Shown: one piece after another, positions 1 to 64,000 of the stretch | Layout of the letters: each line of letters starts with the position of its first letter | How positions within the stretch are numbered: position 1 is the stretch's first letter | Sequence record: OR437326.1 | Direction: 5' to 3' (one strand) | DNA: 64,000 nt | From: Escherichia phage iGC_PHA_EC001 | Program-made: the position numbers and the translations under genes | Notes under the pieces: generated by a model | The model's input: only the letters and a program-made list of their open reading frames with translations | Databases searched by the model: none | Told to the model about the DNA's origin: nothing

Positions 1-878
1 TCATAAGATGTACTAATCCTATCAGTTGGAGTGGTGGTTTTAATGTACTGCGTATTCTGGATAACAACTTCTACGGGGAAAACAATACTACCTGGTATTA
101 CGGTATTCGCATCCTCTTAGCTGCTGCCGGTACTTTGAAAACACTAGCAATTAAAGGTAATACCTTCACTGGATTGTACCGACCTATCATCGTTAATGGT
201 GTACTTGGGTTTGCGGTTGACGATAACGTATTTCAAACATGTGGCGGGACAACACCACCTTCGTCAGGCGGTGTCATTACCGCTGAAAACCCGTTGTCCA
301 TAGTTCGTCTGTCCGGGTGCAAAAGTGGCACAGCAGCAAATAACGTGTTCCAGGATTGCAATGACCCAGTATGTATATCTGTGGCAAGGGACCAAGTAGA
401 TTCGTCATACTCTTCGTCTGTAGAAGTTAATGGGAACATCTCCCGTGCTTCTGGATGCTTGTTGTCGCTACACTATGCGGACCGTTGCACGGCAAGAGAC
501 AACAAATACATTGGCTTGGCAACAGACTTCTACGGCATCTACGTTGGTGAGACATCCTTAGCTTGTGTTATTGATGGGTTCTATTGCTCGCAGGGTAGCG
601 GTCAGGCTGTGCATGTCAATGGTGGCCCCCGTCACGTAGTCCGAGATGTTGTGGCTTTCGGGACTGACACCACAAAGGCAGCAATTGTCTTCCACAACAC
701 CAACACTGCAAGGTCTATGGACAATGTGGTAATGGGGGGTTACTTGTCTTCTGGATACATCTTGTTATCCGGTACTACCGTGAACTACGTTGGTGATGAA
801 CCAAACATGACTATTGCCAAGCAAGATACGGCAACAGGCGTGAAGGTTGTCTACACGAAAGCGGCAGTGCAAAACTAA
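1..878 (+). CDS. Tail fibre/tailspike-like protein, C-terminal part (5' end lies outside window)
   Basis: Frame is open from nt 3 to the stop at 876-878 (the listed 135 start is an internal TTG); Gly/Thr/Asn-rich composition; heads the tail-fibre block. Confidence 0.4.
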   Translation, partial: IRCTNPISWSGGFNVLRILDNNFYGENNTTWYYGIRILLAAAGTLKTLAIKGNTFTGLYRPIIVNGVLGFAVDDNVFQTCGGTTPPSSGGVITAENPLSIVRLSGCKSGTAANNVFQDCNDPVCISVARDQVDSSYSSSVEVNGNISRASGCLLSLHYADRCTARDNKYIGLATDFYGIYVGETSLACVIDGFYCSQGSGQAVHVNGGPRHVVRDVVAFGTDTTKAAIVFHNTNTARSMDNVVMGGYLSSGYILLSGTTVNYVGDEPNMTIAKQDTATGVKVVYTKAAVQN

Positions 879-938
879 GGAGCACCCAGCCATTTACATT
901 GATTGATGAAAGCGCCAACTGCTGTCACTATTGATAAG

Positions 939-966
939 CACCCCGCTCCGGCGGGGTGTTTTAAAA
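939..966 (+). terminator. Rho-independent terminator
   Basis: GC hairpin CACCCCGC-tccg-GCGGGGTG followed by TTTT, just after the first CDS. Confidence 0.5.
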
Positions 967-987
967 CTACAACATGAGGACTAACCC

Positions 988-1293
988 ATGAATAAGATGT
1001 TCACACAGCCCACTGGCCCAGTGGCTAAACAGGTTAATAAACAAGCCATTGCCCGTAAGTTTGGTGTTAAGCAGAATGAAGTAGTCTACTTTGCTGTAGG
1101 TGCTGTACTAAGTGGATATAAGATTATCTATGATAAGGAGACGCAAAGGGCGTATTCCCTACCTGCTGATATTGCCCCAGGTACTACTGCCATTAGTCTT
1201 AGTGCTACTGTACTTGTGCATTCAGCGGGTTCTGTAGACCTTGGGGAATTAGCTGTATATCGTGATTTAAAAAGTAATGAGAACGCACTATGA
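988..1293 (+). CDS. Hypothetical protein; paralogous to an internal segment of the tailspike at 5617..8670
   Basis: QAIARKFGV..VYFAVGAVLSGYKIIYD..YSLP..SAGSVDLGELAV aligns with tailspike QTIARKYGL..AYATAGQSLTGIKALYD..YTLP..SGGSVDLSALAV. Confidence 0.45.
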   Translation: MNKMFTQPTGPVAKQVNKQAIARKFGVKQNEVVYFAVGAVLSGYKIIYDKETQRAYSLPADIAPGTTAISLSATVLVHSAGSVDLGELAVYRDLKSNENAL

Positions 1294-1532
1294 GAAAATT
1301 TTTAATAGGTATGTTCTGTACATATCCTGATAATAAAGTCAGTTCTACGAAAGTCTGGAACGCTGTAGGCATGTCGGTTATGACAGGCATGTTTATCTTT
1401 TTAGGAATAGAAAAAGAAATTCCTGAATGGATGGGTTGGGCTTTTGTTTTCATGATAACTCCTTCTCGCCTCATGAAAAATCTTATTGATTTACGCTGGG
1501 GCAGATCACAATCTACCAAAGAGGATGACTAA
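1290..1532 (+). CDS. Small membrane protein, holin-like (two hydrophobic segments, charged C-terminus)
   Basis: ATG overlaps upstream stop; hydrophobic stretches VGMSVMTGMFIFLGI and WMGWAFVFMI; C-terminal KEDD. Confidence 0.3.
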   Translation: MRKFLIGMFCTYPDNKVSSTKVWNAVGMSVMTGMFIFLGIEKEIPEWMGWAFVFMITPSRLMKNLIDLRWGRSQSTKEDD

Positions 1533-3019
1533 TGGACGAATATGGTTTGACAGATGCGGGATTTGTAATCCCGACTTTTGACGATGTTTTAAACAACTAC
1601 ATGACAGCAGTAAAAAACACATTTGGTGCAGATGCAGCCACTTCGGAAGATACTGTAATCGGACAACTGTTTAGAATAATTGCATACACAGATTACACAT
1701 TGTGGGAAGGTATGCAAGGTGTTTATAATACTCAAACACTAGATGGTGCAGAAGGTATTTATCTTGACGAAATCTTTTCTAAACGCGGTTTCTATCGAGC
1801 AGGGGCAGCAGCAAGTACAGGTTATGCCTATGTTAAGAGTAATAACAAAGCAGCTTGGACTTATGAGCTAGGCACGGATATTTACTTCAACTCTGATAGT
1901 GATATGAACTACTATGTTAGCACACCGACTATGTTGAATGCTAAGATTGCAGCTTATCAAATCTCTCGTGCTAATGCAACTGCTACAGGTGTTCCAAATA
2001 TTACTTTTTATGCACAAAGTGCGGTAGATGGAGGACTAAACAGTAAAACACTTGCACCTGGTTCTTCTACATTTATAACCGATCTTGAAACTTTTATCAA
2101 GGCAAATTTAACAGAAGCTGATCGTAGTCTTGTATTTTCTGATTCAGGTAACTTATCAATTGGTTTTACTTCTTTAACTAGTGATACTCCAGTGGGACTG
2201 GTAACTCCTATTAAATTTTATGCTAGTGTTCCGGTTGGAACCAAGTGGAGTGAGATTCCGGTAGTTGCAGCAGAGAAAGGATACAACCCTGTTGGCGTGG
2301 AGTCTATTACAGGGATATCTTCTACCTTTACAGGTTATCTTGACAGTGGTAACTTTTATTCATTTTCTCCTGGTCGGGATGTTGAGACAGACGCAGAATT
2401 CCGCTCTCGTTTCAATGACAACGTTGATGAAGCTAACGCAGGGACACGAGCAGCTATTGTGAAAGCTCTGCTACTTACAGATGGTGTTACTAAGGTGAAG
2501 ATTTATGATAACCCTACATTACATGATCAAGAACATGCTCCAGCTATGACTTTCCAGACTATAGTTTATGGTGGCAGTGCAGAAGAAATTGCAAATGTTA
2601 TCTATAAAACCAAACCAATCAACACTTTGACACATGGAACAACCAACATAACTGTTACAACAGAAGACGGAGGACAAGAAATTATTCGCTTCTCCCCTGG
2701 TGCTTCTGCTATGTATTCTGTAAAACTTGTTTATCAAACTGTCAACGGAACAACTTTAAGTGGAACAGAAAAACAAAACATCGTAGAAGCTTTACAAAAC
2801 CTGCAAGCTTACTTTGAATTAGGTTCTTCAGTAACGAACGATCAAATCAAAGGTGTTATTTATGCAGCACTTGCTTTTGGACGCTTGACTTCTCTTCGTG
2901 TTTATGTTAAACTTAATACTGAGGATGACAGTAAATATACAGAGAATAATATAGTTCCTGCTTATAATGTTGTCCCTTCTTTTGACCTTGATAACATTTC
3001 TTACGAGTATGGAGTGTAA
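1532..3019 (+). CDS. Baseplate J-like (gp47/gpJ family) protein
   Basis: 495 aa; start overlaps upstream stop; position and size fit a baseplate wedge protein ahead of an I-like protein and tail fibres; family assignment from memory only. Confidence 0.4.
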   Translation: MDEYGLTDAGFVIPTFDDVLNNYMTAVKNTFGADAATSEDTVIGQLFRIIAYTDYTLWEGMQGVYNTQTLDGAEGIYLDEIFSKRGFYRAGAAASTGYAYVKSNNKAAWTYELGTDIYFNSDSDMNYYVSTPTMLNAKIAAYQISRANATATGVPNITFYAQSAVDGGLNSKTLAPGSSTFITDLETFIKANLTEADRSLVFSDSGNLSIGFTSLTSDTPVGLVTPIKFYASVPVGTKWSEIPVVAAEKGYNPVGVESITGISSTFTGYLDSGNFYSFSPGRDVETDAEFRSRFNDNVDEANAGTRAAIVKALLLTDGVTKVKIYDNPTLHDQEHAPAMTFQTIVYGGSAEEIANVIYKTKPINTLTHGTTNITVTTEDGGQEIIRFSPGASAMYSVKLVYQTVNGTTLSGTEKQNIVEALQNLQAYFELGSSVTNDQIKGVIYAALAFGRLTSLRVYVKLNTEDDSKYTENNIVPAYNVVPSFDLDNISYEYGV

Positions 3020-3021
3020 AA

Positions 3022-3651
3022 ATGGCAGTGAGTGTTGACCATGTAACAACTTGGGCCAGTATCAATGAAGACGTTAAAAACCTTCTGATTGAAGATTTTA
3101 AATCTTCTCCTAACATTGTCAAGCTCCTCTACATCGTATCCAGTGAAAAGCAAAAGATAGATCAGGCAATGATCTATCTTGCTAAACACCGCTTGATCTC
3201 TACAGCTACAGGCAAATACCTAGATATTCTAGGGGAAGAAATGGGGATCGAACGTAATGGCTCTGATGATGAAGAGTATAGAACAATATTAAAAATCAGG
3301 GCTTACCGCGTAGCCTCATCGGGGACTCGTGGTGACATAATTGATATCTTCGCCCGTTTCACAGGAACAGAACGTGAAACGCTTAATACTTACGTAGGTT
3401 TGAATAAAACCTTTGATGTGTTTTTCTACAACCTGTGTCTTCAATCTGATCAAGCTTTAGAGCAGTTGCTAAGTGTTTTCCCTATTATTAGTAGCTACCG
3501 TCTTGGAGCAAAAGCAGGATCAGCTTTTGGTTTTAGTTCTTATTATGCTACCAAACCGCCTCATGGTATTGGTGGTTTAGGTTCCCTGTACATGGAATCT
3601 ACTGGGGATGAAACAGGACGCATGTGTACGCTTCTCAAGCAAATAGATTAA
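3022..3651 (+). CDS. Baseplate/tail protein I-like
   Basis: 209 aa directly after the J-like gene, in the J-I-fibre-chaperone order seen in P2-type baseplate modules. Confidence 0.35.
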   Translation: MAVSVDHVTTWASINEDVKNLLIEDFKSSPNIVKLLYIVSSEKQKIDQAMIYLAKHRLISTATGKYLDILGEEMGIERNGSDDEEYRTILKIRAYRVASSGTRGDIIDIFARFTGTERETLNTYVGLNKTFDVFFYNLCLQSDQALEQLLSVFPIISSYRLGAKAGSAFGFSSYYATKPPHGIGGLGSLYMESTGDETGRMCTLLKQID

Positions 3652-3660
3652 GGAGTTTAA

Positions 3661-4722
3661 ATGGCGAAGCCAATATATTATCCTGACTGGGCTACACAAA
3701 CTGTAACGCTCCCAGGAACTTTAAACACAAACAAAATTAGACCTAAAGAAACCATCCGCACAATTGGTATGGATTATGGTCAAATCATGACTTGCGAAGA
3801 GATGAACTGGATTCTTAATAATATCGGTTTATGGATTCGCTATTTGGTGGATGATTTTCTTCCAACTTTACCTAATACCTACTTGCCTTTAGTGGGAACT
3901 AAGATTACAATGGCAGGTGATGCTACTGGTGAGGCCACTTGGAACGGTAACAAAGAAGTTACTTTATCTATCCAAGTTCAAGATAACAGTCATAATCACT
4001 TGTCAGCAAACATTACAGATGCTACTAGTTCAACAGTAACACCAAACGTGTTGGTAAAACGTGATGCGGGTGGTGCTATTTATGGTGGTGATGTTTATGT
4101 TAACGGTACTTCCACAACAGATCCTGCAACACTGTTCTTCAAAAACTTTGCAGGACAAACAAATGGTGAGATTTCTGCCGAATACCAAAGTGGAGGTCAG
4201 CTTTATATTTATCGTAGAAATCCTAGCACAGGTAGTGTATCAGCAGGTGTTCGTTTATATGATGCAGGTTATGTTCTAATAGACAGTCCAAGATCAAACA
4301 GTGGACAAGATACTTCTAACGGAAATGCTTTAGTTCGCTTAGATTATCTGAATTCTCGTTTGACTTCTCTTCAGAACACATTGCAGACGAATATTAACAC
4401 TGTTCAAAACAACCTGAATAGTGTTAACAGCAACCTCTCTTCCCGTATAAACAATGTAGAAAGTAATCATCAAAATCAGATTACAAATAACTACAATTAT
4501 GCTAACGGAACATTTGTAAGAGATATTCGTTATACTAGCCAAGGTGTGTATTATCCACCAGGGAACGAGGTTTCTTGGACTTATATCTGTTCTTCTGGTT
4601 ATGTTCTTTCTGGTATTATTGTACAGGAAACAGGACGTAGCTCTGCGGATAACATCGGTGGGGTTTACTTCAAACGCCTCCAGCGCAACGTTAACGGAAA
4701 CTGGTACGATATTGGAGGCTAA
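3661..4722 (+). CDS. Tail fibre protein
   Basis: 353 aa; Asn/Ser/Thr-rich heptad segment LQNTLQTNINTVQNNLNSVNSNLSSRINNVE; immediately followed by a fibre assembly chaperone. Confidence 0.65.
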   Translation: MAKPIYYPDWATQTVTLPGTLNTNKIRPKETIRTIGMDYGQIMTCEEMNWILNNIGLWIRYLVDDFLPTLPNTYLPLVGTKITMAGDATGEATWNGNKEVTLSIQVQDNSHNHLSANITDATSSTVTPNVLVKRDAGGAIYGGDVYVNGTSTTDPATLFFKNFAGQTNGEISAEYQSGGQLYIYRRNPSTGSVSAGVRLYDAGYVLIDSPRSNSGQDTSNGNALVRLDYLNSRLTSLQNTLQTNINTVQNNLNSVNSNLSSRINNVESNHQNQITNNYNYANGTFVRDIRYTSQGVYYPPGNEVSWTYICSSGYVLSGIIVQETGRSSADNIGGVYFKRLQRNVNGNWYDIGG

Positions 4723-5268
4723 ATGATATTTACAAACTTTAAAAAATATATTCCTGAAGATCCTGAACTAAAAGAATTGGTAGAAGCAAAGAACATTCTT
4801 TTTCTTCGTTGCGATCAAGGTTACGATTGGTATGATTTACGTAGCACAGAATTCAATAACGATAAAATGAAAGTCGTTTTTGATGATCAAAATCGTATTG
4901 TGTTTTGGAATACTGATCCTACACTACTTTGCCCTGAAGATCTTTCTATAGCACAAGTAGACTTTAATATAGATACTTTTGAGGATATTAGGAATAAGGT
5001 TCTGGATTTAGAAACCTTAACTCTTAAGGATAAAGAGTATTCCCGTGAAGAGTTGATGACACAAGCTAGTGCAAAAATTCGCTCTTTACAAGAAACAGCG
5101 GTAGCACTTATAACACCTTTACAGTATGCTAAAGATTTAGAAATGGCTACTGAAGACGAATTAGCTTATCTTAAAAATCTTCAAGTTTATGTGGTTAAAC
5201 TAAATCGTGTTCCGCTTCAAAAAGATTATCCTTACACTATAGATTGGCCTACATTACCGACGGAATAA
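4723..5268 (+). CDS. Tail fibre assembly chaperone (Tfa-like)
   Basis: C-terminal PLQYAKDLEMATEDELAYLKNLQVYVVKLNRVP matches the conserved Tfa C-terminal motif; start overlaps the fibre gene stop. Confidence 0.7.
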   Translation: MIFTNFKKYIPEDPELKELVEAKNILFLRCDQGYDWYDLRSTEFNNDKMKVVFDDQNRIVFWNTDPTLLCPEDLSIAQVDFNIDTFEDIRNKVLDLETLTLKDKEYSREELMTQASAKIRSLQETAVALITPLQYAKDLEMATEDELAYLKNLQVYVVKLNRVPLQKDYPYTIDWPTLPTE

Positions 5269-5277
5269 GGGATCACT

Positions 5278-5613
5278 ATGGAATTTCAAGAAGCATGGGG
5301 ACTTGCAAAGGATGCAATAATCCCTTTAATCGGAGTCATCTGGTTCTTTTTCAAACAAAAAATGGATAAATTCGGCTCTGATCTTGAGGAAATGGAGGAG
5401 AAAAGTCGAGAGCTAGAGAAGAAGTTGGTCTTTGTTGAATCAACTTATGCAACTAAAGCCGAACTTACCCAGATGCTAAATCAAATTAACTCTACATTAA
5501 TGGCAAATAATAACACCCTTGAGCAAAAAATTGAAAAGATTATGGACCTCAAGAATGCGACTATCCAAATGATGCTAGATGACATAGTTAAACGTACACA
5601 GAATAAGGGGTAA
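5278..5613 (+). CDS. Hypothetical protein with N-terminal transmembrane helix and coiled-coil
   Basis: IIPLIGVIWFFF hydrophobic segment then charged heptad-like region. Confidence 0.3.
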   Translation: MEFQEAWGLAKDAIIPLIGVIWFFFKQKMDKFGSDLEEMEEKSRELEKKLVFVESTYATKAELTQMLNQINSTLMANNNTLEQKIEKIMDLKNATIQMMLDDIVKRTQNKG

Positions 5614-5616
5614 TTA

Positions 5617-8600
5617 ATGGCAACATTCCCAACATATCCAGCAACGTCTCTCGAACAGGGCGTAGATCTGGTTATTTTCTCATCTAACCAACTCCATGAT
5701 GTTATTAATGGAAGTGCTACAGAGAGTATTGAAACAGAATCAGGGTTGATACCAACCCTGAGAAAAGCCCTTGTTGACAACTTTTTCTTTAAAAGCCCAT
5801 TAGATTGGGCGCAAGGCACAAACGAAACAGTTTTTAACCAACTTCGTTATTTCCAGAATGGAGTATTGAGCGGTTATTACTATGCTCCTAACGCTACATT
5901 GGTTAACCCAATCCCTATGCAAGGGACTCCAGTAGGAGATAACAACTGGGTATTGTGGGGACTGAAAACAGAACAATTAGCAACAGAAGTCACCCCGTGG
6001 GTATACTCTGGTGCAACTGGTTATGAAACAGTAATTAGTCCTCCTTACATCTTTGATAGTGCTATTGTTACGATCAATGGTGTTATTCAGGTTCTGGGGG
6101 AAGCTTTCCGTATAGAAGACAGTAAGATCATCTTATCTGAACCTTTGGGACACGATCCTGCAACAGGACTGCCAAACAAGCTTTTTGCTTATATTGGTAA
6201 AATCGTAGCTTCAGCAGATACAGATCCTAATCTAGAGAACCGTCTTGTTAGTTTAGAAACAAAAACGGAAGAACTAACAGAAAGCATGGATAAAGTCCCT
6301 CTGCAAACTATTGCTCGTAAGTATGGTTTGTTAGATGATGAGGTGGCTTACGCAACAGCAGGTCAATCGTTAACAGGGATTAAAGCTCTGTATGATCCGG
6401 TAGCACAGTCTTCCTACACATTACCTCCTAACATCACAGGAACTTTAACATCCTTATCTGTTTCTGGAGTAATGACTTATTCTGGAGGATCTGTAGACCT
6501 TTCTGCACTGGCTGTTGAGCGTGGACAGTTTGTTCATTTGCCTACAAGCTTTGGTAATAACGTAACTCTGACAGCTAAAAATCAGACGATTGGACGTGGT
6601 GCTGGTCGTTATCGTTGGGCTGGAAGTTTACCAAAAAGTATTTTGGCCTCTGATACATTGGAGACAAGCGGAGGATTAGGTCCAAATGCATGGGTTCTGA
6701 CTAATACAGAAGGACTGTTAACCCCTCGTGGTGGAACATACAACGATCTATTCGATGTTGTCTACTTGTCAGAATTTGCTAACAATACAACTACCTATAC
6801 CACACCAGAAGCAGCTTTCCAGGCGGCACTGTTAGCAGCAAAAGCTTCGAAAAGCAAGATTCTCGATGCTTACGGTTGCGACATGACTTTCACGACAAGC
6901 TCTTTTGATATTCAAGATATCACTTTGCGTGGTGGTGTGTTCCGTGGTCAACGCGATTATCGTGTGCAGAATGCTACAATAGAAGGCACAACTTTCCGTA
7001 ACTCTCGTGTTATGTATTGGGGTGGTGCTGTGCGCATGTTCGATTGTTTGTGGGACGGTGCTCCTCGCGCAGGTCAAGTTGGTAGCTTGGTATTCCAAGG
7101 CAACCCAATATCAGGTACTTTTGAAATTGATAACTGTACTTTTAAAAACGGGTTGTATGGCATCCTTCAACAAGGAACAGGGGAACCAGTAACACGTGGT
7201 GTCTTCCGTAACCTTACCTTCATGGACATGCAAGGTGATGCAATAGAACTGAACGTCATCAATAAACATTATGACGATGGTTGTGTGATTGAGAATATTT
7301 ACCTGTCTAATATCGATGGGACTAACGCTCCTATTCCTCTGTCCAACTGGGGTATCGGTATCGGTATAGCTGGTAAAGGACCATATGGTTACGGAATCCC
7401 TGATGATCAATATTGCAAGAATATTACAATTCGTAACGTTTTTGCAAAACGTTGTCGTCAGATTGTCCACGTAGAAGTTGGTCGTAATATCTCTATCGAA
7501 AACATTCATGGCGATCCAGACCAGACCGTATCTGTTGGGACAGGTTTGGCAACTGGCGCAGTTGTAATGTATGGAAGTAAAGATTTTACGATTGACGGTG
7601 TTTACGGAGAGCCTAAAACAGACGGTAGCACACTTGCAAGTAATATCCGTATGATTTATTTGGAGTGGGGAACTAACGCAGTTCTGGACGAAGAGGGTAA
7701 TCCGGTAGTTCCGGCACAGGGTAGACCTTCAAACCCATGCTTTAACTATTCTGTTCGTAACATTCACACCAAAACTGGGCGTGTTTTTGCGGGAGTTTCC
7801 GCTGGGCCAGGTTATGAAAACAGAGTTAGCTTTGAAAATATTCGTTGCGCTGCATTGCAGTTGTTCGGTATAGCTTCTTGGCTTTCAATGTCTAACATCA
7901 CCTGTAATATCTTCGACTGTGTTGGTCAACCTGAATCTGGTCCAGGGACATTTTATGATGGATTCTTCCGTAGAGAAAAATCTGTTCTTGAAATGGTTAA
8001 CGTAAACTGTTACCCAGATGGCAAGACGATGGTTACTGGTCGTCCACAGTGGAGCCGTTGCCGTTACTCGGATATTCATCGTGTCAACTGTAATGTTGAA
8101 GCTAATATGTATACCAATATCGCAGGTGGTATTGGAGCTATTGTAGGGACAACGGGCAAAGTTTATTACTTAGAGCCTAATCCTAGTCGAAACATTGATG
8201 GAATGCATTTCCCAACAGGGAAAGAGTTTGACAAAGGTGATATGATAGTCAAGGCGGATAATACGTTCTTCCTTGTAACAACAAGTGGGGCATATATTCC
8301 AGATATCCCAGCTTTCGGTATTCGAGCTACACAGGCAGGAGATACCTTCCTGACACAGAACTTGACTCCTAACGGGACAGCAACAAATGCTTCTTGGTTG
8401 TATCATTACCCTCTGTCAGCAGGGACACGTATCCGTATTCCTGGTGCTGGCGTAGGTGGAGCAGATTTGGACACAGTTATTACTCGTGCACCTTATCAAG
8501 ATAATGATACGTGGACTAACCCAGTTAAAATAGACATTGCAGATCCAATTGTAACGCCTACAAGTGCTGGAGTTAGAATTAAAACCATACCTAATGATTC

Positions 8601-8670
8601 CAGTAATGTTTCTGTAGGTAATACTGCGGTTATTCGCCCAACGCCAGTAGTAGATGTGCCAACAACCTAA
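5617..8670 (+). CDS. Tailspike protein with right-handed beta-helix (putative polysaccharide depolymerase)
   Basis: 1017 aa; repeated N-x-T/S-[IV]-x-N rungs (NCTFKNG, ITIRNV, ISIENI, YSVRNI, VSFENI) typical of pectate-lyase-like beta-helices. Confidence 0.6.
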   Translation: MATFPTYPATSLEQGVDLVIFSSNQLHDVINGSATESIETESGLIPTLRKALVDNFFFKSPLDWAQGTNETVFNQLRYFQNGVLSGYYYAPNATLVNPIPMQGTPVGDNNWVLWGLKTEQLATEVTPWVYSGATGYETVISPPYIFDSAIVTINGVIQVLGEAFRIEDSKIILSEPLGHDPATGLPNKLFAYIGKIVASADTDPNLENRLVSLETKTEELTESMDKVPLQTIARKYGLLDDEVAYATAGQSLTGIKALYDPVAQSSYTLPPNITGTLTSLSVSGVMTYSGGSVDLSALAVERGQFVHLPTSFGNNVTLTAKNQTIGRGAGRYRWAGSLPKSILASDTLETSGGLGPNAWVLTNTEGLLTPRGGTYNDLFDVVYLSEFANNTTTYTTPEAAFQAALLAAKASKSKILDAYGCDMTFTTSSFDIQDITLRGGVFRGQRDYRVQNATIEGTTFRNSRVMYWGGAVRMFDCLWDGAPRAGQVGSLVFQGNPISGTFEIDNCTFKNGLYGILQQGTGEPVTRGVFRNLTFMDMQGDAIELNVINKHYDDGCVIENIYLSNIDGTNAPIPLSNWGIGIGIAGKGPYGYGIPDDQYCKNITIRNVFAKRCRQIVHVEVGRNISIENIHGDPDQTVSVGTGLATGAVVMYGSKDFTIDGVYGEPKTDGSTLASNIRMIYLEWGTNAVLDEEGNPVVPAQGRPSNPCFNYSVRNIHTKTGRVFAGVSAGPGYENRVSFENIRCAALQLFGIASWLSMSNITCNIFDCVGQPESGPGTFYDGFFRREKSVLEMVNVNCYPDGKTMVTGRPQWSRCRYSDIHRVNCNVEANMYTNIAGGIGAIVGTTGKVYYLEPNPSRNIDGMHFPTGKEFDKGDMIVKADNTFFLVTTSGAYIPDIPAFGIRATQAGDTFLTQNLTPNGTATNASWLYHYPLSAGTRIRIPGAGVGGADLDTVITRAPYQDNDTWTNPVKIDIADPIVTPTSAGVRIKTIPNDSSNVSVGNTAVIRPTPVVDVPTT

Positions 8671-8676
8671 TGGAAT

Positions 8677-8702
8677 AGAGGGGGAATCCCCCTCTTCTTC
8701 CA
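8677..8702 (+). terminator. Rho-independent terminator
   Basis: Hairpin AGAGGGGGA-atc-CCCCCTCT followed by TCTTCC, 7 nt after the tailspike stop. Confidence 0.5.
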
Positions 8703-8731
8703 ATAGAATGGTCTAACGATAGGAGAGATAA

Positions 8732-10738
8732 ATGAATTTAACAAGACCTAATAGTGCGATAGCCGATCTGGTAGAAGCTACTTATCGAAAACGTCGCAGC
8801 TTTGAGGCAGGTTTTACATTACGTAATTCCCGTGAAGTGTTGCTGTTAGCAGCAGAAGGGAATTATTACCAATGGAAAGGAACTTTTCCTAAAGTAGTTC
8901 CAGCAAACTCTACGCCAGCCGCCACAGGTGGTATTTCTTCCCTTGCATGGCAAAGTGTTGGGACCGCTGATGATATAGCAATTATCAATGCCAAGTTTAC
9001 GGCAATGCAGCAACAAATTGATGATCTGTCGGAAACAATACCTGAAGCTGGTAAATCGGCTTATCAGATCGCACTTGATAATGGTTTTGTTGGAACAGAA
9101 GCACAATGGCTTGCCTCTTTGAAAGGGGATACTGGTGCTCAACTTAATATTAAAGGATCATTAGCAAGCACTAGTGAACTACCATCCACAGGTAACGTTG
9201 CAGGGGACGGTTATATCGTAGGCGATGTAATCTACGCTTGGGATGGTTCTGTTTGGAAACTTATTTCTTCTCTTGGGCCAGAAGGTAAATCAGCTTACGA
9301 GGTATGGTTGGCAGATGGTAATACAGGATCTGTTTATGATTTTCTTACCTCTATAAAAGGTGATAAAGGTGATGTTGGTCCTACAGGGCCACAGGGAGCA
9401 CCTGGTGTTAACGCCAACGGTTTTGATTATCGTGGGGATTTGCCTTCTACAAGTAACTTACCACAACCTAACTCGGAAAACGTAAGCCAAGCTTATTCTA
9501 TCAATGGTAATCTTTATGTCTCTAACGGGACAGCTTGGGTCAACATGGGTAATATTGTTGGTCCTCAAGGTCCACAAGGTGAGGCAGGTAAAGACGGTCT
9601 TGATGGAACAGATGGAGATGAAGGGAAATCTGCATATCAAAGTTGGCTGGATGCTGGTAATGAAGGGACAGAAGTAGATTTTATTGCCTCACTTAAAGGT
9701 CCAAAAGGAGACAAGGGTGATCAAGGAGAGCGAGGTCCACAAGGTGAACTAGGTCCACAAGGACCAGTGGGTGCAACAGGATCAGGCTTAGAGATTATCG
9801 GGGTTCTGAACAGTGAAGCTGAACTTCCTCCTACTGGAGAAGTAGGCGATGCATATAAAATTAATAATGATTTGTATGTTTGGGTTCAAGATGCTACGGA
9901 ATGGATGAATGTTGGCAGTCTTGGAGGAATATCAATTACAGCTAAAGGTCATGTTCCGAACAGTGAAGCTCTCCCTGTTTACAATAACTATGGTGATGCT
10001 TACTTAACTGAAGACACTAGTAATCTTTACATCTATACTTACGATCAAGACACCAATTCCGCATCTTTTGTTGACATGGGAAGTATTAAAGGTGACAAAG
10101 GTGAGAAGGGTGATCCTGGAACAAACGGAACCAACGGTACTGATGGGACCAACGGTAAGGACGGCGCACAGTGGTTTGTAGCAACAACTAATCCAGTCGC
10201 AGGAGACGGTGTTATCAATGATTACGCCTTCAATACTAACACTGGAGCAGTGTTTAAGAAAACAGATTCTTCTACGTGGACACTTATAGGAACTCTTCCT
10301 AGTATACCAGAAGCCCCTCAAGATGGCTTGACGTATGGTCGTTCTGATGGAAACTGGATCGAAATATCAGGATCAGACCCTACAGAAGCTATAACACCGA
10401 CTAGAGTTACAGCAGGTTTCATGGAACTTGAAACAACTACTGCCAACTCTGGAGCATCTTGGACTCCTTCTGGAACTTCCAATATGTATGTTGTTACAGT
10501 AACTGACGCTCTGACAGTTGGAGCATGGCCTGGTGTCACTGGCTCTACAAAACCTAAAGCGTTTTCAGCAATGATTTATTTGATTCAAGATACAACGGGA
10601 CACACGGTTACACTAGATGCGTCTTATGGAGCACTAAATGATACAGAAATAGCAACTACTGCTAACGCAGTAACAATTTTGCAATTAACGTATCCTGGTG
10701 TGGGTGATATCGTGGACATGGTTGTTGTAACACGATAG
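8732..10738 (+). CDS. Tail fibre protein with collagen-like Gly-X-Y repeats
   Basis: GDKGDVGPTGPQGAPG, GPQGPQGEAGKDGLDGTDGDEG, GPKGDKGDQGERGPQGELGPQGPVGATG, GDKGEKGDPGTNGTNGTDGTNGKDG; three copies of a GKSAY..W(L)..G..V.F(I/L)ASLKG module. Confidence 0.65.
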   Translation: MNLTRPNSAIADLVEATYRKRRSFEAGFTLRNSREVLLLAAEGNYYQWKGTFPKVVPANSTPAATGGISSLAWQSVGTADDIAIINAKFTAMQQQIDDLSETIPEAGKSAYQIALDNGFVGTEAQWLASLKGDTGAQLNIKGSLASTSELPSTGNVAGDGYIVGDVIYAWDGSVWKLISSLGPEGKSAYEVWLADGNTGSVYDFLTSIKGDKGDVGPTGPQGAPGVNANGFDYRGDLPSTSNLPQPNSENVSQAYSINGNLYVSNGTAWVNMGNIVGPQGPQGEAGKDGLDGTDGDEGKSAYQSWLDAGNEGTEVDFIASLKGPKGDKGDQGERGPQGELGPQGPVGATGSGLEIIGVLNSEAELPPTGEVGDAYKINNDLYVWVQDATEWMNVGSLGGISITAKGHVPNSEALPVYNNYGDAYLTEDTSNLYIYTYDQDTNSASFVDMGSIKGDKGEKGDPGTNGTNGTDGTNGKDGAQWFVATTNPVAGDGVINDYAFNTNTGAVFKKTDSSTWTLIGTLPSIPEAPQDGLTYGRSDGNWIEISGSDPTEAITPTRVTAGFMELETTTANSGASWTPSGTSNMYVVTVTDALTVGAWPGVTGSTKPKAFSAMIYLIQDTTGHTVTLDASYGALNDTEIATTANAVTILQLTYPGVGDIVDMVVVTR

Positions 10739-10741
10739 CAG

Positions 10742-10768
10742 AAGCCCCGAAAGGGGCTTTCTTTTTAT
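10742..10768 (+). terminator. Rho-independent terminator
   Basis: AAGCCCC-gaaa-GGGGCTT followed by TCTTTTTAT. Confidence 0.6.
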
Positions 10769-10779
10769 GGAGGGTTTAA

Positions 10780-11814
10780 ATGTTTCCAATTCCAATATTT
10801 ACTATTATGACCAGCACTGGTGTCGTTCCTCTGCCAGCAGGTATTGTTAAAAAAGTAATCACTTTAGATTACCCAGATAATGCTGGTAATTCTAACAGCA
10901 GTTTAGCAATTTTGCTTAATGATGGTAGATTGTTCACTCAAGGCGCAAACCTTTTTGGTGAGATTGCAGATGGAACTCGTAGTGCACGATTCAATAATTT
11001 CCACTTGGCTTCTACTGTAGCAGCGGATGTGTTTACCGCAGATCGTTGTTTTGTTATTAAAACTAACAGTGGGGGATGGCAATATTCAGGATTGACAGCA
11101 GGGTTGGTAGGATCTATAGCAGCAGGTGGTACGGACGCATGTGTAACTACTTGGACCAGCTTTCCATCTGTAATAACAGGGACTATCTCTTTAGCCAATC
11201 TTAAAGAGGTTAAGGGAGGATATAACAACACTCTCTGGTTAATGAATAGTGGTGTTCTTTACGGATCTGGTCAAAACACAGTAGGCAGTTTAGGTGCAAG
11301 TAATACTAACGAAGTTTCTACTCCTCGTCAGATAACAAGTGCAGCAGTTGCTTTTGATGCAGGTTACAACCAATGCTCTTATGTCAACAATGTGGGAACC
11401 TTGCGTGTTTGTGGAGCTAGTAAAGGCTTAGCAGGTAATAATAACACAACAACAGCTTTTGTCAATGCCAAGATATCCGCTACTGAAACAGTGTATGTCA
11501 AAGATTACATCAATACGGTTTCCCAGACAATAGTTGTAGGAGATACCTCCGGTGGCACGGGTACAGTAAACTACTTATATGTTAGATCTAATACAGAAAC
11601 AACCTACACTAAACTGGATACCTTTGCAGCAGGTTTCTCAACATGGAAGTTTCCACCAAGCCGCCACTCTTTTTTCGTTGGGATCAATAATTCCTTGTGG
11701 GCTATTGGTAAGAACTACACTGCAAACTTAGGTTTGGGGTATGATTCTGCGAGCGGAGATCCACTCCAAGTGGAAAACCAGTTAAACCTGAAGGAGTGGG
11801 TTCCTGGGATATAA
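10780..11814 (+). CDS. Hypothetical tail-associated protein
   Basis: 344 aa Gly/Thr/Asn-rich ORF between fibre genes; 19-nt overlap with the next gene. Confidence 0.35.
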   Translation: MFPIPIFTIMTSTGVVPLPAGIVKKVITLDYPDNAGNSNSSLAILLNDGRLFTQGANLFGEIADGTRSARFNNFHLASTVAADVFTADRCFVIKTNSGGWQYSGLTAGLVGSIAAGGTDACVTTWTSFPSVITGTISLANLKEVKGGYNNTLWLMNSGVLYGSGQNTVGSLGASNTNEVSTPRQITSAAVAFDAGYNQCSYVNNVGTLRVCGASKGLAGNNNTTTAFVNAKISATETVYVKDYINTVSQTIVVGDTSGGTGTVNYLYVRSNTETTYTKLDTFAAGFSTWKFPPSRHSFFVGINNSLWAIGKNYTANLGLGYDSASGDPLQVENQLNLKEWVPGI

Positions 11815-13451
11815 ACAAGCTCACAAGCGTTCATACGCTGAATATGGATGTTACTAACCAATTAGGTTATCAAGGAACCTTTTTCGTTTATAATGGAGAT
11901 ATGTATTATTCCGGTATTTGGAAAGATGGGAAAGCCTCGTATCTGTTCAATAGTGGTCTAAACTATAATAAATTCACACCAATAGCAAGCTCCGTGATTA
12001 CGGGTGATATTCTGGCAACTGGTTTAACTACAGATTCTTTAGGAATTTGTATTGTAGGTGGAACTAAACAGTTGACACATTCTGTTAGCCCAGAAGGAGG
12101 TAAACTTTTCAATATTAAATACACTTCTTCTGCCCCTGCAAACATGACAATATCATCTACTGGTTTAATGACTTTCCATGCAGAAGGTGGTTTTGATGCA
12201 GGTATGACAGCCTTAAACGCTGAAGGAACAACTTTATCAGATACCTCTGGAGGATATGCTTCAACATTGAGTGTTTACACCCCTAGCTTATCTGCGATGG
12301 ATGTAGGAACAACACAAACAATGGTAGCAGAAATAACGCCAACAGGAGCAGCAAGCTTACCTGGTATGGTTGTTGAGTATACAACTACAGATCCTAATGT
12401 TGCTACAGTAGATCCTACAACTGGTGTAATAACTGGTGTTGGTGATGGTGGTTGTAGAATTGGTTGCACAGCTACGTATCAAGGTGTTGTTACCGCTTCT
12501 GATAGTTCTTATTTAACGGTGAACGCTGTTGCGGGAAAGGAGTTAGCTCCATCTCCGAGTAGTAGTTTAACGGTTCTAAACGGATATTTCAACCACTCGG
12601 CAGATGGGGCAATCACGTTCCCAATTTTATCGGGTACTGTCACACCAGCTAACTTTGTAGTTAAGGTGGATGACGTTGTAATACCTTCAAATAAAGTAAT
12701 ATTTAGAAATAAAGCTTTCTCTACAGTGGATAGTTATCCAGCAGGAGAATATAGACTGGCTATTGAATTTGCAAGTGCTTCGGTAGTGAATAGTGTTGAT
12801 GTGTCTATGGAAGCAAATCCAGATCTTTTAGAATTATGGGGCGGCAACAGAATTGGTTATTCTACAAGCCCAGCCTCACAATTCTTAAAAGGTTGTGCTA
12901 ACTTAAGACGAATAACTTCTGATTGTTTTAGTAACACATCTTACACCGGAACATCTATAAGTGGTATCTTCTCTGGCTGTACAAGTTTGACAGCTATCCC
13001 TGAAGGATTATTCAGTGATGCTTTATTTCCTTCAATGACAACAATGTCAAGCACGTTTGAAGGTTGTACATCTTTAACATCTATTCCTTCAGATTTATTT
13101 AAGAATCTATCAAAAGTTACAAGATATTCTTACACCTTTAAAGATTGCACCTCTCTTGCAGAAGTTCCAGCAGGAATGTTTGATAATATTCCAACGAAAG
13201 TGACCTCCTTAACAGCTACATTCCAAGGTTGTTTAGCACTTACAGATTTTAATAAAATCTTTAATGACAATCCAGGGTTAACTGTTTGTGGTAAACGTGG
13301 AGCATTATCTTCTTTCTTTAGTGGATGCACAAATCTTACAGGAACAGGAACAACATTAACAAATACATTAGGCGGAGTAGCTAATAGTTACCTATTCAGG
13401 TATTGCACAAAACTTTCTGATTATAATAATATTCCTTCGGGTTATAAATAA
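11796..13451 (+). CDS. Tail fibre/adhesin-like protein with Big_2 Ig-like domain and BspA-type leucine-rich repeats
   Basis: GTG start 7 nt after AAGGAG; Big_2-like TTDPNVATVDPTTGVITGVGDGGCRIGCTA; repeated C-T-S-L-T-x-I-P-x-x-L-F units (CTSLTAIPEGLF, CTSLTSIPSDLF, CTSLAEVPAGMF). Confidence 0.5.
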   Translation: MGSWDINKLTSVHTLNMDVTNQLGYQGTFFVYNGDMYYSGIWKDGKASYLFNSGLNYNKFTPIASSVITGDILATGLTTDSLGICIVGGTKQLTHSVSPEGGKLFNIKYTSSAPANMTISSTGLMTFHAEGGFDAGMTALNAEGTTLSDTSGGYASTLSVYTPSLSAMDVGTTQTMVAEITPTGAASLPGMVVEYTTTDPNVATVDPTTGVITGVGDGGCRIGCTATYQGVVTASDSSYLTVNAVAGKELAPSPSSSLTVLNGYFNHSADGAITFPILSGTVTPANFVVKVDDVVIPSNKVIFRNKAFSTVDSYPAGEYRLAIEFASASVVNSVDVSMEANPDLLELWGGNRIGYSTSPASQFLKGCANLRRITSDCFSNTSYTGTSISGIFSGCTSLTAIPEGLFSDALFPSMTTMSSTFEGCTSLTSIPSDLFKNLSKVTRYSYTFKDCTSLAEVPAGMFDNIPTKVTSLTATFQGCLALTDFNKIFNDNPGLTVCGKRGALSSFFSGCTNLTGTGTTLTNTLGGVANSYLFRYCTKLSDYNNIPSGYK

Positions 13452-13454
13452 GAA

Positions 13455-13482
13455 AAGGAGCCATTTGGCTCCTTTCTTTTAT
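13455..13482. terminator. Bidirectional terminator between convergent gene blocks
   Basis: AAGGAGCCA-tt-TGGCTCCTT hairpin flanked by T-runs, between the + tail module and the - replication module. Confidence 0.55.
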
Positions 13483-13507
13483 AAAAACTCTTTATAAATC
13501 AATAAGA

Positions 13508-14395
13508 TCAGAACGGAATATCATCGTCGAAGTCCATTGGAGGTTCTTCTTGATTACTTGGAGTTGGTTCTGGTTGTGGTTCAGGCTTCTTAACTTCTTT
13601 CTTCTCTTCTTTCTTAGGTTGTTCTACGGAACCACGAATGGCAGCAGCAACTTTATCAGACAGAGCCAGAACTTTACGAGCAGAGTCAATCAGATCTTCT
13701 ACAGATACAGTTTTAATGGTATGGTCTTTACAAGCATTGAGAATAGCGTGACCAACAGATGCCCCAAGATCATAATCATTAATATCAACGCCACGAGATT
13801 CAGCAATTTCAGATTTCAGCGTGACAGTTGCAGATTGAACAACCCCAGCGATATCGAAAGCATCGCCTTTAACACCATTACGAATCAGTTCCAGTGCACC
13901 ATTTACTGCGTGACCAGTTTCCAGACCTACAGTATCACGTTTTTTATAGGACTGCTTAGGAGCAGCATCGTTGGAACCTTTATTGCCAGAAGATTTGTTA
14001 GACTTCTGAACACCATCGGTAGACAATACTGTAATACGAGATTTTTTAGTATTGTAGTAAGTCTTACCGCCTTTATTATCAACGCGATCAATATCAATAC
14101 TTACTTCTACACCTTTTTCAATAGTGATCCAATTATCACCTTCTTTGACTTGCAGGTTTTCATAACCTTCTTTCAGTTCAATGTCACCAAGAGAAATCCA
14201 AACACCTTTCTCATCTGGTTTAGCACCTTTCTCTTTCAGAACAAGAGAAGCTCGGTGAGTTGAAACAATCGTTTTTCCTTCCCAATGAAAAGTTTTAGGT
14301 TCAGCGAATTTATCCAGTTTAACGTAGTCTACGATACCAGTTGCATAAGTTACGGTTTTGCCTTTACGATCAGTTTCAGTATTAATTACGGACAT
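13508..14395 (-). CDS. Single-stranded DNA-binding protein
   Basis: C-terminus PPMDFDDDIPF is identical in its tip to the acidic SSB tail (DFDDDIPF); Pro/Glu/Lys-rich linker before it. Confidence 0.6.
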   Translation of the reverse strand: MSVINTETDRKGKTVTYATGIVDYVKLDKFAEPKTFHWEGKTIVSTHRASLVLKEKGAKPDEKGVWISLGDIELKEGYENLQVKEGDNWITIEKGVEVSIDIDRVDNKGGKTYYNTKKSRITVLSTDGVQKSNKSSGNKGSNDAAPKQSYKKRDTVGLETGHAVNGALELIRNGVKGDAFDIAGVVQSATVTLKSEIAESRGVDINDYDLGASVGHAILNACKDHTIKTVSVEDLIDSARKVLALSDKVAAAIRGSVEQPKKEEKKEVKKPEPQPEPTPSNQEEPPMDFDDDIPF

Positions 14396-14411
14396 TATTA
14401 TCTCCTCTATA

Positions 14412-14804
14412 TTACATTAATTTTGCACAGAAAGAGCGGAGTCTTTCCATATCATCTTGCTCTAACAGGTATTTACCTTTACCTATTCCAACTCCAATTT
14501 CACCATTAGGAAAATGAACTATTTGCACTGGGAAACCTCCGAGTTTAATTGTGGCAGCTTTGCCTTCTTCGTCTATAACGTTTCGGATTGTATCTTGCAG
14601 TGAAATGAATTCTTTGTTTGTAACAGTGGTTTCAATTATTTCAGATGTTCCAACACGAGCGGTTAGCTTCTTGTCGCCACCTTGAATAACCAAAATTTGA
14701 AAATAAAAAGAGTTGTCAAGACCTACAACATTTTTCTCAACTAGTGTCAAACTGGTGTAGTTTCCATAAACAGTTTCAACAGCTATCTTAGAACGTTCAG
14801 TCAT
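14412..14804 (-). CDS. Hypothetical protein
   Basis: 130-aa ORF in same-strand block. Confidence 0.35.
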   Translation of the reverse strand: MTERSKIAVETVYGNYTSLTLVEKNVVGLDNSFYFQILVIQGGDKKLTARVGTSEIIETTVTNKEFISLQDTIRNVIDEEGKAATIKLGGFPVQIVHFPNGEIGVGIGKGKYLLEQDDMERLRSFCAKLM

Positions 14805-14849
14805 TGAATGCTATCCTATCATAAAATGTTTAATATTGTCAAGCTTTAA

Positions 14850-15443
14850 TTACCAAGGAATATCATCTTCTTCCAATCGGGTATCTACTTGAGGTGGACG
14901 TGGAACCTTAACCTCTTTCACAAAACGAAGATACGGGAAACGTGTAGCAATTTTAATAACGTGTTTGGCATCTTCTCTAACATCTTTGTGCAAGAAGCAG
15001 ATCCCTGTTTCCAAAGTTGTTTCAAAATCTTTAGAGTAATAACAATCCTTTCCATCAAATGCAGCCTGGCAGATGGACAGATCAAACTCATTTAGAAAGG
15101 TTGTCATTACGCTTGGTTCCATAATCATAAGGTTGCAAAGCTGACCATCACGTTCAAACTCAAAAACGTGTTTAAGACCAGTAACACCTTCATAATTGTC
15201 AGAAGCCTCTTTGTTTCCTAGTTTACGAATATTGGTTCCCATTAAAGCAGATGCAATTAATCCTTGTATTTGTTCTTCAGTCCGATGTGCAGGAAGGGAC
15301 GTATAGAAATCCAGATCACGTCCAGCAATATCAAGAATACGCCAATCACGAACAGCACCGCCAGCCAAGACAGAATTAGGATCAGCGATCTTTAATACGG
15401 TAAGAATTTCTTTGGCAATATTGATTTGTTTTGATTTAGTCAT
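14850..15443 (-). CDS. Nucleotidyltransferase-fold protein with SSB-tail-like C-terminus
   Basis: AGGAVRDWRILDIAGRDLDF fits the Pol-beta-type hG[GS]-x(9-13)-DxD motif; ends in EEDDIPW resembling the SSB tip. Confidence 0.35.
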   Translation of the reverse strand: MTKSKQINIAKEILTVLKIADPNSVLAGGAVRDWRILDIAGRDLDFYTSLPAHRTEEQIQGLIASALMGTNIRKLGNKEASDNYEGVTGLKHVFEFERDGQLCNLMIMEPSVMTTFLNEFDLSICQAAFDGKDCYYSKDFETTLETGICFLHKDVREDAKHVIKIATRFPYLRFVKEVKVPRPPQVDTRLEEDDIPW

Positions 15444-15654
15444 TGATACGCTCCACAGTTACTTTTACAACATCGTCCATATTAATCTCATCCCCCAAGA
15501 CCTCAATAACACCTTCCTCATAAAGTCGAGCACATTCTTCCCACACTTCAGCTTCCGTCATTCCACCTGCAATCTTATTTGCAAGACCTTTAATAACATC
15601 TTCATTTTGTTCATCAACAAGAATTGAAACATTAAAGCTCACTAATTTACGCAT
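15436..15654 (-). CDS. Hypothetical acidic protein
   Basis: 72-aa ORF overlapping neighbour by 8 nt. Confidence 0.3.
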   Translation of the reverse strand: MRKLVSFNVSILVDEQNEDVIKGLANKIAGGMTEAEVWEECARLYEEGVIEVLGDEINMDDVVKVTVERIND

Positions 15655-15831
15655 TGTTTTCTCCTTATACTTCTAAACGGAAAGTTTCTTTAGATACAAA
15701 ATCGTATCCACCTTTTTCAAGCCAGTCATTGTAAACCTCATCGGCTTGAGACTCTATCATAAAATACCGAGTGGTAACTTCGTCTCCGACAATACGCACA
15801 ATTTTATAGCAAATCATGATACCATTTCCCA

Positions 15832-16044
15832 TTAATCTTCCTCCAGATCAATTTCATTATAACAATGTATACAGAAACCATCATTGTGCATATGTTGTTC
15901 ATAAGACATATCTTTACCACAAGACCAACAACGGATATCCCCATCGTCCCATTCACGTTCTTCTTCGCCTTCAAATTCATCTGGTAGGTAAGGCATACCA
16001 AAATAATCTAAATCGTAACTCATATCTTCTCCTACCGAGTCCAC
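15832..16044 (-). CDS. Small acidic zinc-ribbon protein
   Basis: CWSCG..x18..CIHC four-Cys arrangement; acidic termini. Confidence 0.3.
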   Translation of the reverse strand: MDSVGEDMSYDLDYFGMPYLPDEFEGEEEREWDDGDIRCWSCGKDMSYEQHMHNDGFCIHCYNEIDLEED

Positions 16045-16622
16045 TCCTTACGTTGTTCAATATGTTCAAGCATATCGTTATACAATGTTTTAAGATGTGG
16101 AACAACTCTTTGATCTTCTGTTTCAAAAAACTTTGTAAGCTGTTCTGCTTTAGCTTTCAACCAACAAAGATGTGCCTCAAGTTCAGTATCAAAACGTCCG
16201 AGCGTTATAATACGACCATCTACTTTTATATGGGCTTTATATTTCTTACGATCTTTTTCGTAATAGAAGCCTACCATAGTGCCATGAGATCTTTTACTTA
16301 CCCTGTAAGCTAAAAACTTGTTAAGATCCCCTGTTACTAAAAGGCAGGTGGCGGGAGAGTAAACTCTCCCTCCTATGATATCTTTATCGAGTTCTAAGTT
16401 TTCCCAGTTATCCCAAGTTTTCAACCAAGTATAGAAGTTGGAAAACAGTTTCCATTCTTCACAGACCGTCACTCCATGATAACAAGGATCACGTTCTTGT
16501 TGGCAAGGGGAGTAACATCTCCCCAACATAGCCATCCATTTCATATAAGCAGGATGAGTTCCATGTTTATCCTTCACCACAATATGTCCATCGAAAACAC
16601 CAACACCATATACTGTTCGCAT
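16032..16622 (-). CDS. AP2-like DNA-binding protein (homing-endonuclease-associated type)
   Basis: YMKWMAMLGRCYSP..YHGVTVCEEW and MVGFYYEKDRKKYKAHIKVDGRIITLGRFDTELEAHLCW resemble phage DNA-binding modules of AP2 type. Confidence 0.35.
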   Translation of the reverse strand: MRTVYGVGVFDGHIVVKDKHGTHPAYMKWMAMLGRCYSPCQQERDPCYHGVTVCEEWKLFSNFYTWLKTWDNWENLELDKDIIGGRVYSPATCLLVTGDLNKFLAYRVSKRSHGTMVGFYYEKDRKKYKAHIKVDGRIITLGRFDTELEAHLCWLKAKAEQLTKFFETEDQRVVPHLKTLYNDMLEHIEQRKEWTR

Positions 16623-16648
16623 AAAACTCCTTTAAAATCAAGTAGATA

Positions 16649-19600
16649 TCAATGACATGTGGCCCAAGAGTTACCCACATCATATCCGGCAGTAAGCTGA
16701 ACGTTAAGATTGTAAAATTCTCCAGCCTTAGTAACAGCTAAAGCAGCAAGTTCTCCTGCCCGACTATAAGCTGTAAACCATCCACCTTTGGGAGATTCAT
16801 GAATGTTAGCCCAAATTTGTCCCGTTTCTTTTTCCTTATTATGCTTCCATTCTTCAACTTTAGCAAGGCATTCTTTATCAATTTTCTTTTGTTCTTCGGG
16901 ATCGTCTACTTTCTTCCAACCTAATGATTCAGGTGAAAACCATTTAAATTCTACAAGGTTACGAGAAACTTCAAGCTGGGCTTCATCGTGATATGCAATC
17001 ATTTGTTGCACGAAATCTTTATTCTTCCAGTCATCTTTAAAGAAGTCAACACTTAGTCCTTCTTCTTCGATCATGTCGTCATAAATAACCATTGCACGTT
17101 TAGCACAGATAACCCCACCACTTTGGAACAGAGAGTTAAGAATCGCGTGAGCAGAACGAGTAGGAACCTTACGACCGTCAATACCCAAAACATATTGTTT
17201 ACCAGTCTTAACCCAAAAATCGTTTAAACGTTCTTTAAGACGCGCCAATGGGAATGCAGCTTCCCAGAAAGCATCAAACACCAATTGACCTGTAAACTTA
17301 TCGCTACCAATTGTTTTAGCAACCTTGTCGGCTTGTGCACCATAGGTAATACCATACTTAACAGATTTAGCAGGACTACGTTCAAATTTACGTCCAATAG
17401 TTTCAGTAATACGTTTTGCCATCATTGTGTGAACATCATTAGGTTTCTCTAACAACAGAGCGTTACAATACTCGTGTGGCTCCGGCTCGTACCGCCAACA
17501 GTTTCCTGTGATGGTAATGCAGTCTTTCTGACGCATGACCCACGTACCAAGTTCTGTTTGTGGACACCAAACATCCTCTACACCCCACTCTTCAATAGTC
17601 AAACTTTGAACAGGAATGTGAGAGCGGTTAGTCAATGTTGCCACTTTTACTTTCTGCTCTTTTGTATTGAAAGCTACAGAGATATTGCCTCCATGCACCA
17701 GGTACGAGGCAGTTAAAGCTGCTTCAAAAAGTTCACCTGGGTTCTGCGCCCAACGCCAAACAGGTTTTTGTTTATGTTCGTGCCAGTAACCATCTGCAAT
17801 CAAGAAACCTTCCAAGAAAGCTACACGCTCGGCATGAGACATATTAACTACACGTTCTACCCACGGAACATCCCATTTACCTTGTTGAACAGAAGTTAAA
17901 CTATTTACCTGATCTTGTTCCATGTTAAATGGAGCATTACAAATAATGTTATCTCCTGTGCAAAGCTCGGCAGTTGTTCTGACTTTAGGCACATAAGTAT
18001 TCCCTTTACTACGGGTATTAACATACCAACGGTGATCTGCTGTTGCACGGTAAGTGTGTGATTTCCCTTTAATCTCAAACGTCTTACTATTTTTATAGAA
18101 GACCTTACCTTTTACTTTAGTCCATTCTTTCAGACCTGTTTCAGCATTGTACCCTAAAATCTCATCCCCTTCCTTCAGGTCGTGATATCCTACCCAACCT
18201 TTACGAGTCAAAGCTTGAGCATCCATCGGCACACAGTAGTGTGATTCAATTTTTGCTTCCAAAGAGTCGAAGTCGTAGCCGATCTGGAAGTATTTAGGAA
18301 CCTCTACACCAAACAAGTTACGCATCTCCCACCCAAACAAAGATGTGACACGAGGAATATTAGCTACAGATCTATGCTTCATACGAGAGGTTGCAGCATC
18401 ACATGTAGCGGCTGGGGTAGGAATACGCCCATCCGCCCTTACTGCGGCTAAGAAACCTTTATCGTATTCTTGATCTTCTTCATCTTCTTCCCAATCAGCA
18501 CCGCCACCTAAAATAGAGTTCCTACGATGCTTATACGTTAAGTATTCTACAATCTGTGTAGCATAAGGAAACTTCTCACTCAAAGCTTGCAGGTTAGGAC
18601 AAATTTCTTTTTCCTGACCTTTGGTAAAACACGGGTTAGTCAATACTTTAAGACCGCGACCTTTACCTTTTGCTATACGCTCTTGAATCTTCCTTTCCAG
18701 GGTTTCCGGTGTGCACTCCAGATGATCACAACGATCCTGACAAAAATTAGAAGATAGAGTTTGCTCAACGTAAGCTCGGATACCTTTCTGAAGTTCTTCC
18801 TCGCTCTTTTTAATCTTGGTGCCAGATTTAAGAGTCAAGTCTTTATCTTTATATTCAGACGGTACCCAACCTAATCCTACAAGCCAGTTTTTAATATGGG
18901 TTGTATCGTTTAATGTTGCAGGAATGTTAGGATCACATAGAGGTTCATCTGCTGCAACTGGCAGTTTCCACTCTTTCCCCAACATAACTAACCACCAATC
19001 GCCATCCCTCTCTTCCAAATGACCATCATGTTTCTTAGCAAAATTGATCATATGGTTAGTTGGCTCTAAGTTCTTTTTAATTTGCAACTTAGGTGGAATA
19101 AAAGCCTTAAGATAACCTTTTGTTGCTGGTTTAGGTGGCAAAATAGGCTCAACGAGTAAACGAAGACGCTCCATTTCTGCATCCAAAAAAGCAAGGTTCT
19201 CTTCTGCTTGTTTCATGTTAAAAGCAAACCCACGGTGTTCCTGGCGTGTAATAATGTCTGCTACACGTTGTTCAAGTTCAAATGGACCTTCCCATTTATC
19301 ATAATCACCCCATTCTTCCATAAGGTAATTATATACACTTGTATTGGCTTTGTTGTCATAGATACAGTAATAAAGCATATCCGCAGCAAAAGTCTTAAAT
19401 CGATCTTCTTCTGGAATCTCTTTACGGAAATCTATTTTTACATCACCACCTGCTTTTCGAGAAAGTGCTGCCAAACTATGTCCTGATTTGCCCTCAATCT
19501 TTCGATCTGGGTTTAACACTTTACTCAAAATCAAGGAGTCAATAAGTTTTACCTTATTTTTGCCCCACGTATTATATTTAACACTGTAATCTAATCCATA

Positions 19601-19981
19601 AAACAGTTTTGTAGCCAACCAGTCGTAGTTGATACCGTTGTGAGCCACAGCCATTTCAACCAGATATTCAGGCTTGTCTTTAAAATAACCTTCATGATTA
19701 ATAAAATCTGGGAAATCTTTTAGTTGAAAATGTGTGTAATCTTGCGCCACATACTCTTTAAGAACATATGTGTATTTACCATCTGACTCTTCATAAGGAC
19801 GCCCATCAAAGATGTATTTAGGGCCATCGTGGAAAGCTACTATTTCTCCTGTTTCATGGTTCTCTAAGACAATACAGTGCATTTGAAATGTGTCTTTGAG
19901 ACGATAAGGACTAGCTAAATAATCAATAGTGTCATTATTCAACAATCCGTTTGCTTCAATATCCCATGTAAACTTACTCAC
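16649..19981 (-). CDS. DNA polymerase, family A, with 3'-5' exonuclease domain and an intein insertion
   Basis: Exo I WDIEANGL, Exo II HNGINYDWL, Exo III YYCIYDN; motif A DFDSLEAKIESHY; motif B RSPAKSVKYGITYG; about 245 extra aa between motifs A and B. Confidence 0.85.
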   Translation of the reverse strand: MSKFTWDIEANGLLNNDTIDYLASPYRLKDTFQMHCIVLENHETGEIVAFHDGPKYIFDGRPYEESDGKYTYVLKEYVAQDYTHFQLKDFPDFINHEGYFKDKPEYLVEMAVAHNGINYDWLATKLFYGLDYSVKYNTWGKNKVKLIDSLILSKVLNPDRKIEGKSGHSLAALSRKAGGDVKIDFRKEIPEEDRFKTFAADMLYYCIYDNKANTSVYNYLMEEWGDYDKWEGPFELEQRVADIITRQEHRGFAFNMKQAEENLAFLDAEMERLRLLVEPILPPKPATKGYLKAFIPPKLQIKKNLEPTNHMINFAKKHDGHLEERDGDWWLVMLGKEWKLPVAADEPLCDPNIPATLNDTTHIKNWLVGLGWVPSEYKDKDLTLKSGTKIKKSEEELQKGIRAYVEQTLSSNFCQDRCDHLECTPETLERKIQERIAKGKGRGLKVLTNPCFTKGQEKEICPNLQALSEKFPYATQIVEYLTYKHRRNSILGGGADWEEDEEDQEYDKGFLAAVRADGRIPTPAATCDAATSRMKHRSVANIPRVTSLFGWEMRNLFGVEVPKYFQIGYDFDSLEAKIESHYCVPMDAQALTRKGWVGYHDLKEGDEILGYNAETGLKEWTKVKGKVFYKNSKTFEIKGKSHTYRATADHRWYVNTRSKGNTYVPKVRTTAELCTGDNIICNAPFNMEQDQVNSLTSVQQGKWDVPWVERVVNMSHAERVAFLEGFLIADGYWHEHKQKPVWRWAQNPGELFEAALTASYLVHGGNISVAFNTKEQKVKVATLTNRSHIPVQSLTIEEWGVEDVWCPQTELGTWVMRQKDCITITGNCWRYEPEPHEYCNALLLEKPNDVHTMMAKRITETIGRKFERSPAKSVKYGITYGAQADKVAKTIGSDKFTGQLVFDAFWEAAFPLARLKERLNDFWVKTGKQYVLGIDGRKVPTRSAHAILNSLFQSGGVICAKRAMVIYDDMIEEEGLSVDFFKDDWKNKDFVQQMIAYHDEAQLEVSRNLVEFKWFSPESLGWKKVDDPEEQKKIDKECLAKVEEWKHNKEKETGQIWANIHESPKGGWFTAYSRAGELAALAVTKAGEFYNLNVQLTAGYDVGNSWATCH
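17501..18235 (-). mobile_element. Intein with LAGLIDADG homing-endonuclease domain, inside the DNA polymerase
   Basis: Starts at Cys583 right after motif A (CVPMDAQAL, then GDEIL); block B TADHRW; AELCTGDNII; LAGLIDADG-like FLEGFLIADGYW; ends ITGN followed by Cys (aa 583-827). Confidence 0.55.
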
Positions 19982-20775
19982 TATTCCTCCTTTCTAATGT
20001 TCTCCAGAACCCACTGAAGTTCTTTTAAACTTAAACTTCTTACTCCCGCAGTTTTACTAGCTTCAGCTTTAAGTAACGGGTAAGCCTCAATGATACGCGT
20101 TTTAAGATCAGAAGTCAAGGCTTTTAAAAAGTAGGTAGATGCTTCAGATAAAGAATCTTCTTCTGATAACACTTTACCTGCACTTGCTCCCGCTCTCCTA
20201 ACGGCTATATCGTAGTCTTTACTGTTACCTAATACGAACAGTTGATTCTCTCCTAAAACAACGGGAGAACGCTTCTCGTTGCGTTTAATCCATATCTGGA
20301 ATACACAAGGAACATCCCAAGGTTCTCCATGAAGAATAAAAGATCCTTTTGGACATTCTTCTTCGTAAAGAAGATGCATGTGGGGATTTAGTTTGTGTGC
20401 AAAAAAGATTTTTTGAAATGTGCGAGGCAAGATAAAACAAATACCACCTTCGTTATCCAACATTTCAGCACAATGGTTAAAGAACTTAATGGCAAGACTA
20501 GCATTTTTTCCAAACGGAGGATTACCGACAAAAGCAGTTACACTACCAACAGACTCAACAGATTGAGCTAAAAAATCTGCCTCAATACAATCTTCAAACT
20601 TAGGGTCAATATCAAAAGAAGTTATGTTTTTAAAACAAGAAGAGAAAGCCCCTTCTCCCGCAGATGGTTCTACGTAGTTAGCTTCCTCTCCAAAAATTTC
20701 TTTGATCTTATCACATAAGAACCCCGCATAAGCGGGGTTAGTGTAATATTGATCAAGTGTGTTCAACTTGCTCAA
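19981..20775 (-). CDS. DNA N6-adenine methyltransferase
   Basis: DQYYTNP, SAM-binding VEPSAGEGAF, catalytic GNPPFG (NPPF). Confidence 0.7.
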   Translation of the reverse strand: MSKLNTLDQYYTNPAYAGFLCDKIKEIFGEEANYVEPSAGEGAFSSCFKNITSFDIDPKFEDCIEADFLAQSVESVGSVTAFVGNPPFGKNASLAIKFFNHCAEMLDNEGGICFILPRTFQKIFFAHKLNPHMHLLYEEECPKGSFILHGEPWDVPCVFQIWIKRNEKRSPVVLGENQLFVLGNSKDYDIAVRRAGASAGKVLSEEDSLSEASTYFLKALTSDLKTRIIEAYPLLKAEASKTAGVRSLSLKELQWVLENIRKEE

Positions 20776-20784
20776 TAGTCCTCC

Positions 20785-21216
20785 TTAGTTGTTAGCGAAC
20801 TCAATAGTGAGGTCAACTTTACCATCGTCAGAAATAACCATGTTTTTGGTATTTTTAAAGATGATATCTACTTTACCTTCACTTACACGACAGAATGCAA
20901 CACCATCTGCAACTTTATCGATATAATATTTGTAAGAAAGAATACCCACTTTACTACGACCAGCACCTTTTGTGAAAGAAGGGTTTACATCGAAACGGAA
21001 ACCTTTAGAAGAAACAACACGGTAAGAACGTCCAGTTGGAAGATGTTCAATAACAGAGACATTATTCTCAACAACTTTTACAGCAAACTCTTCAGGATGA
21101 TCCTCAACAATCACATGTGGGATGGCAAATGCCAACGCTTGTTTGTGTTTAATAACACCAGCACCCAGAGCACCAGCAGCTTTAACTTTTGCATTCAGAT
21201 CGATTGTCATACGCAT
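20785..21216 (-). CDS. Hypothetical protein
   Basis: 143-aa ORF between methyltransferase and primase-helicase. Confidence 0.35.
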   Translation of the reverse strand: MRMTIDLNAKVKAAGALGAGVIKHKQALAFAIPHVIVEDHPEEFAVKVVENNVSVIEHLPTGRSYRVVSSKGFRFDVNPSFTKGAGRSKVGILSYKYYIDKVADGVAFCRVSEGKVDIIFKNTKNMVISDDGKVDLTIEFANN

Positions 21217-21308
21217 TTTTACTTCTCCTCTTGTTTGGTTGATGAGACAAGTATAAGTCCCTTCCGTAAAGTTGTCAACAGGTATTTTTAATAAAAGGGC
21301 CGAAGCCC

Positions 21309-23087
21309 TTAATAGTTGCTATCCGTAGGCAAATTAGCAGGATTGTTGAAATACTGCTCTTTGTCATGCAGAGTTGCAGTTCTAATGTCATAGTAAAACT
21401 GCCCTGCCGGACCAGTTTCCGAGAACTCACGGTTTTTTAGGATAAAGCAATGAGTCGTATTGCGTTCTACAGGGTCTTCAGCGGCTTTATCTCGTTCCAA
21501 AGCTAAGGTAATACCAGCACCTTTAGCCAAGAAACTACTACCCATTGCATCGTCCTCTGTTAAGTGTTCATTGCCACCATTAGCCGATTTCTTAACGTGC
21601 GAGATGACGATAATAGTTATAGCATACTCTTTCATGATGCGCTTCAACCATGTTGCTAACTCTTCCTGGGCTTGAACATCCATACCAGAAAGCAAATCAG
21701 AATAAGGGTCGATAACAAGAATTGTTACTCCAAAATAGATGATCATCTCCAAAACTTTTTCTTTGATAGACTCCACATCTGCTCCACGATCATCACACAC
21801 ATAAAAACGTGGTGATCCATCTTCTCTTTCGTAAAAATCTAGGATTTTTTCTTTATTCTCTTCCAAGATTTGAAATTTCTCTTCCGGTGTTTTCCTGTGT
21901 AGAGGAATATGCAGGAACGAGGACAACAGGTTACGAGAATATTTCTTATAAGTTGCTTCCAAGGACAGAATACCTAGGGTATGTTCTGGGTGCGCAACAA
22001 TAATATGTTTGGTGATCTCGTTCACCATCAAAGTTTTACCGATACTGGTCTTTGCCAGGATGACTGTAATCTCTTCCTCTACTAAACCACCACCCAGCAT
22101 ATTTGCAGCAACACGCATAAAAGGAGGCAAGGTAATCATCTTGGATTCCAAGCATTCTAATGCAGCTTCATACAAGACATTAGAAGCATAAACACCTGCT
22201 GGGGTGTATAGACGAGCACTCCAAAAAGCTTTTACGAAATCTTTTGCACGACCTTCTTCCAGATACTGATTGGCATCCTTAAGATCCATCTGCATACGGT
22301 AGACTTTGTTACGAGGTAGCACCTTAACAATATTTTCAAATGCCTCATTACCTGCTTTGTCATTATCCATGCAAACAATAATCTTCTTAAATTTTTCAAA
22401 GAAAGGATATTGTGCCTGAACTTGTTTATACATACTGGTTTCACCAGTTGTGCCACTAACTACTGCTGGAAGTTCATATTTGTTGTCCAAGTTTTCAGAC
22501 AGCATTTGATAAGCTGCCAGAGCATCGTGTTCACCACCTGTAATTACCACAGTATGAGAACGGTCTGCAAAACGAATTTGTCCAAAAAGATCTACATCTT
22601 TACCTACTTGACCAATAGGTTTACTGAAATCTTTAGGATGAATACGACGCTTAAAACCAACCAATTCTTTACCGATGGTAGTTGGATATAAACAACTTTC
22701 TACTACCATCTGATCCCCTTCCTGACGGTATTCATAACGCACACCATAGAAAGATGAAACTTTTTCTTTAATGCCTCGATAACCACGTGGGTTGGTTGAT
22801 GTTTCTTGAACAATTTTACGATGAATCTGTTTATTAAATTCCGAACCCACAATCTCCTCCTCTTCTTCTAAAACTTCACCATTTTCTCGTAACCATTCTA
22901 CGCTAGGAATAGTGTATTCACACGCAAAGCACTTAGCACCTTTATGCTCTCCATTAGAATCTAATCCATAAACCATCAGGTTATTACGAGAGCGATCCTT
23001 GCCATTTTTCATGCAGCGCGGACAACCTGTATGCCCTTCCTTGCTAAGATCAACATCAAATCCATATTTAGTTATAATGTGCGACAC
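21309..23087 (-). CDS. Bifunctional DNA primase/helicase (T7 gp4-like)
   Basis: N-terminal Cys4 zinc ribbon (CPRC..CFAC); C-terminal helicase P-loop ILAKTSIGKT; 592 aa. Confidence 0.8.
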   Translation of the reverse strand: MSHIITKYGFDVDLSKEGHTGCPRCMKNGKDRSRNNLMVYGLDSNGEHKGAKCFACEYTIPSVEWLRENGEVLEEEEEIVGSEFNKQIHRKIVQETSTNPRGYRGIKEKVSSFYGVRYEYRQEGDQMVVESCLYPTTIGKELVGFKRRIHPKDFSKPIGQVGKDVDLFGQIRFADRSHTVVITGGEHDALAAYQMLSENLDNKYELPAVVSGTTGETSMYKQVQAQYPFFEKFKKIIVCMDNDKAGNEAFENIVKVLPRNKVYRMQMDLKDANQYLEEGRAKDFVKAFWSARLYTPAGVYASNVLYEAALECLESKMITLPPFMRVAANMLGGGLVEEEITVILAKTSIGKTLMVNEITKHIIVAHPEHTLGILSLEATYKKYSRNLLSSFLHIPLHRKTPEEKFQILEENKEKILDFYEREDGSPRFYVCDDRGADVESIKEKVLEMIIYFGVTILVIDPYSDLLSGMDVQAQEELATWLKRIMKEYAITIIVISHVKKSANGGNEHLTEDDAMGSSFLAKGAGITLALERDKAAEDPVERNTTHCFILKNREFSETGPAGQFYYDIRTATLHDKEQYFNNPANLPTDSNY

Positions 23088-23099
23088 TTTGTTCTCCTG

Positions 23100-23378
23100 T
23101 TAAAATGGTTCGTTAGTCTCCATCATATATTCTGCTTCTAGTTCTTCCATATGCTTTCTAAATTGGAAAGCAATTTCTGCTACAGTTACATTTAAATCTT
23201 TTTCAAAAACTTCTGTAGAGCCTTCATAAAAACGAATACCGTCAATTAAAAGCCCTCCGTGGTAATCCCAATCACTTTCACGAGAAAGCGGGTTAGGCTC
23301 TTCATAATAGTAATCCACCTCCACAACTAAGGCTTTCCCGTTACGAGTGGTGTATTCAAAATCAAAAGTGTTAATCAT
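23100..23378 (-). CDS. Hypothetical protein
   Basis: 92-aa ORF abutting neighbours. Confidence 0.3.
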   Translation of the reverse strand: MINTFDFEYTTRNGKALVVEVDYYYEEPNPLSRESDWDYHGGLLIDGIRFYEGSTEVFEKDLNVTVAEIAFQFRKHMEELEAEYMMETNEPF

Positions 23379-24322
23379 TATAGCTCCTCAAATAAAAGTC
23401 TACGACGCTCATTCAACACATCAATGTGATAATGAGTCCTGACATACTTAGCTAATGCTAATCCTTTCTCCATGCAAACATCGGGAGCACTTAATAAGTA
23501 TTCCGTAATATCTTTCCACTCGGAAGGTGTTTCAGCAAAGAATAACAAATCTTTAAACTCTTGTGGATGATAATTCTCACGAGGAGAACAGATCAAAGGT
23601 AAACCCTTAGCACCTGCCTCAAGAATTTTAAGATTGCTTTTTGCATTATTAAACACGTTATCAATCAATGGCGCAAGACTGATTTGATGACCATCGTAAG
23701 ATTCCATGTAGTTGGCATATGGTCTTACACCTTCATAAACACAAGTTGGTGCTACATTTTCTCTGATCACAGACCATTCACGACTACTTAAAACTTCAGA
23801 ATCCCTACGAAAACCACATATTGTAAGATCTTTACCAAAATCGGGCAAGATAGCCAAATCTTGTTTATGTGTTTCACTTCCAGCCCAGACTAATGGAGTT
23901 TTGGAGTAGCGATCACGGGTCAACACAAATTGACCTTCATCGTAAGGAAGTCCATTAGGGATTATGTGCACATTATCATTGTATTGTGAAAGTTCAACTT
24001 GCAAAGCAGGTGTCGTAGTTGTAACAAGATCGCTGTGCTCTAAAAACCATTTTAAATGTTCACGAATACCTGATTCAAAAATACCTTCTAGCATGTGTCC
24101 TTTTGGAATAACTAAAGAGTCATCCAAATCCATAACCATTTTAAAACCTAGGTTTTTAAGGGCTAAAAAGCCCTCTTTACCTTTTGTTGGCACCCCGTTA
24201 AAAACGAAAACGTTGTGTTTAGGTTGTGAAGAGAACTGCCTTGAGTAAGGCAGCACTACCCTATGGAAATCGCAGACACTATAATTGATTCCGTTACGAT
24301 TGTCAAGAATTATTTGTCCCAT
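23378..24322 (-). CDS. Glycosyltransferase, GT-B fold (GT4-like)
   Basis: C-terminal NLKILEAGAKGLPLICS resembles the GT4 E-x-F-G..LEAMA-x-G-x-P-VI motif; paralog of the next gene. Confidence 0.45.
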   Translation of the reverse strand: MGQIILDNRNGINYSVCDFHRVVLPYSRQFSSQPKHNVFVFNGVPTKGKEGFLALKNLGFKMVMDLDDSLVIPKGHMLEGIFESGIREHLKWFLEHSDLVTTTTPALQVELSQYNDNVHIIPNGLPYDEGQFVLTRDRYSKTPLVWAGSETHKQDLAILPDFGKDLTICGFRRDSEVLSSREWSVIRENVAPTCVYEGVRPYANYMESYDGHQISLAPLIDNVFNNAKSNLKILEAGAKGLPLICSPRENYHPQEFKDLLFFAETPSEWKDITEYLLSAPDVCMEKGLALAKYVRTHYHIDVLNERRRLLFEEL

Positions 24323-24329
24323 ACTTCAC

Positions 24330-25277
24330 CTACAAACTTTCAATAACCTGGCGTCGCAACTCGTTTGCATCTGCCAGATTATAATGTGTTCGAACATGTT
24401 CAGCCAAGAACAAGCCACGATCTTCCCGATAGTTTGGATTGCGAAGAAGCTTAACAATTTCGTAATGCCATTCTGCTTTATTCTCTGCGTAAGCAACAGC
24501 GCGAGCATCTACAGGGTTAAAATAAGGTAATACCTTAGAACAAACAATTGGAATACCTTTTGCTCCAGCTTCCAGGATTTTGAGATTACTTTTACAATTA
24601 TTAAAATCGTTATCTACCAAAGGAGCTATAGCAATAGCATGACTTTCGTAAACACTCATGTAATTATCTAAATCTTTTACAGCGGCTTTATATTTGGCAT
24701 TTGGTAAATTTCTGCGAATCTTAATCCACTCTTGTCCCGTGATGCTTTGTGATGCTTCATATCCCGCAATAGTAAGAAGTTCATCATCGAAAGTATTAGA
24801 GACTAATCGTAAATCTGGTTCGTGACTAGCACCGCCAGCCCATACAACAGGGGTACCGGATGAACGATCATTTGACAAAGTGAATTGTCCGCTATCAAAA
24901 GGAAGTGCATTTCGGATCACAACGACATTTCTATTTAAGTGACGGATCTTATATGCCAAATATTCTGTAGTCACAATAACCACATCAGCAAGCTTAACCA
25001 TAGCTACAATAGCATGAGTGTTTGACTCGTATAGACTTGCTAAATAATGCTCTGGATTAAGTTGGTAAAAATCATCTAAATCTACAACAACCTTAACACC
25101 TTGACGTTTCAAAGATAAAACGTATTCTGCACCTTTAGAGTGGATACGGTTAAACACAACAATATCTTTCTTAGGTTGAAAATTATTGTTGTTAAATGGC
25201 ATAACAATACGATGATAGTCACAACCGCTATGAGGTTTTGCATCAATTTTTAGTTTAGACCATTTTTTATTTGACAT
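24330..25277 (-). CDS. Glycosyltransferase, GT-B fold (paralog of 23378..24322)
   Basis: NLKILEAGAKGIPIVCS; alignable with neighbour; start set at ATG 25277 (AGGAGG upstream) rather than overlapping 25316. Confidence 0.45.
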   Translation of the reverse strand: MSNKKWSKLKIDAKPHSGCDYHRIVMPFNNNNFQPKKDIVVFNRIHSKGAEYVLSLKRQGVKVVVDLDDFYQLNPEHYLASLYESNTHAIVAMVKLADVVIVTTEYLAYKIRHLNRNVVVIRNALPFDSGQFTLSNDRSSGTPVVWAGGASHEPDLRLVSNTFDDELLTIAGYEASQSITGQEWIKIRRNLPNAKYKAAVKDLDNYMSVYESHAIAIAPLVDNDFNNCKSNLKILEAGAKGIPIVCSKVLPYFNPVDARAVAYAENKAEWHYEIVKLLRNPNYREDRGLFLAEHVRTHYNLADANELRRQVIESL

Positions 25278-25950
25278 GTGCCAGTGCCTCCTCATAGGAA
25301 ATTCGGATTTTCCCATTTTTAATATCCTCTAAAGATGCTTTATATTCTTCCCAGTTAATCCCGATAGCAGCTTCTTTCTCTTCTTTTGTCAGATTAGCAA
25401 AAGGCATAGGGTTGTTTCCAAAAACATCGTCTGGGTGGATATAAGCCATGATACGAAGTGGACAAGGTGTTGCCTGAATACCATGATTCAAACCAGCAGC
25501 TTGCAAACGGTGTCCCCATTCAGCATCTTCAAAACCATAGCCGTGAGTGTAAGGACGGAAATAACCCATCTTCTCAACAACGGCACGAGAATACATTGCA
25601 AATTGACACATTGCAAGTTCCCAGAGAATAACTTCTCCTTTGCTTCCAACAACTTTATCTTTGAAATACTCCGGCATACCAAAGAAATCCCATCCTCCAG
25701 AGACAGCTTGATCTACAAAGTATGTTTCCCATCCCTCCATGACTGGGTAGCAATCGTCGTCAAAAATAAACCAATAATCATAACCTTCTTCATAAAACTG
25801 GTGCATAAGTTCATTCCTGGCATAAGCTACACCTTTACGATCTGGATCGTTGAATACTCGAAAATCTGCACGTGGATCTGTTACAAGGTAGTCTTTAAGT
25901 GGACGGACACCTACAGTGATAACACCCACTCCAATTTTAATATTTTCCAT
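25267..25950 (-). CDS. Glycosyltransferase-like protein (GT-A/DxD type)
   Basis: GVAYARNELM and FDDDCYP acidic motif; YGFEDAEWGHR. Confidence 0.35.
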   Translation of the reverse strand: MENIKIGVGVITVGVRPLKDYLVTDPRADFRVFNDPDRKGVAYARNELMHQFYEEGYDYWFIFDDDCYPVMEGWETYFVDQAVSGGWDFFGMPEYFKDKVVGSKGEVILWELAMCQFAMYSRAVVEKMGYFRPYTHGYGFEDAEWGHRLQAAGLNHGIQATPCPLRIMAYIHPDDVFGNNPMPFANLTKEEKEAAIGINWEEYKASLEDIKNGKIRISYEEALAHVK

Positions 25951-25958
25951 TTTCTCTC

Positions 25959-26522
25959 CTAAATAGTTTTACTGTGATCATGACAGTGTAATAAATGATG
26001 TATAGACCGTTGAGGATTTGTTTGACCTAATCTGTAAATGTGAAACAGATACATTCCCCGCATCAATCCTAACCTCTTTCCTTTTTCATGTAAAGTGCGA
26101 GAGAAAATTAAGTCGAATTGGATAGATTTTTCTTCGAAAGGAATTTCATTCCACAATGATTTTCTAAAAAGCAAGAAGAAACCTGCCAGAGGTGTTCCGA
26201 AAGGAACTTCTTCAACACTCACTTTATGATATTCTCTTGCAATCTTAGCATATTCTATATGGTTTAGAATATCTGGATCATCATTAATTTGGTTAGAGAA
26301 AAGCTGATAACCACTGCCTAACCTGTTACAAGTTGCACCTATTACATCAAAAGGCGGGTTTGACATAACAAGCTCTTCAAGCATAGATGGTTGATCAGGT
26401 AGGAGGAACATTGTATCGGTATCTCTTAAACACACCCAACTATCATCTGGAAGAACGGCAATGGCTTCATTGATAGCCTTGCCGATATTTCCTGTCAGAT
26501 AGGGAGTAATATAATAAATCAT
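25959..26522 (-). CDS. Glycosyltransferase-like protein (tentative)
   Basis: CLRDTDTMFL acidic D-x-D-like motif; fourth member of the contiguous cluster. Confidence 0.25.
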   Translation of the reverse strand: MIYYITPYLTGNIGKAINEAIAVLPDDSWVCLRDTDTMFLLPDQPSMLEELVMSNPPFDVIGATCNRLGSGYQLFSNQINDDPDILNHIEYAKIAREYHKVSVEEVPFGTPLAGFFLLFRKSLWNEIPFEEKSIQFDLIFSRTLHEKGKRLGLMRGMYLFHIYRLGQTNPQRSIHHLLHCHDHSKTI

Positions 26523-26539
26523 TCTCCCCCTCCGTTATA

Positions 26540-26731
26540 TTAACTGTCAGCTACAATCCCACGTTTAATCATTTCTTGTTGAATCTGGATCACACGATCT
26601 CGTGCTTCCATATATTCTTTAAAAGATTCTTGGAGATGGTCACGGGCTACGTCCCGTAGTTTAATCAGTTTGTCGTTTGTCACTTCTTGAAGAGAGATCT
26701 CGCCAGTTTCATTGGTCCCAAGCGTTTTCAT
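26540..26731 (-). CDS. Hypothetical small protein
   Basis: 63-aa ORF in operon context. Confidence 0.25.
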   Translation of the reverse strand: MKTLGTNETGEISLQEVTNDKLIKLRDVARDHLQESFKEYMEARDRVIQIQQEMIKRGIVADS

Positions 26732-26987
26732 TTACAACCTCCTTAATAGCTACTGCACAGTTCTTACAAATACATTGACCTTTGTTCTTAGAAATTTCAA
26801 TGTAAGGTTCATTTTCGTTTTCTCCGCGTCGTGAGTCGTATATTACTGTATTGAAGCAGACAACGCAAATGTTTTTAATAACGACATATTTTTGCACTTT
26901 CTGTTTAGTGCGAAAATTGACTTCAATGACTTCTCCCATCAATGAATCTCCCCTAAAATGTTGTTTTGAGACATTACTGCGGAGCAT
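26709..26987 (-). CDS. Hypothetical Cys-rich small protein
   Basis: CVVCF..x..CICKNC pattern. Confidence 0.3.
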   Translation of the reverse strand: MLRSNVSKQHFRGDSLMGEVIEVNFRTKQKVQKYVVIKNICVVCFNTVIYDSRRGENENEPYIEISKNKGQCICKNCAVAIKEVVNENAWDQ

Positions 26988-27223
26988 TCTACAGCATCAT
27001 GAGTCCTTGCAAAACGCTCCCACAACACAGCATCTACTTTAAGAACCATACAAGGATAAATACTGTCGTTGATCATATCAATGCTATATTTATCTACATC
27101 CTTTTCATCTTCCATAAACAAAGTAGCGTATGCTTCTAAATGCTTACGGGTGTAGTATACATCCTCTTCAGTAAGACCGACAACCAGGTAACTTGCTACA
27201 ACAACAGTATTATCTTCTTGCAT
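26939..27223 (-). CDS. Hypothetical protein
   Basis: Start placed at ATG 27223 (GGGGAG upstream) directly after the upstream stop; the longer listed ORF overlaps the hydrolase gene. Confidence 0.3.
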   Translation of the reverse strand: MQEDNTVVVASYLVVGLTEEDVYYTRKHLEAYATLFMEDEKDVDKYSIDMINDSIYPCMVLKVDAVLWERFARTHDAVECSAVMSQNNILGEIH

Positions 27224-27224
27224 T

Positions 27225-27746
27225 TTAACTCCCCTTTGGTAGATAGAAACCATGCACTTTATCTCGATAAACAAGACGCATATCACGTTCCCAGTGTGTC
27301 CTTATATTCCGTTTCTTGAAGTATAGAGCACCTTTAGTAACATCTAAAACAGACCGCAATTCAGGAAAATGTTTCTCTAAATAAAGTAAACGCTCCGCTA
27401 TTGCTTTTGCTTCCTGCCACTTATCTTTCTCTGTTACGTTAAAAGTTTTCGCATATGAGAATTGTCCTTTCTGGAACAAGACTCCTCTGACTGTGTTAGG
27501 GAAGTAGGTATCATTTCTTCTGTTGATTACCACATTCCCAACGGCATTCATTCCTTTTTTACCCAGACCGCGACCTTCTGCGTAAATTGCACAAGCTAAT
27601 AGAATTTTATCATTATATTGCTTTGTACATTTGTGAACTACTTTAGCGGTTTTTACGTTTGCAGCTTCGGCTTTCGCCACAACAGGTGTAAATGTAAAAG
27701 CAGTTAAGGATAGTAACGCAACTGTTACAAAGTTTTTTATCAGCAA
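27225..27746 (-). CDS. Cell-wall hydrolase, SleB/Hydrolase_2-like, with signal peptide
   Basis: N-terminal LLSLTAFTFTPVVAKA; AIYAEGRGLGKKGMNAVGNVVINRRND..FPNTVRGVLFQKGQFS matches the SleB-type motif; TTG start 7 nt after AAGGAGG. Confidence 0.55.
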   Translation of the reverse strand: MLIKNFVTVALLSLTAFTFTPVVAKAEAANVKTAKVVHKCTKQYNDKILLACAIYAEGRGLGKKGMNAVGNVVINRRNDTYFPNTVRGVLFQKGQFSYAKTFNVTEKDKWQEAKAIAERLLYLEKHFPELRSVLDVTKGALYFKKRNIRTHWERDMRLVYRDKVHGFYLPKGS

Positions 27747-27774
27747 ATTTTGCCTCCTTTTTAAGTTAACGAAT

Positions 27775-27806
27775 TTCTAGTATAACACGATAGAGGCTTT
27801 ATTGCA
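27775..27806 (-). promoter_or_regulatory. Sigma70-like promoter for the cell-wall hydrolase gene
   Basis: On - strand: TTGCAA, 17 bp, TATACT, about 25 nt upstream of the AAGGAGG site. Confidence 0.35.
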
Positions 27807-27807
27807 A

Positions 27808-27827
27808 GAGGGGGATTTCTCCCCCTC
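27808..27827. other. GC hairpin GAGGGGGA-tttc-TCCCCCTC
   Basis: Perfect 8-bp stem, near-identical to the terminator stem at 8677..8695; lies between TerD and the hydrolase promoter. Confidence 0.4.
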
Positions 27828-27845
27828 AAAATCATTTGTTAATTA

Positions 27846-28448
27846 TTATGGACATTCATACCATTCTTTTTTACCACCGAAGGCCATCACCACATCACAA
27901 ATATCCAGACCAGCTTTACCTACACCATATGCTTTCAGCTTCCATTCCCCATCTTCACGAACCAAGGAAGCCACGTGGCAGATTGTGTTGCCAGCTACTT
28001 CAGGAGCCAGGAAGTCAAAATCCAGAATTTCCACATTGCGCTCGGAGTCGAAGATTTTAAGCATACCTTCAGAAGCATGACCAAAACGTTTCAGACCTGT
28101 ATCATCATCAATGGTCAGAACAAAGGCAATCTCTTGTGCATCAGGAGAGATTTTAGCCAGAGTAATATCAATCTGCTCCATGCTGCCAGTTCCATCACGA
28201 ACATCGTCACCAGCGAAGGTAGAACGTTCAGGATCAAACTTGTTAGCATAGCAAACCAGATGACGTGCAGACAGCATTTCAGGATTACCAGCGGCATTGT
28301 GACGACAAACCAGTGCACTTACATCCAGATCCAGTTTAGAATCAGATTTCCAAGAGAATTCCAGGCGCAGTTCTTTCAGAGCCGGAGCAACTTTCTTCAG
28401 GGAAATTTTTTCGCTAGAGCCTTTTTTCAGGGAAATTTTATCAGTCAT
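27846..28448 (-). CDS. terD: TerD-family protein
   Basis: ISLKKGSSEKISLKK, DLDVSALVC and GEWKLKAYGVGKAGLDICDV match the TerD fold (E. coli TerD SLSKGGNVSLSK / DLDASAFLL / GEWKFRAVGQGYAGGLASVC). Confidence 0.8.
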   Translation of the reverse strand: MTDKISLKKGSSEKISLKKVAPALKELRLEFSWKSDSKLDLDVSALVCRHNAAGNPEMLSARHLVCYANKFDPERSTFAGDDVRDGTGSMEQIDITLAKISPDAQEIAFVLTIDDDTGLKRFGHASEGMLKIFDSERNVEILDFDFLAPEVAGNTICHVASLVREDGEWKLKAYGVGKAGLDICDVVMAFGGKKEWYECP

Positions 28449-28463
28449 CTTTTGTCTCCTCTA

Positions 28464-28733
28464 TTATTTAAGTGTAATACCAGTTACAGTCAATTCTACT
28501 TCCAAAAGCTTAGATGTGTTTTGGATTGATACTAATTGTGCATGATGGTTTAGTTCTACAGCAGAATAATCATTTTCCCCATCATCTACTTTTAAATAAA
28601 CAATGATTTCACTAAGGTCTAAACCATTTTCGTCAAATGCATTTTCATAGACGAAAGTATCTCCTACATCCAAATCTTTAATGGTAAGGCATCGTTTATT
28701 TACTTTTTGCTCATCAATTTCGAAGTTTAACAC
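28464..28733 (-). CDS. Hypothetical small protein (paralog of 29755..30033)
   Basis: Shares L-x-I-x-DLDVG-x-TF-x-Y..A..E-x-GLD and a C-terminal VEL-x-VT-x-ITLK motif with its paralog. Confidence 0.35.
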   Translation of the reverse strand: MLNFEIDEQKVNKRCLTIKDLDVGDTFVYENAFDENGLDLSEIIVYLKVDDGENDYSAVELNHHAQLVSIQNTSKLLEVELTVTGITLK

Positions 28734-28962
28734 TTCTTCCTCCTAATGTTATCTCCGGTTTGTATATACGAAGAATTATAGCATTTTCATTTTCTTTGTC
28801 AACCCATTCTTCATAATCGGGCCATACATGAATCTCTACTCTACTTACAATATCTTCCATTCGCACAGTCCCAATGAAATACTCTTTGAGACTGCGCATA
28901 ATGAAAGCTTCTCTCTCGCGCCAATAATTTTCTATGACTTGAGAGGCAAGCTCGTCGATCAT
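28714..28962 (-). CDS. Hypothetical protein
   Basis: 82-aa ORF overlapping both neighbours by a few codons. Confidence 0.3.
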   Translation of the reverse strand: MIDELASQVIENYWREREAFIMRSLKEYFIGTVRMEDIVSRVEIHVWPDYEEWVDKENENAIILRIYKPEITLGGRSVKLRN

Positions 28963-29753
28963 TTTTTAGCACCCACTTTAACAACCCACTCTCCGAACTC
29001 TTCAGATAAGAGTTTGTCATAAAGCTCTGAATCTGTCAAGTCTAAATCTTTAATGCCAATAAAACCAACATTATCATAAGCATTTGCCAGTTCTTTCAGG
29101 AAGCCAAACTTCTCATTACCAACGCCAACCATGAACCAATAAATAGGTTTATTCTTATTCTCTTCGATAAGACGACGAACAGCACTAGGATCACCATTCT
29201 CACCATCCGTCTGGAAGAATACAACACTAGGGGTAACGTCAGCACCTGGTTCAGATACAGCTACAACTTTTTCACGCTCTACAGACACTGTTTCAGTTTT
29301 ACCAAGCAGACGATTAAAGAAGCCTTTCTTTGGAGCCTCCTCTTGTACCACTTGTTTAGTGGTAATATATTTAGTAACAGTGCCAAAATACTCATCGTAG
29401 ATATCCGCCATTACAGGGGCGTAATTTGTTCCACCTCCGATACGAACATTACGCATACATTTACCAACATAGTCATCGTAAACATCTGCTGTTGCTGGAG
29501 TAAGCTCTTGGGAACTCGTATTGAAGGCCCACATATCAATTTGTTGATTATCGTCGAACAGCATACCAAAAGGAAGCAGTTTACCTACAAAATCACTCAC
29601 TACCCCACTAGAATATAGACCATGCATACTACCAGAAATATCTAGAGCACATGCTACACGAAGAACAATCTTACCTTCATTCAGGTTCTTATTCTTTTTC
29701 AGAGAGAAAGCAAGGTTTTCTTGACGTTTTTTCAGGCTGATTTTCTCGGACAT
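28959..29753 (-). CDS. von Willebrand factor A domain protein, TerF/TerY-like
   Basis: MIDAS motif ALDISGSM; N-terminal EKISLKK shared with the TerD gene; 264 aa. Confidence 0.65.
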   Translation of the reverse strand: MSEKISLKKRQENLAFSLKKNKNLNEGKIVLRVACALDISGSMHGLYSSGVVSDFVGKLLPFGMLFDDNQQIDMWAFNTSSQELTPATADVYDDYVGKCMRNVRIGGGTNYAPVMADIYDEYFGTVTKYITTKQVVQEEAPKKGFFNRLLGKTETVSVEREKVVAVSEPGADVTPSVVFFQTDGENGDPSAVRRLIEENKNKPIYWFMVGVGNEKFGFLKELANAYDNVGFIGIKDLDLTDSELYDKLLSEEFGEWVVKVGAKK

Positions 29754-29754
29754 A

Positions 29755-30033
29755 TTATTTCTCCTTTTTAAGTGTAATATTGGTAACTTCTAAATCTACT
29801 TCCACCATATTTGTATCTGGTGGGATGCAATGAGTATAGCCTCGTTGTGCTAGTGATCCATTAATACAAATCGCACTGTTTGTGGAATTTTTAATGAACA
29901 CCAAGTTACGGTAGGTATCCAACCCTGCGTCTTCATAGGCATCATAATACATGAATGTTGCCCCTACGTCAAGATCTTCGAAAGCAATAGGTAAATCTTG
30001 ACTTTTTTCTTCTTGAATATTGAATCTAAACAC
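29755..30033 (-). CDS. Hypothetical small protein (paralog of 28464..28733)
   Basis: Start placed at GTG 30033 (GAGGAGG 5 nt upstream) to match the paralog's length; the listed 30099 start overlaps the upstream gene by 74 nt. Confidence 0.35.
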   Translation of the reverse strand: MFRFNIQEEKSQDLPIAFEDLDVGATFMYYDAYEDAGLDTYRNLVFIKNSTNSAICINGSLAQRGYTHCIPPDTNMVEVDLEVTNITLKKEK

Positions 30034-30589
30034 GCATACCTCCTCTACCAATTTTGAAGCCCAAATCGTAAGCTTCCTTAGTGATCTTTTGTAACTCACT
30101 TATAGGAAGTGTTACAAGAGGATCATCTTCTTCAATTTCCATCTTGTCATCTTCTGTTTCAATGAGAGTATTATGCACTTTGTGATAAGGGTTGTCAACA
30201 CGTTTAAACTTATTCTTTTCTGTGCTGAAAAAACAATCTGGATCTTCTTCACCATCACCCCAACCTTGGTTAGGATCTCCGTCAGATTGTTCTGTAGGGA
30301 TTTCACCTGTAAAGTACTCTTCCAGCACCATAGCGATACCGTCCCTTGGATTTGAGGAATGCATCAAATCACAAACCTTACTCCAATCCATAGCCCATTC
30401 AAATCGTTCACGAACGCCGTTTTCATCCTCCTTTCCAGAGAAAACACAACCATAACTATCATAGTTGCCATACATCTCTTCAATAACAACACCGTCCTTC
30501 AAAAGAAAAAGATAACAAGGTGATCCGTCGAAAGAAGTAGAAAGGGCAGCTTTGCCCGATTCTTTGCACAAAAAGCTAAAACAACCCAT
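30026..30589 (-). CDS. Hypothetical acidic protein
   Basis: 187-aa ORF in operon. Confidence 0.3.
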   Translation of the reverse strand: MGCFSFLCKESGKAALSTSFDGSPCYLFLLKDGVVIEEMYGNYDSYGCVFSGKEDENGVRERFEWAMDWSKVCDLMHSSNPRDGIAMVLEEYFTGEIPTEQSDGDPNQGWGDGEEDPDCFFSTEKNKFKRVDNPYHKVHNTLIETEDDKMEIEEDDPLVTLPISELQKITKEAYDLGFKIGRGGMRV

Positions 30590-30792
30590 TACAAACCCTC
30601 CTTCAGATTATCAAGAGCTATAGTGGTTTCACAAGAGTCTCCATAAGTTTTATGATGTTCCAGAAAAGCTTCGGGTCCACCCCAGTCATTATCTTGCGTA
30701 TTCCAGCCATCAATAAAAGCATCTTCAATGATTGTGATCAGTTCTTGTCGGGTTAACTGGATAATATTAGGATCGTTATCGTAGTTAAACAT
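30589..30792 (-). CDS. Hypothetical small protein
   Basis: 67-aa ORF, start overlaps downstream stop. Confidence 0.3.
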   Translation of the reverse strand: MFNYDNDPNIIQLTRQELITIIEDAFIDGWNTQDNDWGGPEAFLEHHKTYGDSCETTIALDNLKEGL

Positions 30793-30957
30793 CTTCTTCC
30801 TCCTCTAAAATATGGAACCCGTAATTACAATAATCCTGAAAGGTTTCGTGCGCAAGATCTTCTATATCCTCTTGAGACATATCATCTTCAATTTCGATAT
30901 CCACAACCTCATTGCATCCACACCAAGCAGTTTCAATATTCACTCGTAATATTTTCA

Positions 30958-31158
30958 TTACTCCTCCTCCTCCTCATTGAAGTCAATATCTGCAATGAGT
31001 TCGAATTTACGGAAGTTACGACAACCTTCATAAATATAACAATCACGACAAACTGCTAGAACACTTGGGGGATATATACCTCCCATCGGTGCGAATCGTT
31101 TTTCGTCATCATAACGGACACCAATGTCTTCATCAATTATATAGATACGGATTCTCAT
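30958..31158 (-). CDS. Hypothetical small Cys-containing protein
   Basis: 66 aa with CRDCYIYEGC and poly-Glu C-terminus. Confidence 0.3.
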   Translation of the reverse strand: MRIRIYIIDEDIGVRYDDEKRFAPMGGIYPPSVLAVCRDCYIYEGCRNFRKFELIADIDFNEEEEE

Positions 31159-32267
31159 TTACCAAGCCCTCGTTTCACAGCAGCTACCATCCCGTCTTCC
31201 AGAGATTGAACTTCATTAATATAATCAACACGAGCAGCACGGGCTTCCGTATTGATGCGGTTAGTTTCTTCCAACATCTTAACCAAGTTTTCCTGATCGT
31301 GACGCAGAGTTTCAATATCCAACACTTGACGGTTAGCCAGTGCTGCTGCTTCGATCTGATTCTGTGTGGCAAGATCGCTACCCAGTTTAATTGCTAGGTT
31401 AAATTCATCAAGAACGTTATTCTGCGTCTCTGCTGCTTTCATTTGACGTAAGCTCTCGATATACATTGAGAAGTTAGCAGAGTAAGCAGGAATAACATTA
31501 TTTACTATGTTACGCGCAGATCGCATTAAGCTTGCAGAAACTTTTTGCATACCTTGTACACGCGGTCCCATTTGGACACACAGTAGGCGCAATGCTTTTA
31601 AATCTGCAATACGAATCTCCAGAAGATCCAAAGTATCTCGGATCACTTGTCGCTGTTCTACTGCATCTTCTGGAAGAGCAGCCAAAGCTTGTTCTTCTTT
31701 TTCATAGGTTGCTGTTAGAAGCTGCATATCTCGGTTCAAACTTGCAGCATATTGTCCAATAGCTTGATGTAGCTTTTCAAGATATACCAAGGAATCTTCT
31801 TCTTTGCGAATATCCATTTGAAGGTTCTTTACCAACTCTTCAATACGGTTATTAACATTATCAAACTCCCCAAACAGGTCTTCTTTCATACCCATAACTT
31901 TTTTAATGAGTTTAGTAATACCCTTGCTTTGTTTAATAGAGTTTGGATCAAGTTGTTTTGCCTGTTTAATCAAAGCTGTGAGTCGTTCACTCATCTGATC
32001 GCCTTGATTACTACGTTGATGTTTTAATACCTCGGCATTCAAGGAGCGCAAGGTTGTTCCTGCCTCTGCCCCAATCTCTTCGATCTCTTGTCGGGTCATA
32101 GAAGGCAAAACTGGAACTTCTTGCGGTGCCGCTGGTGCATAAACAGGACTGGCATCTAACACGCTTGGAGCGAATACAGATTTACTTGCATCTGTTGTTG
32201 CAGCAAATACGCTCATTTCAGGCTTCTTCTGACCACCAGTAGCTGCTTTTAAAAATGGACTTGTCAT
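31155..32267 (-). CDS. TelA-like toxic-anion-resistance family protein (tentative)
   Basis: 370 aa, all-helical/coiled-coil character; QVLDIETLRHDQENLVKMLEE resembles the TelA C-terminal region as I recall it; sits inside the Ter gene context. Confidence 0.4.
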   Translation of the reverse strand: MTSPFLKAATGGQKKPEMSVFAATTDASKSVFAPSVLDASPVYAPAAPQEVPVLPSMTRQEIEEIGAEAGTTLRSLNAEVLKHQRSNQGDQMSERLTALIKQAKQLDPNSIKQSKGITKLIKKVMGMKEDLFGEFDNVNNRIEELVKNLQMDIRKEEDSLVYLEKLHQAIGQYAASLNRDMQLLTATYEKEEQALAALPEDAVEQRQVIRDTLDLLEIRIADLKALRLLCVQMGPRVQGMQKVSASLMRSARNIVNNVIPAYSANFSMYIESLRQMKAAETQNNVLDEFNLAIKLGSDLATQNQIEAAALANRQVLDIETLRHDQENLVKMLEETNRINTEARAARVDYINEVQSLEDGMVAAVKRGLGK

Positions 32268-32854
32268 TCTTCATTCTCCTCTTCTGCATCTCTTATATAT
32301 GGTGAAACACCGTACTCTTTAGCTACTTTAACCCAATCGTCCCATTTATACAACCATAATTTTCCTTCGGTCCCTTCTTTATCTGATTTCAACCACATAT
32401 TAGGTTGCTTACCTGGGTACATGCGATTAGGTTTACGATTATAACCTCTAACACATCTTGTCGCAAACCTATCTACCAGAACAAGAACATATTTATACTC
32501 GTGGTTCAACGGCTCTTTGGAAGTGGCTTTAGGATTAGCCCCTAATTCTGCTGCCAGTTTTTGCCAATGAGCACCGTGCCTACTAAACTTACCCATACAA
32601 CCATCAATAGCATGAGCAATTTCGTGCTTCATTGTATCCACGATCATATCTCTTGTGGAGTTCTTATGCAAGTGCCAATTTACAACAACAATTTTATCTC
32701 GGTAGTTGCACCAACCGAAAGAGTTATTCACTTTGTTTCTAACACAAGCTTTATATCCTGCTTCACGTAACATGTTGTAGTAAACAGGAAAATCTTCTTT
32801 TATTTCCTGCATCACTTCCCACCACAAGAGTTGCAAGTCTCTCTCGGTATGCAT
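32264..32854 (-). CDS. SprT-like zinc metallopeptidase domain protein
   Basis: HEIAHAI (HExxH) followed by HGAHWQKL, the SprT-like arrangement. Confidence 0.5.
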   Translation of the reverse strand: MHTERDLQLLWWEVMQEIKEDFPVYYNMLREAGYKACVRNKVNNSFGWCNYRDKIVVVNWHLHKNSTRDMIVDTMKHEIAHAIDGCMGKFSRHGAHWQKLAAELGANPKATSKEPLNHEYKYVLVLVDRFATRCVRGYNRKPNRMYPGKQPNMWLKSDKEGTEGKLWLYKWDDWVKVAKEYGVSPYIRDAEEENEE

Positions 32855-32857
32855 AAC

Positions 32858-33451
32858 TTACACCTTAAAAGCGAAATGCGTGGTCGTGGCTTCAAAATCA
32901 GGGCCAGATAAACTTGCACTGAAATCTGAAATATTTGTAATTAAAAAGCTTTTATGCATACCTAACACAGCCACGCTTTCAATATCTTCTACTAACATTT
33001 CAATCATGTTAGAAACATGGCTGAACGTATAGTTTTGTTTTTTGATGGTGTAGAAAGAAAGACTCCCACCTGCTGTATAAGATACCTCTTCAAAATCTTT
33101 AATCGTATATTGTGTGCCATCAGTAAAGAAAATGGTAGCTTTATTAGTAGCACGTTTCTTGTTTTTTGGTCCTTTTTTACGTTTACTGCGAGTAGGCAAA
33201 CCGTTTGGAAATACTGTAGCTACAAATTCTTCAGGAGAAACCTCCTTACCGAAATCATAACCGTAAGAAACAGCGTCTATAAACTCGTCGTCTTCATTTT
33301 TAAAATAATGGAAATAGGGCCAATTTGAGAGATTATCGAGCATCTTATGCTCATCCACAGCAGAGAACGTATCCCTCAAAGCGCGTGTGATTTGCAAAGC
33401 ATTAGGCAAACTTTTAACACCTGTAATGGAAGTACGAATAGAAATTGTCAT
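32858..33451 (-). CDS. Hypothetical protein
   Basis: 197-aa ORF in operon. Confidence 0.3.
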   Translation of the reverse strand: MTISIRTSITGVKSLPNALQITRALRDTFSAVDEHKMLDNLSNWPYFHYFKNEDDEFIDAVSYGYDFGKEVSPEEFVATVFPNGLPTRSKRKKGPKNKKRATNKATIFFTDGTQYTIKDFEEVSYTAGGSLSFYTIKKQNYTFSHVSNMIEMLVEDIESVAVLGMHKSFLITNISDFSASLSGPDFEATTTHFAFKV

Positions 33452-33465
33452 TGTTTTTCTCCTTA

Positions 33466-33903
33466 TTAACGTCGCTTGCTACGAGATGAACTCTTTTTAC
33501 TTAAAGGGCTATTGTAAGATTTGCGAGTTGTATAGCTACTATTTGTTTTAAAAGTTTGTCTCGGCTTTTCATAAGTTTTTATCTCTTGTTTAGGCTTACC
33601 ATAAAAATTAGTTTTCGGTTTAGGTGTATTATAATGCTTATTAATAATCGTTCTGTTATCGTTATAATCCCCACTGTTACGATTACTACCACCACTCATC
33701 ATATGCCCTAACAACATACCTGTAGCAAACTCACCAACACCGCTACTACTAGAACCGCCACCATTGTTGATAATAGTTGTATCTCCGTCAGATCCTTGTT
33801 GAGCGTATTGTTGAGGAGGTTGTTGGTATTGTGCAGGATTTGTTTCATCCTCGCAAGCTGTTAAAAAGATACAACCAATTAAAATCAGGGCTAGTTTTTT
33901 CAT
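33466..33903 (-). CDS. Lipoprotein (Gln/Pro-rich, Gly/Ser-rich, basic C-terminus)
   Basis: Start set at ATG 33903 (GAGGA upstream): MKKLALILIGCIFLTAC has a lipobox L-T-A-C. Confidence 0.45.
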   Translation of the reverse strand: MKKLALILIGCIFLTACEDETNPAQYQQPPQQYAQQGSDGDTTIINNGGGSSSSGVGEFATGMLLGHMMSGGSNRNSGDYNDNRTIINKHYNTPKPKTNFYGKPKQEIKTYEKPRQTFKTNSSYTTRKSYNSPLSKKSSSRSKRR

Positions 33904-34090
33904 ATTTGCTTTCCTCATTTTGACTATTAATACATCTGTGTTTGAAATCTCCAGAGAAGCAATAAAGTTGCTCTCCATCTCGGTATAAACTCACTTTACT
34001 GCCGTTGATTACGCTTGTCAATACAAAAATTACAACAAACAACCCTATTGCAAAACAAATATTTTCAAACACAATCAACAAGTATTTCAT
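33845..34090 (-). CDS. Small membrane protein overlapping the lipoprotein gene start
   Basis: N-terminal hydrophobic LLIVFENICFAIGLFVVIFVLTSVI; 3' end overlaps the lipoprotein start by about 60 nt in another frame. Confidence 0.3.
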   Translation of the reverse strand: MKYLLIVFENICFAIGLFVVIFVLTSVINGSKVSLYRDGEQLYCFSGDFKHRCINSQNEESKYEKTSPDFNWLYLFNSLRG

Positions 34091-34437
34091 TTTAAAAATA
34101 CCTCATCATCAGTTTCATTATCCCAGAAGAACAAATCCCAACCATTCGGATCATTCCATTTGGCTGCTGGAGAAGTCCATATTTGTTCGATATCAATATT
34201 CAAAACTTCACCGTTTCGTTTTGAAACAGCTTTAGTTAATTCCCAACGAGATACAGGCTCTACTTCCCCTGAACCACTCCCACAACAAGCTACCACGTTA
34301 GGAGGCAAATTAATTGGATCTTTGGTCACGATCATAACGCTTACCCCAGGGTAAACTTTTGAAAGATAATCTAAAACGTAATCCACATCACCAGATAAAT
34401 CCCAAACAAGTTCTTGAATTTCATCAAAATTATTCAT
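34087..34437 (-). CDS. Hypothetical acidic protein
   Basis: 116-aa ORF; ATGA overlap with downstream gene. Confidence 0.3.
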   Translation of the reverse strand: MNNFDEIQELVWDLSGDVDYVLDYLSKVYPGVSVMIVTKDPINLPPNVVACCGSGSGEVEPVSRWELTKAVSKRNGEVLNIDIEQIWTSPAAKWNDPNGWDLFFWDNETDDEVFLK

Positions 34438-34479
34438 AAGTCTCTCCTATAAAATAGCCTCCCGAAGGAGGCTCATCTA

Positions 34480-35454
34480 TTAAACAGCAGCTTCTTCTTT
34501 TTCAGGGAAGATAAAGCTTGCAATAACACCAAGAGCTAATGTGCCTAGAACAATCATCAGACTTACGTTAGGGGAAATATCATGCGGGAGGAATGACCAC
34601 TTGGCATGAAGTGTTTCACCGAACGGGTGATACATAAGTTTAGCACCGACAAATACCAGAACCACAGCAACAGCTTTCTCTAAGTGAACCAGATATTTCA
34701 CAGCCACACTTAACACAAAGAAAAGTGCACGTAAACCAAGAACAGCCATCAGCATTGCAGAATAAACTAGCAGAGGTTCTTGTGTCACACCGATCACAGC
34801 CGGAACTGAATCAAAAGAGAAGACAATATCTGTAAGCTCAATAACAAACACACAAAGAAGAGCAGGAGTTGCATATTTAATACCATTCTTAATGGTGATG
34901 AACTTTTCACCATCCAGTGCATTGTGCACAGGCAGAACTTTACCTACTAAACGAACAGCCCAATGCTTAGAGTAATCAATATCCTCTTCTTCGTCACCAC
35001 CTTTGATGATAGCCACGGCAGACCAAGCTACAATCAAACCGAACAACACTTGGACCGACCAATGAAGGTTAAACAAAGCGGTCCCTGCTGCAACAAAAAT
35101 ACCTCGGAAGACAATGGCTCCTGCAATTCCCCAAAGTAAAATCTTATGTTGGAGATGTGTGCTCTTAATTCCAAAGCTTGCAAAAATTGCCATGAACACC
35201 ATCAGGTTATCTACAGAAAGACTCTTTTCCAACACATAGCCACTTAGGAAAAGCGCGGCAAACTCTTTACCATGTTCTACCCAAATGAATGCGTAATATC
35301 CTAAAGCTAAAGCAATCCAAAAAACAGACCAAAGCAAAGCAGATTTAATTCCAATTTCTTTATTCTCTTTATGACCAAAGAAATCAATACCAATAGACAA
35401 TGCTAAAATACCAACTAAAACAACTACATCAATAATGGGGAAACCGAGTTGCAT
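34480..35454 (-). CDS. terC: TerC-family integral membrane protein
   Basis: Multiple TM helices; EKSLSVDNLMVF signature; 324 aa. Confidence 0.8.
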   Translation of the reverse strand: MQLGFPIIDVVVLVGILALSIGIDFFGHKENKEIGIKSALLWSVFWIALALGYYAFIWVEHGKEFAALFLSGYVLEKSLSVDNLMVFMAIFASFGIKSTHLQHKILLWGIAGAIVFRGIFVAAGTALFNLHWSVQVLFGLIVAWSAVAIIKGGDEEEDIDYSKHWAVRLVGKVLPVHNALDGEKFITIKNGIKYATPALLCVFVIELTDIVFSFDSVPAVIGVTQEPLLVYSAMLMAVLGLRALFFVLSVAVKYLVHLEKAVAVVLVFVGAKLMYHPFGETLHAKWSFLPHDISPNVSLMIVLGTLALGVIASFIFPEKEEAAV

Positions 35455-35455
35455 T

Positions 35456-35530
35456 CTTTTCTCCTCTCTTTGCGGGGAACTATTCCCCGCTTCATGTGAT
35501 ATATCTTACTCTTTTTAAGAACTATGTCAA
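35456..35530 (-). promoter_or_regulatory. Promoter plus 5' stem-loop cassette upstream of terC
   Basis: On - strand: TTGACA, spacer, TAAGAT, then hairpin GCGGGGAA-tag-TTCCCCGC, then AGAGAGGAG and ATG; same architecture as the early-region cassettes. Confidence 0.5.
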
Positions 35531-35533
35531 CAC

Positions 35534-35755
35534 TTATTTTGTTGAATGAGAGGAAAAGATTCCTCGTAATACAGCCAGAATAAACGAAACACAAACCACG
35601 GTCCAGAAGGTTACTGGGACAGTGATATCTGCATGACCCATAACTTCAGCAACATAGTTGTAAGCCAGCAACAGTAACCAAGCTGGAATCAAACTAAGCA
35701 TAAAAGCAATAACAAAAAAGCTTACCACTGCAACAATACCTGCAAAAACACCCAT
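35534..35755 (-). CDS. Small two-helix membrane protein
   Basis: 73 aa, two hydrophobic segments. Confidence 0.35.
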   Translation of the reverse strand: MGVFAGIVAVVSFFVIAFMLSLIPAWLLLLAYNYVAEVMGHADITVPVTFWTVVCVSFILAVLRGIFSSHSTK

Positions 35756-35767
35756 ACTAATCTCCTC

Positions 35768-36241
35768 TTAAAGTTTATAAATAGTCACATCGTGACCTGT
35801 TTTTACTAAAGTTTCTTCAATCATCACTTGGATGATAGCCCAATTACCTCCAGCATATCCAGCGCCAATCATAGGTAAGCCGATCTTACATTTTTGGTCA
35901 CGGAGAAGCAAATCATTAGCCATAGCTATTAGTGCATCATAAAGTGCATCATAGTCCAACTGACGACCTTTAGCATTGTATCCGTAACGGTATTGCCCGT
36001 ATAGATTATATACCAAAGGGTCTGATTGTTCGTCTGGCACCCCTAAACTAAAACAACCTAGTTTACTTTGATCACCAGCCATTGTGTCTAAGTCTGCTGC
36101 ATATGCGTAAGGAAATGCTCGTTTGATTTGTGGGGCAATACCTGCCCCCATATTACACATACAATTGCAACAATGAGCAATAACAGTTACTTCACCTGCT
36201 TTAGCGGCATCAATAAGATTACCTGTTTTAATTTTAAGCAT
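35768..36241 (-). CDS. Macro-domain protein (ADP-ribose binding/processing)
   Basis: Start at ATG 36241 with AAGGAG 8 nt upstream; VIAHCCNCMCNMGAGIAPQI and GLPMIGAGYAGGNWAIIQ match macro-domain glycine-rich loops. Confidence 0.7.
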   Translation of the reverse strand: MLKIKTGNLIDAAKAGEVTVIAHCCNCMCNMGAGIAPQIKRAFPYAYAADLDTMAGDQSKLGCFSLGVPDEQSDPLVYNLYGQYRYGYNAKGRQLDYDALYDALIAMANDLLLRDQKCKIGLPMIGAGYAGGNWAIIQVMIEETLVKTGHDVTIYKL

Positions 36242-36254
36242 TTTTAGCTCCTTA

Positions 36255-37082
36255 TTACAGAATGTGTTGTTTTGTGTAACGATCCAAGAATTCAAAGTTT
36301 TCAGCATACTTTGAAATTCGGTTGTAACCTTCTCCCAAGCATCCAAAGAAAAGTTGCTCTACATAGTAATGTGGCAATTGGCTAAGAATGATTTTGAAGT
36401 CTTCATGATTTTGGCCCATAAGATACTTAATAGGACGAACAAGACACTGTGCATCACGTTCTTCATTAATCATTTTAACAAACGCTTCTGGTGTATTAAT
36501 GTAGTTAAAATTCAGTTTAGCTTCGGTATCTGCTTGATTACCTTCGTATTTTGCAAAATACAGGAAGTAAACATCATTTTTAACTTGATTTTCATCAAGG
36601 ATCTCAATCAGTTTGTCTTCATGCGTTCCAGTGATATTTACATCATCAATGAATACAAGCTTCTTATCACCCCAGAATTCTTTGTTGCAGTAGAATGTAT
36701 CCCCATCAATAAGTTTCTTACGACTAGCTTTATCCAAGAAACCATAATCGTTGATATAGCTAACTTTACGATGAATAATGTCCAGTTCTGCTGAACGACC
36801 TTGATCATATTGTGATTGCAACATATTAAAGTAATTAATAAAATGATCTGTCATCATTGTTGCAGCATTATGCACATGGTTATAAGGAGAAGGAATGATA
36901 ACAAATTGTTCCCCAATATGTTTCATTGCCACTTGAGCAAAAAACTGAAGTGCCAATTCTTTACCCATACGACGCGCAGCTTGGTTACTACCAAATTTCA
37001 ATTTTGAATAATCTTGGATATCAAAAGTAGCAGTTTCCAGGTCATCAAATTTATTTGCAAAAATTTGAGTTTGATTACGCAT
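36255..37082 (-). CDS. Phosphoribosyltransferase-like protein (type I PRTase fold)
   Basis: KKLVFIDDVNITGTHE fits the PRPP-binding motif (hydrophobic run, DD, then T-G-T); ATG overlaps the HAD gene stop. Confidence 0.5.
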   Translation of the reverse strand: MRNQTQIFANKFDDLETATFDIQDYSKLKFGSNQAARRMGKELALQFFAQVAMKHIGEQFVIIPSPYNHVHNAATMMTDHFINYFNMLQSQYDQGRSAELDIIHRKVSYINDYGFLDKASRKKLIDGDTFYCNKEFWGDKKLVFIDDVNITGTHEDKLIEILDENQVKNDVYFLYFAKYEGNQADTEAKLNFNYINTPEAFVKMINEERDAQCLVRPIKYLMGQNHEDFKIILSQLPHYYVEQLFFGCLGEGYNRISKYAENFEFLDRYTKQHIL

Positions 37083-37731
37083 TTACAATTTCTCCTCTTT
37101 TAAGTTTCTCTAGTAAGTCGTTAGGGTTCTTAATATGACAGAAGTTAAATCCTAAGTCAACACATTTTCCATCATATTCTTCACTATCGCCTACGTGCAA
37201 CACTTCGTGCCCTAACAGAGGGATCGGAGAATACGTGAGCGTGCGAGCAAAGAATCGCGGATCTGGTTTACAAAGTAAAGCTTCATCCGAGAAATGGGTG
37301 AACTCAAAACAATTCCAACTATCAAACTTACAAGCACGACGCAGGATATCCCCTGATATGAAGTTGGTATTGCTCTTAATACTCAAATCATAACGCCCCG
37401 AAAGATACAGCAAGTACATCGGCAGATCCACGGCTACGTGTGGTGGAAACTTAAGGAACCACTGTTCACACTCGAAACGAAGCTTTGCAGACTTCCAAGG
37501 CGTTATCCCAAGTTCAGAACCAAGTCTTTCCCAGGCATATGCTGCACACTCGGCTTTGCCTTGAAGTGCTGCATTATCCAGTTCCTTTTTGATCTTTTTA
37601 TAAGCTGCTCTTGCTTCCACTTCCGTAATATCTCCATATTTTGCGATAGTCCAGGCTCGCATGTCTGCATAATTGGAGTTTGCTGTGATCAGTGTGTTCC
37701 ATACATCAAAAGAGATATGTTTAATAGTCAT
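37075..37731 (-). CDS. HAD-superfamily hydrolase (phosphatase)
   Basis: N-terminal ISFDVWNTLI (HAD motif I DxDx[TV]); 218 aa. Confidence 0.55.
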   Translation of the reverse strand: MTIKHISFDVWNTLITANSNYADMRAWTIAKYGDITEVEARAAYKKIKKELDNAALQGKAECAAYAWERLGSELGITPWKSAKLRFECEQWFLKFPPHVAVDLPMYLLYLSGRYDLSIKSNTNFISGDILRRACKFDSWNCFEFTHFSDEALLCKPDPRFFARTLTYSPIPLLGHEVLHVGDSEEYDGKCVDLGFNFCHIKNPNDLLEKLKRGEIVNA

Positions 37732-37732
37732 A

Positions 37733-38338
37733 TTAAGCCCACCATGCGTCTAAGTTAAGATTACTGTCCACTACCACTTGTTCTATGTGGTAGCCTTTTA
37801 TCTGTATCCCACTGTTCAAGAGCATATCATACGCTTCATTGAAACGCAACTTATCTTCTGCGGAATATAAGCGAGCATTATAAAATCGGTAATCAACTTC
37901 TTCAGCATTAGAAGAAATACGGAAGAAGTTTGTTTCTACTTCGGGATCACTTGCTGAAGTCTTAATGTGAACTTCTCCGTAATTTTCTTTACTTAGATCC
38001 ATGAAAAGAACACAGGCAACATGTTTAAACATTCGTTCCAGTTTGTAACGAACAACATTGAAACCTGCATTCTCAAGTTTTTCTACACACTGCAACATTA
38101 AAGTAGTGTCGAGATCGCTTTGATACTTTGTTAACATACGATCACGTTGAGACTTTGTATCCCGATGTAAATCAATTGTTGTGCATTTGGCACCAATAAT
38201 CTTAGCTGCTTTCATCAACTCTTCAGAACTAACGTTAGATAAAGTAAGATGAAAATGGGCTTTCCACACTTTTTTAGCAGGGACACCAAAAGATTTATCC
38301 CCACTATTCGGCATGTTGACTACTACACTATGTTGCAT
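37733..38338 (-). CDS. Hypothetical protein, first gene of the macro/PRTase/HAD operon
   Basis: 201 aa; contains HFHLTL and VHIKTS, only weakly reminiscent of the two H-x-T/S-x motifs of 2H phosphoesterases. Confidence 0.35.
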   Translation of the reverse strand: MQHSVVVNMPNSGDKSFGVPAKKVWKAHFHLTLSNVSSEELMKAAKIIGAKCTTIDLHRDTKSQRDRMLTKYQSDLDTTLMLQCVEKLENAGFNVVRYKLERMFKHVACVLFMDLSKENYGEVHIKTSASDPEVETNFFRISSNAEEVDYRFYNARLYSAEDKLRFNEAYDMLLNSGIQIKGYHIEQVVVDSNLNLDAWWA

Positions 38339-38558
38339 TACTTATCTCCTCACTTAAAATGGAAGTCTTTGAAGTTCATCTCCTCCGATATCAAGTAATT
38401 TAGCAACATCTCGATCAGAAAGCAACTCTTTTCTTTGTAAAATATCCACAAGGGTTGCAAGAATGTCCTTAACGTCCCGATCACTGTTCTTCAAAAGTTC
38501 TCCTGCCGTCCCTACTCTATCTCCTACAGCAAAATATGTAACCATGAAACCTCCTAAG

Positions 38559-39029
38559 TTAATCTGATTGCCAACCACTTGCCGTTTTGGTCCATAATCT
38601 TTGATTATCTGACCCTCTGAAAGGTTTTGTAGTTGGATTGTTTATTTCATACTTTCCGTCTACAATAATGTCAACAAGATTTTTAATATACAAAGGCACT
38701 TCCTCAAAAGTATATCCTGTATACACCATTATATCTTTGCTTGACCCATAAACGTCTCTAACCTTTTCTATAAGGTTTTTAACATTGTAAATATTCTGCG
38801 GATCTAATGGCTCTCCTCCTAAAATTGTTAAACCTTTTACAAACGGTCTTGACAAATCTTTTAAAACTTGCTCTACATTTTCGTGAGTGAACGGTTTCCC
38901 ATAAGAATAAGACCAGGCTTTTTGGTTAAAACAGCCACGACAACCGTGGCTACAACCACTAACCCAGAGGGAGCACCTAACTCCCTCACCATTAATAAGA
39001 TCTACAGGTTCATATCCTGCAAAATTCAA
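38559..39029 (-). CDS. nrdG: Anaerobic ribonucleotide reductase activating protein
   Basis: Radical-SAM-type Cys cluster SGCSHGCRGCFN; 156 aa directly downstream of nrdD with a 4-nt overlap. Confidence 0.75.
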   Translation of the reverse strand: MNFAGYEPVDLINGEGVRCSLWVSGCSHGCRGCFNQKAWSYSYGKPFTHENVEQVLKDLSRPFVKGLTILGGEPLDPQNIYNVKNLIEKVRDVYGSSKDIMVYTGYTFEEVPLYIKNLVDIIVDGKYEINNPTTKPFRGSDNQRLWTKTASGWQSD

Positions 39030-40840
39030 AAATGTTTCTCCCTTTGCAAAACTTCCTGCATTTTACCTTTGTTGTAAGGGCGTGAATTAGGGGCAGAAAG
39101 ATACCCTGACACACGTCTAACTACAGAAATAGTTTCTTCTTCATGGTTGCCACAATCAGGACACTCAAACCCTTTAGCCGTTGCCTTAAATTCTCCATGA
39201 AAACCACACTTAAAGCATTGATCCACGGGCTGATTAATACCAAAATAGTGAATATGTTCATAAGCGTAGTCTACTAAAGTCTCCAAAGCTTCTAAGTTAT
39301 TCTTTAAGTTTGGTGTTTCGACATAACTTATGTTACCACCATTACTAATCTGTGCAAAACCTGCTTCATAATCCCATTTTTCAAAAGGATTTGTTACCAA
39401 CCACACAGGTTGATGAAAAGAGTTAGTAAGATAGTCTCTTTCTACCAAACCTGGGTATTTTTCATTTAAAGCTGTTGCAAACTTATAGCACAAAGATTCT
39501 GCTGGAGTTCCATAGAGACTAAACGCCAAATTAGATCGTTCTTTAAACACAGCACACACATCTTTCATATGTTGCAGAATGCTTTTACCAAGTTCCTTTT
39601 TATCTTTTTCTTCTGGATAAAGGATTTCCAAAGCTTCGGCAAGACCTACATAACCAATACTAATAGAAGCATAACCACCTTCAAACAAAACACCAATTTC
39701 ATCATTGGCATTTAAACGCGCTAAAGCCCCTTCCATGAAAAGAATAGGGTTTTCAGATGCTTTGGTATGTCTGATACGGTTTACACGTAGCATGTGAGCA
39801 TCGTAGGCTATCTCCATATGTTTATTAAGAAGATCGGTGAAAGATTCTCCTTTACTTCTCGCTTCCGCAGCGATCAGAGGTAAGTTGATAGAAACTACTC
39901 CAAGGTTGAATCGTCCATCGTATTTTTCTCCTTGTTCGGTGGCATAGTACGACAAAAAGGAACGACAACCCATACTCGTAACAGTACCATCTGCTGATCC
40001 CGTAACTTCTTTGTTCAAAGGAACAGAAATAAAATCTGGATAAATACGATCAGCACAACATGCCAAAGCTTGTTGCTTAAGGTCATAGTTAGGATCACTA
40101 GGTTTCATGTTAACACCTTCTTGTAAAAAGAAAATAACTTTAGGGAATACAGGCGTTACATGATCTTTGCCTAGACCGTTACTATGCACTTTAAGATAGT
40201 TAGCTGTAATCATTCTGCCAAAAACAGAGGTATCCAGACCCATACTGATTGTAATAAAAGGAGATTGTCCATTAACACTCATTAAAGTATTAACCTGATA
40301 CAAGAGAGTTTGCATAGCATCATATACATCTTGTTCGGTCATTTCCAGGGCTTCTTTCCTTGCATAACAACCGTAGCGACGTTTGGTTATCTCCATGTTT
40401 TTAAGGAAACTAGCTTCAACATAAGGACTAAGACCTTTATCAATGTGCGCACACGTCTGACCTCCATACTGACTGGAGGCAACAGCTTGGATGATTTGAG
40501 TTAGCACTGTGGTAGCTACTCCAATAGATTTTGGTTTTTCTATCTGTGCGGCTCCGATCTTAAAACCATTCTCTAACATATCTTGATAATTAACAAGACA
40601 ACAGTTTGTAAGAGGAGAGAGTAGATAATCCAAGTCGTGAATATGTCCAAAACCTTCTGTATGCCACTCTGACAAGTTTTTTGGCAGTATCTGTGTCATT
40701 GCCATATGTTTGCTTAAAATCCCCGCCAAGAGATCCCTATGCGTGTTAACGAGGTGGGAAGGTTTGTTTGCATTCTCTCTAGTGTATGTTTCTGAAGTGC
40801 GATCTAAAAAAGAAAAAACATCTTGGTACAAATCTTTCAT
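39026..40840 (-). CDS. nrdD: Anaerobic ribonucleoside-triphosphate reductase (class III)
   Basis: 604 aa; C-terminal zinc ribbon CFKCG..CPDCG and glycyl-radical-type tail RRVSGYL. Confidence 0.85.
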   Translation of the reverse strand: MKDLYQDVFSFLDRTSETYTRENANKPSHLVNTHRDLLAGILSKHMAMTQILPKNLSEWHTEGFGHIHDLDYLLSPLTNCCLVNYQDMLENGFKIGAAQIEKPKSIGVATTVLTQIIQAVASSQYGGQTCAHIDKGLSPYVEASFLKNMEITKRRYGCYARKEALEMTEQDVYDAMQTLLYQVNTLMSVNGQSPFITISMGLDTSVFGRMITANYLKVHSNGLGKDHVTPVFPKVIFFLQEGVNMKPSDPNYDLKQQALACCADRIYPDFISVPLNKEVTGSADGTVTSMGCRSFLSYYATEQGEKYDGRFNLGVVSINLPLIAAEARSKGESFTDLLNKHMEIAYDAHMLRVNRIRHTKASENPILFMEGALARLNANDEIGVLFEGGYASISIGYVGLAEALEILYPEEKDKKELGKSILQHMKDVCAVFKERSNLAFSLYGTPAESLCYKFATALNEKYPGLVERDYLTNSFHQPVWLVTNPFEKWDYEAGFAQISNGGNISYVETPNLKNNLEALETLVDYAYEHIHYFGINQPVDQCFKCGFHGEFKATAKGFECPDCGNHEEETISVVRRVSGYLSAPNSRPYNKGKMQEVLQREKHF

Positions 40841-40940
40841 TATTAATCCTTATTTTGTGAGTAGAACTATTATTCTACCTCTTCCAACCGAAAAAAGCTT
40901 TGAGGAAAATCAAAAAAGGCGCAAAGTGCGCCTTTAAGTT

Positions 40941-42359
40941 TTATTGTTTGGAGAGGAATTGTCTTCCCATGATCTTACCGTTCTTTACAGCGGTCCCATC
41001 GTGTCCATTATAATCCCAAGTTCCATCAATGTTACGCAAGAAGCTATCACGAACAGTGTAGGCTTTACCGTTCTCTACTTTACTTTCTTCAACAATAATC
41101 GCCATAACAAGCTTATTTTCAATTTCGGTAGTAACCGATTCTTTAATACCCTCTGTAACTTCACGATCATATTGGATATAAACTCGCTCCTCGGTCACTT
41201 GCACGTCTACCACATTTTTAAATGTGTATGTCTGCTGTGTAGTGTAAAGGACACGAACAACACTCTTCTTACCTACTGGCGGCTTCTTACGAGGCTTACG
41301 GTAACGTGGTTTAGGGTTGTTAGTTGGAAGCCAACCAACAATATCCCGCTCATATCCAACATGACCCCAAGTGAAATGCGTAGCCGATCCACTATCCGTA
41401 GTTCCGTCACGAAAGAGAACTTCTACGTGACCACCACAAGGGCGGTGTCCACCATTATTATAGTTGTATTTTGCCGTGCGCGGGAGAATGAAGTATTCTT
41501 TAATCGCCCACTCTTCCAGATTGTCGATATTCCAAGTGAATACTGTTCCCTTAGCAACATCTGTTTGACCATTGTTGAAGCGAACCTGCACGAAATCTTC
41601 TGAAGGCATAACACCTGTGTTCGGCAGATATTCAAATGCAGTATCTTCCGCTACAAACTGTTCTTCCTCTTGCTCCTCAATACTTGGCACAGGCGCAGCT
41701 TCATCGTATTTCGCAGCAAACATATTTTTAAATTCTTGGGCCGTGACTTGTACAAGGCCGCGATCACCAGTAGCAGCAGAGTGTGGGCGTGGTAAATCCC
41801 CAACTTCAATATGCATTGCATCTAAACCTGCTTGACGATCAAAGAAGATAACCTTGCGGAATTGTTTATCTTTATATTGTGGCAGTTCATACATACTTGG
41901 GTCGATTGTCTTCAAACGTTCAGCATCTTCTGGCTTCCAGAAGCTTTTACCTGTTGCAAATCTAAAGTCTACCAGTAGTTTAACAACATCTCCTAATGAT
42001 AAACTATCTGCATCTACGAAAACGTCTTCGATTCCCAATAACCCTGATTTCTTAAGAATCAGATCTAACATGTAACCTCCTGTGGTTTGTTCTGCGTCTG
42101 GATAACGATCAACACTGGTGCTGGTTACACCGTTTATTTCACCAGTGGAGGCATTGTAGGAAATATATGGGAAGGTCATATCGTTCATTGCAAAATCACC
42201 TGAACAGGTTGGATCATCTTCTCCCTCCCAGCCATACACCTTCACAATACCTTCACACAATTTGTCATACACACCAGCGCGACGTGCTGCTTCAGCAACT
42301 TCCTGTTTACGGGCAAATTTATTAATCATGATTCCTCCTGTTAATTGCCATAGATGCAC
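40941..42359 (-). CDS. Hypothetical protein
   Basis: 472-aa ORF; true start may be the internal MINKFARKQ; Lys/Arg/Pro-rich internal segment. Confidence 0.35.
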   Translation of the reverse strand: MHLWQLTGGIMINKFARKQEVAEAARRAGVYDKLCEGIVKVYGWEGEDDPTCSGDFAMNDMTFPYISYNASTGEINGVTSTSVDRYPDAEQTTGGYMLDLILKKSGLLGIEDVFVDADSLSLGDVVKLLVDFRFATGKSFWKPEDAERLKTIDPSMYELPQYKDKQFRKVIFFDRQAGLDAMHIEVGDLPRPHSAATGDRGLVQVTAQEFKNMFAAKYDEAAPVPSIEEQEEEQFVAEDTAFEYLPNTGVMPSEDFVQVRFNNGQTDVAKGTVFTWNIDNLEEWAIKEYFILPRTAKYNYNNGGHRPCGGHVEVLFRDGTTDSGSATHFTWGHVGYERDIVGWLPTNNPKPRYRKPRKKPPVGKKSVVRVLYTTQQTYTFKNVVDVQVTEERVYIQYDREVTEGIKESVTTEIENKLVMAIIVEESKVENGKAYTVRDSFLRNIDGTWDYNGHDGTAVKNGKIMGRQFLSKQ

Positions 42360-42879
42360 GAGGTTCGGCTATGGCTGTTGCATAAATATATGGATGACCT
42401 TGTGGGGACAATCTTGTTCCGAATGACCCTAATTCTAAACCATTCATGTCTTCCACGTCAAGCCCTATTTCTGTTTCTACAATTCTTGTTTGGACTTTGT
42501 AGTAGGTCCAGAAGAAGTATCGCATTTCTTCGGCATACTCTTTCACTTCACCAAAGCTGGGATAGAACTCAATCAACTCCAGCTTCAAGAAGATGTTGAA
42601 GTGAGAATCATCCAACACTTCCTCTGTGCGGTAACATGGTGTCAGGGCCATGTAGGGATGACCAGCGATAAACTCGTAGCCATCCTTTTCCATTTGCAAG
42701 AATGATTGCTCGGCACTGGCAACATAAAACTTCCCATTAGGATGCCCCAAAGGAGCATCTTCTTTGCCAGGTGGCAGTGTGAATGCCAAAATATCTGCAT
42801 CCACTAAATAAGGAACATCTAACATTTCAGCAAAGCGTCCATAACTCTGGATGGCTTCGGCAATCACACCTGTGTTCAT
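42322..42879 (-). CDS. Hypothetical protein with class-II aminoacyl-tRNA-synthetase-like motifs (tentative)
   Basis: ALTPCYRTEE (motif-2-like) and GLELGSFGTRL (motif-3-like); 185 aa. Confidence 0.25.
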   Translation of the reverse strand: MNTGVIAEAIQSYGRFAEMLDVPYLVDADILAFTLPPGKEDAPLGHPNGKFYVASAEQSFLQMEKDGYEFIAGHPYMALTPCYRTEEVLDDSHFNIFLKLELIEFYPSFGEVKEYAEEMRYFFWTYYKVQTRIVETEIGLDVEDMNGLELGSFGTRLSPQGHPYIYATAIAEPRASMAINRRNHD

Positions 42880-43127
42880 GACCTTCCTCCTGTGCGAAAC
42901 GCACGTTTAGTAATGCTGGACATAATGATTAAATCTTGTAAAGTCATATCTGGGAACTGTTGTTCTAAAACTCCCTCAACAGCACCTATAATATCTGATA
43001 ATTCAACAAGTTGCATTATTTTGCAATCCTGTTCAACAGCATCAAAAAGTTCTTCTACTTCCTCTTTAATCTTTTCTATGCTGCCATAAGGTTGTTTCTT
43101 AATGTCTGTTATGTGATACCCCGCCAT
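42876..43127 (-). CDS. Small all-alpha protein, possibly MazG-like nucleotide pyrophosphohydrolase
   Basis: Acidic helical motifs KEEVEELFDAVEQD..ELSDIIGAVEGV. Confidence 0.25.
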   Translation of the reverse strand: MAGYHITDIKKQPYGSIEKIKEEVEELFDAVEQDCKIMQLVELSDIIGAVEGVLEQQFPDMTLQDLIIMSSITKRAFRTGGRS

Positions 43128-44720
43128 TTAACGATCCTCTCTGATTTGATTAATCTTACGAGCAAGGGCAGCTATAAGCTTATCTTCTTCGGATACAGGA
43201 GCCGTGCTCTTACCTAAACGATGCATGTCTAGAATCTCTTGAACAGTCCGGTTCCATTGTAGACATTTAATACAACGTGTATGTGCAACATACAGAAGGT
43301 TTCGTTCTGATTCTTCAAGACCTACCCACTCACCCTTCTTATCATAATTAGAAGGAAAGTCATTTGCAACAATAACCTGATCCCACTCCAAACCTTTTGA
43401 TTTGTGGGCTGTAGTTAAAGTAACTTTAGCCGTTGGAGAGTTACGGTGCATACGTAAAGTATATGCAATATTATTAGCTTTACCAGAAACAACAATGTTT
43501 AAAAGTCGTTTTGCATCAGGATCTGATTCTGCACACTCTACAAATTCTTCCCAAGAAGTGTAAGGGAGAACTGTCTCATGCTTAACTTTGTCCAAATCAC
43601 CTCTACGTAAAGCATTAACACTATCAACCATAGAAATGAAATCTTTGGTATCTACGTTAATAATAATCTCTTCTCCGTTAGCGATTCGGTCCATAGCTTC
43701 GAGCAACAGAGTCAAATTCTTACGGAAAATAATGGTGTAAGGTTTACTATAATCTACCACATCAGAATGAAAACTTCCAGTGACAGTATCATAACCTTTG
43801 CCTACCAGCGGATGCTTCAGAGGTGAACGATCAGAAAGGATCGCATTAGCAATTTCCGCAACTTTAGGACCAAAGCGAAAACAAGCTGTCAGAGGCAACT
43901 CAACCCCATATGTAGCCGTTTGCTTCATCATGTTCTGGCTTCCACGGAACTGATAAATACTCTGAAATTCATCACCCACAACAACAATACGTTTAGCCGA
44001 TTTAGCATTGCGAAGGATAGACAGGAATGCAGGGTTAACATCCTGGAATTCATCTCCGAAAATAATATCATATCCTAAGTCTTCTTTGCTCAATTCAAAT
44101 AGTTTCACATAGGTGTCATGAGTCATAATTGTTTCTGATTTAGGATCAATACGCTCACGCCAAAGTTGCTTCGCATATTTAACAACTTCGTTAATAAGTT
44201 TTTGTTCGTTGATGTTTTTACGTTTTAGGTCTGACATGTGCACTTTAGGAAAATGTTTATGTCCAATATGTTCATCGTCAGAAAACTCATATTTAGCTAA
44301 AGTTTGTTTTACCATTAACCCGATCATTGCACGAGTCAGTAGCACTTTACCATTCTTATCGATCAAGTTCTGAATCTTGAATTTCTTGGCAATCTCACTA
44401 CCAGTTCCAGCTACGTTAACATATTGACCTTCTGGACGAGATAATTTGTGTCGAAGGTTTTGTGGAAGACGCTGGTAACAGATTGAATGTAGCGTTCGGC
44501 ACATAACGTTAGGCGGCATTTTACGCCGAGCTTCCTCTGCCATACTTTTGTTAAACGCCAAGTATAGAATACTATCATTTGTGCCATTAGCCAACATATA
44601 CAGTGTTGACGTTTTACCTGATCCAGATTTAGCTTGAATTGTAACGAAACGATTTTCTTTATACCCGCTTTCAATAGCGTATTGTTCCTCGGTAGGTGTA
44701 AAACTCAATTGTGTAGACAC
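43128..44720 (-). CDS. Superfamily 1 DNA helicase (UvrD/PcrA-like)
   Basis: FTPTEEQ..x..IQAKSGSGKTSTL (motif I/Walker A) and FGDEFQD (motif II). Confidence 0.6.
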   Translation of the reverse strand: MSTQLSFTPTEEQYAIESGYKENRFVTIQAKSGSGKTSTLYMLANGTNDSILYLAFNKSMAEEARRKMPPNVMCRTLHSICYQRLPQNLRHKLSRPEGQYVNVAGTGSEIAKKFKIQNLIDKNGKVLLTRAMIGLMVKQTLAKYEFSDDEHIGHKHFPKVHMSDLKRKNINEQKLINEVVKYAKQLWRERIDPKSETIMTHDTYVKLFELSKEDLGYDIIFGDEFQDVNPAFLSILRNAKSAKRIVVVGDEFQSIYQFRGSQNMMKQTATYGVELPLTACFRFGPKVAEIANAILSDRSPLKHPLVGKGYDTVTGSFHSDVVDYSKPYTIIFRKNLTLLLEAMDRIANGEEIIINVDTKDFISMVDSVNALRRGDLDKVKHETVLPYTSWEEFVECAESDPDAKRLLNIVVSGKANNIAYTLRMHRNSPTAKVTLTTAHKSKGLEWDQVIVANDFPSNYDKKGEWVGLEESERNLLYVAHTRCIKCLQWNRTVQEILDMHRLGKSTAPVSEEDKLIAALARKINQIREDR

Positions 44721-44734
44721 GTATTTCTCCTCTC

Positions 44735-45250
44735 TTAATAAAAACTCTTGACAATCCTCATCATTTCCTTAGCTCTGCTGGCATAAGGTTCTTTTAGATT
44801 AGGTGGCAAATGTGCATTAATGTACCCCATTTGTTTTTCCCATGTCCACTTATCTTTAAATCTTGGCATGGTGTCTCCTGCTAAACTGTTTTCTTTTCGT
44901 GTTTGAATAATCCAATTACATGGAAAATGCACACCACCTTTACGGAAAGGAATATAATGTCCCAATGTGAATGCCTTATTGTTCTTTAAACGTCCAGCTA
45001 AATTAAGATTAACAATAAGACTACGAAACACGTAGTATTGATAAAGATTGTCAACAGTATATACAGAGTAGTATGCTCTAAGTGCATTATCTCGACTAAG
45101 ATTACCAACATCCAAACTACACCAGTTTAAATTACTTGGATCGTAGTTGTGATTATCAATCCATTCTTCTCTTTCCTCAAATTCTGCATTAACAGCAGAC
45201 TGCCCTGCTGTAGATACAAAAAGAGAATTTGCATCAAAGAACATACTCAC
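44735..45250 (-). CDS. HNH-endonuclease-like protein (tentative)
   Basis: GHYIPFRKGGVHFPCNWIIQTRKENSLAGD resembles an HNH core. Confidence 0.3.
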   Translation of the reverse strand: MSMFFDANSLFVSTAGQSAVNAEFEEREEWIDNHNYDPSNLNWCSLDVGNLSRDNALRAYYSVYTVDNLYQYYVFRSLIVNLNLAGRLKNNKAFTLGHYIPFRKGGVHFPCNWIIQTRKENSLAGDTMPRFKDKWTWEKQMGYINAHLPPNLKEPYASRAKEMMRIVKSFY

Positions 45251-45257
45251 TCCCCCT

Positions 45258-45611
45258 TTAGTTTACATCGTTTAGAGCATTACCAATCTTTAAGATAATA
45301 ACATCATTAAGAGCTTCTTCTCCATTAAGGCCAGAGAAAGCAGGAGTAACGAAAGTTACCATATAATAATGGTCTTCTTGTAGAATTGCGATAACGCCGT
45401 CTAGTTTAACATCTCCTGTGAAACGAAAAACTTTCAACTTTTGTTCTAAAGGAAGATCTCCTTCAACATTTAAAACCATATCTCCGACACCAAACTTTTC
45501 TGCCCCGATGTAGATGTAAGCTTGGTCCTCTTTTTTATGATAATACAATGTTGCTTGTTTGTCTTGTAGTGTTGTGATACCAAACACATCTACATCAATA
45601 ATATTTTTCAA
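45258..45611 (-). CDS. Hypothetical protein
   Basis: 117-aa ORF. Confidence 0.3.
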   Translation of the reverse strand: MKNIIDVDVFGITTLQDKQATLYYHKKEDQAYIYIGAEKFGVGDMVLNVEGDLPLEQKLKVFRFTGDVKLDGVIAILQEDHYYMVTFVTPAFSGLNGEEALNDVIILKIGNALNDVN

Positions 45612-45623
45612 AAAATTCTCCTC

Positions 45624-46166
45624 TTATTTTGTGTTGACCTTATTTCGCATTAACCTGTGGGATACAGAGTTGCGAGATCTGTTTAGAACCTTACCAATCC
45701 CTGCATGACTATACCCTTCACTATTTAACTTTTCAAGAATCTGGTCTTCTTCCTCTGTCCAGTAGCGGCGTTTAGCTTGTCTATCATCCACACCATACAT
45801 GATAGGTTGCTTTACATCCATCACTTTTAGCAATCTGACAGCCTCTTCCGCTTTCTCTTTTTTGAAACGGAGATAAGGGATTAAATTCTCAAGCAATCTT
45901 ATCACACTTTCTCTGCTGCTAACATTGATATTATACATCAAATTATCATATTTTTCAGCCCAAGCTACGCGCGATGTGAAAGAGACAGTATATCCATAAC
46001 TTTCCAACTCTTTAGCCAAATCGGTCATTTCTTCTGCCGATCTCTCGTGTTGTGTAAGGTTTACTGTGTAGGAGTCTGAAGTCTCCCTGTTTCTGCTTAT
46101 AATAGATCCATCACAATCTATGCAACCTGCGTAGTAAGCATAAAACAGTTGTTCTTTTATGTCCAC
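45624..46166 (-). CDS. LAGLIDADG-like homing endonuclease with C-terminal helix-turn-helix (tentative)
   Basis: N-terminal YYAGCIDCDGSI resembles LAGLIDADG; C-terminal RRYWTEEEDQIL..HRLMR resembles a Myb/HTH module. Confidence 0.35.
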   Translation of the reverse strand: MDIKEQLFYAYYAGCIDCDGSIISRNRETSDSYTVNLTQHERSAEEMTDLAKELESYGYTVSFTSRVAWAEKYDNLMYNINVSSRESVIRLLENLIPYLRFKKEKAEEAVRLLKVMDVKQPIMYGVDDRQAKRRYWTEEEDQILEKLNSEGYSHAGIGKVLNRSRNSVSHRLMRNKVNTK

Positions 46167-46170
46167 AATA

Positions 46171-46533
46171 TTAACCTAAACACATACGTGCGATCAGACC
46201 ATGGATGAGCTTATCTGCTTCTTCACGATCATAGTCGGTATCTTCTATACCACCATCTTCGTCACGATAAACTTTACCTTCCAGGTACCCAGCATCGATC
46301 AAACCAATAATCAAATCGAACTGCCAGCAAGAGTTACCGAAAGGGCGTTTTCCACTGAAGCTATCTTCTTCTTCCCAAAGCGTAGAGAGCAGTCGTCTGA
46401 AATATTCACGCACAGTAACAGTGCCAAGATCATCGTCTTCAAAAACAACATCTAAAGCATCTGGTTCAGCTTTCTCTACAACAGGCACATAACGTTGACC
46501 ATTAATAACAACATCTACGATTGTTTCTCTCAT
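46171..46533 (-). CDS. Hypothetical acidic protein
   Basis: 120-aa ORF. Confidence 0.3.
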   Translation of the reverse strand: MRETIVDVVINGQRYVPVVEKAEPDALDVVFEDDDLGTVTVREYFRRLLSTLWEEEDSFSGKRPFGNSCWQFDLIIGLIDAGYLEGKVYRDEDGGIEDTDYDREEADKLIHGLIARMCLG

Positions 46534-46892
46534 TTTTCCTCCTTTTTGTATTCAATGAACATATCTGCATAGTAAGCTTTACGTTCTTCAAATTTAGCAG
46601 GGTTTACCACAATGAACAACACCTTTCTGTTGTCTTGTGGTTCTTTGACTGTAATATATAAATCTTTTGTGCAATAGAAACCTGTGGCTTTGTAAGCGTC
46701 ACCCCAATTATCCACTCCACGATCTATACGATCAAACTTGCAGTTATACTTTTTATCATCCACTTGGTAGACAGCCTCCCCACCATACCAAGTGAAGAAT
46801 TGGCTACCTTCCACCCCAATCTTGAAACCATCACGGGCGGCTGTAGCATTGGTGGCAATCATCAACATCATGACACAAGGTAGCCTTTTCAT
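46530..46892 (-). CDS. Secreted hypothetical protein (signal peptide)
   Basis: N-terminal MKRLPCVMMLMIATNATAA. Confidence 0.35.
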   Translation of the reverse strand: MKRLPCVMMLMIATNATAARDGFKIGVEGSQFFTWYGGEAVYQVDDKKYNCKFDRIDRGVDNWGDAYKATGFYCTKDLYITVKEPQDNRKVLFIVVNPAKFEERKAYYADMFIEYKKEEK

Positions 46893-47198
46893 TTAGAATT
46901 CCTCTTCAGTCTTCTGTCGGTTTTTGAAGAATACTACGTCATATACCTCTCCGTAACCATCATTTACACAGAACATAATAAAACGATCATCTTCTGCTGT
47001 TGGTGCGCGATGTTCAAGTTCAAAACTTTCAATAAAACCGCGTGAATTTACGTAGTAGATTTCATCCTCGCCAGAGAACATCCAATCCCTGTCTATCAGA
47101 TAGAAAGCTAAACTCACAGGCGACAACTCATCCTTCACAGAATCATTGTACAGCATGTGGGCTGCAACTGCCAAGCTTAAAGTCGGGTTATACAACAT
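46893..47198 (-). CDS. Hypothetical protein (tandem paralog A)
   Basis: Shares EIY..ELE-x-R-x-P..ED..FIM-x-VN-x-G-x-GE..VVF-K with 47198..47545. Confidence 0.35.
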   Translation of the reverse strand: MLYNPTLSLAVAAHMLYNDSVKDELSPVSLAFYLIDRDWMFSGEDEIYYVNSRGFIESFELEHRAPTAEDDRFIMFCVNDGYGEVYDVVFFKNRQKTEEEF

Positions 47199-47545
47199 TA
47201 CACCTCCTCGTCAGACTCATCTGCTTTAGAGAATACAACATTAAACGTTTCACCGCAACCATTATTTACGAAATACATGATAAAGTTTTCATCTTCGTCT
47301 ACAGGGCCACGGTATTCCAGTTCGTAGCTATACAGAGAACTATCGCTTGTGGCTCCCTGCGGATACCAGAAATAGATCTCATCGAAAGATTTAACCCACT
47401 TCAAACCTGTACGATCCTCAAACACTAATGAGGAAGGATTGTCAGCATCTTTGACAGCTTCTTCATAATCTTGGTGGAACTTGACTGCTGTTGATAATGT
47501 GCTCATTATGCCTCCTCGTAATGTTTGCAAACAACGTGTCTCCAC
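47198..47545 (-). CDS. Hypothetical protein (tandem paralog B)
   Basis: Alignable with 46893..47198; stop/start overlap. Confidence 0.35.
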   Translation of the reverse strand: METRCLQTLRGGIMSTLSTAVKFHQDYEEAVKDADNPSSLVFEDRTGLKWVKSFDEIYFWYPQGATSDSSLYSYELEYRGPVDEDENFIMYFVNNGCGETFNVVFSKADESDEEV

Positions 47546-47698
47546 GTCTTCTTATAATGTTCTCGCTTCGTCATAGCTTCTTGATAAGAGGGAATACGCT
47601 GTAACAGAAGTCTCCATTCACAATCTACGCCCATACGTCCGTACAAAGCATAACGAACATTGTTTTTCTTGTCTTGCATACTCCCTCCGATCAGTTAA

Positions 47699-47896
47699 TT
47701 AAACTTTTCCCCAAGTACCAAAAGCACAGGAAGGGTAGATTCCAACTTGAGGGTTTCCGTTATCATCTTTGAAAGTAAAACTGTTATTGTCTTTATCAAG
47801 AACTGTAGAATAAATCTTACCAACAGTAACGCAGTTGGAAGCTTGACCCAGTTCAGTGAGAGTAAGACATTTCATTTTCTGTTTCTTTGTAGCCAT
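47699..47896 (-). CDS. Hypothetical small protein
   Basis: 65-aa ORF preceded by GGAG and a sigma70-like promoter. Confidence 0.3.
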   Translation of the reverse strand: MATKKQKMKCLTLTELGQASNCVTVGKIYSTVLDKDNNSFTFKDDNGNPQVGIYPSCAFGTWGKV

Positions 47897-47926
47897 TTAT
47901 AAAATCTCCTTAGTAAGTGAATCTTT

Positions 47927-47956
47927 ATTCTACACAAAGAGCTTTGCACATGTCAA
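47927..47956 (-). promoter_or_regulatory. Sigma70-like promoter
   Basis: On - strand: TTGACA, about 18 bp, TAGAAT, upstream of 47699..47896. Confidence 0.4.
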
Positions 47957-47978
47957 GTAACTCTTTGTCAGATTAGTC

Positions 47979-48248
47979 TTAATGATTAGTGATGTTGATG
48001 ACAATCTTAGTTTCAACCTTAGCCCAACAGTAATCTGCTTCATTAAAACGACTAGTCACAATGTATTCTCCTGCACGAGAACCTGTTAAGCACACTGCAC
48101 CTGTATCTGTAGCTAAGTAGTAGTCCCGTTCTTGTTCACTTACTTCTGAATCGTAGTAGTAGAAAACAGACATAGGTTCAATTTCAGATAAACGGTATAA
48201 CTTTGGAACAGGGGATTTCTCGATAAACTCAACAGAAGTTTTACTCAT
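47979..48248 (-). CDS. Hypothetical protein
   Basis: 89-aa ORF. Confidence 0.3.
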   Translation of the reverse strand: MSKTSVEFIEKSPVPKLYRLSEIEPMSVFYYYDSEVSEQERDYYLATDTGAVCLTGSRAGEYIVTSRFNEADYCWAKVETKIVINITNH

Positions 48249-48481
48249 TTGTTTTCTCCTAGATCTAAACTAATTAAGAAGTCACGAAGGATGATCATTT
48301 GTTCTGTAGACAATGATAATACACCTTCTCCATAAATATCACCAGACCATTCGGTAGTTAGATCTAGTGTACCAGTACCAGGAAACCAATCAATAGTGAT
48401 CTGATTACCATTAGAGTCAGGTAGTATTTCACTGACTAACATAACACACTCTCCTATTATTGTTCTTGATCTTACGATCAT
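48245..48481 (-). CDS. Hypothetical protein
   Basis: 78-aa ORF, 4-nt overlap with downstream gene. Confidence 0.3.
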   Translation of the reverse strand: MIVRSRTIIGECVMLVSEILPDSNGNQITIDWFPGTGTLDLTTEWSGDIYGEGVLSLSTEQMIILRDFLISLDLGENK

Positions 48482-48611
48482 CTACCGATAAGAACAAGTA
48501 CTTAAATCTCTGTTCTTCGAACATCTAACGATAGAGATTAATCTATTACATAATCTATACTCGCTATCGCTCGACCCTTCGGGGTTAGGGTAGCATATTT
48601 TTTGAAAAAAG

Positions 48612-48968
48612 TCAACACTTATTTTTGGTAAGTAGATAAATCAATTGTTCACCTGCTTCTGGTGCATATAGTGCTTTAGTATCGAAGTCAAAGAAGTGAG
48701 TGACTCCTGTTACTTTGGATGCATGAATAGATGATCGTGCAAGCTTAAGCAGATTATCCATTTCCGCAATCTTTGCACGAAATACTGCACGTGTAGCGTC
48801 AAAAGCTGCATGTGGCATGTATTTACGATTTAGACTACTACGTTTAAATTTACGATAGTCTGCAATGATCCTGTTACGTTCTTTGTTCAAGTGCTTTACC
48901 AGTGCAGTATATACATGTGGTTCTTTGTTAGCCATTGTTAATCTCCTCTTCATATGTTGGTAGTGCAT
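48612..48968 (-). CDS. Hypothetical basic protein
   Basis: 118-aa ORF. Confidence 0.3.
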   Translation of the reverse strand: MHYQHMKRRLTMANKEPHVYTALVKHLNKERNRIIADYRKFKRSSLNRKYMPHAAFDATRAVFRAKIAEMDNLLKLARSSIHASKVTGVTHFFDFDTKALYAPEAGEQLIYLLTKNKC

Positions 48969-49140
48969 GGTATGCGATCACAGGTGCCAAGTCAAAATAA
49001 AAATGACCATTGATAACAGCTATCGTGCCATTGCGTGTTTTGTTAACTTCACAGAATCCCTTCTTGCCGTTTGCCATGATTACAAGCCACTCTCCGATAG
49101 GAACATCCTCGGTACCAGATACTTTAATCCATCCAATCAC
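48928..49140 (-). CDS. Hypothetical protein
   Basis: 70-aa ORF. Confidence 0.3.
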   Translation of the reverse strand: MIGWIKVSGTEDVPIGEWLVIMANGKKGFCEVNKTRNGTIAVINGHFYFDLAPVIAYHALPTYEEEINNG

Positions 49141-49397
49141 TTTACTTCCCCTTTGTAATCGGACACTATACCAGGTCTTACTTTTGCCTTAAGATGTTTC
49201 AACTCTGCCATAGGAGTTGCCACTTGTATAAGGTTAATAATTTCAACCTCGTAGATAGTATACTCATAACCCGCATACTTCCCGATGGAATGCAGGTATT
49301 TGATAGCATGTTCAGGTGAATCTGCTTCAACATACCCCAAATCTTTTGTAGTGCGGCCTTCACAGTCGCCTTCTGTAGTTACGTGATAAAGTGTCAT
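49137..49397 (-). CDS. Hypothetical protein
   Basis: 86-aa ORF. Confidence 0.3.
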   Translation of the reverse strand: MTLYHVTTEGDCEGRTTKDLGYVEADSPEHAIKYLHSIGKYAGYEYTIYEVEIINLIQVATPMAELKHLKAKVRPGIVSDYKGEVK

Positions 49398-49539
49398 AAA
49401 ACCTCCTCATAGTAAGGTAAAGCCTTGATCAATTGTTCTGAAGCACCATTCTCTATCCATGTAGCCCCGTTGTCAAGAGAAACATACCCTTTCTTATCGA
49501 TAAATTTACGAAGACAACCAGTGAACTTGTTTTTGTAGA

Positions 49540-49983
49540 TCATTTCTTCTTTCCTTTCTTTAATTTGTTGTGACCTTTACCCTTATAAAGCTTGTGATTA
49601 CGAGCAGACGGGTTATTTTGGTTCTCCAGTCGGCTAACAGGTGTATTCCAAAGGTTTCCTGCTACAAAAGATGCTGCCACAAGTTCTTCCAGGTATACAA
49701 AATCCAAAGCAGGTATCTTTGTTTCCCTAACCTCGCGTTCTACATTAGACAACACGCCTTCTTCCTTACTGTCTTCTTTTTCAATTACAGACCAACCCTC
49801 TTCCTGCCAAGCTTCCCCTCTGAACCAAGTTTCCATGTTATAACCTTGTTCGTCGAGAATAACACCATCTCGCATCTCAAACCATTCGCCACCACAAAAA
49901 TGGCGGTGCTCAACACGTCTACCTTCCTTCATTGCTTCTTTAGCTTCGGGCCAAGTCAGTTTGATGTTTTGGATGTTTTGCAT
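49540..49983 (-). CDS. Hypothetical protein with Lys-rich C-terminus
   Basis: 147-aa ORF; last gene of the - block before the divergent region. Confidence 0.3.
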   Translation of the reverse strand: MQNIQNIKLTWPEAKEAMKEGRRVEHRHFCGGEWFEMRDGVILDEQGYNMETWFRGEAWQEEGWSVIEKEDSKEEGVLSNVEREVRETKIPALDFVYLEELVAASFVAGNLWNTPVSRLENQNNPSARNHKLYKGKGHNKLKKGKKK

Positions 49984-50097
49984 TTGTTTTCTCCTTTTGT
50001 TTGGTAGTAGTTGATCTTAACAAGATTAAAAAGTATGTCAATACTTGATCTGAAATTATTTTCAGGTATCATATATGAACATTAACAAGAGAGGTAG

Positions 50098-50391
50098 ATG
50101 ATGAACATTACTTTAGCAACTAAGAATATTTCTGAAACAATTAACGGTTTTGGTGTGATTGTAGCCTTGCACGGTAACAATGAGAAATGGTTGGCTTCTT
50201 TTGAAGAGGATCGTCAGCACAACATCATTTTAGATGCTCCTATAAAAGTTATGCATATTGTTGGTGAAAGCAAAGTGCTCACTTCCTCCCGTTCAAAGGA
50301 ACAAATTACAAACGAATTAGTAAAACTGCTTGACAATGTTCTTAACATGTTTGATAATGCACCCATCGACACAAAACGTGTCTTAATGTGA
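50098..50391 (+). CDS. Hypothetical protein
   Basis: First gene of + block after divergent intergenic region; GAGAGG upstream. Confidence 0.3.
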   Translation: MMNITLATKNISETINGFGVIVALHGNNEKWLASFEEDRQHNIILDAPIKVMHIVGESKVLTSSRSKEQITNELVKLLDNVLNMFDNAPIDTKRVLM

Positions 50392-50403
50392 AAGGAGAAC
50401 AAA

Positions 50404-50691
50404 ATGTACTATTCACAAGACGAAGTAGCAAACATTAAACTGGCAGTGGGAGATCTTATTGTGTCACCTAACTACTATTGGGATAACAGAGATTTGGTTG
50501 AAGTAGTAACCTATGTTGGAGTTGAAGGTATTGTGCTCTACACACTAGGTGGAGGTGTTGTTGGGGAAATGGAACGTTATACGACAACGAAGAAACTGGT
50601 AAGCTCTTATCACATGTTTTTACACCAAGGTTCGGAAGAGTATACAGCTTTCTTGTTGAAATTAGATGCAGATCGGGAGAAGGCACGATGA
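50404..50691 (+). CDS. Hypothetical protein
   Basis: 95-aa ORF, GGAG upstream. Confidence 0.3.
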   Translation: MYYSQDEVANIKLAVGDLIVSPNYYWDNRDLVEVVTYVGVEGIVLYTLGGGVVGEMERYTTTKKLVSSYHMFLHQGSEEYTAFLLKLDADREKAR

Positions 50692-51044
50692 AAATTGTAC
50701 ACGATGAAATTCAAATAGAAGAAAGTGACCTGATGGATTTGGATGCAGTTTTGGGGAAGGTAATCTATGCAGGAATTAAAGCCTTCCGTGAGAAGGCAAA
50801 CAATAGCACGTTTGTCATGATCCCCACTAAACTGATGCGTGTTTTGTATCCAAATAGAAGTGCGCCGTATACAGATGAAGAAGAGGAGACAGGTAGAAGA
50901 GAGTGGTTAAATATTTTAGAAAAGATGGAGAATGCTTTTATTGATAGTGGTAATCCAGAAATCGTGTATGCTGAAGATCAAAGGAAGGCACGATTAGAGG
51001 GCCGTCTTTTATTCGCTAGTTATTTTGATAATCTTTGGAGCTAA
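50688..51044 (+). CDS. Hypothetical protein
   Basis: 118-aa ORF, ATGA overlap. Confidence 0.3.
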   Translation: MKIVHDEIQIEESDLMDLDAVLGKVIYAGIKAFREKANNSTFVMIPTKLMRVLYPNRSAPYTDEEEETGRREWLNILEKMENAFIDSGNPEIVYAEDQRKARLEGRLLFASYFDNLWS

Positions 51045-51223
51045 ATATGTCTGAATTCTTCACAATGGCTTTCTTAGGGATCTATCTGATTATTAGTGCT
51101 GTTGGCTTAATCATGTCTCTAATAGAGGAAATGGGAATTAAGTGGAATTGTGTATTCGGTATAGCTCTTATGCTCACTCCGGTTTGGATCTACATCTGCA
51201 AAGCAGTTGAACTAATTGGTTAA
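51035..51223 (+). CDS. Small membrane protein
   Basis: 62 aa, two hydrophobic segments. Confidence 0.3.
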   Translation: MELNMSEFFTMAFLGIYLIISAVGLIMSLIEEMGIKWNCVFGIALMLTPVWIYICKAVELIG

Positions 51224-51234
51224 TATGGGGTAAT

Positions 51235-51486
51235 ATGATTCAGTTCCAAAAAGGTCAAAAGATGACGGTATACGACGCAAAAGATATGGAATTTGCACTT
51301 GAACTTCTCGAAGATGCAGGTTTTGTGTGGATCAACGGCGGAGAGAAGCCTACGGCTTGGCTTCCACATGAAAAAGTAGTCAACCACACCTTTCCTGACA
51401 GTATCAACTGGCATTCTGATGGTAAGATTTGCCGTGGAAGTTACCCAACAGGTGTCGAGTGGACCATTAAATTAGGAGGGCTTTAA
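51235..51486 (+). CDS. Hypothetical protein
   Basis: 83-aa ORF. Confidence 0.3.
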   Translation: MIQFQKGQKMTVYDAKDMEFALELLEDAGFVWINGGEKPTAWLPHEKVVNHTFPDSINWHSDGKICRGSYPTGVEWTIKLGGL

Positions 51487-51487
51487 T

Positions 51488-51826
51488 ATGTTTAGTAAAG
51501 AGATGAGAGACGTAATTGCCACTCTGGTAGTTGATCATGGTGTTGAAGTTGAGCGTCACGTTTGGAAAGATGAGCCTCCTTTCTTTGATTTGGCATCACG
51601 GGCTAAAAGTCACATGTATCTCCTTGAAGATGATAAGGATTTTATTCTGCGTATGCGTTATGATCGAGAGTTTAGAATTCCTCTTGACACAGATCCTGAT
51701 GATGTAGTATTGTGGTTGGCAGAGCATTTCGCATTTAACGCTCTACATGGAAGAAGTTTTGGTAATGAACGTTGGGATACCATTTGTCGTAAACATAATA
51801 TTGAACCAGAATACGGGAGTATGTAA
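51488..51826 (+). CDS. Hypothetical protein
   Basis: 112-aa ORF. Confidence 0.3.
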   Translation: MFSKEMRDVIATLVVDHGVEVERHVWKDEPPFFDLASRAKSHMYLLEDDKDFILRMRYDREFRIPLDTDPDDVVLWLAEHFAFNALHGRSFGNERWDTICRKHNIEPEYGSM

Positions 51827-52077
51827 TGTTAAGCGTTAAGCCTAAGATGATCAGTGAAGACCAGAAAGATTTCATTTACAAGTGTGGACGAATCTGGAGA
51901 GAGTATACCAAGGGTAACGAGGTCGTGGTGGTTACTGAACACCAGATTGAAATCTCTGATCTTTTCGGTGATTATTTGCAAGTGATCAAATTAGGCATTG
52001 ACAGAGGTTTGGTGCAGGTGTTAACATTATCCCAAGTTGAAGCAGAACACTTAGACAAAATCATTGTCGAGTTCTAA
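51826..52077 (+). CDS. Hypothetical protein
   Basis: 83-aa ORF. Confidence 0.3.
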   Translation: MLSVKPKMISEDQKDFIYKCGRIWREYTKGNEVVVVTEHQIEISDLFGDYLQVIKLGIDRGLVQVLTLSQVEAEHLDKIIVEF

Positions 52078-52255
52078 GAGGAGAAAGAATATGATCTCTT
52101 TAGAATCAATAGCTTTTAAGAAAGGGTATACCGCAGGGTTCAAGTTTGGTATGTTTAATAAAGTAAATCCATACTGTCCAATGACACACAAAAAGGAATT
52201 CGAAGAATGGGAAGATGGATTTTCTAAAGGCTACCAGGCAAAGGGTTGGTTGTAA
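52064..52255 (+). CDS. Hypothetical protein
   Basis: 63-aa ORF. Confidence 0.3.
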   Translation: MSSSKRRKNMISLESIAFKKGYTAGFKFGMFNKVNPYCPMTHKKEFEEWEDGFSKGYQAKGWL

Positions 52256-52410
52256 GGAGAGAATATGATTTTAAACTTCATCATCAACTTGTGTTTGACA
52301 TTGGGACTACTCTGTGCAATAGTATCCCCTCTGGTTGGTGAATATTGTTCTGAACTGGCGATGTTTATAGTTCTTGGTGCAGCTATTGCTAATATGTTTG
52401 TCGCTGCGAT

Positions 52411-52770
52411 TTGTATGTTGTGGGAATAGGAGGGAAGTTTATGAAAAAATTAATCTTAGCCACATTGCTGGCTACCGTAAGCTTCACCACTTACGCTCAA
52501 AAATTTGTAGCAGTTAAAACGGATATTGGTAAAGATGTTGTGATCACAGGCAACAAATTTTACTATACCCCTGGAAATGGTGTTCTAGAAGAGTGCCAAG
52601 ATGTTGAGGCATATACAGGAAAAGAAGATAACACGGAACGTCCTTTTTATTCGATTATAGCTACTTGCAAAAATGAAATAGTAGCTATTAAACAATACAA
52701 AGATGCCCCTGGAGGAGAGTACTTATTAATCAAGAATATTAAGAGTGAAAAACTACAAAGTTTACAGTAA
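52411..52770 (+). CDS. Secreted hypothetical protein (signal peptide)
   Basis: MKKLILATLLATVSFTTYAQ. Confidence 0.35.
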   Translation: MYVVGIGGKFMKKLILATLLATVSFTTYAQKFVAVKTDIGKDVVITGNKFYYTPGNGVLEECQDVEAYTGKEDNTERPFYSIIATCKNEIVAIKQYKDAPGGEYLLIKNIKSEKLQSLQ

Positions 52771-52795
52771 TTATTTTAAAAGGAGAAACGTTCTA

Positions 52796-53935
52796 ATGAA
52801 ATACACTATTTTTGGAGATGTGGCTGTTGTAAATAAGGAATATGGTGTTGAAGCTAATAAACTTCCTGCTGGAGTTTGGGTTGTCAACTGCGATCCGCAC
52901 GGTAACTACTCTTTAGTGCGTGGCGAAAGTTTCTCTCTTCCGAACACTCTTTATGGGGAAACTAAAGACCGCGCCGCACATGTTATTAAAACATTTGCTC
53001 GTCGTAGTAAAGAAGGTAAAAATACTGGGGTGTTACTGACAGGAACAAAGGGCAGTGGTAAGACGATGTTAGCTAAACTGATTAGCATGTCCCTAATGTC
53101 CACAGAAGGTTTAGGTATTCCAACCATTTTGGTGACACAGCCTTACACAGATGCTGGATTCTTAGAATTTATGAGTAAAATTACAGATCGTGCTGTTGTT
53201 TTATTTGACGAGTTTGATAAAGTGTACGCTAAGAAAGAAGATCAGGAAGCACTGTTGACCTTGTTGGATGGAACAGGAAGTGGAAATAAACTTTACATCC
53301 TCACTAAAAATAGTGGCTATATCTCGGAATATTTTGTAAACCGTCCTAGTCGTATCTACTACAGTTTCAATTACGATAAACTGTCTAGTGAAACTATGTT
53401 AGATTACTTGGATAAGAACTTGGTAAATAAAAAGCACGTAGATAACTTCCAACGTTTATGGGATGTTAGCACAGAGTTGTCTTTCGATGTTATTCAAGGC
53501 ATTGTAGAAGAATTGAATTTCTATCCAAAAATGACTTTTAAAGAATGTCTTGAAATGATGGGTATTTCTTTAGGGAACGATGCTAAATGGAATGTGGCTT
53601 CTATCGTAGCTAATGGCAAAACCTTGAAGGTGAATTGGATCAATAACTGGCACGACTTCACCCCTACTAAGTTTTTGTCGGGTGCTTGTTCCCTGAACAT
53701 CTATCTACAAAGTTTGAAAGATGATGAAGTGGAAGCAATAGAAACCAACAGTTATGTTATCCTGGATGAAGATGGTGATCCACATATTGATCTATGTGCA
53801 ACGGCGGATGGTCTAACTTGCGATCTGATTGAAGGTGGTAAGATTCTTGTGATGAGCACTACACCAGGAAACACTCTGCGAGTGGTGCTGGAGCCTGTAA
53901 CACAACGTTCCACCACACTTGGTAGCGTGTTCTAA
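52796..53935 (+). CDS. AAA+ ATPase
   Basis: Start at ATG 52796 after AAAGGAG; Walker A GVLLTGTKGSGKTMLAKL; Walker B VVLFDEFDKV. Confidence 0.55.
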   Translation: MKYTIFGDVAVVNKEYGVEANKLPAGVWVVNCDPHGNYSLVRGESFSLPNTLYGETKDRAAHVIKTFARRSKEGKNTGVLLTGTKGSGKTMLAKLISMSLMSTEGLGIPTILVTQPYTDAGFLEFMSKITDRAVVLFDEFDKVYAKKEDQEALLTLLDGTGSGNKLYILTKNSGYISEYFVNRPSRIYYSFNYDKLSSETMLDYLDKNLVNKKHVDNFQRLWDVSTELSFDVIQGIVEELNFYPKMTFKECLEMMGISLGNDAKWNVASIVANGKTLKVNWINNWHDFTPTKFLSGACSLNIYLQSLKDDEVEAIETNSYVILDEDGDPHIDLCATADGLTCDLIEGGKILVMSTTPGNTLRVVLEPVTQRSTTLGSVF

Positions 53936-53940
53936 TAAAG

Positions 53941-53965
53941 ATGCCCCGCAAGGGGCATTTCTTAT
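53941..53965 (+). terminator. Rho-independent terminator
   Basis: ATGCCCC-gcaa-GGGGCAT followed by TTCTT. Confidence 0.55.
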
Positions 53966-53976
53966 AGGATGAAATC

Positions 53977-55185
53977 ATGAGTAAAGCTAAAAGTTGGGAA
54001 GAATATAAAGCAGAATGCGAGATCATAGCTCTCTCTAAAGGATATAAAATTTTAGGCCATAAAGAATGGAAAGGGTGTGAGACTAAACTCCTGATAGAAT
54101 GTCCTGTGCACGGTGTATGGGATACTTGTAAAATATCTAACTTTAAAAGTGGGAAGTCTTGCCCTTCTTGTGGTGAATTAACAAAAAGGGAGAAGAGAAC
54201 GAAGAGCAGAGAGGACCAAGAGAAAGAGTGTGAAGAAGAAGCGTTAAAAAGAGGTTGGCGCTTCTTGGGTATCTATGGAGAATGGCTGAAAGCTAAAAAG
54301 ACACGAGTAATCTTACGTTGTGATAGGGGTCACGAGTTTAACACATCTACCATAGACAACTTTAAGAATAATAAACAAGGTTGTCCAGTTTGTCGTTTAG
54401 AGGATATAGGTAAACACAATAAGCTTTCAGACGATCAGCACATACAAGATTTCATGAGTACGGGTGTGTTTCCCGAAGGCACTACCTTCACTAATACAGG
54501 GGAAAAAGCTGGGAGGAGCGAAATACTTTGGAGTGTATTTTGCCCTATCTGTGCTATAGATGAGTTTTCCAAAGCTGGGGTAGGAACGGGATATTTTATC
54601 GGTAGAGGTAGTTCATTAAAACAGGGTATGCGCCCTTGTCGTTGTTCTGCCAGTTACAAATATTCTGAAGAAGAGATGACATTTAGAGCAAAAAGTGACG
54701 TAGAACGTAGAGGGTACGTGTGGTTGGGGTGGATCGGGAAAGCTTCTATACTTGGGGATTTTGAATATGGTTGCAAGGATCATGGGAAACATGTGTGTAG
54801 TGCTAACAATTGGTTAAATAAGGGGTGTGGTTGCCCTGGTTGTGCAGGTATGAATCAACAACAAGCCTACATTAATTATATTTACGATGAGCAAGATATT
54901 ATCTGTGCACTGAAGTTTGGTATTGCTAATAATAGTAATCGCCGTATCAAAGAACAAAATAGTCGTAATGTGTTTACTATGAAACAGAGCCAAGTGTGGC
55001 ACTTCCCTACTGTGAAGCAATGCAAAGATGCAGAAAAGCGTTGTAAGCGTGTCCTTCACACGGAAGCAGTGAGCAAATATTCTATGCCAGATGGCTACAC
55101 AGAGACAGTGGAGTTATCTTGCATGGCATCAATACAAAATATTTATAAACTTTATGGTGGAACATTACAGGAGGAAACATGTTAG
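53977..55185 (+). CDS. Cys-rich protein with three tandem zinc-ribbon-like repeats
   Basis: Three repeats of G-[YW]-x-[IF]-LG..W..x..C..HG..x..NF..G..CP-x-C (from aa 20, 90 and 236). Confidence 0.4.
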   Translation: MSKAKSWEEYKAECEIIALSKGYKILGHKEWKGCETKLLIECPVHGVWDTCKISNFKSGKSCPSCGELTKREKRTKSREDQEKECEEEALKRGWRFLGIYGEWLKAKKTRVILRCDRGHEFNTSTIDNFKNNKQGCPVCRLEDIGKHNKLSDDQHIQDFMSTGVFPEGTTFTNTGEKAGRSEILWSVFCPICAIDEFSKAGVGTGYFIGRGSSLKQGMRPCRCSASYKYSEEEMTFRAKSDVERRGYVWLGWIGKASILGDFEYGCKDHGKHVCSANNWLNKGCGCPGCAGMNQQQAYINYIYDEQDIICALKFGIANNSNRRIKEQNSRNVFTMKQSQVWHFPTVKQCKDAEKRCKRVLHTEAVSKYSMPDGYTETVELSCMASIQNIYKLYGGTLQEETC

Positions 55186-55544
55186 TTGACGTTCAAATTA
55201 TGCGCAACGAAAGAATGGACTTCTTTGAAGCAGTAGAGAAACATCTGATCAGATGGGACTATGAATTTGTTCCTGCTGGATGTGGACCAGTAGAGCATTT
55301 AGCGGAAGACGACGATGTATACATGATCATTCGTCAAGTGTACCAGACAGACCAGTGTGAAGAAACTCCCGAACTAATTTTGTTTGAGTGCAAAGATCTT
55401 GCAAAATATTTTGACTATGGCGGAAAAGAGGGTCATAATCTCTCCAGATACAATAAACGTCTACTTATCTTAGACTACATGCGGAACAACAAACACAAAC
55501 TCATCGACGCAGACGCAGTTTATGGCTACTGGTGGATGGACTAA
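55179..55544 (+). CDS. Hypothetical protein
   Basis: 121-aa ORF. Confidence 0.3.
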   Translation: MLVDVQIMRNERMDFFEAVEKHLIRWDYEFVPAGCGPVEHLAEDDDVYMIIRQVYQTDQCEETPELILFECKDLAKYFDYGGKEGHNLSRYNKRLLILDYMRNNKHKLIDADAVYGYWWMD

Positions 55545-55737
55545 CAAAGGAGAAACTATGGCACGTTTAGCAGATCATGAAATCTTTAAACCTATTCTGA
55601 ACCACTATGATGAACTTAAAGCAGTGTTGGATTGTTATAAAGAGGATGAAGAACGCTTGGAAGTCAATCTTAAGATAGTTCTGATGAAAGCTTTTCAAGA
55701 CGGGCAAGCTAAAGTCTTAGAAGGTATGAAAAAATGA
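55522..55737 (+). CDS. Hypothetical protein
   Basis: 71-aa ORF. Confidence 0.3.
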   Translation: MATGGWTNKGETMARLADHEIFKPILNHYDELKAVLDCYKEDEERLEVNLKIVLMKAFQDGQAKVLEGMKK

Positions 55738-56276
55738 GAATAACTGACGAATATGTATTCTTCTTTTCACATAAAGATGTTTTTAGTAATTGGTATATTG
55801 CACCCTTTACAGAAACCGAACCAGGTTACAATCAGACATTTAATTGTGTCGAACAATACATGATGTGGCGTAAAGCTTTGCTTTTTAATGACCACAACAC
55901 TGCACAGGCTATTCTGACTCATAGTTTGATACGGAAAGATGAGAAGATCCAAGCTTATTACAAACGTATGGGTAGGGCAGTGTCGGATTTTGATAACAAT
56001 ATGTGGGAAGAGAACCGTGAGCGTATTGTTATGCGAGGTTTATGCTTGAAATATGTACAGAATCCAGATTTGTATGCAGACTTACACCTTTACCAATACA
56101 AAACGTTTGTTGAAGCAAGCCCCTACGATAAGGTTTACGGAATTGGAATGGGGATGTATGAACCAGGGGTGCTAAACCCTGCCACCTGGAAAGGACAGAA
56201 TCTTTTAGGCAAATATCATAATAAACTGATCGAAATACTTTTCCCAGACAAAATACCGCAAAGACGATATTTGTGA
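55734..56276 (+). CDS. NADAR-domain (YbiA-like) protein
   Basis: VFFFSHKDVFSNWY..PF..x..FNCVEQYMMWRKALLF..x..NPDLYADL..x..EASPYDKVYGIGMG matches the NADAR family pattern. Confidence 0.6.
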   Translation: MRITDEYVFFFSHKDVFSNWYIAPFTETEPGYNQTFNCVEQYMMWRKALLFNDHNTAQAILTHSLIRKDEKIQAYYKRMGRAVSDFDNNMWEENRERIVMRGLCLKYVQNPDLYADLHLYQYKTFVEASPYDKVYGIGMGMYEPGVLNPATWKGQNLLGKYHNKLIEILFPDKIPQRRYL

Positions 56277-56330
56277 TATTTTAACTTTTTTCATTTTTAG
56301 AACAAAGGTGTCACTTTGTAGCACAGAAAT

Positions 56331-56368
56331 AAGGCTCCTACAGCACCGTAGAGAGCCTGTTATTTTGT
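56331..56368 (+). terminator. Rho-independent terminator ending the + gene block
   Basis: AGGCTC-ctacagcaccgtaga-GAGCCT hairpin followed by GTTATTTTGTCC. Confidence 0.5.
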
Positions 56369-56520
56369 CCTATACAAACCCTTGTCTTTTTCAGTTTGCA
56401 TCACTAGGATTCGATCTGAGTGGGTTCCTGAAGGTCTGCCAATAAGATTAAAGGTTATCTCAAACTCCCATTACCTATTATCTCAAAAATCCCTCAAATT
56501 ATTTAAACTTTTTAAGAATT

Positions 56521-56566
56521 TACAAAAGTGAAAGTTGAAAACCAAAATTTAAAGTTTAGGAAAATT
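56521..56566. repeat. AT-rich direct repeat, copy 1 (iteron-like)
   Basis: TACAAAAGTGAAAGTTGAAAACCAAAATTTAAAGTTTAGGAAAATT; about 80% identical to copy 2. Confidence 0.45.
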
Positions 56567-56658
56567 ATCTTAAAATGTCAGATACAAAACAAAACTCAAA
56601 AGTCAAGGAAAATTTTAAAAATTTTGCGCGCCCACAGTATTTAAAGTTTTTTTGCTTT

Positions 56659-56704
56659 TACAAAAATGAAAGTACAAAAGCAAAATTTAAAGTTTACAAA
56701 AATT
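56659..56704. repeat. AT-rich direct repeat, copy 2 (iteron-like)
   Basis: TACAAAAATGAAAGTACAAAAGCAAAATTTAAAGTTTACAAAAATT. Confidence 0.45.
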
Positions 56705-56714
56705 TATGCAGATG

Positions 56715-56825
56715 GGAATGAGAAGAGTTCTCATATGGAAATGCAAATGATAATGATTCGCATTTAGGTTTATAAATGAGATTGATTCTTATTTGATAAG
56801 GTAAATGATAATCATTCTCATTTAG
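56715..56825. promoter_or_regulatory. Cluster of Fur-box-like palindromes
   Basis: AATGAGAAGAGTTCTCAT (56717..56734), AAATGATAATGATTCGCATT (about 14/19 to GATAATGATAATCATTATC), AATGATAATCATTCTC (about 16/19 including an exact AATGATAATCATT 13-mer). Confidence 0.4.
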
Positions 56826-57055
56826 AGAATGACGCGCAGGGGCGGTGTTTGTCTCGCGCTCCCGTGTCCCCTCGCCATGTAATAAGAATAACAGATCCAG
56901 CCAGGAAAGCAAGCGATTATTTTATCTTTACATTTCTTTACAAATATATAGCGCCCAGCCTACCGGCGATCAACCTTCCAACCAGTGCCCCTGGTATGTT
57001 AGCCCCGCCTTTACGCCGTGGGGTGGCGCTTCCTCTTCTGTATGTAAAACAGTAT

Positions 57056-57095
57056 AAGCCCGATCCCTGGGCTTGTCAAGATTATTTTTTGTTTT
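57056..57095. terminator. Bidirectional terminator
   Basis: AAGCCCGATCCCTGGGCTT hairpin; T-run ATTATTTTTTGTTTTC on + side; lies at the 3' end of - gene 57082..57348. Confidence 0.5.
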
Positions 57096-57348
57096 CTTGC
57101 CAGGTCAGGACACCTAGCCAAAAATGAATATCACCTTTTCCCCAATGTGGTATATTGCTTTCTTTCCCACCTTCACGCGCCCAGGTAAAACCGCCCGTGT
57201 AACTTTGTAATTGATAACTATCCTCGACCTTATAATCTGATAGGTTGAGAACGGTTTCAACCTTTAAGCCCGTTGCGCTTGCTACCTGGTGCACCGTGCC
57301 GCCTTGCCAGCCCAATGAGTGCATAAGATGTAATGTAGTATTTGTCAT
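57082..57348 (-). CDS. Hypothetical protein
   Basis: 88-aa ORF, the only - strand gene in the early region. Confidence 0.3.
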   Translation of the reverse strand: MTNTTLHLMHSLGWQGGTVHQVASATGLKVETVLNLSDYKVEDSYQLQSYTGGFTWAREGGKESNIPHWGKGDIHFWLGVLTWQENKK

Positions 57349-57456
57349 GGTGTCGCCCTTTCTTTGTTGTGCGCCCTGGTTGGCGCGGTAGAAAGATGAT
57401 AGCCCTTTCCTTTATATATAGCAAGCAAAAAGAAAATAAAAAAGATTGAAAAAGTG

Positions 57457-57514
57457 GTTGACGTTCGCCAGGTGGCGGCATAATATTTACCACGTAGCGC
57501 GGCAATGGTGCCGC
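57457..57514 (+). promoter_or_regulatory. Early promoter plus 5' stem-loop cassette
   Basis: TTGACG, 17 bp, TAATAT, then hairpin GCGGCAATGGTGCCGC, then GGAG and ATG. Confidence 0.5.
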
Positions 57515-57535
57515 TCACTATTTGGAGTTAAGATC

Positions 57536-57733
57536 ATGGCAACATTGCACATTGTGGCGAAAGCTGGACAAATCAACGTAATAGTAAACGGTTTTACTGA
57601 GTTCAGTCATCCCCAGGATGATCATGAAACGGTTTTATCTTTCATTGATTCCCTGTTAGAAATGGGAGTCATTACAGAAGACCAGCACGCTACAAAATGC
57701 AAGCGCGTTAATCAAATTGCAGGGATAGAATAA
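57536..57733 (+). CDS. Early hypothetical protein
   Basis: Start set at ATG 57536 downstream of the cassette (the listed 57446 start would run through the promoter). Confidence 0.4.
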   Translation: MATLHIVAKAGQINVIVNGFTEFSHPQDDHETVLSFIDSLLEMGVITEDQHATKCKRVNQIAGIE

Positions 57734-57739
57734 AAAGTA

Positions 57740-57798
57740 TTGACAACAAACAACAACCTGATAAGATGTATCACATAGGGCGGGAAGTGGTTTCCCGC
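57740..57798 (+). promoter_or_regulatory. Early promoter plus 5' stem-loop cassette
   Basis: TTGACA, 16 bp, TGaTAAGAT extended -10, hairpin GGGCGGGAA-gtggt-TTCCCGC. Confidence 0.55.
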
Positions 57799-57823
57799 TC
57801 GTAACAGAAGAGAGATTATCATC

Positions 57824-58096
57824 ATGGCATCATATAGCGCAACAATGATCGTAGCTGGCACAACTGGTAAACCTATGAGCGGTGTCGGATCTTTCGCTAA
57901 TATCAATATTGACGGGCGTTTATCCCTGGACGCAGCGATTGCCATTGCACGGGAAACATTTAAGAAAGAATGTAATTTCAACAAGCAAGATTATCTCGGT
58001 TTCGCTATTGAAAAAACCGCGCGCTTTGTTGATTATAAAAGCCCGAAAATGGTTGATACTACACTAAAAGCGCAAGATGTAGCGTTTTTGCTTTAA
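57824..58096 (+). CDS. Early hypothetical protein
   Basis: 90-aa ORF after cassette; AGAGAG site. Confidence 0.4.
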   Translation: MASYSATMIVAGTTGKPMSGVGSFANINIDGRLSLDAAIAIARETFKKECNFNKQDYLGFAIEKTARFVDYKSPKMVDTTLKAQDVAFLL

Positions 58097-58099
58097 GGC

Positions 58100-58156
58100 T
58101 TGACATTAACGAATAATTTGTTAATATGTTACATAAAGCGGGAATAGTTCCCGCTA
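58100..58156 (+). promoter_or_regulatory. Early promoter plus 5' stem-loop cassette
   Basis: TTGACA, 16 bp, TAATAT, hairpin AGCGGGAA-tag-TTCCCGCT. Confidence 0.55.
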
Positions 58157-58172
58157 TTTGTAAGGTGGTAGA

Positions 58173-58430
58173 ATGTTTTACATCAAATTAAAAGGTCACG
58201 TGATCGCGTTCAAAGATAACGCTTTTTACAGATTAGCAAAATATGCGTTAATACATCCCCACTATGTTTATATAAGGGGGCGTGACGAAATAAATATCTT
58301 TGATCAAACAACATGCGAAAACATCGAGATCCGCAAGGTTGGCGTACGTGATTATCGTACATCTTTCTACCCTTGCAAGGATTCAGCAAGTCTTTTTAAG
58401 GTATGTCAATTGTTGAAAAAAGGTGGTTAA
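58173..58430 (+). CDS. Early hypothetical protein
   Basis: 85-aa ORF after cassette. Confidence 0.4.
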   Translation: MFYIKLKGHVIAFKDNAFYRLAKYALIHPHYVYIRGRDEINIFDQTTCENIEIRKVGVRDYRTSFYPCKDSASLFKVCQLLKKGG

Positions 58431-58431
58431 T

Positions 58432-58989
58432 ATGGGCCGCGAATATGTGATCCAGTCTTGGGTAAAACATGAAGCAGATGATCCGCGCATCATTCCCGAT
58501 CATCTTATCGATGAATCCACGGGATATAGCGGTGAGCAAATAGGTAACAGATTAGCACGTAGTAACGGCAACATAAAAGCGCGTTATGTGCGCCCTGGCT
58601 GGCTGGCAAATGGTAACGCTGATTTATCCAGTGCGGAAGATGCGAGCGACGGCGCGAAAGATAATCCTTTGTACAAAATTGATCCGGCTTTTCGTGTCCT
58701 GGATGAATACCCCAGCAAGATAGCGGCGCTTGATGAAGCATTGGAAAGTAAGCGCATCTCCTGGACCGCTTACAACATGGCAAAAAACGTACTTGATGGT
58801 AAATTGATTCAAGCTGAAAGAAAATTAGCCAAAATTGCAGCCATAGCCCAGGAGGAAGACGAGGAGACAACGGAAGAGGAAGAGTACGAAGAGATCCCGC
58901 CGTTGTTGTGTGTTGATGCTTTTCCTGATTATCAGCCGACAGAGGAAGAAAAAAGGATCGCACTAGAAAACTTTGAAAATAGTCTTTGA
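58432..58989 (+). CDS. Early hypothetical protein with acidic C-terminal region
   Basis: ATG 58432 after AAAGGTGG; 185 aa. Confidence 0.4.
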   Translation: MGREYVIQSWVKHEADDPRIIPDHLIDESTGYSGEQIGNRLARSNGNIKARYVRPGWLANGNADLSSAEDASDGAKDNPLYKIDPAFRVLDEYPSKIAALDEALESKRISWTAYNMAKNVLDGKLIQAERKLAKIAAIAQEEDEETTEEEEYEEIPPLLCVDAFPDYQPTEEEKRIALENFENSL

Positions 58990-59044
58990 CATATCGCCGC
59001 CACTGGCATAATATTTACCACGTAGGGCGGCAATGGTGCCGCTC
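58986..59044 (+). promoter_or_regulatory. Early promoter plus 5' stem-loop cassette
   Basis: TTGACA, 17 bp, TAATAT, hairpin GGGCGGCAATGGTGCCGCTC. Confidence 0.55.
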
Positions 59045-59071
59045 ATAGTGAAATTATGCAAGAGGTTTACA

Positions 59072-59167
59072 ATGATTGATAAAGAAAATAGCTTGACGGT
59101 TGGAACGATTAACGCTATCATTCTTGCCGTTCCATTTTGGATTGTATTAGCGGCTATTATTTTCTAA
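59072..59167 (+). CDS. Possible 31-aa hydrophobic peptide
   Basis: Short ORF MIDKENSLTVGTINAIILAVPFWIVLAAIIF between two cassettes; below the ORF-track size cutoff. Confidence 0.2.
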   Translation: MIDKENSLTVGTINAIILAVPFWIVLAAIIF

Positions 59168-59176
59168 AAAATATTC

Positions 59177-59237
59177 TTGACAACGTTTTTTAATCTGATA
59201 AGATGTATCACATAGGGCGGCGGAATACTTCCCCGCC
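59177..59237 (+). promoter_or_regulatory. Early promoter plus 5' stem-loop cassette
   Basis: TTGACA, 16 bp, TGaTAAGAT, hairpin GGCGGGGAA-gta-TTCCGCCGCC read on either strand. Confidence 0.55.
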
Positions 59238-59258
59238 AAAACAAAAAAGGGTAACACA

Positions 59259-59621
59259 ATGAGCAAGCAAATCAATACTATCATGTTTAATCTGGTATCT
59301 TTCCGCGATGATATGAAAAATTTACCACGTGAAACGGTTGATATTCATGTTTCAGCTTATCGCGCCCTTATTGATATGTTACCGCTAAAACGTGATCAAC
59401 ATGCCGCTAATATGATGCTTAATGCTATGCTTAAAAAGATGATTCAAACGGATCTTACTCTGGCGTATGAGTATCAAGGGCGCTTATATGCTACTTACAA
59501 CAAAGCGGTACCTGGTCTGGGAAGTACCGAAGAGTTGCACGGCTTAAACCTGGATCAAAACACTTGGGATAGTATGCGCCGCGTTATGGTATGGGCCGAA
59601 AGCGGTAAAATTTACGAATAA
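59259..59621 (+). CDS. Early hypothetical protein
   Basis: 120-aa ORF after cassette. Confidence 0.4.
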   Translation: MSKQINTIMFNLVSFRDDMKNLPRETVDIHVSAYRALIDMLPLKRDQHAANMMLNAMLKKMIQTDLTLAYEYQGRLYATYNKAVPGLGSTEELHGLNLDQNTWDSMRRVMVWAESGKIYE

Positions 59622-59626
59622 AAACG

Positions 59627-59685
59627 GTTGACACTGTTTAAAATTCTGGTATAGTTTATCACGTAGGGCGGCAATGGTGCCGCCA
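59627..59685 (+). promoter_or_regulatory. Early promoter plus 5' stem-loop cassette
   Basis: TTGACA, 17 bp, TGgTATAGT, hairpin GGCGGCA-atg-GTGCCGCC. Confidence 0.55.
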
Positions 59686-59704
59686 ATAATGAAAGGTTAA
59701 CATC

Positions 59705-59884
59705 ATGGCTATCATTGCAAAAACTGAGATTATAGGTTTAGATCCGATCCTCCTGGCTTATGAGGAAACTTTAAAAATGTATGTAGTGACCTATGGTGAT
59801 TATGTGCGTGAATACGAATACATTGATCTTGCTTTCGAATGTTACATTCGCCAGGTCAATAAAGCCTATAACGATTATCGTTAA
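59705..59884 (+). CDS. Early hypothetical protein (59 aa)
   Basis: ORF after cassette, below the ORF-track size cutoff. Confidence 0.35.
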   Translation: MAIIAKTEIIGLDPILLAYEETLKMYVVTYGDYVREYEYIDLAFECYIRQVNKAYNDYR

Positions 59885-59902
59885 AAGTTTTAGTCTTATA
59901 CT

Positions 59903-59931
59903 ATTGACAATGAGTGATAGTATAAGCATAA
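59903..59931 (+). promoter_or_regulatory. Early promoter (no GC stem-loop; degenerate cassette)
   Basis: TTGACA followed by AT-rich -10 region (TATAAG/CATAAT) upstream of 59980. Confidence 0.35.
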
Positions 59932-59979
59932 TAACTTTTATCGGGAATACTCCTAACTAATCAAAAGAGATTAAAGACT

Positions 59980-60345
59980 ATGGCTAAAAATATCAATGTT
60001 TCTGCTTATGCTACCCTGGCTAACACTGCTAAAATTGAACTATCCAGCATTGAAGCGGTACATATTAGCGCCCGTCGCTGGTTTCAAAAGTCTTATGGTA
60101 ATACTTATTTCTCTTTGATGGTTGACGTTGAGATCGGCGGTAAACTGATCGAAGTGGTTAACGTTCCGTTTCAATATGGCTATGGGGATCATTTTGATAC
60201 CGTCGCCCTAGAAGAGTTTAGCAAGGTTATCAACCTGGAAGGTAAAGAGTTTTCAAATTATGCCTACCTTTCCCGTTTTTGCCGTGACAATGGGATCACT
60301 GTATACAGTCATGCGAGCGATGTAAAACGTAAAAAAGATTTATAA
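59980..60345 (+). CDS. Early hypothetical protein
   Basis: 121-aa ORF. Confidence 0.4.
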   Translation: MAKNINVSAYATLANTAKIELSSIEAVHISARRWFQKSYGNTYFSLMVDVEIGGKLIEVVNVPFQYGYGDHFDTVALEEFSKVINLEGKEFSNYAYLSRFCRDNGITVYSHASDVKRKKDL

Positions 60346-60351
60346 AAAGCA

Positions 60352-60411
60352 TTGACAGCACGAATAAAAAGAGTAAACTGTATTACATAGAGAGCGGGAA
60401 CACTTCCCGCC
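60352..60411 (+). promoter_or_regulatory. Early promoter plus 5' stem-loop cassette
   Basis: TTGACA; GAGTAAACTGTATTACATAG box; hairpin GCGGGAA-cac-TTCCCGC. Confidence 0.55.
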
Positions 60412-60434
60412 TCACTGAAAAAGAGAGAAAAATC

Positions 60435-60674
60435 ATGGCTAAATCTAAAATGTACAACGGTCACAAAAACAAAACTCATTGGAATGTAAGCCTTTGGATT
60501 AATAACGATGAATCGTTATACCGGTTGGCCCAAGATTTTATTAACGCTAATGCTAATCGTAATGATGCGGCGCGGGATATGATGCTTTTTCTGGAACAAA
60601 CTGGACAAGATAAAACGCCAGACGGTTTCAAATATAGCACTACTGCGATCCGTGCCGCGATGGTTGGAATGTAA
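60435..60674 (+). CDS. Early hypothetical protein
   Basis: 79-aa ORF after cassette. Confidence 0.4.
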   Translation: MAKSKMYNGHKNKTHWNVSLWINNDESLYRLAQDFINANANRNDAARDMMLFLEQTGQDKTPDGFKYSTTAIRAAMVGM

Positions 60675-60684
60675 TAAAAACAGT

Positions 60685-60744
60685 TGACAACGTTTAAAAT
60701 TAGTGTAAGATGTATCACATAGGGCGGGAAGTGGTTTCCCGCCA
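60685..60744 (+). promoter_or_regulatory. Early promoter plus 5' stem-loop cassette
   Basis: TTGACA; GTGTAAGATGTATCACATAG box; hairpin GGGCGGGAA-gtggt-TTCCCGCC. Confidence 0.55.
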
Positions 60745-60764
60745 AAACAGAGAGATTAAAGATT

Positions 60765-60992
60765 ATGGCTATCAATATTGTTCGCGTATCCGGCACCGTT
60801 GGCACTTCCCAGGTTATTGCAGTTGTAACAAACAAAAAGATTAATGATGTATGTGAGATCTTGAATAAGTGGGCTATTGCTAATTTTGGGGAATATGCAA
60901 GCGTCGAGTACATCGAATCCTACCAGGTGCCAACCATCAGCCTAACCGATCTCAACGTTGATCGCCTGTTATGCCTGGATGAATTGATCTGA
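60765..60992 (+). CDS. Early hypothetical protein
   Basis: 75-aa ORF after cassette. Confidence 0.4.
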   Translation: MAINIVRVSGTVGTSQVIAVVTNKKINDVCEILNKWAIANFGEYASVEYIESYQVPTISLTDLNVDRLLCLDELI

Positions 60993-61001
60993 AAAAGATT
61001 G

Positions 61002-61059
61002 TTGACACCGGAAAGAAAAAGAGTAAACTGTATTACGTAGGGCGGCAATGGTGCCGCTC
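61002..61059 (+). promoter_or_regulatory. Early promoter plus 5' stem-loop cassette
   Basis: TTGACA; GAGTAAACTGTATTACGTAG box; hairpin GGGCGGCAATGGTGCCGCTC. Confidence 0.55.
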
Positions 61060-61082
61060 ACAACAAAAGAGAGATTATTACG

Positions 61083-61295
61083 ATGGCTAATATCCGCACA
61101 CTGTTAAAAAATGCAAGTCAAGTTTTATTTTCTGATCACGATCATTTTAATAAAGATATTACAGGCGTGAAGAATATCAAAGATGTAAAAAGTGTTATGG
61201 GTATATATTGCAATGTTAAACGTGTTGGAACTTTCGGTGATAAAGTATTGTACCAATCAGGGGATTACAATTTTACTTTGACAATTATTTCATAA
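61083..61295 (+). CDS. Early hypothetical protein
   Basis: 70-aa ORF after cassette. Confidence 0.4.
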   Translation: MANIRTLLKNASQVLFSDHDHFNKDITGVKNIKDVKSVMGIYCNVKRVGTFGDKVLYQSGDYNFTLTIIS

Positions 61296-61301
61296 AACCG
61301 C

Positions 61302-61363
61302 TTGCAATCTTAATAAAATAAAGTAAACTGTATTACATCAAGGCGGCGGAATGGTCCACCGCC
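61302..61363 (+). promoter_or_regulatory. Early promoter plus 5' stem-loop cassette
   Basis: TTGCAA; AAGTAAACTGTATTACATCA box; hairpin GGCGGTGGA-ccatt-CCGCCGCC read on either strand. Confidence 0.5.
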
Positions 61364-61387
61364 TAACAAAGAGAAGAGGAAAATATC

Positions 61388-61609
61388 ATGATCACTTTCG
61401 CTATTGTCGCCGTTGTCGCTGGTCAGGTTTACGTAAACGATACATTCACCACAGAAGACAAGGCCGCAGGAGACATAACCGCCGTTTACAACGAGTGCAA
61501 GGCAGTAGAAAGGATGTTAGCGCCTTGTATGTTAATGAGTGAACGCCAGGACGGGATAACAGTGTTTACTAACATTGAAACAGGGTACCAAATGGTAGTA
61601 ACAAAATAA
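61388..61609 (+). CDS. Early hypothetical hydrophobic/acidic protein
   Basis: 73-aa ORF with AGAGAAGAGGA site upstream; preferred over the overlapping Arg-rich frame 61351..61542. Confidence 0.4.
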   Translation: MITFAIVAVVAGQVYVNDTFTTEDKAAGDITAVYNECKAVERMLAPCMLMSERQDGITVFTNIETGYQMVVTK

Positions 61610-61612
61610 AGC

Positions 61613-61670
61613 TTGACACGGATTTAATTTTCAGTAAACTGTTACACGTAGGGCGGGAATAGTTCCCGCT
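61613..61670 (+). promoter_or_regulatory. Early promoter plus 5' stem-loop cassette
   Basis: TTGACA; CAGTAAACTGTTACACGTAG box; hairpin GGGCGGGAA-tag-TTCCCGCT. Confidence 0.55.
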
Positions 61671-61687
61671 AAAAAGAGAGAAAGACC

Positions 61688-62041
61688 ATGAAAGCACAAA
61701 ATGCAATTAAAGAGTACATCCTTGCCGCTATCGATTTTAATGATTACGGTATTACAACCGAAAAAGAGAAGATCGCGGAATTGATGCGCCGTTTTAATTC
61801 CGAGTACTGGTACCCTGATAATCAATCACGTTTTAATTATAGTATTGTTAAAGCACTTGCATCATGGTTACAAGGCTTGCCATCAGATATTAACATAGCT
61901 TTCGAATATTGGGAAATTGATCGTTTGTTAACATCCTGGGGATACATTAAAGAGAATAGCAGCGATGATAAAATCCAACGAGAAAGGGAAAATTATTGGC
62001 TTTATATTGCAGGCGTGATCCTTGCTTGCTCTTATGAATGA
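61688..62041 (+). CDS. Early hypothetical protein
   Basis: 117-aa ORF after cassette. Confidence 0.4.
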   Translation: MKAQNAIKEYILAAIDFNDYGITTEKEKIAELMRRFNSEYWYPDNQSRFNYSIVKALASWLQGLPSDINIAFEYWEIDRLLTSWGYIKENSSDDKIQRERENYWLYIAGVILACSYE

Positions 62042-62047
62042 TAAACC

Positions 62048-62102
62048 TTGACAATTTTACAAAACAGTTTAAATTAATAATATAGCGGCAATGGTGCCGC
62101 TC
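62048..62102 (+). promoter_or_regulatory. Early promoter plus 5' stem-loop cassette
   Basis: TTGACA, AT-rich -10 region (TAATAATAT), hairpin AGCGGCAATGGTGCCGCT. Confidence 0.5.
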
Positions 62103-62120
62103 ATATAAAGAGGAAACAAA

Positions 62121-62267
62121 ATGAATACATCTAATCGCGCAGAAAAAATTCAATCTTCCAAGATCCGCAAGGCCTGGAACGAGGAAGTGATCCGCAAAGG
62201 CGACAAGCGTAATAAAACAAAGCGCGGGAAGAGTGACAAATATAATTGGATGGATTTAGAGGATTAA
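62121..62267 (+). CDS. Early small basic protein (48 aa)
   Basis: ORF MNTSNRAEKIQSSKIRKAW..; AAAGAGGAAA site; followed by terminator. Confidence 0.35.
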   Translation: MNTSNRAEKIQSSKIRKAWNEEVIRKGDKRNKTKRGKSDKYNWMDLED

Positions 62268-62274
62268 CATAACA

Positions 62275-62302
62275 AGGGCGCACCAAGCGCCCTTTCTTTT
62301 TA
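62275..62302 (+). terminator. Rho-independent terminator
   Basis: AGGGCGC-accaa-GCGCCCT followed by TTCTTTTTAC. Confidence 0.55.
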
Positions 62303-62322
62303 CATGTAGAGGATAAACAAAA

Positions 62323-62508
62323 ATGACTTTAAACGAGCTTAAAACAGCCTACAACGCAACATTAAAAATAGCCGTGCGTTACCGTGACGAATACGGTTTT
62401 ATTGCGCAGGGCGTTATCCTGGGCTTTTCTGACGATGGTTTGATCTATGTTGATGCACATCACAACAAGGTTAAACCGGAAAACGTTATCAGTATAAAAT
62501 ATCTTTAA
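62323..62508 (+). CDS. Early hypothetical protein
   Basis: 61-aa ORF. Confidence 0.35.
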   Translation: MTLNELKTAYNATLKIAVRYRDEYGFIAQGVILGFSDDGLIYVDAHHNKVKPENVISIKYL

Positions 62509-62514
62509 AAGTGG

Positions 62515-62573
62515 TTGACACCATAACCGGACCTGTTAAACTGTATTACATCAGGCGGGGAATAGTTCCCACC
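62515..62573 (+). promoter_or_regulatory. Early promoter plus 5' stem-loop cassette
   Basis: TTGACA; TGTTAAACTGTATTACATCA box; hairpin GGCGGGGAA-tag-TTCCCACC. Confidence 0.5.
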
Positions 62574-62592
62574 ATACAAAAAGGTAAATATT

Positions 62593-62799
62593 ATGATCAC
62601 CGCAAAACAAGAAAAAATCATTATCGACGTTGCAGCCGTAGCCGCTATTGCTATTATCGGTACCTACTATGACACCGCGCGTCCTTCCTCCTTGCATGAG
62701 ATCGCCGCCGTTGCATCAGTTGGCGTACTGTTTTACGTTGGTAAACGCTATTTATCACCAATGATTAACAAGCTGACACCGTGGAAAAATAAAGGTTGA
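62593..62799 (+). CDS. Early small membrane protein
   Basis: 68 aa with hydrophobic IIDVAAVAAIAIIGTYY and IAAVASVGVLFYV. Confidence 0.4.
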   Translation: MITAKQEKIIIDVAAVAAIAIIGTYYDTARPSSLHEIAAVASVGVLFYVGKRYLSPMINKLTPWKNKG

Positions 62800-62852
62800 T
62801 CCTGTTTTATATTGTGTTATAGTTATCGTGTAGGGCGGCAATGGTGCCGCGC
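62796..62852 (+). promoter_or_regulatory. Early promoter plus 5' stem-loop cassette
   Basis: TTGATC; TGTTATAGT -10-like; hairpin GGGCGGCAATGGTGCCGCGCCC. Confidence 0.45.
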
Positions 62853-62870
62853 CCCTTTGAGGATGCAATC

Positions 62871-63155
62871 ATGAGTAAAGCTAACACCGTGCTAATGTTT
62901 TCCCTGATTAATGATCCCGCTTACTTGTCCAACATGACGCAGGAGGGTAACACATTAACGGCAACATTCACCAATAAGCTTGACCGAGTGATCATCATCT
63001 CACTGAAAACAGTTAGTAAAGGCTTTTACTCGTTAGCTTATCATTGGATCACTGATACCGATGAGACAAGCCAGGACTATAGCGCCCCTTTCCCTGAATC
63101 AATGGCACGGGAGATCATCGCCGCCGTTGTAAATGATGGTTTGTTTACTGGATAA
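62871..63155 (+). CDS. Early hypothetical protein
   Basis: Start set at ATG 62871 after GAGGATG; the listed 62841 start would translate the cassette hairpin. Confidence 0.4.
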   Translation: MSKANTVLMFSLINDPAYLSNMTQEGNTLTATFTNKLDRVIIISLKTVSKGFYSLAYHWITDTDETSQDYSAPFPESMAREIIAAVVNDGLFTG

Positions 63156-63173
63156 AATAATTCAGAAAAAGGC

Positions 63174-63230
63174 TTGCAATCATTTTGGGATAATGTATAT
63201 TTAATGCATAGGGCGGCGGGAATAGTTCCC
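63174..63230 (+). promoter_or_regulatory. Early promoter plus 5' stem-loop cassette
   Basis: TTGCAA, spacer, TAATGT; hairpin GGCGGCGGGAA-tag-TTCCC. Confidence 0.45.
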
Positions 63231-63253
63231 AAAGCAAACGAGAGGATTACACG

Positions 63254-63373
63254 ATGAGCAAGTACACAGTAGAATACACGGTAGAGAATCCGGCAGTATC
63301 CGAAGGTAAAAAGATGACATTTGCCATCAGTATAATCGCTTTCGTTGTCACTATCTTATCAATCATCTTATAA
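63254..63373 (+). CDS. Possible 39-aa membrane peptide
   Basis: MSKYTVEYTVENPAVSEGKKMTFAISIIAFVVTILSIIL; GAGAGGA site. Confidence 0.3.
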   Translation: MSKYTVEYTVENPAVSEGKKMTFAISIIAFVVTILSIIL

Positions 63374-63383
63374 GGTGCACACC

Positions 63384-63545
63384 ATGAAAACAACAGATAT
63401 TATCAAAGAGATCGCCCTTGCCGCTGACGTTGAGATCGAGGAAGTGATCGCGCTCAATCTTACAGAAAACGATCTGCGCAACTATGAAGCGGAAAGCGTG
63501 AAAGCAAGTGGCGCGGTCCTGGCATATAATCCGGCTAACAAATAG
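63384..63545 (+). CDS. Early hypothetical acidic protein (53 aa)
   Basis: ATG 63384 directly after the previous stop; the listed ORF 63345 starts upstream in the same frame. Confidence 0.35.
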   Translation: MKTTDIIKEIALAADVEIEEVIALNLTENDLRNYEAESVKASGAVLAYNPANK

Positions 63546-63602
63546 TTTGACAAGCTGAATCAACCTGATAAGATGTATCACATAGGGGCGACAAGCGCCC
63601 CG
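63546..63602 (+). promoter_or_regulatory. Early promoter plus 5' stem-loop cassette
   Basis: TTGACA; TGaTAAGATGTATCACATAG box; hairpin GGGGCG-acaa-GCGCCCC. Confidence 0.55.
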
Positions 63603-63625
63603 CCTAACAGAAGAGAGAAAAAATC

Positions 63626-63904
63626 ATGACCATCGTTAAATTAACAACCGAAGAAATGAAAACAATGTTAACCACTAATTTACAAAATTGGAAAATTGGT
63701 GTTGACGTTGAAACAGTGTGCAAGTTGAACGACAAACTAACACCGGACGACATTGAAACGATCATCCGTGCAGATTTCTATGATGCTTTATACGATGATT
63801 CCACAGTCCTTGAAACGATGTTGGATAACGCTTGGATCAATCCCGATTTGGCGGCTTATGGTCATCTTGCCTTTGAAGCCATCCATAATGTTTATAATCG
63901 TTAA
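63626..63904 (+). CDS. Early hypothetical acidic protein
   Basis: 92-aa ORF after cassette. Confidence 0.4.
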   Translation: MTIVKLTTEEMKTMLTTNLQNWKIGVDVETVCKLNDKLTPDDIETIIRADFYDALYDDSTVLETMLDNAWINPDLAAYGHLAFEAIHNVYNR

Positions 63905-63914
63905 GGGGGATAAC

Positions 63915-64000
63915 ATGAATCCGAAAGATATGCAAGCATGGAAAGGGTACGACGATCTAAGCGCCTTGCGCAATAAGTCAAGCCGTAACCTTAGACGGTT
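63915..64000 (+). CDS. Hypothetical protein, 5' part (3' end outside window)
   Basis: ATG 63915 after GGGGGA; frame open to window end. Confidence 0.3.
   Translation, partial: MNPKDMQAWKGYDDLSALRNKSSRNLRR

What the first reader, a model, noticed from the sequence alone, without database searches (positions are those of the whole stretch)
17501..18235. LAGLIDADG intein inserted between motifs A and B of the DNA polymerase
The polymerase has about 245 extra residues directly after motif A (DFDSLEAKIESHY), beginning with Cys and ending Asn-Cys. Inside are intein blocks (GDEIL, TADHRW, AELCTGDNII) and a LAGLIDADG-type FLEGFLIADGYW. This is a selfish element embedded in the catalytic core of an essential enzyme; the penultimate residue is Gly rather than the usual His, which is worth confirming.
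Basis: seen in the sequence. Interest (0 to 1): 0.6.

Follow-up and report, generated by a model that had tools for sequence, protein, structure and literature searches.

The report
Unusual intein in phage DNA polymerase
The 245 extra residues in this coliphage DNA polymerase are a real, mobile self-splicing intein. It is already annotated in sister phages, but it belongs to a large, little-described family that combines the hallmarks of two intein classes and carries only half of the usual homing endonuclease.

Summary
Window 17501..18235 (minus strand) encodes 245 aa, Cys1...Gly244-Asn245, followed by Cys+1. It sits 7 residues after the motif A Glu of a T7-like family A polymerase (gene 16649..19981). 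Sister phages phAPEC8 and Mt1B1_P17 lack exactly these 245 aa and have identical flanks. The predicted fold matches only inteins, best of all those that carry a homing endonuclease. The same element is already annotated as an intein in phages PaulScherrer and SD2, so its existence is not new.

Three points go beyond that annotation.
- The penultimate Gly is a family trait, not a defect. 125 of 126 relatives end T-G-N. No His occurs in blocks F or G, and a basic residue sits at B:11, as in the characterised AceL NrdHF intein.
- The intein has the class 3 Trp-Cys-Thr triplet (W70, C224, T243). It also keeps the class 1 apparatus (Cys1, Thr65, His68). All six residues are about 100% conserved in 127 relatives.
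- It has one LAGLIDADG half-domain, not two. That domain is under purifying selection (omega 0.05).

The intein is much less diverged at synonymous sites than its host gene, which indicates transfer between phage genera. Splicing chemistry and endonuclease activity are inferred, not shown.

The parts
16649..19981 (-). Family A (T7-like) DNA polymerase precursor gene, 1110 aa including the intein; the spliced product would be 865 aa
   Evidence: ORF list. Pfam DNA_pol_A and PHROG 17. 98% nucleotide identity to Phapecoctavirus polymerases. Alignment to T7 DNA polymerase at E 2e-17.
18236..19981 (-). N-extein (aa 1-582), ending ...DFDSLEAKIESHY
18257..18274 (-). Polymerase motif A, DFDSLE (D570, E575), which aligns to T7 DASGLE
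17501..18235 (-). Intein, 245 aa, Cys1 to Asn245
   Evidence: Precise indel relative to phAPEC8 and Mt1B1_P17. AlphaFold HINT fold, pLDDT about 90 in the splicing domain. All top Foldseek hits in the PDB are inteins. Annotated as an intein in PaulScherrer.
18215..18235 (-). Block A, CVPMDAQ; Cys1 is 100% conserved in 127 relatives
18026..18043 (-). Block B, T65-A-D-H68-R69-W70: Thr B:7, His B:10, basic B:11, Trp B:12
   Evidence: Conservation is T 100%, H 100%, R/K 96%, W 99%. These are the same positions as S65/H68/R69/M70 of the AceL NrdHF intein.
17621..17872 (-). Single LAGLIDADG half-domain (intein aa 122-205), predicted alpha-beta-beta-alpha-beta-beta
   Evidence: AlphaFold secondary structure, pLDDT 62-81. 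The domain profile's PDB hits are mostly LAGLIDADG enzymes, though weak at E 0.1-2. LAGLIDADG_3 matches 7 of 27 relatives. Omega is 0.046.
17783..17818 (-). The only LAGLIDADG motif, FLEGFLIADGYW (putative catalytic Asp148, Gly149); the conserved Gln164 lies in WAQN at 17741..17752
   Evidence: D148 is 89% D plus 8% E, G149 98%, Q164 98%. The Gln aligns with I-DmoI Gln in ITQK.
17528..17575 (-). Block F, DVWCPQTELGTWVMRQ; Cys224 (17564..17566) is at F:4, 21 residues before the terminal Asn as in the class 3 inteins MchDnaB1, Msm DnaBi1 and MP-Be DnaB; no His here
   Evidence: C224 is 100% conserved. Spacing compared with residue numbers given in the papers. No His after residue 206.
17498..17518 (-). 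Block G, ITITGN, plus Cys+1: Thr243 (G:5), Gly244 (G:6), Asn245 (G:7), Cys+1
   Evidence: T 100%, G 99%, N 100%. The +1 residue across the family is S 65, T 31, C 30.
16649..17500 (-). C-extein (aa 828-1110 plus stop), with motif B RSPAKSVKYGITYG (17339..17380) and motif C YHDEAQ (16976..16993)

Best explanation
Window 17501..18235 (minus strand) encodes a functional, horizontally mobile intein. It interrupts the only replicative family A DNA polymerase of a Phapecoctavirus-like coliphage, 7 residues after the motif A glutamate. After translation the 245-aa element folds into a HINT domain, excises itself and joins ...IESHY to CWRYEP..., giving the 865-aa polymerase seen in intein-free sister phages.

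The chemistry is inferred. Cys1, positioned by Thr65 and His68, makes the first thioester. The invariant block F Cys224, held by Trp70 and Thr243, sits between the two junctions. It either relays the acyl group or coordinates its transfer to Cys+1. Asn245 then cyclises without any block F or G histidine, probably helped by Arg69 at B:11. That is the role shown for Arg69 in the related AceL NrdHF intein, where Gly at the penultimate position is required.

The inserted 84-aa domain is one LAGLIDADG half-domain with its catalytic Asp and Gln conserved. I infer that two inteins dimerise to form a homing endonuclease, which cuts intein-free polymerase alleles during co-infection and copies the intein in.

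What is shown: the anatomy, the precise presence/absence polymorphism, the fold, family conservation, purifying selection, and lower synonymous divergence than the host gene. What is inferred: splicing itself (about 0.9), which cysteine initiates (Cys1 essential about 0.6; Cys224 essential about 0.6), and an active dimeric endonuclease (about 0.4).
For: Anatomy and polymorphism.
- The indel is exact, and the flanks are identical in empty-site alleles for 45 nt upstream and 29 nt downstream.
- The spliced sequence aligns to T7 polymerase without a gap across the junction.

Fold and sequence relatives.
- The AlphaFold model has pLDDT 78.6, about 90 in the HINT part.
- All 47 Foldseek hits in the PDB at E<=1e-3 are HINT-superfamily proteins, nearly all of them inteins. 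The best are the endonuclease-bearing inteins TliVMA, PhoVMA, PI-SceI and PI-PfuI.
- The HINT-only family profile hits solved inteins, best AceL NrdHF at E 4.8e-7.
- GenBank annotates the same element as an intein in PaulScherrer and SD2.

Family conservation.
- The profile finds 7234 hits and 524 at E<=1e-30.
- 126 of 126 full-length members start with Cys, and 125 of 126 end T-G-N.
- C1, T65, H68, C224, T243 and N245 are 100% conserved; W70 and G244 are 99%; B:11 is R/K in 96%.

Precedents.
- AceL NrdHF ends T144-G145-N146. Its G145H mutant is dead, and R69 contacts the C-scissile carbonyl (PMC7891396).
- A phage intein with penultimate Gly splices completely (PMC5050341).

Selection and mobility.
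- Window versus PaulScherrer: intein dS is 0.44, while the N-extein is saturated and the C-extein is 1.24. Omega is 0.024 for the whole intein and 0.046 for the endonuclease domain.
- Identical codons at conserved residues are 77-79% in the intein and 43-60% in the exteins.
- About 34 of 127 related phage records carry the intein, and intein-free polymerases are as close as 98.9%.
- These phages are viable lytic isolates. The window has no other family-A polymerase ORF that I saw; this is an inference, not exhaustively checked.
Against: - No experiment on this intein was found.
- Pfam Intein_splicing and LAGLIDADG_3 score below their curated cut-offs on this sequence.
- There is only one LAGLIDADG motif, so a monomer cannot form the usual two-helix active site.
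- The empty site shows no palindromic symmetry: 8 of 18 matches, below the gene-wide mean. This does not fit a simple homodimer on a symmetric target.
- Cys at F:4 with W and T is the signature of class 3 inteins, in which Cys1 is not needed, so the order of nucleophiles is open.
- The AlphaFold alignment was shallow (9 sequences), and the endonuclease domain has only moderate confidence.
Confidence: 0.85

Rival explanations
1. It is a true class 3 intein that happens to keep a Cys at position 1. Cys224 attacks the N-terminal junction directly and forms a block F branched thioester. Cys1 is dispensable.
For: The complete WCT triplet is present at the canonical positions: W two residues after His B:10, Cys 21 residues before Asn, Thr two residues before Asn. 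In InBase, 34 of 37 WCT inteins lack an N-terminal nucleophile and 3 have Ser1 or Cys1 (PMC2807308). The best sequence match among solved structures is the experimentally proven class 3 AceL NrdHF intein, which has the same T-G-N end and Arg at B:11. 76% of family members have Ser or Thr at +1, as is typical of class 3. From memory only: Tori and Perler 2011 may have shown class 3 splicing for WCT inteins with Ser1 or Cys1. That paper was not readable here.
Against: Cys1 is invariant in 127 relatives that are often under 55% identical, and Thr B:7 is also invariant. Thr B:7 'spring-loads' position 1 in class 1 inteins and is generally lost in class 3 (PMC6195587). A dispensable residue would have drifted. 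Canonical actinobacterial class 3 inteins match the family profile only weakly (Msm DnaBi1 E 0.5). The operational definition used for 1701 class 3 inteins requires no Cys at the N-end (PMC7891396).
Confidence: 0.3
2. The intein splices, but its endonuclease is a dead remnant (half of a former two-motif enzyme). The element is now inherited vertically or moved only by general recombination.
For: Relatives in nepoznato, Pseudomonas phage KIL1 and Gordonia phages Twinkle and GordTnk2 have two LAGLIDADG motifs, and the window intein aligns only to the second. Mini versions with no endonuclease domain also exist (P0005, P0008, P0009). The target site is not palindromic. Pfam and PDB profile hits for the domain are weak.
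Against: The half-domain architecture (median 250 aa) is shared by 126 diverged family members, with acidic D148 at 97%, G149 at 98% and Q164 at 98%. Omega is 0.046 in this domain; against KP13-16, synonymous sites are saturated but only 14 of 217 non-synonymous sites differ. Intein dS is far below extein dS between genera. Intein-free alleles with intact sites coexist in phages that are 98.9% identical. A decaying remnant should not be conserved like this.
Confidence: 0.25
3. Homing is driven not by the intein's own domain but by the free-standing HNH-like gene just downstream of the polymerase (16032..16622), in a collaborative arrangement.
For: The ORF matches PHROG 953 'HNH endonuclease' at E 8e-75. 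It is absent from intein-free phAPEC8 and Mt1B1_P17, and present downstream of the intein-containing polymerases of the window, EF1-1 and PaulScherrer.
Against: There is no general correlation. Many intein-containing phages (anhysbys, WPEC1-6, ECO340P2 and others) are not among the listed hits of 60% identity or more for this ORF. Several phages that have the ORF (alia, JohannJBalmer, EmilieFrey, nieznany) are not among the hits for this intein. The ORF matches only the C-terminal half of the PHROG profile.
Confidence: 0.05
4. The segment is not an intein but a lineage-specific polymerase domain, or an artefact.
For: Curated Pfam and NCBIfam models do not call it.
Against: It is precisely absent from polymerases that are 98-99% identical. 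The fold, the sequence blocks and the terminal residues are all those of an intein. The same module occurs at three or more different sites in unrelated family A polymerases and in other proteins.
Confidence: 0.01

Closest known systems
Intein annotated in Escherichia phage PaulScherrer (MZ501100, bas60_0044, 'intein-containing DNA polymerase precursor') and in phage SD2 (PQ821640)
   Same: It is the same element at the same site: 245 aa, 97.6% amino-acid and 92% nucleotide identity.
   Different: It sits in a different genus (Justusliebigvirus), whose polymerase is only 73-80% identical at the nucleotide level. The GenBank mat_peptide is shifted by one codon (V...NC instead of C...N), which is possible because ACTGT is repeated at both junctions. 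I found no mechanistic description in the papers searched.
AceL NrdHF naturally split class 3 intein (PDB 6zgq; PMC7891396)
   Same: It is the best sequence match among solved structures (E 4.8e-7). The numbering is identical for His68 and Arg69. It has a block F Cys, ends T-G-N, and lacks His at both F:13 and G:6.
   Different: AceL has Ala1, Ser65 and Met70 (an MCT triplet), is split, and has no endonuclease. The window intein has Cys1, Thr65 and Trp70, is contiguous, and carries a LAGLIDADG half-domain.
Canonical class 3 inteins (MP-Be DnaB, Msm DnaBi1, MchDnaB1)
   Same: The WCT triplet is at the same block positions, with the Cys 21 residues before the terminal Asn. The family is also phage-associated.
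   Different: They lack an N-terminal nucleophile and usually the block B Thr. They keep the penultimate His and sit in helicase P-loops. Sequence similarity to this family is weak (E 0.5).
Mycobacteriophage Bethlehem gp51 (RDF) class 1 intein (PMC5050341)
   Same: It is a phage intein with a penultimate Gly that splices to completion, and G-to-H slows it. It also has a LAGLIDADG endonuclease.
   Different: It is not detectably related by tblastn, is 317 aa long, and is reported to have two LAGLIDADG motifs.
Two-motif relatives: the motif B intein of phage nepoznato polymerase, Pseudomonas phage KIL1 PolA, Gordonia phage Twinkle tape measure protein and GordTnk2 TerL
   Same: They have the same catalytic signature: C1, TxxHxW, [WF]C, and T-[GS]-N followed by C, S or T. 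Identity is 28-34%.
   Different: They are 324 aa or longer with two LAGLIDADG motifs, and they sit at other insertion sites.
Homodimeric single-motif LAGLIDADG enzymes (I-CreI, I-MsoI)
   Same: They have one LAGLIDADG helix per chain, with a conserved acidic residue and a Gln at the end of the second strand.
   Different: They are free-standing, about 160 aa long, and cut pseudo-palindromic sites. Here the domain is about 84 aa, is embedded in a HINT domain, and the target is not palindromic. I found no report of a single-motif endonuclease inside an intein.

Membership tests
Intein (HINT protein-splicing domain) | In-frame insertion that is precisely absent from orthologous host proteins | tested here: met
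   phAPEC8 and Mt1B1_P17 polymerases lack exactly aa 583-827, and the flanks are identical.
Intein (HINT protein-splicing domain) | Nucleophile at position 1, TxxH in block B, C-terminal Asn, and a nucleophile at +1 | tested here: met
   Cys1, Thr65/His68, Asn245 and Cys+1 are present, and all are invariant in 127 relatives.
Intein (HINT protein-splicing domain) | HINT fold | tested here: met
   The AlphaFold model has pLDDT about 90 in the splicing domain. All significant Foldseek hits in the PDB are inteins, BIL domains or Hedgehog.
Intein (HINT protein-splicing domain) | Score above the curated Pfam cut-off (Intein_splicing, Hint) | tested here: not met
   16.6 bits against 35.8. Among relatives, 6 of 21 match Intein_splicing and 6 of 21 match Hint at E<1. 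The family profile hits solved inteins at E 5e-7.
Intein (HINT protein-splicing domain) | Penultimate His (block G:6) | tested here: not met
   The residue is Gly244, and it is Gly in 99% of relatives. This feature is common but not obligatory (PMC5050341 and PMC7891396).
Intein (HINT protein-splicing domain) | Protein splicing actually occurs | not testable with these tools
   It is inferred from the essential host gene in viable phages and from an omega of 0.024.
Class 1 inteins | Cys, Ser or Thr at position 1, with Thr B:7 and His B:10 | tested here: met
   C1, T65 and H68 are each 100% conserved.
Class 1 inteins | Typical block F:4 Asp and the assisting His residues at F:13 and G:6 | tested here: not met
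   F:4 is Cys224, and there is no His after residue 206.
Class 3 inteins | Trp B:12, Cys F:4, Thr G:5 triplet | tested here: met
   W70 99%, C224 100%, T243 100%. The spacing is identical to MchDnaB1, Msm DnaBi1 and MP-Be DnaB.
Class 3 inteins | No nucleophile at position 1 (original and operational definition) | tested here: not met
   Cys1 is invariant. Definitions are in PMC2807308 and PMC7891396.
Class 3 inteins | Ser or Thr at +1 | tested here: not met
   The window has Cys+1. Across the family the +1 residue is S 65, T 31, C 30. Bvi IcmO is the only class 3 intein cited with Cys+1.
Class 3 inteins | Membership of the monophyletic class 3 clade | tested here: inconclusive
   The best PDB sequence hit is class 3 AceL NrdHF (4.8e-7), but class 1 DnaX and NrdJ-1 follow closely and Msm DnaBi1 scores E 0.5. 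No phylogeny was made.
Class 3 inteins | Cys F:4 is the obligate first nucleophile (block F branched intermediate) | not testable with these tools
   This needs C1A and C224A mutants and detection of the intermediate.
LAGLIDADG homing endonuclease | LAGLIDADG helix ending in an acidic residue, with an alpha-beta-beta-alpha-beta-beta core | tested here: met
   FLEGFLIADG with D148. AlphaFold predicts H134-148, E150-154, E157-164, H168-180, E184-189, E197-202.
LAGLIDADG homing endonuclease | Two LAGLIDADG helices available in one chain, as in all characterised intein endonucleases | tested here: not met
   There is one motif only, and the first half-domain of the two-motif relatives is missing.
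LAGLIDADG homing endonuclease | Score above the curated Pfam cut-off | tested here: not met
   LAGLIDADG_3 scores 12.8-14.6 bits against 22.5. 7 of 27 relatives match at E<1.
LAGLIDADG homing endonuclease | Site-specific DNA cleavage and homing | not testable with these tools
   Only indirect evidence exists: omega 0.046, low dS relative to the host gene, and a presence/absence polymorphism.

The most novel reading that the evidence does not exclude
This coliphage intein represents a large natural family (hundreds of 50%-identity clusters, mostly in phage family A polymerases). The family is a living intermediate between class 1 and class 3 inteins. Both the N-terminal Cys with its TxxH apparatus and the class 3 Trp-Cys-Thr triad are functional. 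Splicing would run through a Cys1 to Cys224 to +1 acyl relay without any assisting histidine. Its homing endonuclease would be an obligate dimer of two single-LAGLIDADG inteins, an architecture not described for any intein.
Probability: 0.2. Interest if true: 0.7.

Novelty: new variant of a known kind. Interest (0 to 1): 0.45.

Why it matters
An intein in a phage polymerase is ordinary in itself, and this one is already annotated. Two features would interest intein specialists.

First, one paper describes the WCT triplet as found only in inteins that lack an N-terminal nucleophile. The same paper argues that class 3 inteins are unlikely to have evolved from class 1, because the intermediate would need many simultaneous changes (PMC7664689). 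Here there is a big family in which both sets of catalytic residues are invariant. That is exactly the intermediate state. It sits in E. coli K-12 phages of a public collection, where C1A and C224A mutants and phage crosses are easy to make. The divergent-versus-convergent origin of class 3 splicing therefore becomes directly testable.

Second, a conserved single-LAGLIDADG half-domain inside an intein implies a dimeric intein endonuclease or some other unknown partner. That would be a new way to build a mobile intein and a compact scaffold for engineering.

In practice, His-free T-G-N inteins related to the fast AceL NrdHF intein could be useful splicing tools. Annotation pipelines also miss them: Pfam and NCBIfam give no call.

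Tried and rejected
- Pfam, NCBIfam and PHROG scans of the insert alone gave only sub-threshold hits or none.
- A single-sequence search against the PDB gave nothing significant. Only family profiles reached solved inteins.
- A 39-aa block F/G fragment against the PDB gave only chance hits.
- Composition (GC content and skew) shows nothing distinctive for the insert.
- The test for a palindromic homing site, expected for a homodimeric enzyme, was negative.
- I considered the downstream HNH-like ORF as the real homing nuclease and rejected it, because its distribution does not follow the intein.
- A six-frame scan of the whole window with the family profiles found no second intein.
- I tried to read Tori and Perler 2011 (which expanded the class 3 definition), Brace 2010, the phi92 genome paper and the supplement of Tori 2010. 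None is held. What those papers say about WCT inteins with Ser1 or Cys1 is therefore cited from memory only.
- Literature searches for this intein in phAPEC8, phi92 or Stephanstirmvirinae phages found no description. [quoted passage not shown]
- The Foldseek ranking does not separate class 3 from class 1 mini-inteins.
Full report
**1. Observation**

The window is a Phapecoctavirus-like (Stephanstirmvirinae) E. coli myophage. The polymerase region is 98.6% identical to Phapecoctavirus 536P1 and 98.4% to phage EF1-1. The polymerase ORF lies on the minus strand at 16649..19981 (1110 aa).

Residues 583-827 map exactly to 17501..18235. They number 245 aa, start CVPMDAQ, end ITITGN, and are followed by Cys.

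**2. It is an insertion, not a polymerase domain**

phAPEC8 (865 aa) and Mt1B1_P17 polymerases read ...KIESHY|CWRYEPEP... and lack exactly these 245 residues. At the DNA level the empty-site alleles are identical to the window's flanks for 45 nt upstream and 29 nt downstream.

With the insert removed in silico, the polymerase aligns to T7 DNA polymerase at E 2e-17 with no gap across the junction. HY|CW corresponds to T7 HF|MA. Motif A is DFDSLE, matching T7 DASGLE (D570, E575). Motif B is RSPAKSVKYGITYG (868-881) and motif C is YHDEAQ (997-1002).

**3. It is an intein**

Curated models are weak on this sequence: Intein_splicing scores 16.6 bits against a cut-off of 35.8, LAGLIDADG_3 scores 12.8 against 22.5, and NCBIfam and PHROGs give nothing. 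Other evidence is strong.
- An AlphaFold model built on 9 aligned relatives has pLDDT 78.6, about 90 in the splicing domain. It shows an all-beta HINT body with an inserted alpha/beta domain.
- All 47 Foldseek hits in the PDB at E<=1e-3 belong to the HINT superfamily, nearly all of them inteins. The best are the endonuclease-bearing inteins TliVMA, PhoVMA, PI-SceI and PI-PfuI (E 8e-8 to 4e-6).
- A HINT-only family profile hits solved inteins at E 5e-7 to 7e-6.
- GenBank already annotates the same element as 'intein-containing DNA polymerase precursor' with an intein mat_peptide in phage PaulScherrer (97.6% aa identity). Phage SD2 carries the same product name. The BASEL paper says its inteins were identified by comparative annotation (PMC8594841).

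I found no paper describing the element. [quoted passage not shown]

**4. Distribution and mobility**

Of 127 phage records matching the polymerase, about 34 carry this intein at 90% aa identity or more. Others, such as phAPEC8, Mt1B1_P17, SKA64 and tuntematon, are 98.4-98.9% identical in the exteins but lack it.

Between the window and PaulScherrer (genus Justusliebigvirus), the intein is 92.1% identical at the DNA level and the exteins are 72.7% and 79.9%. By Nei-Gojobori, the intein dS is 0.44. The N-extein is saturated and the C-extein dS is 1.24. Among conserved residues, 77-79% of intein codons are identical against 43-60% in the exteins. The first 50 or so downstream codons are raised to 67-72%, which may be a short co-conversion tract.

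The intein copies therefore share a more recent ancestor than their host genes. That is the signature of horizontal spread by homing. Omega is 0.024 for the whole intein.

**5. The penultimate Gly is a family trait**

A profile of the first relatives (A1) was searched against 1.84 billion cluster representatives. It found 7234 hits at E<=1e-3 and 524 at E<=1e-30. Among the best 150 there are 126 full-length inteins with a median length of 250 aa. All 126 begin with Cys, and 125 end T-G-N. The +1 residue is Ser in 65, Thr in 31 and Cys in 30.

In a MAFFT alignment of 127 sequences, G244 is 99% conserved. There is no His anywhere after residue 206 of the window intein, so both the F:13 and G:6 assisting histidines are absent. 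Position B:11 is Arg or Lys in 96% of members.

The best sequence match among solved structures is the AceL NrdHF intein (6zgq, E 4.8e-7). It has His68, Arg69 and T144-G145-N146 and lacks the same two histidines. In that intein G145H abolishes activity because it clashes with Arg69, which contacts the C-scissile carbonyl (PMC7891396). Independently, the Bethlehem gp51 phage intein with a penultimate Gly splices to completion, and G-to-H slows it (PMC5050341).

**6. A hybrid catalytic signature**

Class 3 inteins are defined by Trp at B:12, Cys at F:4 and Thr at G:5, together with the absence of an N-terminal nucleophile. The block F Cys is their first nucleophile (PMC2807308, PMC5222942).

The window intein has H68-R69-W70. 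Its Cys224 lies exactly 21 residues before Asn245, the same spacing as Cys124/Asn145 in MchDnaB1, Cys118/Asn139 in Msm DnaBi1 and Cys320/Asn341 in MP-Be DnaB. It also has Thr243. Conservation across the family is W70 99%, C224 100% and T243 100%.

Yet Cys1 and Thr65 (B:7) are also 100% conserved. Thr B:7 'spring-loads' position 1 in class 1 inteins and is generally lost in class 3 (PMC6195587).

Tori et al. noted that 3 of 37 WCT inteins had Ser1 or Cys1. [quoted passage not shown] Hoffmann et al. excluded N-terminal-Cys inteins from their class 3 set by definition. Beyer et al. describe the WCT motif as found only in class 3 and consider a class 1 to class 3 transition improbable (PMC7664689).

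By definition, then, this intein is not class 3, because a defining feature was tested and not met. It is not a typical class 1 intein either. I commit to Cys1 initiating, because invariance of Cys1 and Thr65 implies use. Cys224 would have an essential relay or coordinating role. The pure class 3 reading stays a serious rival (0.3). Mutants C1A and C224A would decide the question.

**7. Only half an endonuclease**

Two-motif relatives exist in isolated phages. They all share the C1 / TxxHxW / [WF]C / T-[GS]-N signature:
- the 324-aa intein inserted in motif B of the nepoznato, ukendt and nieznany polymerases (SVKYG|C...TLTGN|CTYGAQ);
- Pseudomonas phage KIL1 PolA;
- the Gordonia phage Twinkle tape measure protein;
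- GordTnk2 TerL.

The window intein aligns only to their second LAGLIDADG subdomain. Its inserted domain (aa 122-205) is predicted as alpha-beta-beta-alpha-beta-beta. The same compact architecture is shared by the 126 family members.

Within the domain, D148 is acidic in 97% of members, G149 is 98% conserved and Q164, at the end of strand 2, is 98% conserved. In a weak profile alignment that Gln pairs with the Gln of I-DmoI ITQK. Omega in this domain is 0.046. Against KP13-16, synonymous sites are saturated while only 14 of 217 non-synonymous sites differ.

A monomeric half-domain cannot form the two-helix LAGLIDADG active site, so I infer dimerisation of two inteins. The evidence against this is that the empty site is not palindromic and that sequence matches to LAGLIDADG families are weak. 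I found no report of a single-motif endonuclease inside an intein. That is absence of evidence in the library searched, not proof.

**8. Host range of the family**

The extein flanks of the family members show a preference for family A polymerases, at three or more sites:
- ...TGR..H|SPN(M/L)AQIP, before motif A;
- the present site, ...E.R...HY|[TC][WY][RK]Y (P0031, P0043, P0062);
- motif B, ...AK...YA|[TCS].YG.

A protein with the junction FDVYP|SAYANGWA accounts for 35 members. Mini versions without the endonuclease domain also exist (P0005, P0008, P0009).

**9. Verdict**

As 'an intein in a phage polymerase' it is already annotated and unsurprising. Three aspects go beyond what I could find described: the class 1 plus class 3 hybrid signature, the His-free T-G-N terminus, and the single LAGLIDADG half-domain, all conserved across a large and mostly metagenomic family centred on phage PolA. 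These are testable in tractable E. coli phages. All mechanistic statements are inferences from sequence, a predicted fold, conservation and experiments on relatives.

Noticed in passing
window 16032..16622 (minus strand): A 196-aa ORF lies directly downstream of the polymerase. It matches PHROG 953 'HNH endonuclease' (E 8e-75), but only the C-terminal half of that profile, and it has no Pfam hit. It is absent from phAPEC8, Mt1B1_P17 and nepoznato, which have two small ORFs there. Only phage EF1-1 has a copy at 95% identity or more, and Justusliebigvirus phages have copies at about 82%. It looks like a separate free-standing homing-endonuclease-like insertion, and its distribution does not follow the intein.
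   Followed up: partly
L003 (phage nepoznato MN850571) locus 3001-3972; the equivalent window position is 17354/17355, between the Gly and Ile codons of motif B KYG|ITYG: Sibling phages (nepoznato, ukendt, nieznany, AV126, phiWec187) carry a different, 324-aa, two-LAGLIDADG intein of the same family inside polymerase motif B. The native Ile is replaced by Cys at +1. These alleles also have Thr instead of Cys at the +1 position of the window's insertion site (ESHY-TWRYDNPD).
   Followed up: partly
L001 (PaulScherrer MZ501100) locus 3004-3738, versus window 17501..18235: The GenBank intein mat_peptide is shifted by one codon (Val...Asn-Cys) relative to the chemically sensible Cys1...Asn245. The 5-nt string ACTGT is repeated at both junctions (CACTAC|TGTGTG and GGAAAC|TGTTGG), so the DNA-level boundaries are ambiguous.
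   Followed up: yes
Proteins P0015 (inteins at 288-545 and 567-809) and P0020 (294-552 and 574-801): Two metagenomic proteins each carry two single-LAGLIDADG inteins of this family only 21 residues apart. The two half-domains could in principle pair within one precursor.
   Followed up: no
Phage records MG065639, MG065645, MG065656 and MG065689: Four records of about 146 kb labelled 'Campylobacter phage' (A150, A145, C3, A110a; host C. jejuni) contain a Phapecoctavirus-type polymerase with the nepoznato-type intein. The similarity to the query is the same as for E. coli phages, so the host label may be wrong or the records may be contaminated.
   Followed up: no
window 19979..19983: The polymerase GTG start (19979..19981) overlaps by one base the stop codon of the upstream 264-aa N6-adenine methyltransferase-like ORF (19981..20775). 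This suggests translational coupling. The 865-aa annotation in phAPEC8 is consistent with this start.
   Followed up: no

What the first reader, a model, noticed from the sequence alone, without database searches (positions are those of the whole stretch)
19981..26522. Four contiguous glycosyltransferase-like genes plus an adenine methyltransferase within the replication module
Two paralogous GT-B-fold enzymes and two GT-A-like proteins sit directly downstream of the primase-helicase, and an N6-adenine methyltransferase lies between polymerase and primase. In phages, glycosyltransferases in a replication cluster often glycosylate modified bases in DNA as anti-restriction; alternatively they modify host surface polysaccharide. 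No hydroxymethylase or other base-modifying enzyme is visible in this window, so the substrate is unresolved.
Basis: inference. Interest (0 to 1): 0.5.

Follow-up and report, generated by a model that had tools for sequence, protein, structure and literature searches.

The report
Phage four-enzyme sugar-attachment gene cassette
A well-known type of E. coli phage carries four sugar-transferring enzymes next to its DNA-replication genes; the evidence argues against sugar-coating of its DNA and points instead, without proof, to a rhamnose-containing sugar coat on the virus particle's own proteins.

Summary
The window is a Phapecoctavirus (phAPEC8-like coliphage, 99% identical). On the minus strand lie four tightly packed soluble glycosyltransferase genes: two GT-A (25959-26522, 25267-25950) and two 41%-identical GT-B paralogs (24330-25316, 23378-24322). 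They sit upstream, not downstream, of the primase/helicase. An amino-methyltransferase (19981-20775) lies in a separate promoter unit and is absent at this position in phage PaulScherrer.

The DNA-glycosylation reading is disfavoured:
- No dCMP/dUMP hydroxymethylase homolog turned up; the only thymidylate-synthase-like gene is ThyX-type.
- 19 of 59 six-base palindromes are depleted more than 4-fold, against 0 of 38 in T4.
- Phages with the same cassette (BASEL Bas60) are reported as exceptionally restriction-sensitive.

Nearly identical genomes encode a complete dTDP-L-rhamnose pathway outside the window. In smaller phages and prophages, relatives of these enzymes almost always sit beside portal, capsid or terminase genes, often with extra GT2 enzymes and sugar-type methyltransferases. 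None was seen in a bacterial polysaccharide locus.

Best reading (about 0.45): a phage-specific glycan-building cassette that decorates virion proteins, as in mycobacteriophages. Rivals are host envelope glycans, another cytoplasmic target, and DNA. The acceptor is untested.

The parts
25959..26522 (-). GT_187: a minimal 187-aa GT-A (GT2-like) glycosyltransferase and first gene of the cassette. It has an invariant D34-x-D36 and an AGFFLLFRK motif.
   Evidence: PHROG phrog_14179, E 8.5e-113. No Pfam hit of its own. A profile search finds 980 representative clusters. In homologs the matching domain overlaps Pfam Glycos_transf_2 or Glyco_tranf_2_3, and it is often fused to a TOD1_MUCI70 GT-like domain. 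Invariant residues are listed.
25267..25950 (-). GTA_227: a 227-aa GT-A-fold glycosyltransferase with an invariant F63-D64-D65-D66 and a YGFED motif.
24330..25316 (-). GT-B paralog 2 (328-aa ORF). The true start is probably an internal ATG, since phAPEC8 annotates 316 aa. This is the copy closest to the single GT-B of smaller phages and prophages.
   Evidence: PHROG phrog_7162, E 6.5e-149. It is 50% identical to the Serratia prophage GT-B and 42-44% identical to the Pseudomonas prophage GT-Bs. The KSNLKILEAGAKG motif is at residues 242-256.
23378..24322 (-). GT-B paralog 1 (314 aa), 41% identical to paralog 2.
23100..23378 (-). A 92-aa acidic protein (pI 4.2) of unknown function. It always lies between the GT-B gene and the primase/helicase in Stephanstirmvirinae-like loci. 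Whether it belongs to the GT unit is uncertain.
   Evidence: phrog_4240, E 6.4e-33. An 85-89-aa gene occupies the same position in L006, L007, L009 and L010. No homolog was detected beside the GTs in L004 or L005.
21309..23087 (-). Primase/helicase. It is the downstream neighbour in the same gap-free gene string and is not a glycosylation component.
   Evidence: Pfam DnaB_C 2.3e-15 and Toprim_2 3.6e-09; phrog_239 E 2.4e-164.
21250..21278 (-). A sigma-70-like promoter (TTGACA, 17-nt spacer, TATACT). It separates the GT/primase string from the unit made of the 143-aa ORF, the MTase and the polymerase.
   Evidence: 11 of 12 consensus positions match, in the only sizeable intergenic gap. phAPEC8 annotates a host-dependent promoter at the equivalent place.
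19981..20775 (-). A 264-aa amino-methyltransferase (probably N6-adenine), with motif I EPSAGEGAF (aa 36-44) and motif IV NPPF (aa 85-88). It is a neighbour and is not linked to the GTs.
   Evidence: phrog_5172 E 3.2e-110 (function unknown) and phrog_799 'DNA methyltransferase' E 1.1e-10. Pfam Eco57I scores only 15.6 bits, below its cutoff. The gene is absent at this position in PaulScherrer.

Best explanation
The four genes form a phage-specific, cytoplasmic glycan-building cassette: two inverting-type GT-A enzymes and two GT4-like GT-B enzymes, all soluble. They probably add up to four sugars in sequence to one acceptor. At least one donor is probably dTDP-L-rhamnose, made by the phage's own RmlABCD genes, which lie elsewhere in the genome.

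The most likely acceptor is one or more of the phage's own virion proteins. That would give the particle a glycan coat, as shown for mycobacteriophages.

Shown here:
- The folds and catalytic motifs of the four enzymes.
- That the cassette is a conserved unit.
- That the Rml pathway is present in near-identical genomes.
- That relatives of the cassette live in head and packaging modules of other phages.
- That the DNA bears the marks of an unprotected genome.

Inferred:
- The acceptor.
- The use of rhamnose by these particular enzymes.
- The order of the reactions.

For: 2. A portable unit.
- The same order, GT_187 then GTA_227 then GT-B, recurs in a Serratia prophage between the lysis genes and terS.
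- The GTA_227 + GT-B pair recurs in Pseudomonas prophages and in a 45-kb phage contig between TerL and portal.
- Related large phages have 2, 3 or 4 of the GTs at the same spot. One has an NDP-sugar epimerase/dehydratase fused into the string.

3. Sugar supply.
- phAPEC8 RmlA, B, C and D all exceed their TIGRFAM equivalog cutoffs.
- RmlC is 100% identical in ASO2A, the closest relative of the window.
- GT-B (140 phage records) and RmlC (129 records at 60% identity or more) cover the same genera.
- ESCO37 has lost rmlA and rmlB but keeps rmlC and rmlD. From my own knowledge, E. coli's ECA pathway should still supply the dTDP-4-keto-6-deoxyglucose precursor, so rhamnose could still be made.

4. 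Context of distant relatives.
- Of 16 non-redundant IMG/VR loci outside this phage group, 14 have portal, capsid or TerL within 7 kb, and 9 have the portal within 1.6 kb.
- The commonest neighbour families are Phage_portal, Phage_capsid, terminase, Mu F, additional GT2, and FkbM / Methyltransf_23 / Methyltransf_24 methyltransferases.
- Individual loci show capsid-MT-MT-GT, portal-MT-GT-MuF and tape-measure-GT-GT arrangements.
- The GT-B relatives examined in bacterial genomes (13 of 23 loci) mostly lie beside phage packaging genes such as terS, TerL or portal, with TylF and hexapeptide-transferase genes nearby.

5. Precedent. Virion glycosylation by phage-encoded GTs is established in mycobacteriophages (Freeman 2023, cited in PMC12582341).
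Against: - No virion glycoprotein has been reported for Phapecoctavirus or Justusliebigvirus in the papers I could search.
- In this phage the cassette lies in the early/middle replication region, not the structural module.
- The distant relatives share only the GT domain. Their acceptors could differ.
- No obvious Ser/Thr-rich acceptor tail was found in the phAPEC8 capsid, decoration, sheath or tube proteins.
- The link between the Rml genes and these GTs is co-occurrence only. The two sets lie about 70 kb apart.
- DNA methyltransferases also sit near packaging genes, so that location alone does not rule out a DNA target.
Confidence: 0.45

Rival explanations
1. Remodelling of host envelope glycans. 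The soluble GTs would extend a host lipid-linked intermediate, such as Und-PP-GlcNAc or the lipid A-core, with rhamnose-containing sugars. That would mask the LPS-core or ECA/NGR receptors, excluding superinfection or stopping progeny from adsorbing to debris.
For: The gene set (rmlABCD plus two GT2-like and two GT4-like soluble enzymes) resembles an O-unit assembly kit lacking wzx and wzy. Top structural matches include enzymes that act on lipid-linked or wall-polymer acceptors: PglA, PglH, PimA, WaaG, WbnH, TarP, TarS, RmlT and GlfT2. These phages use surface glycans as receptors. Early/middle expression would leave time for envelope change. In the Serratia prophage the trio occupies a classical moron position after the lysis genes.
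Against: No flippase, polymerase, ligase or initiating transferase was seen in the cassette or beside any relative, and there are no membrane segments. In most small phages the relatives are wedged between portal, capsid or tail genes. Such genes are late lytic genes, when remodelling the envelope would achieve little. No homolog was seen in a bacterial polysaccharide locus.
Confidence: 0.18
2. DNA glycosylation. The GTs would attach rhamnose or other sugars to modified bases in phage DNA to block restriction.
Against: No homolog of T4 gp42, a-gt or b-gt exists in phAPEC8 or the window (E > 0.8). The only thymidylate-synthase-like gene is ThyX-type. In phAPEC8, 19 of 59 six-base palindromes are depleted more than 4-fold, against 20 of 3926 non-palindromes, and GTAC occurs 157 times against 451 expected. 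T4 shows 0 of 38. That pattern fits DNA exposed to type II enzymes. Bas60, which carries the same four GTs, belongs to a group reported as exceptionally RM-sensitive. The TAGT match is below threshold and only about 38 aa long, and TAGT ranks 33rd in BFVD. Relatives travel with sugar-type O-methyltransferases, hexapeptide transferases (probable acyltransferases) and aminotransferases, which suit glycan building rather than base modification.
Confidence: 0.08
3. Another cytoplasmic acceptor. The cassette would glycosylate a host protein, an RNA, or a small molecule or metabolite, for example to take over or disarm a host function, or it would make a free oligosaccharide.
For: All four enzymes are soluble and are expressed with early/middle genes. 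GT4-type neighbours include small-molecule glycosyltransferases: sucrose-phosphate synthase, BshA, trehalose synthase and SenB. BASEL annotated the GT-Bs as 'putative disaccharide synthase'. The surrounding region encodes other metabolite-handling enzymes: PRTase_3, HAD, Macro and the Ter proteins.
Against: Nothing points to a specific target. The consistent placement of relatives inside head and tail modules of small phages is hard to explain by a host-takeover role, which would normally be an early function.
Confidence: 0.2

Closest known systems
Mycobacteriophage virion glycosylation cassettes (Che8, Corndog, Myrna; Freeman et al. 2023, Cell Host Microbe)
   Same: Both are sets of phage-encoded soluble glycosyltransferases, and both kinds of phage are candidates for therapy. 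Relatives of the present enzymes sit next to capsid and portal genes and travel with methyltransferases; from memory, Corndog has the same layout.
   Different: The host is Gram-negative and the phage is a large myovirus. Here the cassette lies in the replication region. The phage brings its own dTDP-rhamnose pathway. No sequence relationship to the mycobacteriophage enzymes was tested. Virion glycosylation has not been demonstrated for this group.
T-even DNA glucosyltransferases (T4 a-gt, GT72, and b-gt, GT63; T2/T6 beta-glucosyl-HMC alpha-glucosyltransferase) and TET-associated glycosyltransferases (TAGT)
   Different: There is no hydroxymethylase, dCTPase or TET partner. Sequence similarity to a-gt and b-gt is absent. 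The genome shows restriction-site avoidance, and related phages are RM-sensitive.
Enterobacterial O-antigen unit assembly genes (rmlBDAC plus GT2 and GT4 transferases such as WbbL and WbbK)
   Same: The enzyme repertoire is the same: a dTDP-L-rhamnose pathway plus soluble GT2-like and GT4-like transferases.
   Different: There is no wzx, wzy, wzz or initiating transferase. The GT families are phage- or prophage-restricted in everything sampled. The Rml genes lie about 70 kb from the GTs.
Glycan machinery of giant viruses and chloroviruses (PBCV-1 A64R, Mimivirus R699 and similar)
   Different: They are eukaryotic viruses, and only the generic GT-A fold is shared.

Membership tests
GT-B fold glycosyltransferase, GT4-like (Pfam Glycos_transf_1 clan) | Two Rossmann-like domains with an interdomain cleft, and structural superposition on solved GT-B enzymes | tested here: met
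GT-B fold glycosyltransferase, GT4-like (Pfam Glycos_transf_1 clan) | A Pfam family score above the gathering threshold | tested here: inconclusive
   GTB1 scores 25.1 bits on Glyco_trans_1_2 against a cutoff of 25. GTB2 scores 22.6 and 20.7 bits, below the cutoffs. Several homologs do carry precomputed PF13524, PF13692 or PF00534 hits.
GT-B fold glycosyltransferase, GT4-like (Pfam Glycos_transf_1 clan) | The E-x7-E donor-binding motif typical of retaining GT4 enzymes (recalled from memory) | tested here: inconclusive
   Only the second half is recognisable: K228-SNL-K232-IL-E235-AGAKG, with K228, K232 and E235 invariant or nearly so. The residue eight positions before E235 is not Glu. The stereochemical outcome is therefore undetermined.
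GT-A fold glycosyltransferase, GT2-like | A single Rossmann-like GT-A domain that superposes on solved GT2 enzymes | tested here: met
GT-A fold glycosyltransferase, GT2-like | A DxD metal- and nucleotide-sugar-binding motif | tested here: met
   GTA_227 has D64-D65-D66 invariant in 19 sequences. GT_187 has D34 and D36 invariant in 23 sequences.
GT-A fold glycosyltransferase, GT2-like | A sequence-profile match to Pfam GT2-type models | tested here: inconclusive
   The window proteins themselves score below threshold or not at all. In homologs of GT_187 the matching domain overlaps Glycos_transf_2 (P0086, 2.2e-11) or Glyco_tranf_2_3 (P0202, 7.7e-11). The two GT-A families are not detectably related to each other (hhalign probability 0.1).
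Phage DNA-base glycosylation system (T-even type or TET/TAGT type) | A partner enzyme that creates a hydroxylated base: a ThyA-family dCMP/dUMP hydroxymethylase, or TET/JBP plus a C5-MTase | tested here: not met
   No T4 gp42 homolog in phAPEC8 or the window (best tblastn E 1.2). gp156 is ThyX-type (Pfam Thy1 33.3 bits). No such product appears in the RefSeq annotation of the whole genome. TET/JBP was not searched with a dedicated profile.
Phage DNA-base glycosylation system (T-even type or TET/TAGT type) | GT homologous to a known DNA glycosyltransferase | tested here: not met
   a-gt and b-gt give tblastn E > 0.8. TAGT scores 19.5 bits against a cutoff of 27.5, over 37 residues only. TAGT ranks 33rd in BFVD.
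Phage DNA-base glycosylation system (T-even type or TET/TAGT type) | DNA resistant to restriction, and no selection against restriction sites | tested here: not met
   19 of 59 hexamer palindromes are depleted more than 4-fold, against 0 of 38 in T4. Several six-cutter sites are absent altogether. Published data report RM hypersensitivity for phages with the same cassette. Direct chemistry of the virion DNA cannot be tested here.
Phage virion-protein glycosylation cassette (mycobacteriophage type) | Phage-encoded soluble GTs, often with methyltransferases, associated with structural genes | tested here: inconclusive
   Met for relatives: 14 of 16 distant loci have portal, capsid or TerL within 7 kb, and FkbM / Methyltransf_23 / Methyltransf_24 are frequent neighbours. 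Not met for the window itself, where the cassette adjoins the primase/helicase.
Phage virion-protein glycosylation cassette (mycobacteriophage type) | Glycans demonstrably attached to capsid or tail proteins | not testable with these tools
   This needs glycoprotein staining or MS of purified virions. No report was found.
dTDP-L-rhamnose pathway (RmlA, RmlB, RmlC, RmlD), in near-identical genomes outside the window | All four enzymes above their equivalog cutoffs | tested here: met
   phAPEC8: rmlA 464.5 bits (cutoff 360.7), dTDP-glucose 4,6-dehydratase 431.2 (365.1), rmlC 225 (155.8), rmlD 237.1 (224.1). RmlC is 100% identical in ASO2A. The genome the window comes from was not available.
N6-adenine (amino) DNA methyltransferase | SAM-binding motif I and catalytic motif IV (D/N)PP(Y/F) | tested here: met
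   EPSAGEGAF at aa 36-44 and NPPF at aa 85-88. phrog_799 'DNA methyltransferase' E 1.1e-10. Pfam Eco57I is below threshold at 15.6 bits. Target base and target sequence were not determined.

The most novel reading that the evidence does not exclude
Therapeutically used coliphages (Phapecoctavirus and Justusliebigvirus) coat their virions with a rhamnose-containing glycan made entirely by phage enzymes. The small GT_187 family, with about 1000 representative clusters and no Pfam model, marks a widespread and so far unrecognised virion-glycosylation module in the head-gene regions of tailed phages well beyond the actinophages.
Probability: 0.4. Interest if true: 0.65.

Novelty: new variant of a known kind. 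Interest (0 to 1): 0.45.

Why it matters
Phapecoctavirus and Justusliebigvirus phages are frequent isolates and appear in therapeutic cocktails.

If the cassette builds a glycan coat on the particle, it would affect antibody recognition, clearance, stability and perhaps mucus or host adhesion. From memory of Freeman et al. 2023, glycans shield mycobacteriophage virions from antibody recognition. It would also extend virion glycosylation to phages of Gram-negative bacteria.

The negative result is useful too. A published and intuitive guess, rhamnosylated hydroxymethyl bases, is probably wrong. That matters for anyone predicting restriction evasion or sequencing behaviour from gene content.

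The strong link between the GT_187 family and portal and capsid genes gives a concrete, testable handle on a large uncharacterised phage protein family.

Tried and rejected
- Sequence-only searches of the PDB gave nothing significant, either with single proteins or with profiles of the two GT-A families. Fold comparison was needed.
- hhalign of the two GT-A families against each other showed no detectable relationship.
- NCBIfam gave no hit for any of the four GTs or for the MTase.
- I looked for Ser/Thr-rich acceptor tails in the phAPEC8 portal, decoration, capsid, sheath and tube proteins. Only the portal C-terminus is mildly S/T-rich, so no convincing acceptor emerged.
- Isoelectric points as a hint of DNA binding were uninformative. 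The GTs have pI 4.9-8.9, and T4 a-gt at 6.1 and b-gt at 9.05 span the same range.
- Literature searches for experimental evidence on DNA modification or virion glycans in these genera found only speculation and the BASEL restriction phenotypes.
- The papers on phi92, phAPEC8 and mycobacteriophage virion glycosylation are not held in the library.
- A paper reporting no virion glycoprotein stain for ten phages, including coliphage JEP7, could not be used because the taxonomy of JEP7 is not given.
- I rejected the idea that the MTase belongs with the GTs. It has a separate promoter and is absent at this position in PaulScherrer.

Full report
**What the window is.** The interval 19981-26522 is 99.0-99.3% identical over its whole length to Escherichia phages vB_EcoM_ASO2A, Mt1B1_P17, ESCO37, tuntematon and phAPEC8. 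64 phage records cover at least 80% of it. The window is therefore a Phapecoctavirus (Stephanstirmvirinae), a roughly 150-kb virulent E. coli myovirus. By alignment to phAPEC8, the window corresponds to about 86 kb through the genome end. Most nucleotide-metabolism genes of the genome lie outside it.

**Check of the observation.** All genes of the finding are real ORFs on the minus strand. In the direction of transcription the order is:
- GT_187 (25959-26522)
- GTA_227 (25267-25950)
- GT-B paralog 2 (24330-25316)
- GT-B paralog 1 (23378-24322)
- a 92-aa acidic ORF (23100-23378)
- primase/helicase (21309-23087)
- a promoter-like site (21278-21250; 11 of 12 consensus positions)
- a 143-aa ORF (20785-21216)
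- the methyltransferase (19981-20775)
- the family-A DNA polymerase (16649-19981)

So the glycosyltransferases lie upstream of the primase/helicase, not downstream. The methyltransferase belongs to the next transcription unit.

Pfam alone is weak on these proteins. The best GT hit scores 25.1 bits against a cutoff of 25, GT_187 has no hit, and the MTase scores 15.6 bits on Eco57I. The PHROG families match at E 1e-78 to 1e-149 and are named glycosyltransferase. RefSeq already annotates all four as glycosyltransferases.

DxD motifs are invariant in both GT-A families: D64-D66 in GTA_227 and D34/D36 in GT_187. I could not model GT_187. An exhaustive profile search finds 980 representative clusters for it. 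In multidomain members its domain coincides with Pfam Glycos_transf_2 or Glyco_tranf_2_3 hits. It is often fused to a TOD1_MUCI70 GT-like domain or to a methyltransferase.

None of the four proteins has a membrane-spanning segment.

The methyltransferase has motif I EPSAGEGAF and motif IV NPPF, which fits an amino- (probably N6-adenine) methyltransferase. In the Justusliebigvirus phage PaulScherrer the four GTs and the primase/helicase are arranged identically, but no methyltransferase lies between the polymerase and the small ORF. The two features are therefore independent.

**The sugar donor.** Outside the window, phAPEC8 encodes RmlA, RmlB, RmlC and RmlD, each above its TIGRFAM equivalog cutoff. 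RmlC is 100% identical in ASO2A, the closest relative of the window.

GT-B homologs occur in 140 phage records. RmlC homologs of at least 60% identity occur in 129. Both sets cover Phapecoctavirus, Justusliebigvirus, the phiWec179 group and some Klebsiella phages.

In one related 135-kb contig, an NDP-sugar epimerase/dehydratase is inserted directly in front of the GTs.

ESCO37 has lost rmlA and rmlB but keeps rmlC and rmlD. From my own knowledge, every E. coli makes dTDP-4-keto-6-deoxyglucose for enterobacterial common antigen. On that basis RmlC and RmlD would be the minimum needed to obtain rhamnose, which suggests rhamnose is the product that matters. That these particular GTs use dTDP-rhamnose remains an inference from co-occurrence.

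**Why DNA glycosylation is unlikely.** Olsen et al. suggested rhamnosylated hydroxymethyl nucleotides for these genera. Four lines argue against it.
1. No enzyme that could create a hydroxymethyl base was found. T4 gp42 has no homolog in phAPEC8 or the window (best tblastn E 1.2). The annotated thymidylate synthase is ThyX-type (Pfam Thy1 33.3 bits). Nothing of the kind appears in the whole-genome annotation.
2. The GTs show no specific relationship to known DNA glycosyltransferases.
3. The genome carries a strong signature of exposure to type II restriction.
   - GTAC occurs 157 times against 451 expected.
   - TCCGGA, CTGCAG, GGATCC, CCATGG, GCATGC and TGGCCA are absent although 8-29 copies of each are expected.
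   - 19 of 59 hexamer palindromes are depleted more than 4-fold, against 20 of 3926 non-palindromic hexamers.
   - In 50 kb of glucosyl-hmC phage T4 the counts are 0 of 38 and 0 of 2742.
4. [quoted passage not shown] Bas60 PaulScherrer carries the same four-gene cassette.

A rare or site-specific DNA modification is not excluded.

**What the relatives say.** The cassette is portable.
- A Serratia prophage has homologs of GT_187, GTA_227 and GT-B (41%, 34% and 50% identity) in the same order, between its lysis genes and terS.
- A 45-kb phage contig has GT-B and GTA_227 between TerL and portal.
- Pseudomonas prophages keep the GTA_227 + GT-B pair.
- Further individual contexts are portal-methyltransferase-GT-MuF-capsid, tape measure-GT-GT-tail genes, protease/capsid-GT, and capsid-MT-MT-GT.
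- One locus shows a GT-B, GT2, GT_PLOD and DegT aminotransferase cluster after terS.

To go beyond anecdotes, I scanned IMG/VR with the GT_187 profile and found 72 loci. I reduced the distant ones to 17 non-redundant loci and scanned all of their neighbours against Pfam. The commonest neighbour families were:
- Phage_portal (12 proteins)
- Phage_capsid (9)
- large terminase (12)
- additional GT2 (13)
- FkbM, Methyltransf_23 and Methyltransf_24 methyltransferases (12)
- Mu F (5)

NDP-sugar epimerase/dehydratase, DegT, WbqC and RfbT-like proteins also appeared. With ad-hoc profiles, 14 of the 16 loci outside the Stephanstirmvirinae have portal, capsid or TerL within 7 kb, and 9 have the portal within 1.6 kb.

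The scan of bacterial genomes found 23 GT-B relatives, and I examined the neighbourhoods of 13. Most lie beside phage genes such as terS, TerL, portal, NinG or tail proteins, with TylF-type O-methyltransferases and hexapeptide transferases (probable acyltransferases) nearby; one Pseudomonas locus and three remote (25-29% identity) loci were not resolved.

No wzx, wzy or ligase-type family appeared in the lists. Only the 25 commonest families were shown for three of the four scans, so singletons may have been missed.

**Interpretation.** The enzymes are soluble and phage-restricted. In most lineages they are co-located with late morphogenesis genes and with sugar-tailoring enzymes. That pattern fits glycosylation of virion proteins, which is established for mycobacteriophages (Freeman et al. 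2023, cited in PMC12582341).

I take this as the best explanation for the cassette in the window, at about 0.45. The acceptor is not shown. In this phage group the cassette sits with early/middle genes, no virion glycoprotein has been reported, and I found no obvious acceptor sequence.

The rivals are:
- host envelope glycans (0.18), supported by the resemblance to an O-unit kit but weakened by the late-module context and the lack of any membrane component;
- another cytoplasmic acceptor (0.2);
- DNA (0.08).

**Novelty and interest.** The genes, their annotation and the rhamnose pathway are already in databases and papers. The function is not known. What is new here is the evidence against the DNA hypothesis and the systematic link between these GT families and phage head and packaging modules. 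I rate it a new variant of a known kind, phage-encoded glycosylation cassettes, of moderate interest (0.45). It would rise to about 0.65 if a virion glycan coat were demonstrated in these therapeutically used coliphages.

Noticed in passing
window 17501-18235 (minus strand), inside the DNA polymerase gene 16649-19981: The family-A DNA polymerase carries a 245-aa intein-like insertion (aa 583-827). It starts with Cys and ends in Gly-Asn followed by Cys. phAPEC8 lacks the insertion, while the flanks are 99.6-99.8% identical. PaulScherrer annotates an intein of the same length (735 nt) in its polymerase.
   Followed up: partly
window 27846-38338 (minus strand): Just upstream of the GT cassette lies a Ter-type gene set: TerD (27846-28448), vWA-TerF-like (28959-29753), TelA (31155-32267), SprT-like (32264-32854) and TerC (34480-35454). 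It is followed by a Macro domain (35768-36346), a ComF-like PRTase_3 (36255-37082) and a weak, below-threshold HAD-like hit (37075-37731). From memory, this resembles the Ter-associated 'nucleoside-like metabolite' gene neighbourhoods described by Anantharaman, Iyer and Aravind. The synteny with the GT cassette is conserved in related contigs (L007, L010).
   Followed up: partly
whole window and the phAPEC8 genome (L001-L003): Restriction-site avoidance is extreme. GTAC is at 35% of expectation, and GGCC, CCGG and CTAG are strongly depleted. Six hexamer palindromes are absent altogether: TCCGGA, CTGCAG, GGATCC, CCATGG, GCATGC and TGGCCA. GATC is not depleted (687 observed against 685 expected).
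   Followed up: yes
window 27225-27746 (minus strand): A SleB-type cell-wall hydrolase (Pfam Hydrolase_2, 64 bits) has what looks by eye like an N-terminal signal peptide. phAPEC8 annotates it as the endolysin. It lies in the same string as the Ter genes and the GT cassette, not with the spanin genes.
   Followed up: no
window 16032-16622 (minus strand): A 196-aa ORF just after the polymerase gene has no counterpart in the phAPEC8 annotation of this region and no Pfam hit. It may be a strain-specific insertion.
   Followed up: no
L005 16754-17359 (45.8-kb metagenomic phage contig carrying GT-B and GTA_227 homologs): A gene with an Nmad5 ('nucleotide modification associated domain 5') hit lies about 6 kb from the GT pair, inside the structural module. 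It is the only hint of a nucleotide-modification link found in any relative.
   Followed up: no
phage ESCO37 (OM386659), 99.2% identical to the window interval: According to its authors, this phage lacks rmlA and rmlB. My tblastn shows that it keeps rmlC and the reductase. The phage-borne first half of the rhamnose pathway therefore looks dispensable.
   Followed up: partly
phAPEC8 45712-47328 (L001; outside the window): The 'thymidylate synthase' is a divergent 332-aa ThyX-type protein (Pfam Thy1 33 bits; TIGR02170 31 bits against a cutoff of 88). Next to it is an NT5C-like 5'-deoxynucleotidase. The pairing is unusual for a coliphage.
   Followed up: partly

What the first reader, a model, noticed from the sequence alone, without database searches (positions are those of the whole stretch)
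28464..30033. Duplicated small-protein genes preceding TerD and the vWA gene; shared EKISLKK N-terminus on TerD and vWA
Two roughly 90-aa paralogs (28464..28733 and 29755..30033) each sit immediately upstream of one of the two Ter-type proteins, and TerD and the vWA protein both begin with the same EKISLKK motif. This looks like a duplicated two-gene cassette (small protein plus TerD-like N-terminus) in which one copy gained a vWA domain; the small proteins could be dedicated partners or chaperones.
Basis: seen in the sequence. Interest (0 to 1): 0.45.

Follow-up and report, generated by a model that had tools for sequence, protein, structure and literature searches.

The report
Duplicated small partner genes, phage Ter module
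A phAPEC8-like coliphage carries two diverged copies of a small acidic beta-barrel protein, found only beside the phage's TerD and vWA "tellurite-resistance-type" stress genes; the duplication is real but modest, and the shared EKISLKK start of the two Ter proteins is an old family-wide feature unrelated to it.

Summary
The window is a Phapecoctavirus (phAPEC8-like coliphage, 99.6% identical to deposited genomes). The two ~90-aa ORFs are paralogs (34% identity, E=2e-14, both PHROG 11278). Small A ends 1 nt before the vWA-TerF-like gene and small B ends 15 nt before TerD. Both Ter proteins carry SEKISLKK.

Relatives with a single small gene (phi92, Klebsiella 05F01, metagenomic phages) still have the K(I/V)SLKK start on both proteins. 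Bacterial TerF and standalone vWA-TerF-like proteins, which have no small gene nearby, carry the same prefix before the vWA core. So no cassette "gained" a vWA domain.

The family comprises about two dozen proteins of 87-93 aa, all from these phages. In all 11 locus types examined it sits in the vWA-TerD module, either upstream of vWA or between vWA and TerD, in 1-3 copies. AlphaFold (pLDDT 89) gives an SH3-like small beta-barrel with no close solved relative. All members are acidic.

Small B and TerD have their own perfect sigma-70 promoter. The vWA prefix tracks the TerD N-terminus within each genome (permutation p about 0.001) using different codons, which points to selection on the peptide.

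Most likely these are non-enzymatic accessory subunits of the phage Ter module. Binding is inferred, not shown.

The parts
29755..30033 (-). Small A: 92-aa acidic protein (pI 4.4), phrog_11278. It is translationally coupled to the vWA gene: its stop is 1 nt before the vWA ATG, and the vWA Shine-Dalgarno sequence lies inside its KKEK tail.
   Evidence: orthologs upstream of vWA in phi92, 05F01, phiWec179 and L021
28959..29753 (-). vWA-TerF-like protein, 264 aa, with the MIDAS-type motif DISGS at residues 38-42. It has no TerD domain.
   Evidence: Pfam PF10138 E=7.8e-38, 131 bits against a cut-off of 29.4; the N-terminal 45 aa give no TerD hit
29694..29750 (-). Basic N-terminal prefix of the vWA protein (residues 2-20, SEKISLKKRQENLAFSLKK). 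It lies outside the Pfam vWA-TerF-like model and resembles the first two strands of TerD.
28714..28962 (-). 82-aa ORF (phrog_22387) inserted between vWA and small B. It is found only in Phapecoctavirus-type loci, is unrelated to the 187-aa ORF upstream of small A, and contains the promoter for small B and TerD.
28775..28802 (-). Perfect sigma-70 promoter, TTGACA-16-TATAAT with a TGn extended -10. It is the only one in the 64-kb window and lies about 40 nt upstream of the small B start codon.
   Evidence: 1 found, 0.05 expected; conserved in phiWec179, where small B is only 43-45% identical
28464..28733 (-). Small B: 89-aa acidic protein (pI 4.3), phrog_11278. Predicted SH3-like small beta-barrel. 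Lies immediately upstream of TerD.
   Evidence: (pLDDT 89.3)
27846..28448 (-). TerD-family protein, 200 aa.
   Evidence: Pfam PF02342 E=3.2e-28, residues 5-179
28392..28445 (-). TerD N-terminal double motif (TDKISLKKGSSEKISLKK), part of the TerD domain (profile positions 3 onward).
27808..27827 (-). GC-rich hairpin GAGGGGGAGAAATCCCCCTC, 19 nt after the TerD stop codon. It is terminator-like but lacks a clean U-tract.
   Evidence: z = -4.0
30026..30589 (-). 187-aa ORF (phrog_14928) overlapping the small A start by 8 nt. Context only.
31155..32267 (-). TelA. It is part of the surrounding phage Ter island, which also includes SprT-like 32264-32854, TerC 34480-35454, Macro 35768-36346, PRTase_3 36255-37082 and a weak, below-cut-off HAD-like match at 37075-37731.

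Best explanation
The two ORFs are diverged paralogs of a fast-evolving, phage-restricted family (PHROG 11278) of acidic proteins about 90 aa long, predicted to fold as SH3-like small beta-barrels. The family is a lineage-specific accessory component of the phage-borne Ter module (vWA-TerF-like plus TerD).

Shown:
- They are paralogs and real genes.
- The family occurs only inside this module, in 1-3 copies. The small gene sits either upstream of vWA or between vWA and TerD. This phage has both positions.
- Small A is translationally coupled to vWA.
- Small B and TerD sit between a perfect sigma-70 promoter and a GC hairpin.
- The K(I/V)SLKK start of the vWA protein is a family-wide prefix, found also in bacteria. 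It mimics the TerD N-terminus, tracks it within each genome, and is unrelated to the small-gene duplication.

Inferred:
- The copy between vWA and TerD (small B) is the positional ortholog of the ancestral gene. Small A arose by local duplication near the base of the Phapecoctavirus/Justusliebigvirus/05F01 group, and phi92-like and 05F01-like phages later lost the B copy.
- The proteins are non-enzymatic. They act as stoichiometric binding partners (adaptors or regulators) of the vWA and TerD proteins, which in the current model of Ter systems form a Ca2+-dependent assembly under the membrane together with TelA and TerC. After duplication each copy specialised on, and is co-expressed with, one partner.
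- The acidic barrel may dock on the basic K(I/V)SLKK N-termini. This is speculation.
For: Paralogy: 34% identity, E=2e-14, and the same PHROG.

Family size and spread: an exhaustive HMM search of 1.84 billion representatives, plus word-index searches, found only about two dozen proteins of 87-93 aa.

Synteny: each of the 11 locus types examined places the gene next to vWA-TerF-like and/or TerD. These are window/L001, L002, L003, L004, L005, L006, L007-9, L019, L020 and L021. This holds although small-protein identity falls to 25-34% while vWA stays at 51% or more.

Copy number: 1 to 3; L021 has a tandem pair upstream of vWA plus a B copy.

Chemistry: the conserved positions are mostly hydrophobic or glycine, with T26, D39 and K48 the only nearly invariant polar ones and no conserved Cys or His. 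All 22 members are acidic, pI 4.3-5.4, and the partner N-termini carry net charges of +3 to +9.

Expression: coupling and overlapping starts; a unique promoter conserved in phiWec179; a hairpin after TerD.

Prefix: present in bacterial TerF and standalone vWA proteins and in phages lacking the small family. Own-genome similarity to the TerD N-terminus exceeds cross-genome similarity (means 28.75 against 22.8; shuffled control 16.5 +/- 3.9). Random pairings reached the observed sum in 44 of 40,320 permutations for 8 independent lineages. The motifs use different synonymous codons.

Outgroup lineages with the between-genes arrangement are slightly closer to B than to A (32-34% against 25%).
Against: - No physical or co-folding evidence links the small proteins to vWA or TerD. 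AlphaFold-Multimer could not be run.
- Ter modules in FBKp34, CcrPW, phiPsa374, ME3 and bacterial plasmids have no detectable family member, so the protein is dispensable for the core system.
- Similar small barrels of unknown function occur in many unrelated phages (BFVD, TM 0.6-0.7), so the fold is generic.
- The deep nodes of the family tree are unresolved (bootstrap 16-19%). The order of duplication and loss therefore rests on parsimony alone.
- Acidity is common among small early phage proteins.
- The promoter lies inside a coding region, so part of its conservation could reflect protein constraint.
- The own-genome effect on the N-termini is moderate. In ME3 and the Rhizobium phage the own pair ranks only 9th and 8th of 12.
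Confidence: 0.55

Rival explanations
1. One reading: an ancestral two-gene cassette (small gene plus a gene with a TerD-type N-terminus) was duplicated as a unit. One downstream copy kept its TerD-like start but acquired a vWA domain.
For: The best-conserved DNA stretch of the pair spans the small-gene 3' end, the ribosome-binding site and the first codons of the downstream gene (about 75% over about 80 nt). The octapeptide SEKISLKK is identical in both downstream proteins.
Against: - Single-small-gene phages have the motif on both proteins.
- Bacterial TerF and standalone vWA-TerF-like proteins have the prefix without any small gene nearby.
- Phages lacking the family have it too.
- The shared peptide is encoded by different Ile and Ser codons.
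- The junction similarity is explained by the conserved C-terminal strand (ITLK), the Shine-Dalgarno sequence and the selected peptide.
- In outgroup phages the small gene lies downstream of vWA.
Confidence: 0.04
2. The small barrels bind a small-molecule ligand. They would act as sensors or sponges for the nucleotide-derived metabolite that the PRTase/HAD/Macro genes of the same island are predicted to make, in the manner of the small phage nucleotide sponge Tad2, rather than binding vWA or TerD directly.
Confidence: 0.12
3. The small genes are generic, fast-evolving phage accessory ORFs (for example host-takeover or anti-defence proteins). They sit in the Ter region by inheritance, without functional connection to it, and the duplication is neutral.
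For: There is no annotation. Evolution is very fast (53% and 45% identity where TerD is 91%). Structural look-alikes are scattered across unrelated phages. Some Ter modules lack them.
Against: Adjacency is retained although the gene changes side relative to vWA and the flanking genes change. Translational coupling to vWA and a shared promoter with TerD. The family is never seen outside this module in the loci recovered.
Confidence: 0.2
4. The small ORFs are not protein-coding, for example leader or spacer sequence regulating the downstream genes.
For: They are short, start with GTG and overlap the upstream ORFs.
Against: Full-length protein conservation down to 25% identity with conserved hydrophobic periodicity. 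A confident fold prediction. Strong Shine-Dalgarno sequences. A dedicated PHROG.
Confidence: 0.02

Closest known systems
Ter (tellurite-resistance-type) stress/conflict systems: TerD, TerF (TerD+vWA), TerC and TelA with associated PRTase/HAD genes (Anantharaman, Iyer & Aravind 2012, cited from my own knowledge and via PMC7824862; phage-borne versions noted in PMC7824862, PMC8386662, PMC9796965)
   Same: The window carries TerD, a vWA-TerF-like protein, TelA, TerC, PRTase_3, a weak HAD-like match and a SprT-like protein in one co-oriented island. The vWA protein has the same ISLxKK prefix as bacterial TerF.
   Different: The vWA protein is standalone, with no TerD domain. The module contains one to three copies of a small beta-barrel protein that is undetectable in bacterial ter operons or in other phage Ter modules. 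I found no paper describing this component.
PHROG 11278 (phage protein family of unknown function); UniProt K7QLS7 of phAPEC8
   Same: Both ORFs match it over its full length. Small B is identical to K7QLS7.
   Different: The family carries no function, fold or context annotation. The Ter linkage, the SH3-like fold and the paralogy within genomes are added here.
SH3-like small beta-barrel domains (ribosomal L2 C-terminal domain, DtxR C-terminal SH3/FeoA, EF-P KOW, Tudor/PWWP)
Small adaptor or cochaperone partners of vWA proteins (for example MoxR-vWA pairs)
   Same: A small or accessory protein is encoded next to, and co-expressed with, a vWA protein.
   Different: There is no AAA+ ATPase here and no homology. 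The analogy concerns gene organisation only.

Membership tests
PHROG 11278 (small A and small B) | Full-length match to the family profile | tested here: met
   E=4.2e-51 (small A, residues 1-92 of 92) and 7e-45 (small B, residues 1-89 of 92)
SH3-like small beta-barrel fold | A compact, strongly bent beta-barrel of five to six strands, with structural matches dominated by SH3-like domains | tested here: inconclusive
TerD family (27846..28448) | TerD domain above the Pfam gathering score | tested here: met
   PF02342, 98.9 bits against 25.3, residues 5-179
vWA-TerF-like (28959..29753) | PF10138 match above the gathering score | tested here: met
   131.1 bits against 29.4, split into two stretches by an insertion
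vWA-TerF-like (28959..29753) | MIDAS-type DxSxS motif at the start of the vWA core | tested here: met
   D38-I-S-G-S42. D38, S40 and S42 are invariant in 6 phage lineages, and the motif is present in bacterial TerF as LDASGSM.
TerF proper (TerD domain fused to vWA) | An N-terminal TerD domain in the same polypeptide | tested here: not met
   The only Pfam hits are vWA-type families plus a weak sub-threshold Flavodoxin_NdrI match, none of them TerD. The first 45 residues give no TerD hit even at E<=10, whereas the first 47 residues of TerD do. Bacterial TerF shows TerD at 1-161 and vWA at 212-412.
Ter system (gene-neighbourhood definition) | Co-location of TerD, TerC, TelA and vWA with PRTase/HAD biosynthetic genes | tested here: met
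   TelA, TerC, TerD, vWA-TerF-like and PRTase_3 all lie on the minus strand between 27.8 and 37.1 kb. The HAD-type match at 37075-37731 is weak (21.2 bits against a cut-off of 26.4).
Ter system | Resistance or conflict phenotype (tellurite, colicin or phage inhibition) | not testable with these tools
   Needs experiments.
Tad2-type nucleotide sponge | Sequence or close structural homology to Tad2 (DUF2829) and a ligand pocket | tested here: not met
Dedicated chaperone or partner of TerD/vWA | Physical interaction with the downstream protein | not tested
Only synteny, coupling and charge complementarity support it.

The most novel reading that the evidence does not exclude
The basic K(I/V)SLKK-type prefix of vWA-TerF-like proteins and the matching N-terminal hairpin of TerD may be one co-evolving interaction element. 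It would be kept alike within each genome by selection on the peptide. Through it the vWA and TerD proteins would exchange strands, or compete for one docking site, when the Ter scaffold assembles. In Stephanstirmvirinae-type phages the acidic SH3-like small proteins would be dedicated caps or adaptors for that element. Their duplication would have split the job between vWA (small A) and TerD (small B, with its own promoter). That would give the first concrete handle on how Ter components assemble.
Probability: 0.15. Interest if true: 0.6.

Novelty: new variant of a known kind. Interest (0 to 1): 0.35.

Why it matters
Ter systems are widespread in bacteria, plasmids and phages, and they are linked to tellurite, colicin and phage resistance. 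How their components assemble and signal is still essentially unknown.

A phage-specific accessory subunit tied to vWA and TerD by strict synteny offers a testable entry point into module assembly. So does the observation that the vWA prefix mimics and tracks the TerD N-terminus across unrelated genomes. Both can be tested with pull-downs, co-folding and N-terminal swaps.

For phage genomics the result gives context and a fold to a "hypothetical protein" family present in more than 120 deposited coliphage genomes, some of them from phages studied as biocontrol or therapy candidates. If the small proteins turn out to be unconnected passengers, the finding is an ordinary local gene duplication.

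Tried and rejected
- The first AlphaFold run with 8 near-identical sequences gave a useless model (pLDDT 42.7). A 22-sequence alignment fixed this.
- The exhaustive HMM search also returned giant repeat proteins. Those I scanned against Pfam carry DUF11/DUF7507, HYR or ankyrin repeats. The hits came from many short stretches around the GDTF motif, and one was an ankyrin-repeat protein, so I treated them as additive-score artefacts, not homologs.
- The genome-contig scan with the vWA alignment found only two phage-derived contigs in MAGs. Bacterial homologs were obtained from the plasmid collection instead.
- The AFDB50 fold library was unavailable.
- The 82-aa ORF is not a paralog of the 187-aa ORF upstream of small A (E=0.057), so the duplication did not include the upstream gene.
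- FBKp34 gp129 (85 aa, with a similar-looking GDVF motif) is not a detectable relative (hhalign probability 4%).
- The small-family HMM against all ORFs of the fetched loci found nothing beyond the known members.
- PADLOC found no defence-system match for any module protein.
- There are no solved structures for the small family or for the vWA protein.
- The Anantharaman 2012 Ter paper is not held in the library, so it is cited from memory and through PMC7824862.
- Gene conversion as the cause of the shared N-termini was rejected on codon evidence.
Full report
**Identity of the window.** The region 27200-30600 is 99.0-99.6% identical to dozens of deposited phAPEC8-like coliphages (genus Phapecoctavirus, subfamily Stephanstirmvirinae). 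In those records the two small ORFs are annotated only as hypothetical proteins. Small B is identical to phAPEC8 UniProt K7QLS7.

**Gene order.** All genes are on the minus strand. Reading in the direction of transcription, the order is:
- TelA (31155-32267)
- three ORFs of about 60 aa
- a 187-aa ORF (30026-30589)
- small A (29755-30033)
- vWA-TerF-like (28959-29753)
- an 82-aa ORF (28714-28962)
- small B (28464-28733)
- TerD (27846-28448)
- a Hydrolase_2 endolysin (27225-27746)

Further upstream lie a SprT-like protein, TerC, a Macro domain, PRTase_3 and a weak, below-cut-off HAD-like match. The finding therefore sits inside a fairly complete phage-borne Ter island. Such islands are already described for phages in general (PMC7824862, PMC8386662, PMC9796965).

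**Check of the observation.** Small A and small B align end to end at 34% identity, E=2e-14. Both match PHROG 11278 over its full length. Each starts at GTG behind AGGAGG and overlaps the upstream ORF. Small A's stop is 1 nt before the vWA ATG, and the vWA Shine-Dalgarno sequence AAGGAG is encoded in small A's K-K-E-K tail. Small B's stop is 15 nt before the TerD ATG. The vWA protein starts M-SEKISLKK, and TerD starts MTDKISLKKGS-SEKISLKK.

**The small family.**
- *Size and spread.* Word-index searches and an exhaustive HMM search of 1.84 billion representatives recover only about two dozen proteins of 87-93 aa. The large repeat proteins that also scored are artefacts of many short additive matches.
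- *Chemistry.* The invariant positions are hydrophobic or glycine. Three polar positions (T26, D39, K48) are nearly invariant, and there is no conserved Cys or His. All members are acidic, pI 4.3-5.4. This looks like a non-enzymatic interaction module.

**Comparative context.** Every locus type recovered places the small gene inside the vWA-TerD module, but the position and copy number vary.
- phi92 (Justusliebigvirus) and Klebsiella phage 05F01: small, then vWA, then TerD.
- Five metagenomic lineages whose vWA is 51-62% identical to the window's: vWA, then small, then TerD.
- Phapecoctaviruses, including the divergent phiWec179: small A, vWA, 82-aa ORF, small B, TerD.
- One metagenomic relative (L021): a tandem pair upstream of vWA plus the B copy, three in all.

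The small proteins evolve much faster than their neighbours. Against phiWec179, small A is 53% and small B 45% identical, compared with 74% for vWA and 91% for TerD. The A-B identity of 34-38% is therefore comparable to ortholog divergence across the deepest ingroup split (40% to 05F01).

A neighbour-joining tree recovers an A clade, a B clade and a "between-genes" clade, but the deep nodes are unresolved. By parsimony on position, and because the outgroup proteins are slightly closer to B than to A (32-34% against 25%), I infer three steps: B is the ancestral-position copy, A arose by an old local duplication, and phi92-like and 05F01-like phages lost B. This is inference, not demonstration.

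The 82-aa ORF is specific to Phapecoctavirus-type loci and is unrelated to the 187-aa ORF. Only the small gene was duplicated.

**The shared N-terminus.**
- The K(I/V)SLKK double motif is on both vWA and TerD in all single-small-gene phages.
- It is also present in phages where the small-family HMM finds nothing: FBKp34, CcrPW, phiPsa374 and ME3.
- Bacterial TerF from IncHI plasmids and from a P. aeruginosa plasmid carries RISLEKK...L(V/I)SLAKKA(S/Q)VSL(T/E)K between its TerD domain (residues 1-161) and its Pfam vWA domain (212-412). A standalone Caballeronia vWA protein starts MITLEKRAAKVSIVLEKR.

The motif is therefore an ancient prefix of the vWA-TerF-like module that Pfam does not model. 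It was not inherited from a TerD gene through a phage cassette duplication.

**Within-genome covariation of the two N-termini.** Across unrelated genomes the prefix resembles the TerD N-terminus of the same genome. Examples:

| Genome | vWA prefix | TerD N-terminus |
|---|---|---|
| CcrPW | MSDVINLAK | VSDTINLSK |
| phiPsa374 | MLDLTK..ELNLEK | ELNLSK..MLDLTK |
| PPSC2 | LLDLTK..ELNLEK | QLNLSK..MLDLTK |
| ME3 | MTSQVISLKK | MTTQHVIPLTK |
| L020 | MSEKISLKK | MSEKISLKK |
| IncHI plasmid | VSLAKKASVSLTK | VSLSKGGNVSLSK |

Best ungapped BLOSUM62 scores average 28.75 for own-genome pairs and 22.8 for cross-genome pairs. Shuffled TerD N-termini give 16.5 +/- 3.9. Random re-pairing reaches the observed own-genome sum in 15 of 100,000 shuffles for 12 lineages, and in 44 of 40,320 permutations for 8 independent lineages.

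The shared peptides are encoded by different synonymous codons. In the window Ile-Ser is ATC AGC in vWA and ATT TCC in TerD, and L020 and phiPsa374 show similar differences. Selection on the peptide, not recent gene conversion, therefore maintains the resemblance.

The effect is moderate and not universal: the own pair ranks 9th in ME3 and 8th in the Rhizobium phage. It needs a larger, phylogeny-aware survey.

**Expression signals.** The only perfect TTGACA-N16-18-TATAAT promoter in the 64-kb window (0.05 expected by chance) lies at 28802-28775 on the minus strand. It has a TGn extended -10, sits inside the 82-aa ORF, and is about 40 nt upstream of small B. Both hexamers and the TG are conserved in phiWec179 despite divergence of the flanks.

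A GC-rich hairpin (27827-27808) follows TerD, with a folding z-score of -4.0. phi92 has a promoter-like site (my reading: TTGACT-16-TAAAAT) in its vWA-TerD spacer. The annotators of FBKp34 placed a promoter there too. TerD thus tends to be its own transcription unit, and in this phage small B belongs to it.

**Mechanism.** The best-supported reading is that these are lineage-specific, non-enzymatic accessory subunits (adaptors or regulators) of the phage Ter module, duplicated and partitioned between vWA and TerD. The evidence is strict synteny despite fast sequence change, translational coupling or co-transcription, a generic protein-interaction fold, and charge complementarity with the basic N-termini (net +3 to +9). 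Binding itself is inferred.

Rivals:
- Unconnected accessory ORFs.
- Non-coding sequence (excluded).

**Novelty and score.** Phage-borne Ter modules are known, the two ORFs are already clustered in one PHROG, and the genome is essentially a deposited one. New here are:
- the link between this small family and the vWA/TerD pair
- its fold
- its variable position and copy number
- the dedicated promoter
- the within-genome tracking of the vWA prefix and the TerD N-terminus

I rate this a new variant of a known kind, interest 0.35. The most novel reading not excluded, a co-evolving N-terminal interaction element capped by the small proteins, has a probability of about 0.15.

Noticed in passing
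window 28775-28802 (- strand): Perfect extended -10 sigma-70 promoter (TTGACA-16-TGcTATAAT) embedded in the 82-aa ORF. It is the only perfect match in 64 kb (0.05 expected) and is conserved in phiWec179 (L004 5229-5256).
   Followed up: yes
window 27808-27827 (- strand): Strong GC hairpin GAGGGGGAGAAATCCCCCTC just after TerD (folding z = -4.0). It overlaps a promoter-like site (27807-27779, TTGCAA-17-TATACT with TG) in front of the endolysin gene. It has no clean U-tract, so the consensus terminator scan missed it.
   Followed up: partly
window 27846-37731 (- strand): A fairly complete phage Ter island: a weak HAD-like match, PRTase_3 (ComF-like), Macro domain, TerC, a 170-aa low-complexity Ser/Gly/Gln-rich ORF (33466-33978), SprT-like metallopeptidase, TelA, vWA-TerF-like and TerD. 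The Macro domain next to the PRTase/HAD genes hints at ADP-ribose-type chemistry.
   Followed up: partly
bacterial TerF: L013 5473-6714 (residues ~175-211), L014 4404-5663, L029 7473-8714: A conserved region of about 35 residues with two or three (I/V)SLxKK repeats lies between the TerD and vWA domains of TerF. No Pfam model covers it. It resembles the first two strands of TerD.
   Followed up: yes
L021 3728-5582 (Logan SRR12532581 contig, 56 kb): A Phapecoctavirus-like metagenomic phage with three copies of the small gene: a 90-aa and 92-aa tandem pair upstream of vWA, plus a 93-aa copy upstream of TerD.
   Followed up: partly
protein P0009 (55 aa, 14.5-kb Logan contig): A variant in which the first ~23 residues of the 187-aa ORF are fused in frame to the last ~35 residues of small A. 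This is apparently a natural deletion removing most of both genes.
   Followed up: no
records MG065650.1 and others ('Campylobacter phage B15/C3/A150'), OP562383.1 ('Acinetobacter phage ABPW7'), OR584014.1 ('Pseudomonas phage PsgM04F'), OK210077.1 ('Serratia phage KKP_3264'): Several records named for non-E. coli hosts are 99% identical, or closely related, to coliphages of this subfamily. The host labels may reflect contamination or mislabelling.
   Followed up: no
window 28959-29753, residues ~125-165 of the vWA protein: The phage vWA-TerF-like proteins carry an insertion that splits the Pfam match in two. It contains a conserved KGFFxKLxGK motif, which is also present in the Caballeronia plasmid homolog as SFLSRLFGG.
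   Followed up: no
L017 4659-4913 (phiPsa374 gp14, 84 aa) and L015 4391-4980 (FBKp34 gp129/gp130): Other phage Ter modules also have small uncharacterised ORFs directly upstream of their vWA gene. These are not detectable homologs of the family here (HMM and hhalign negative), and analogy is possible but untested.
   Followed up: partly
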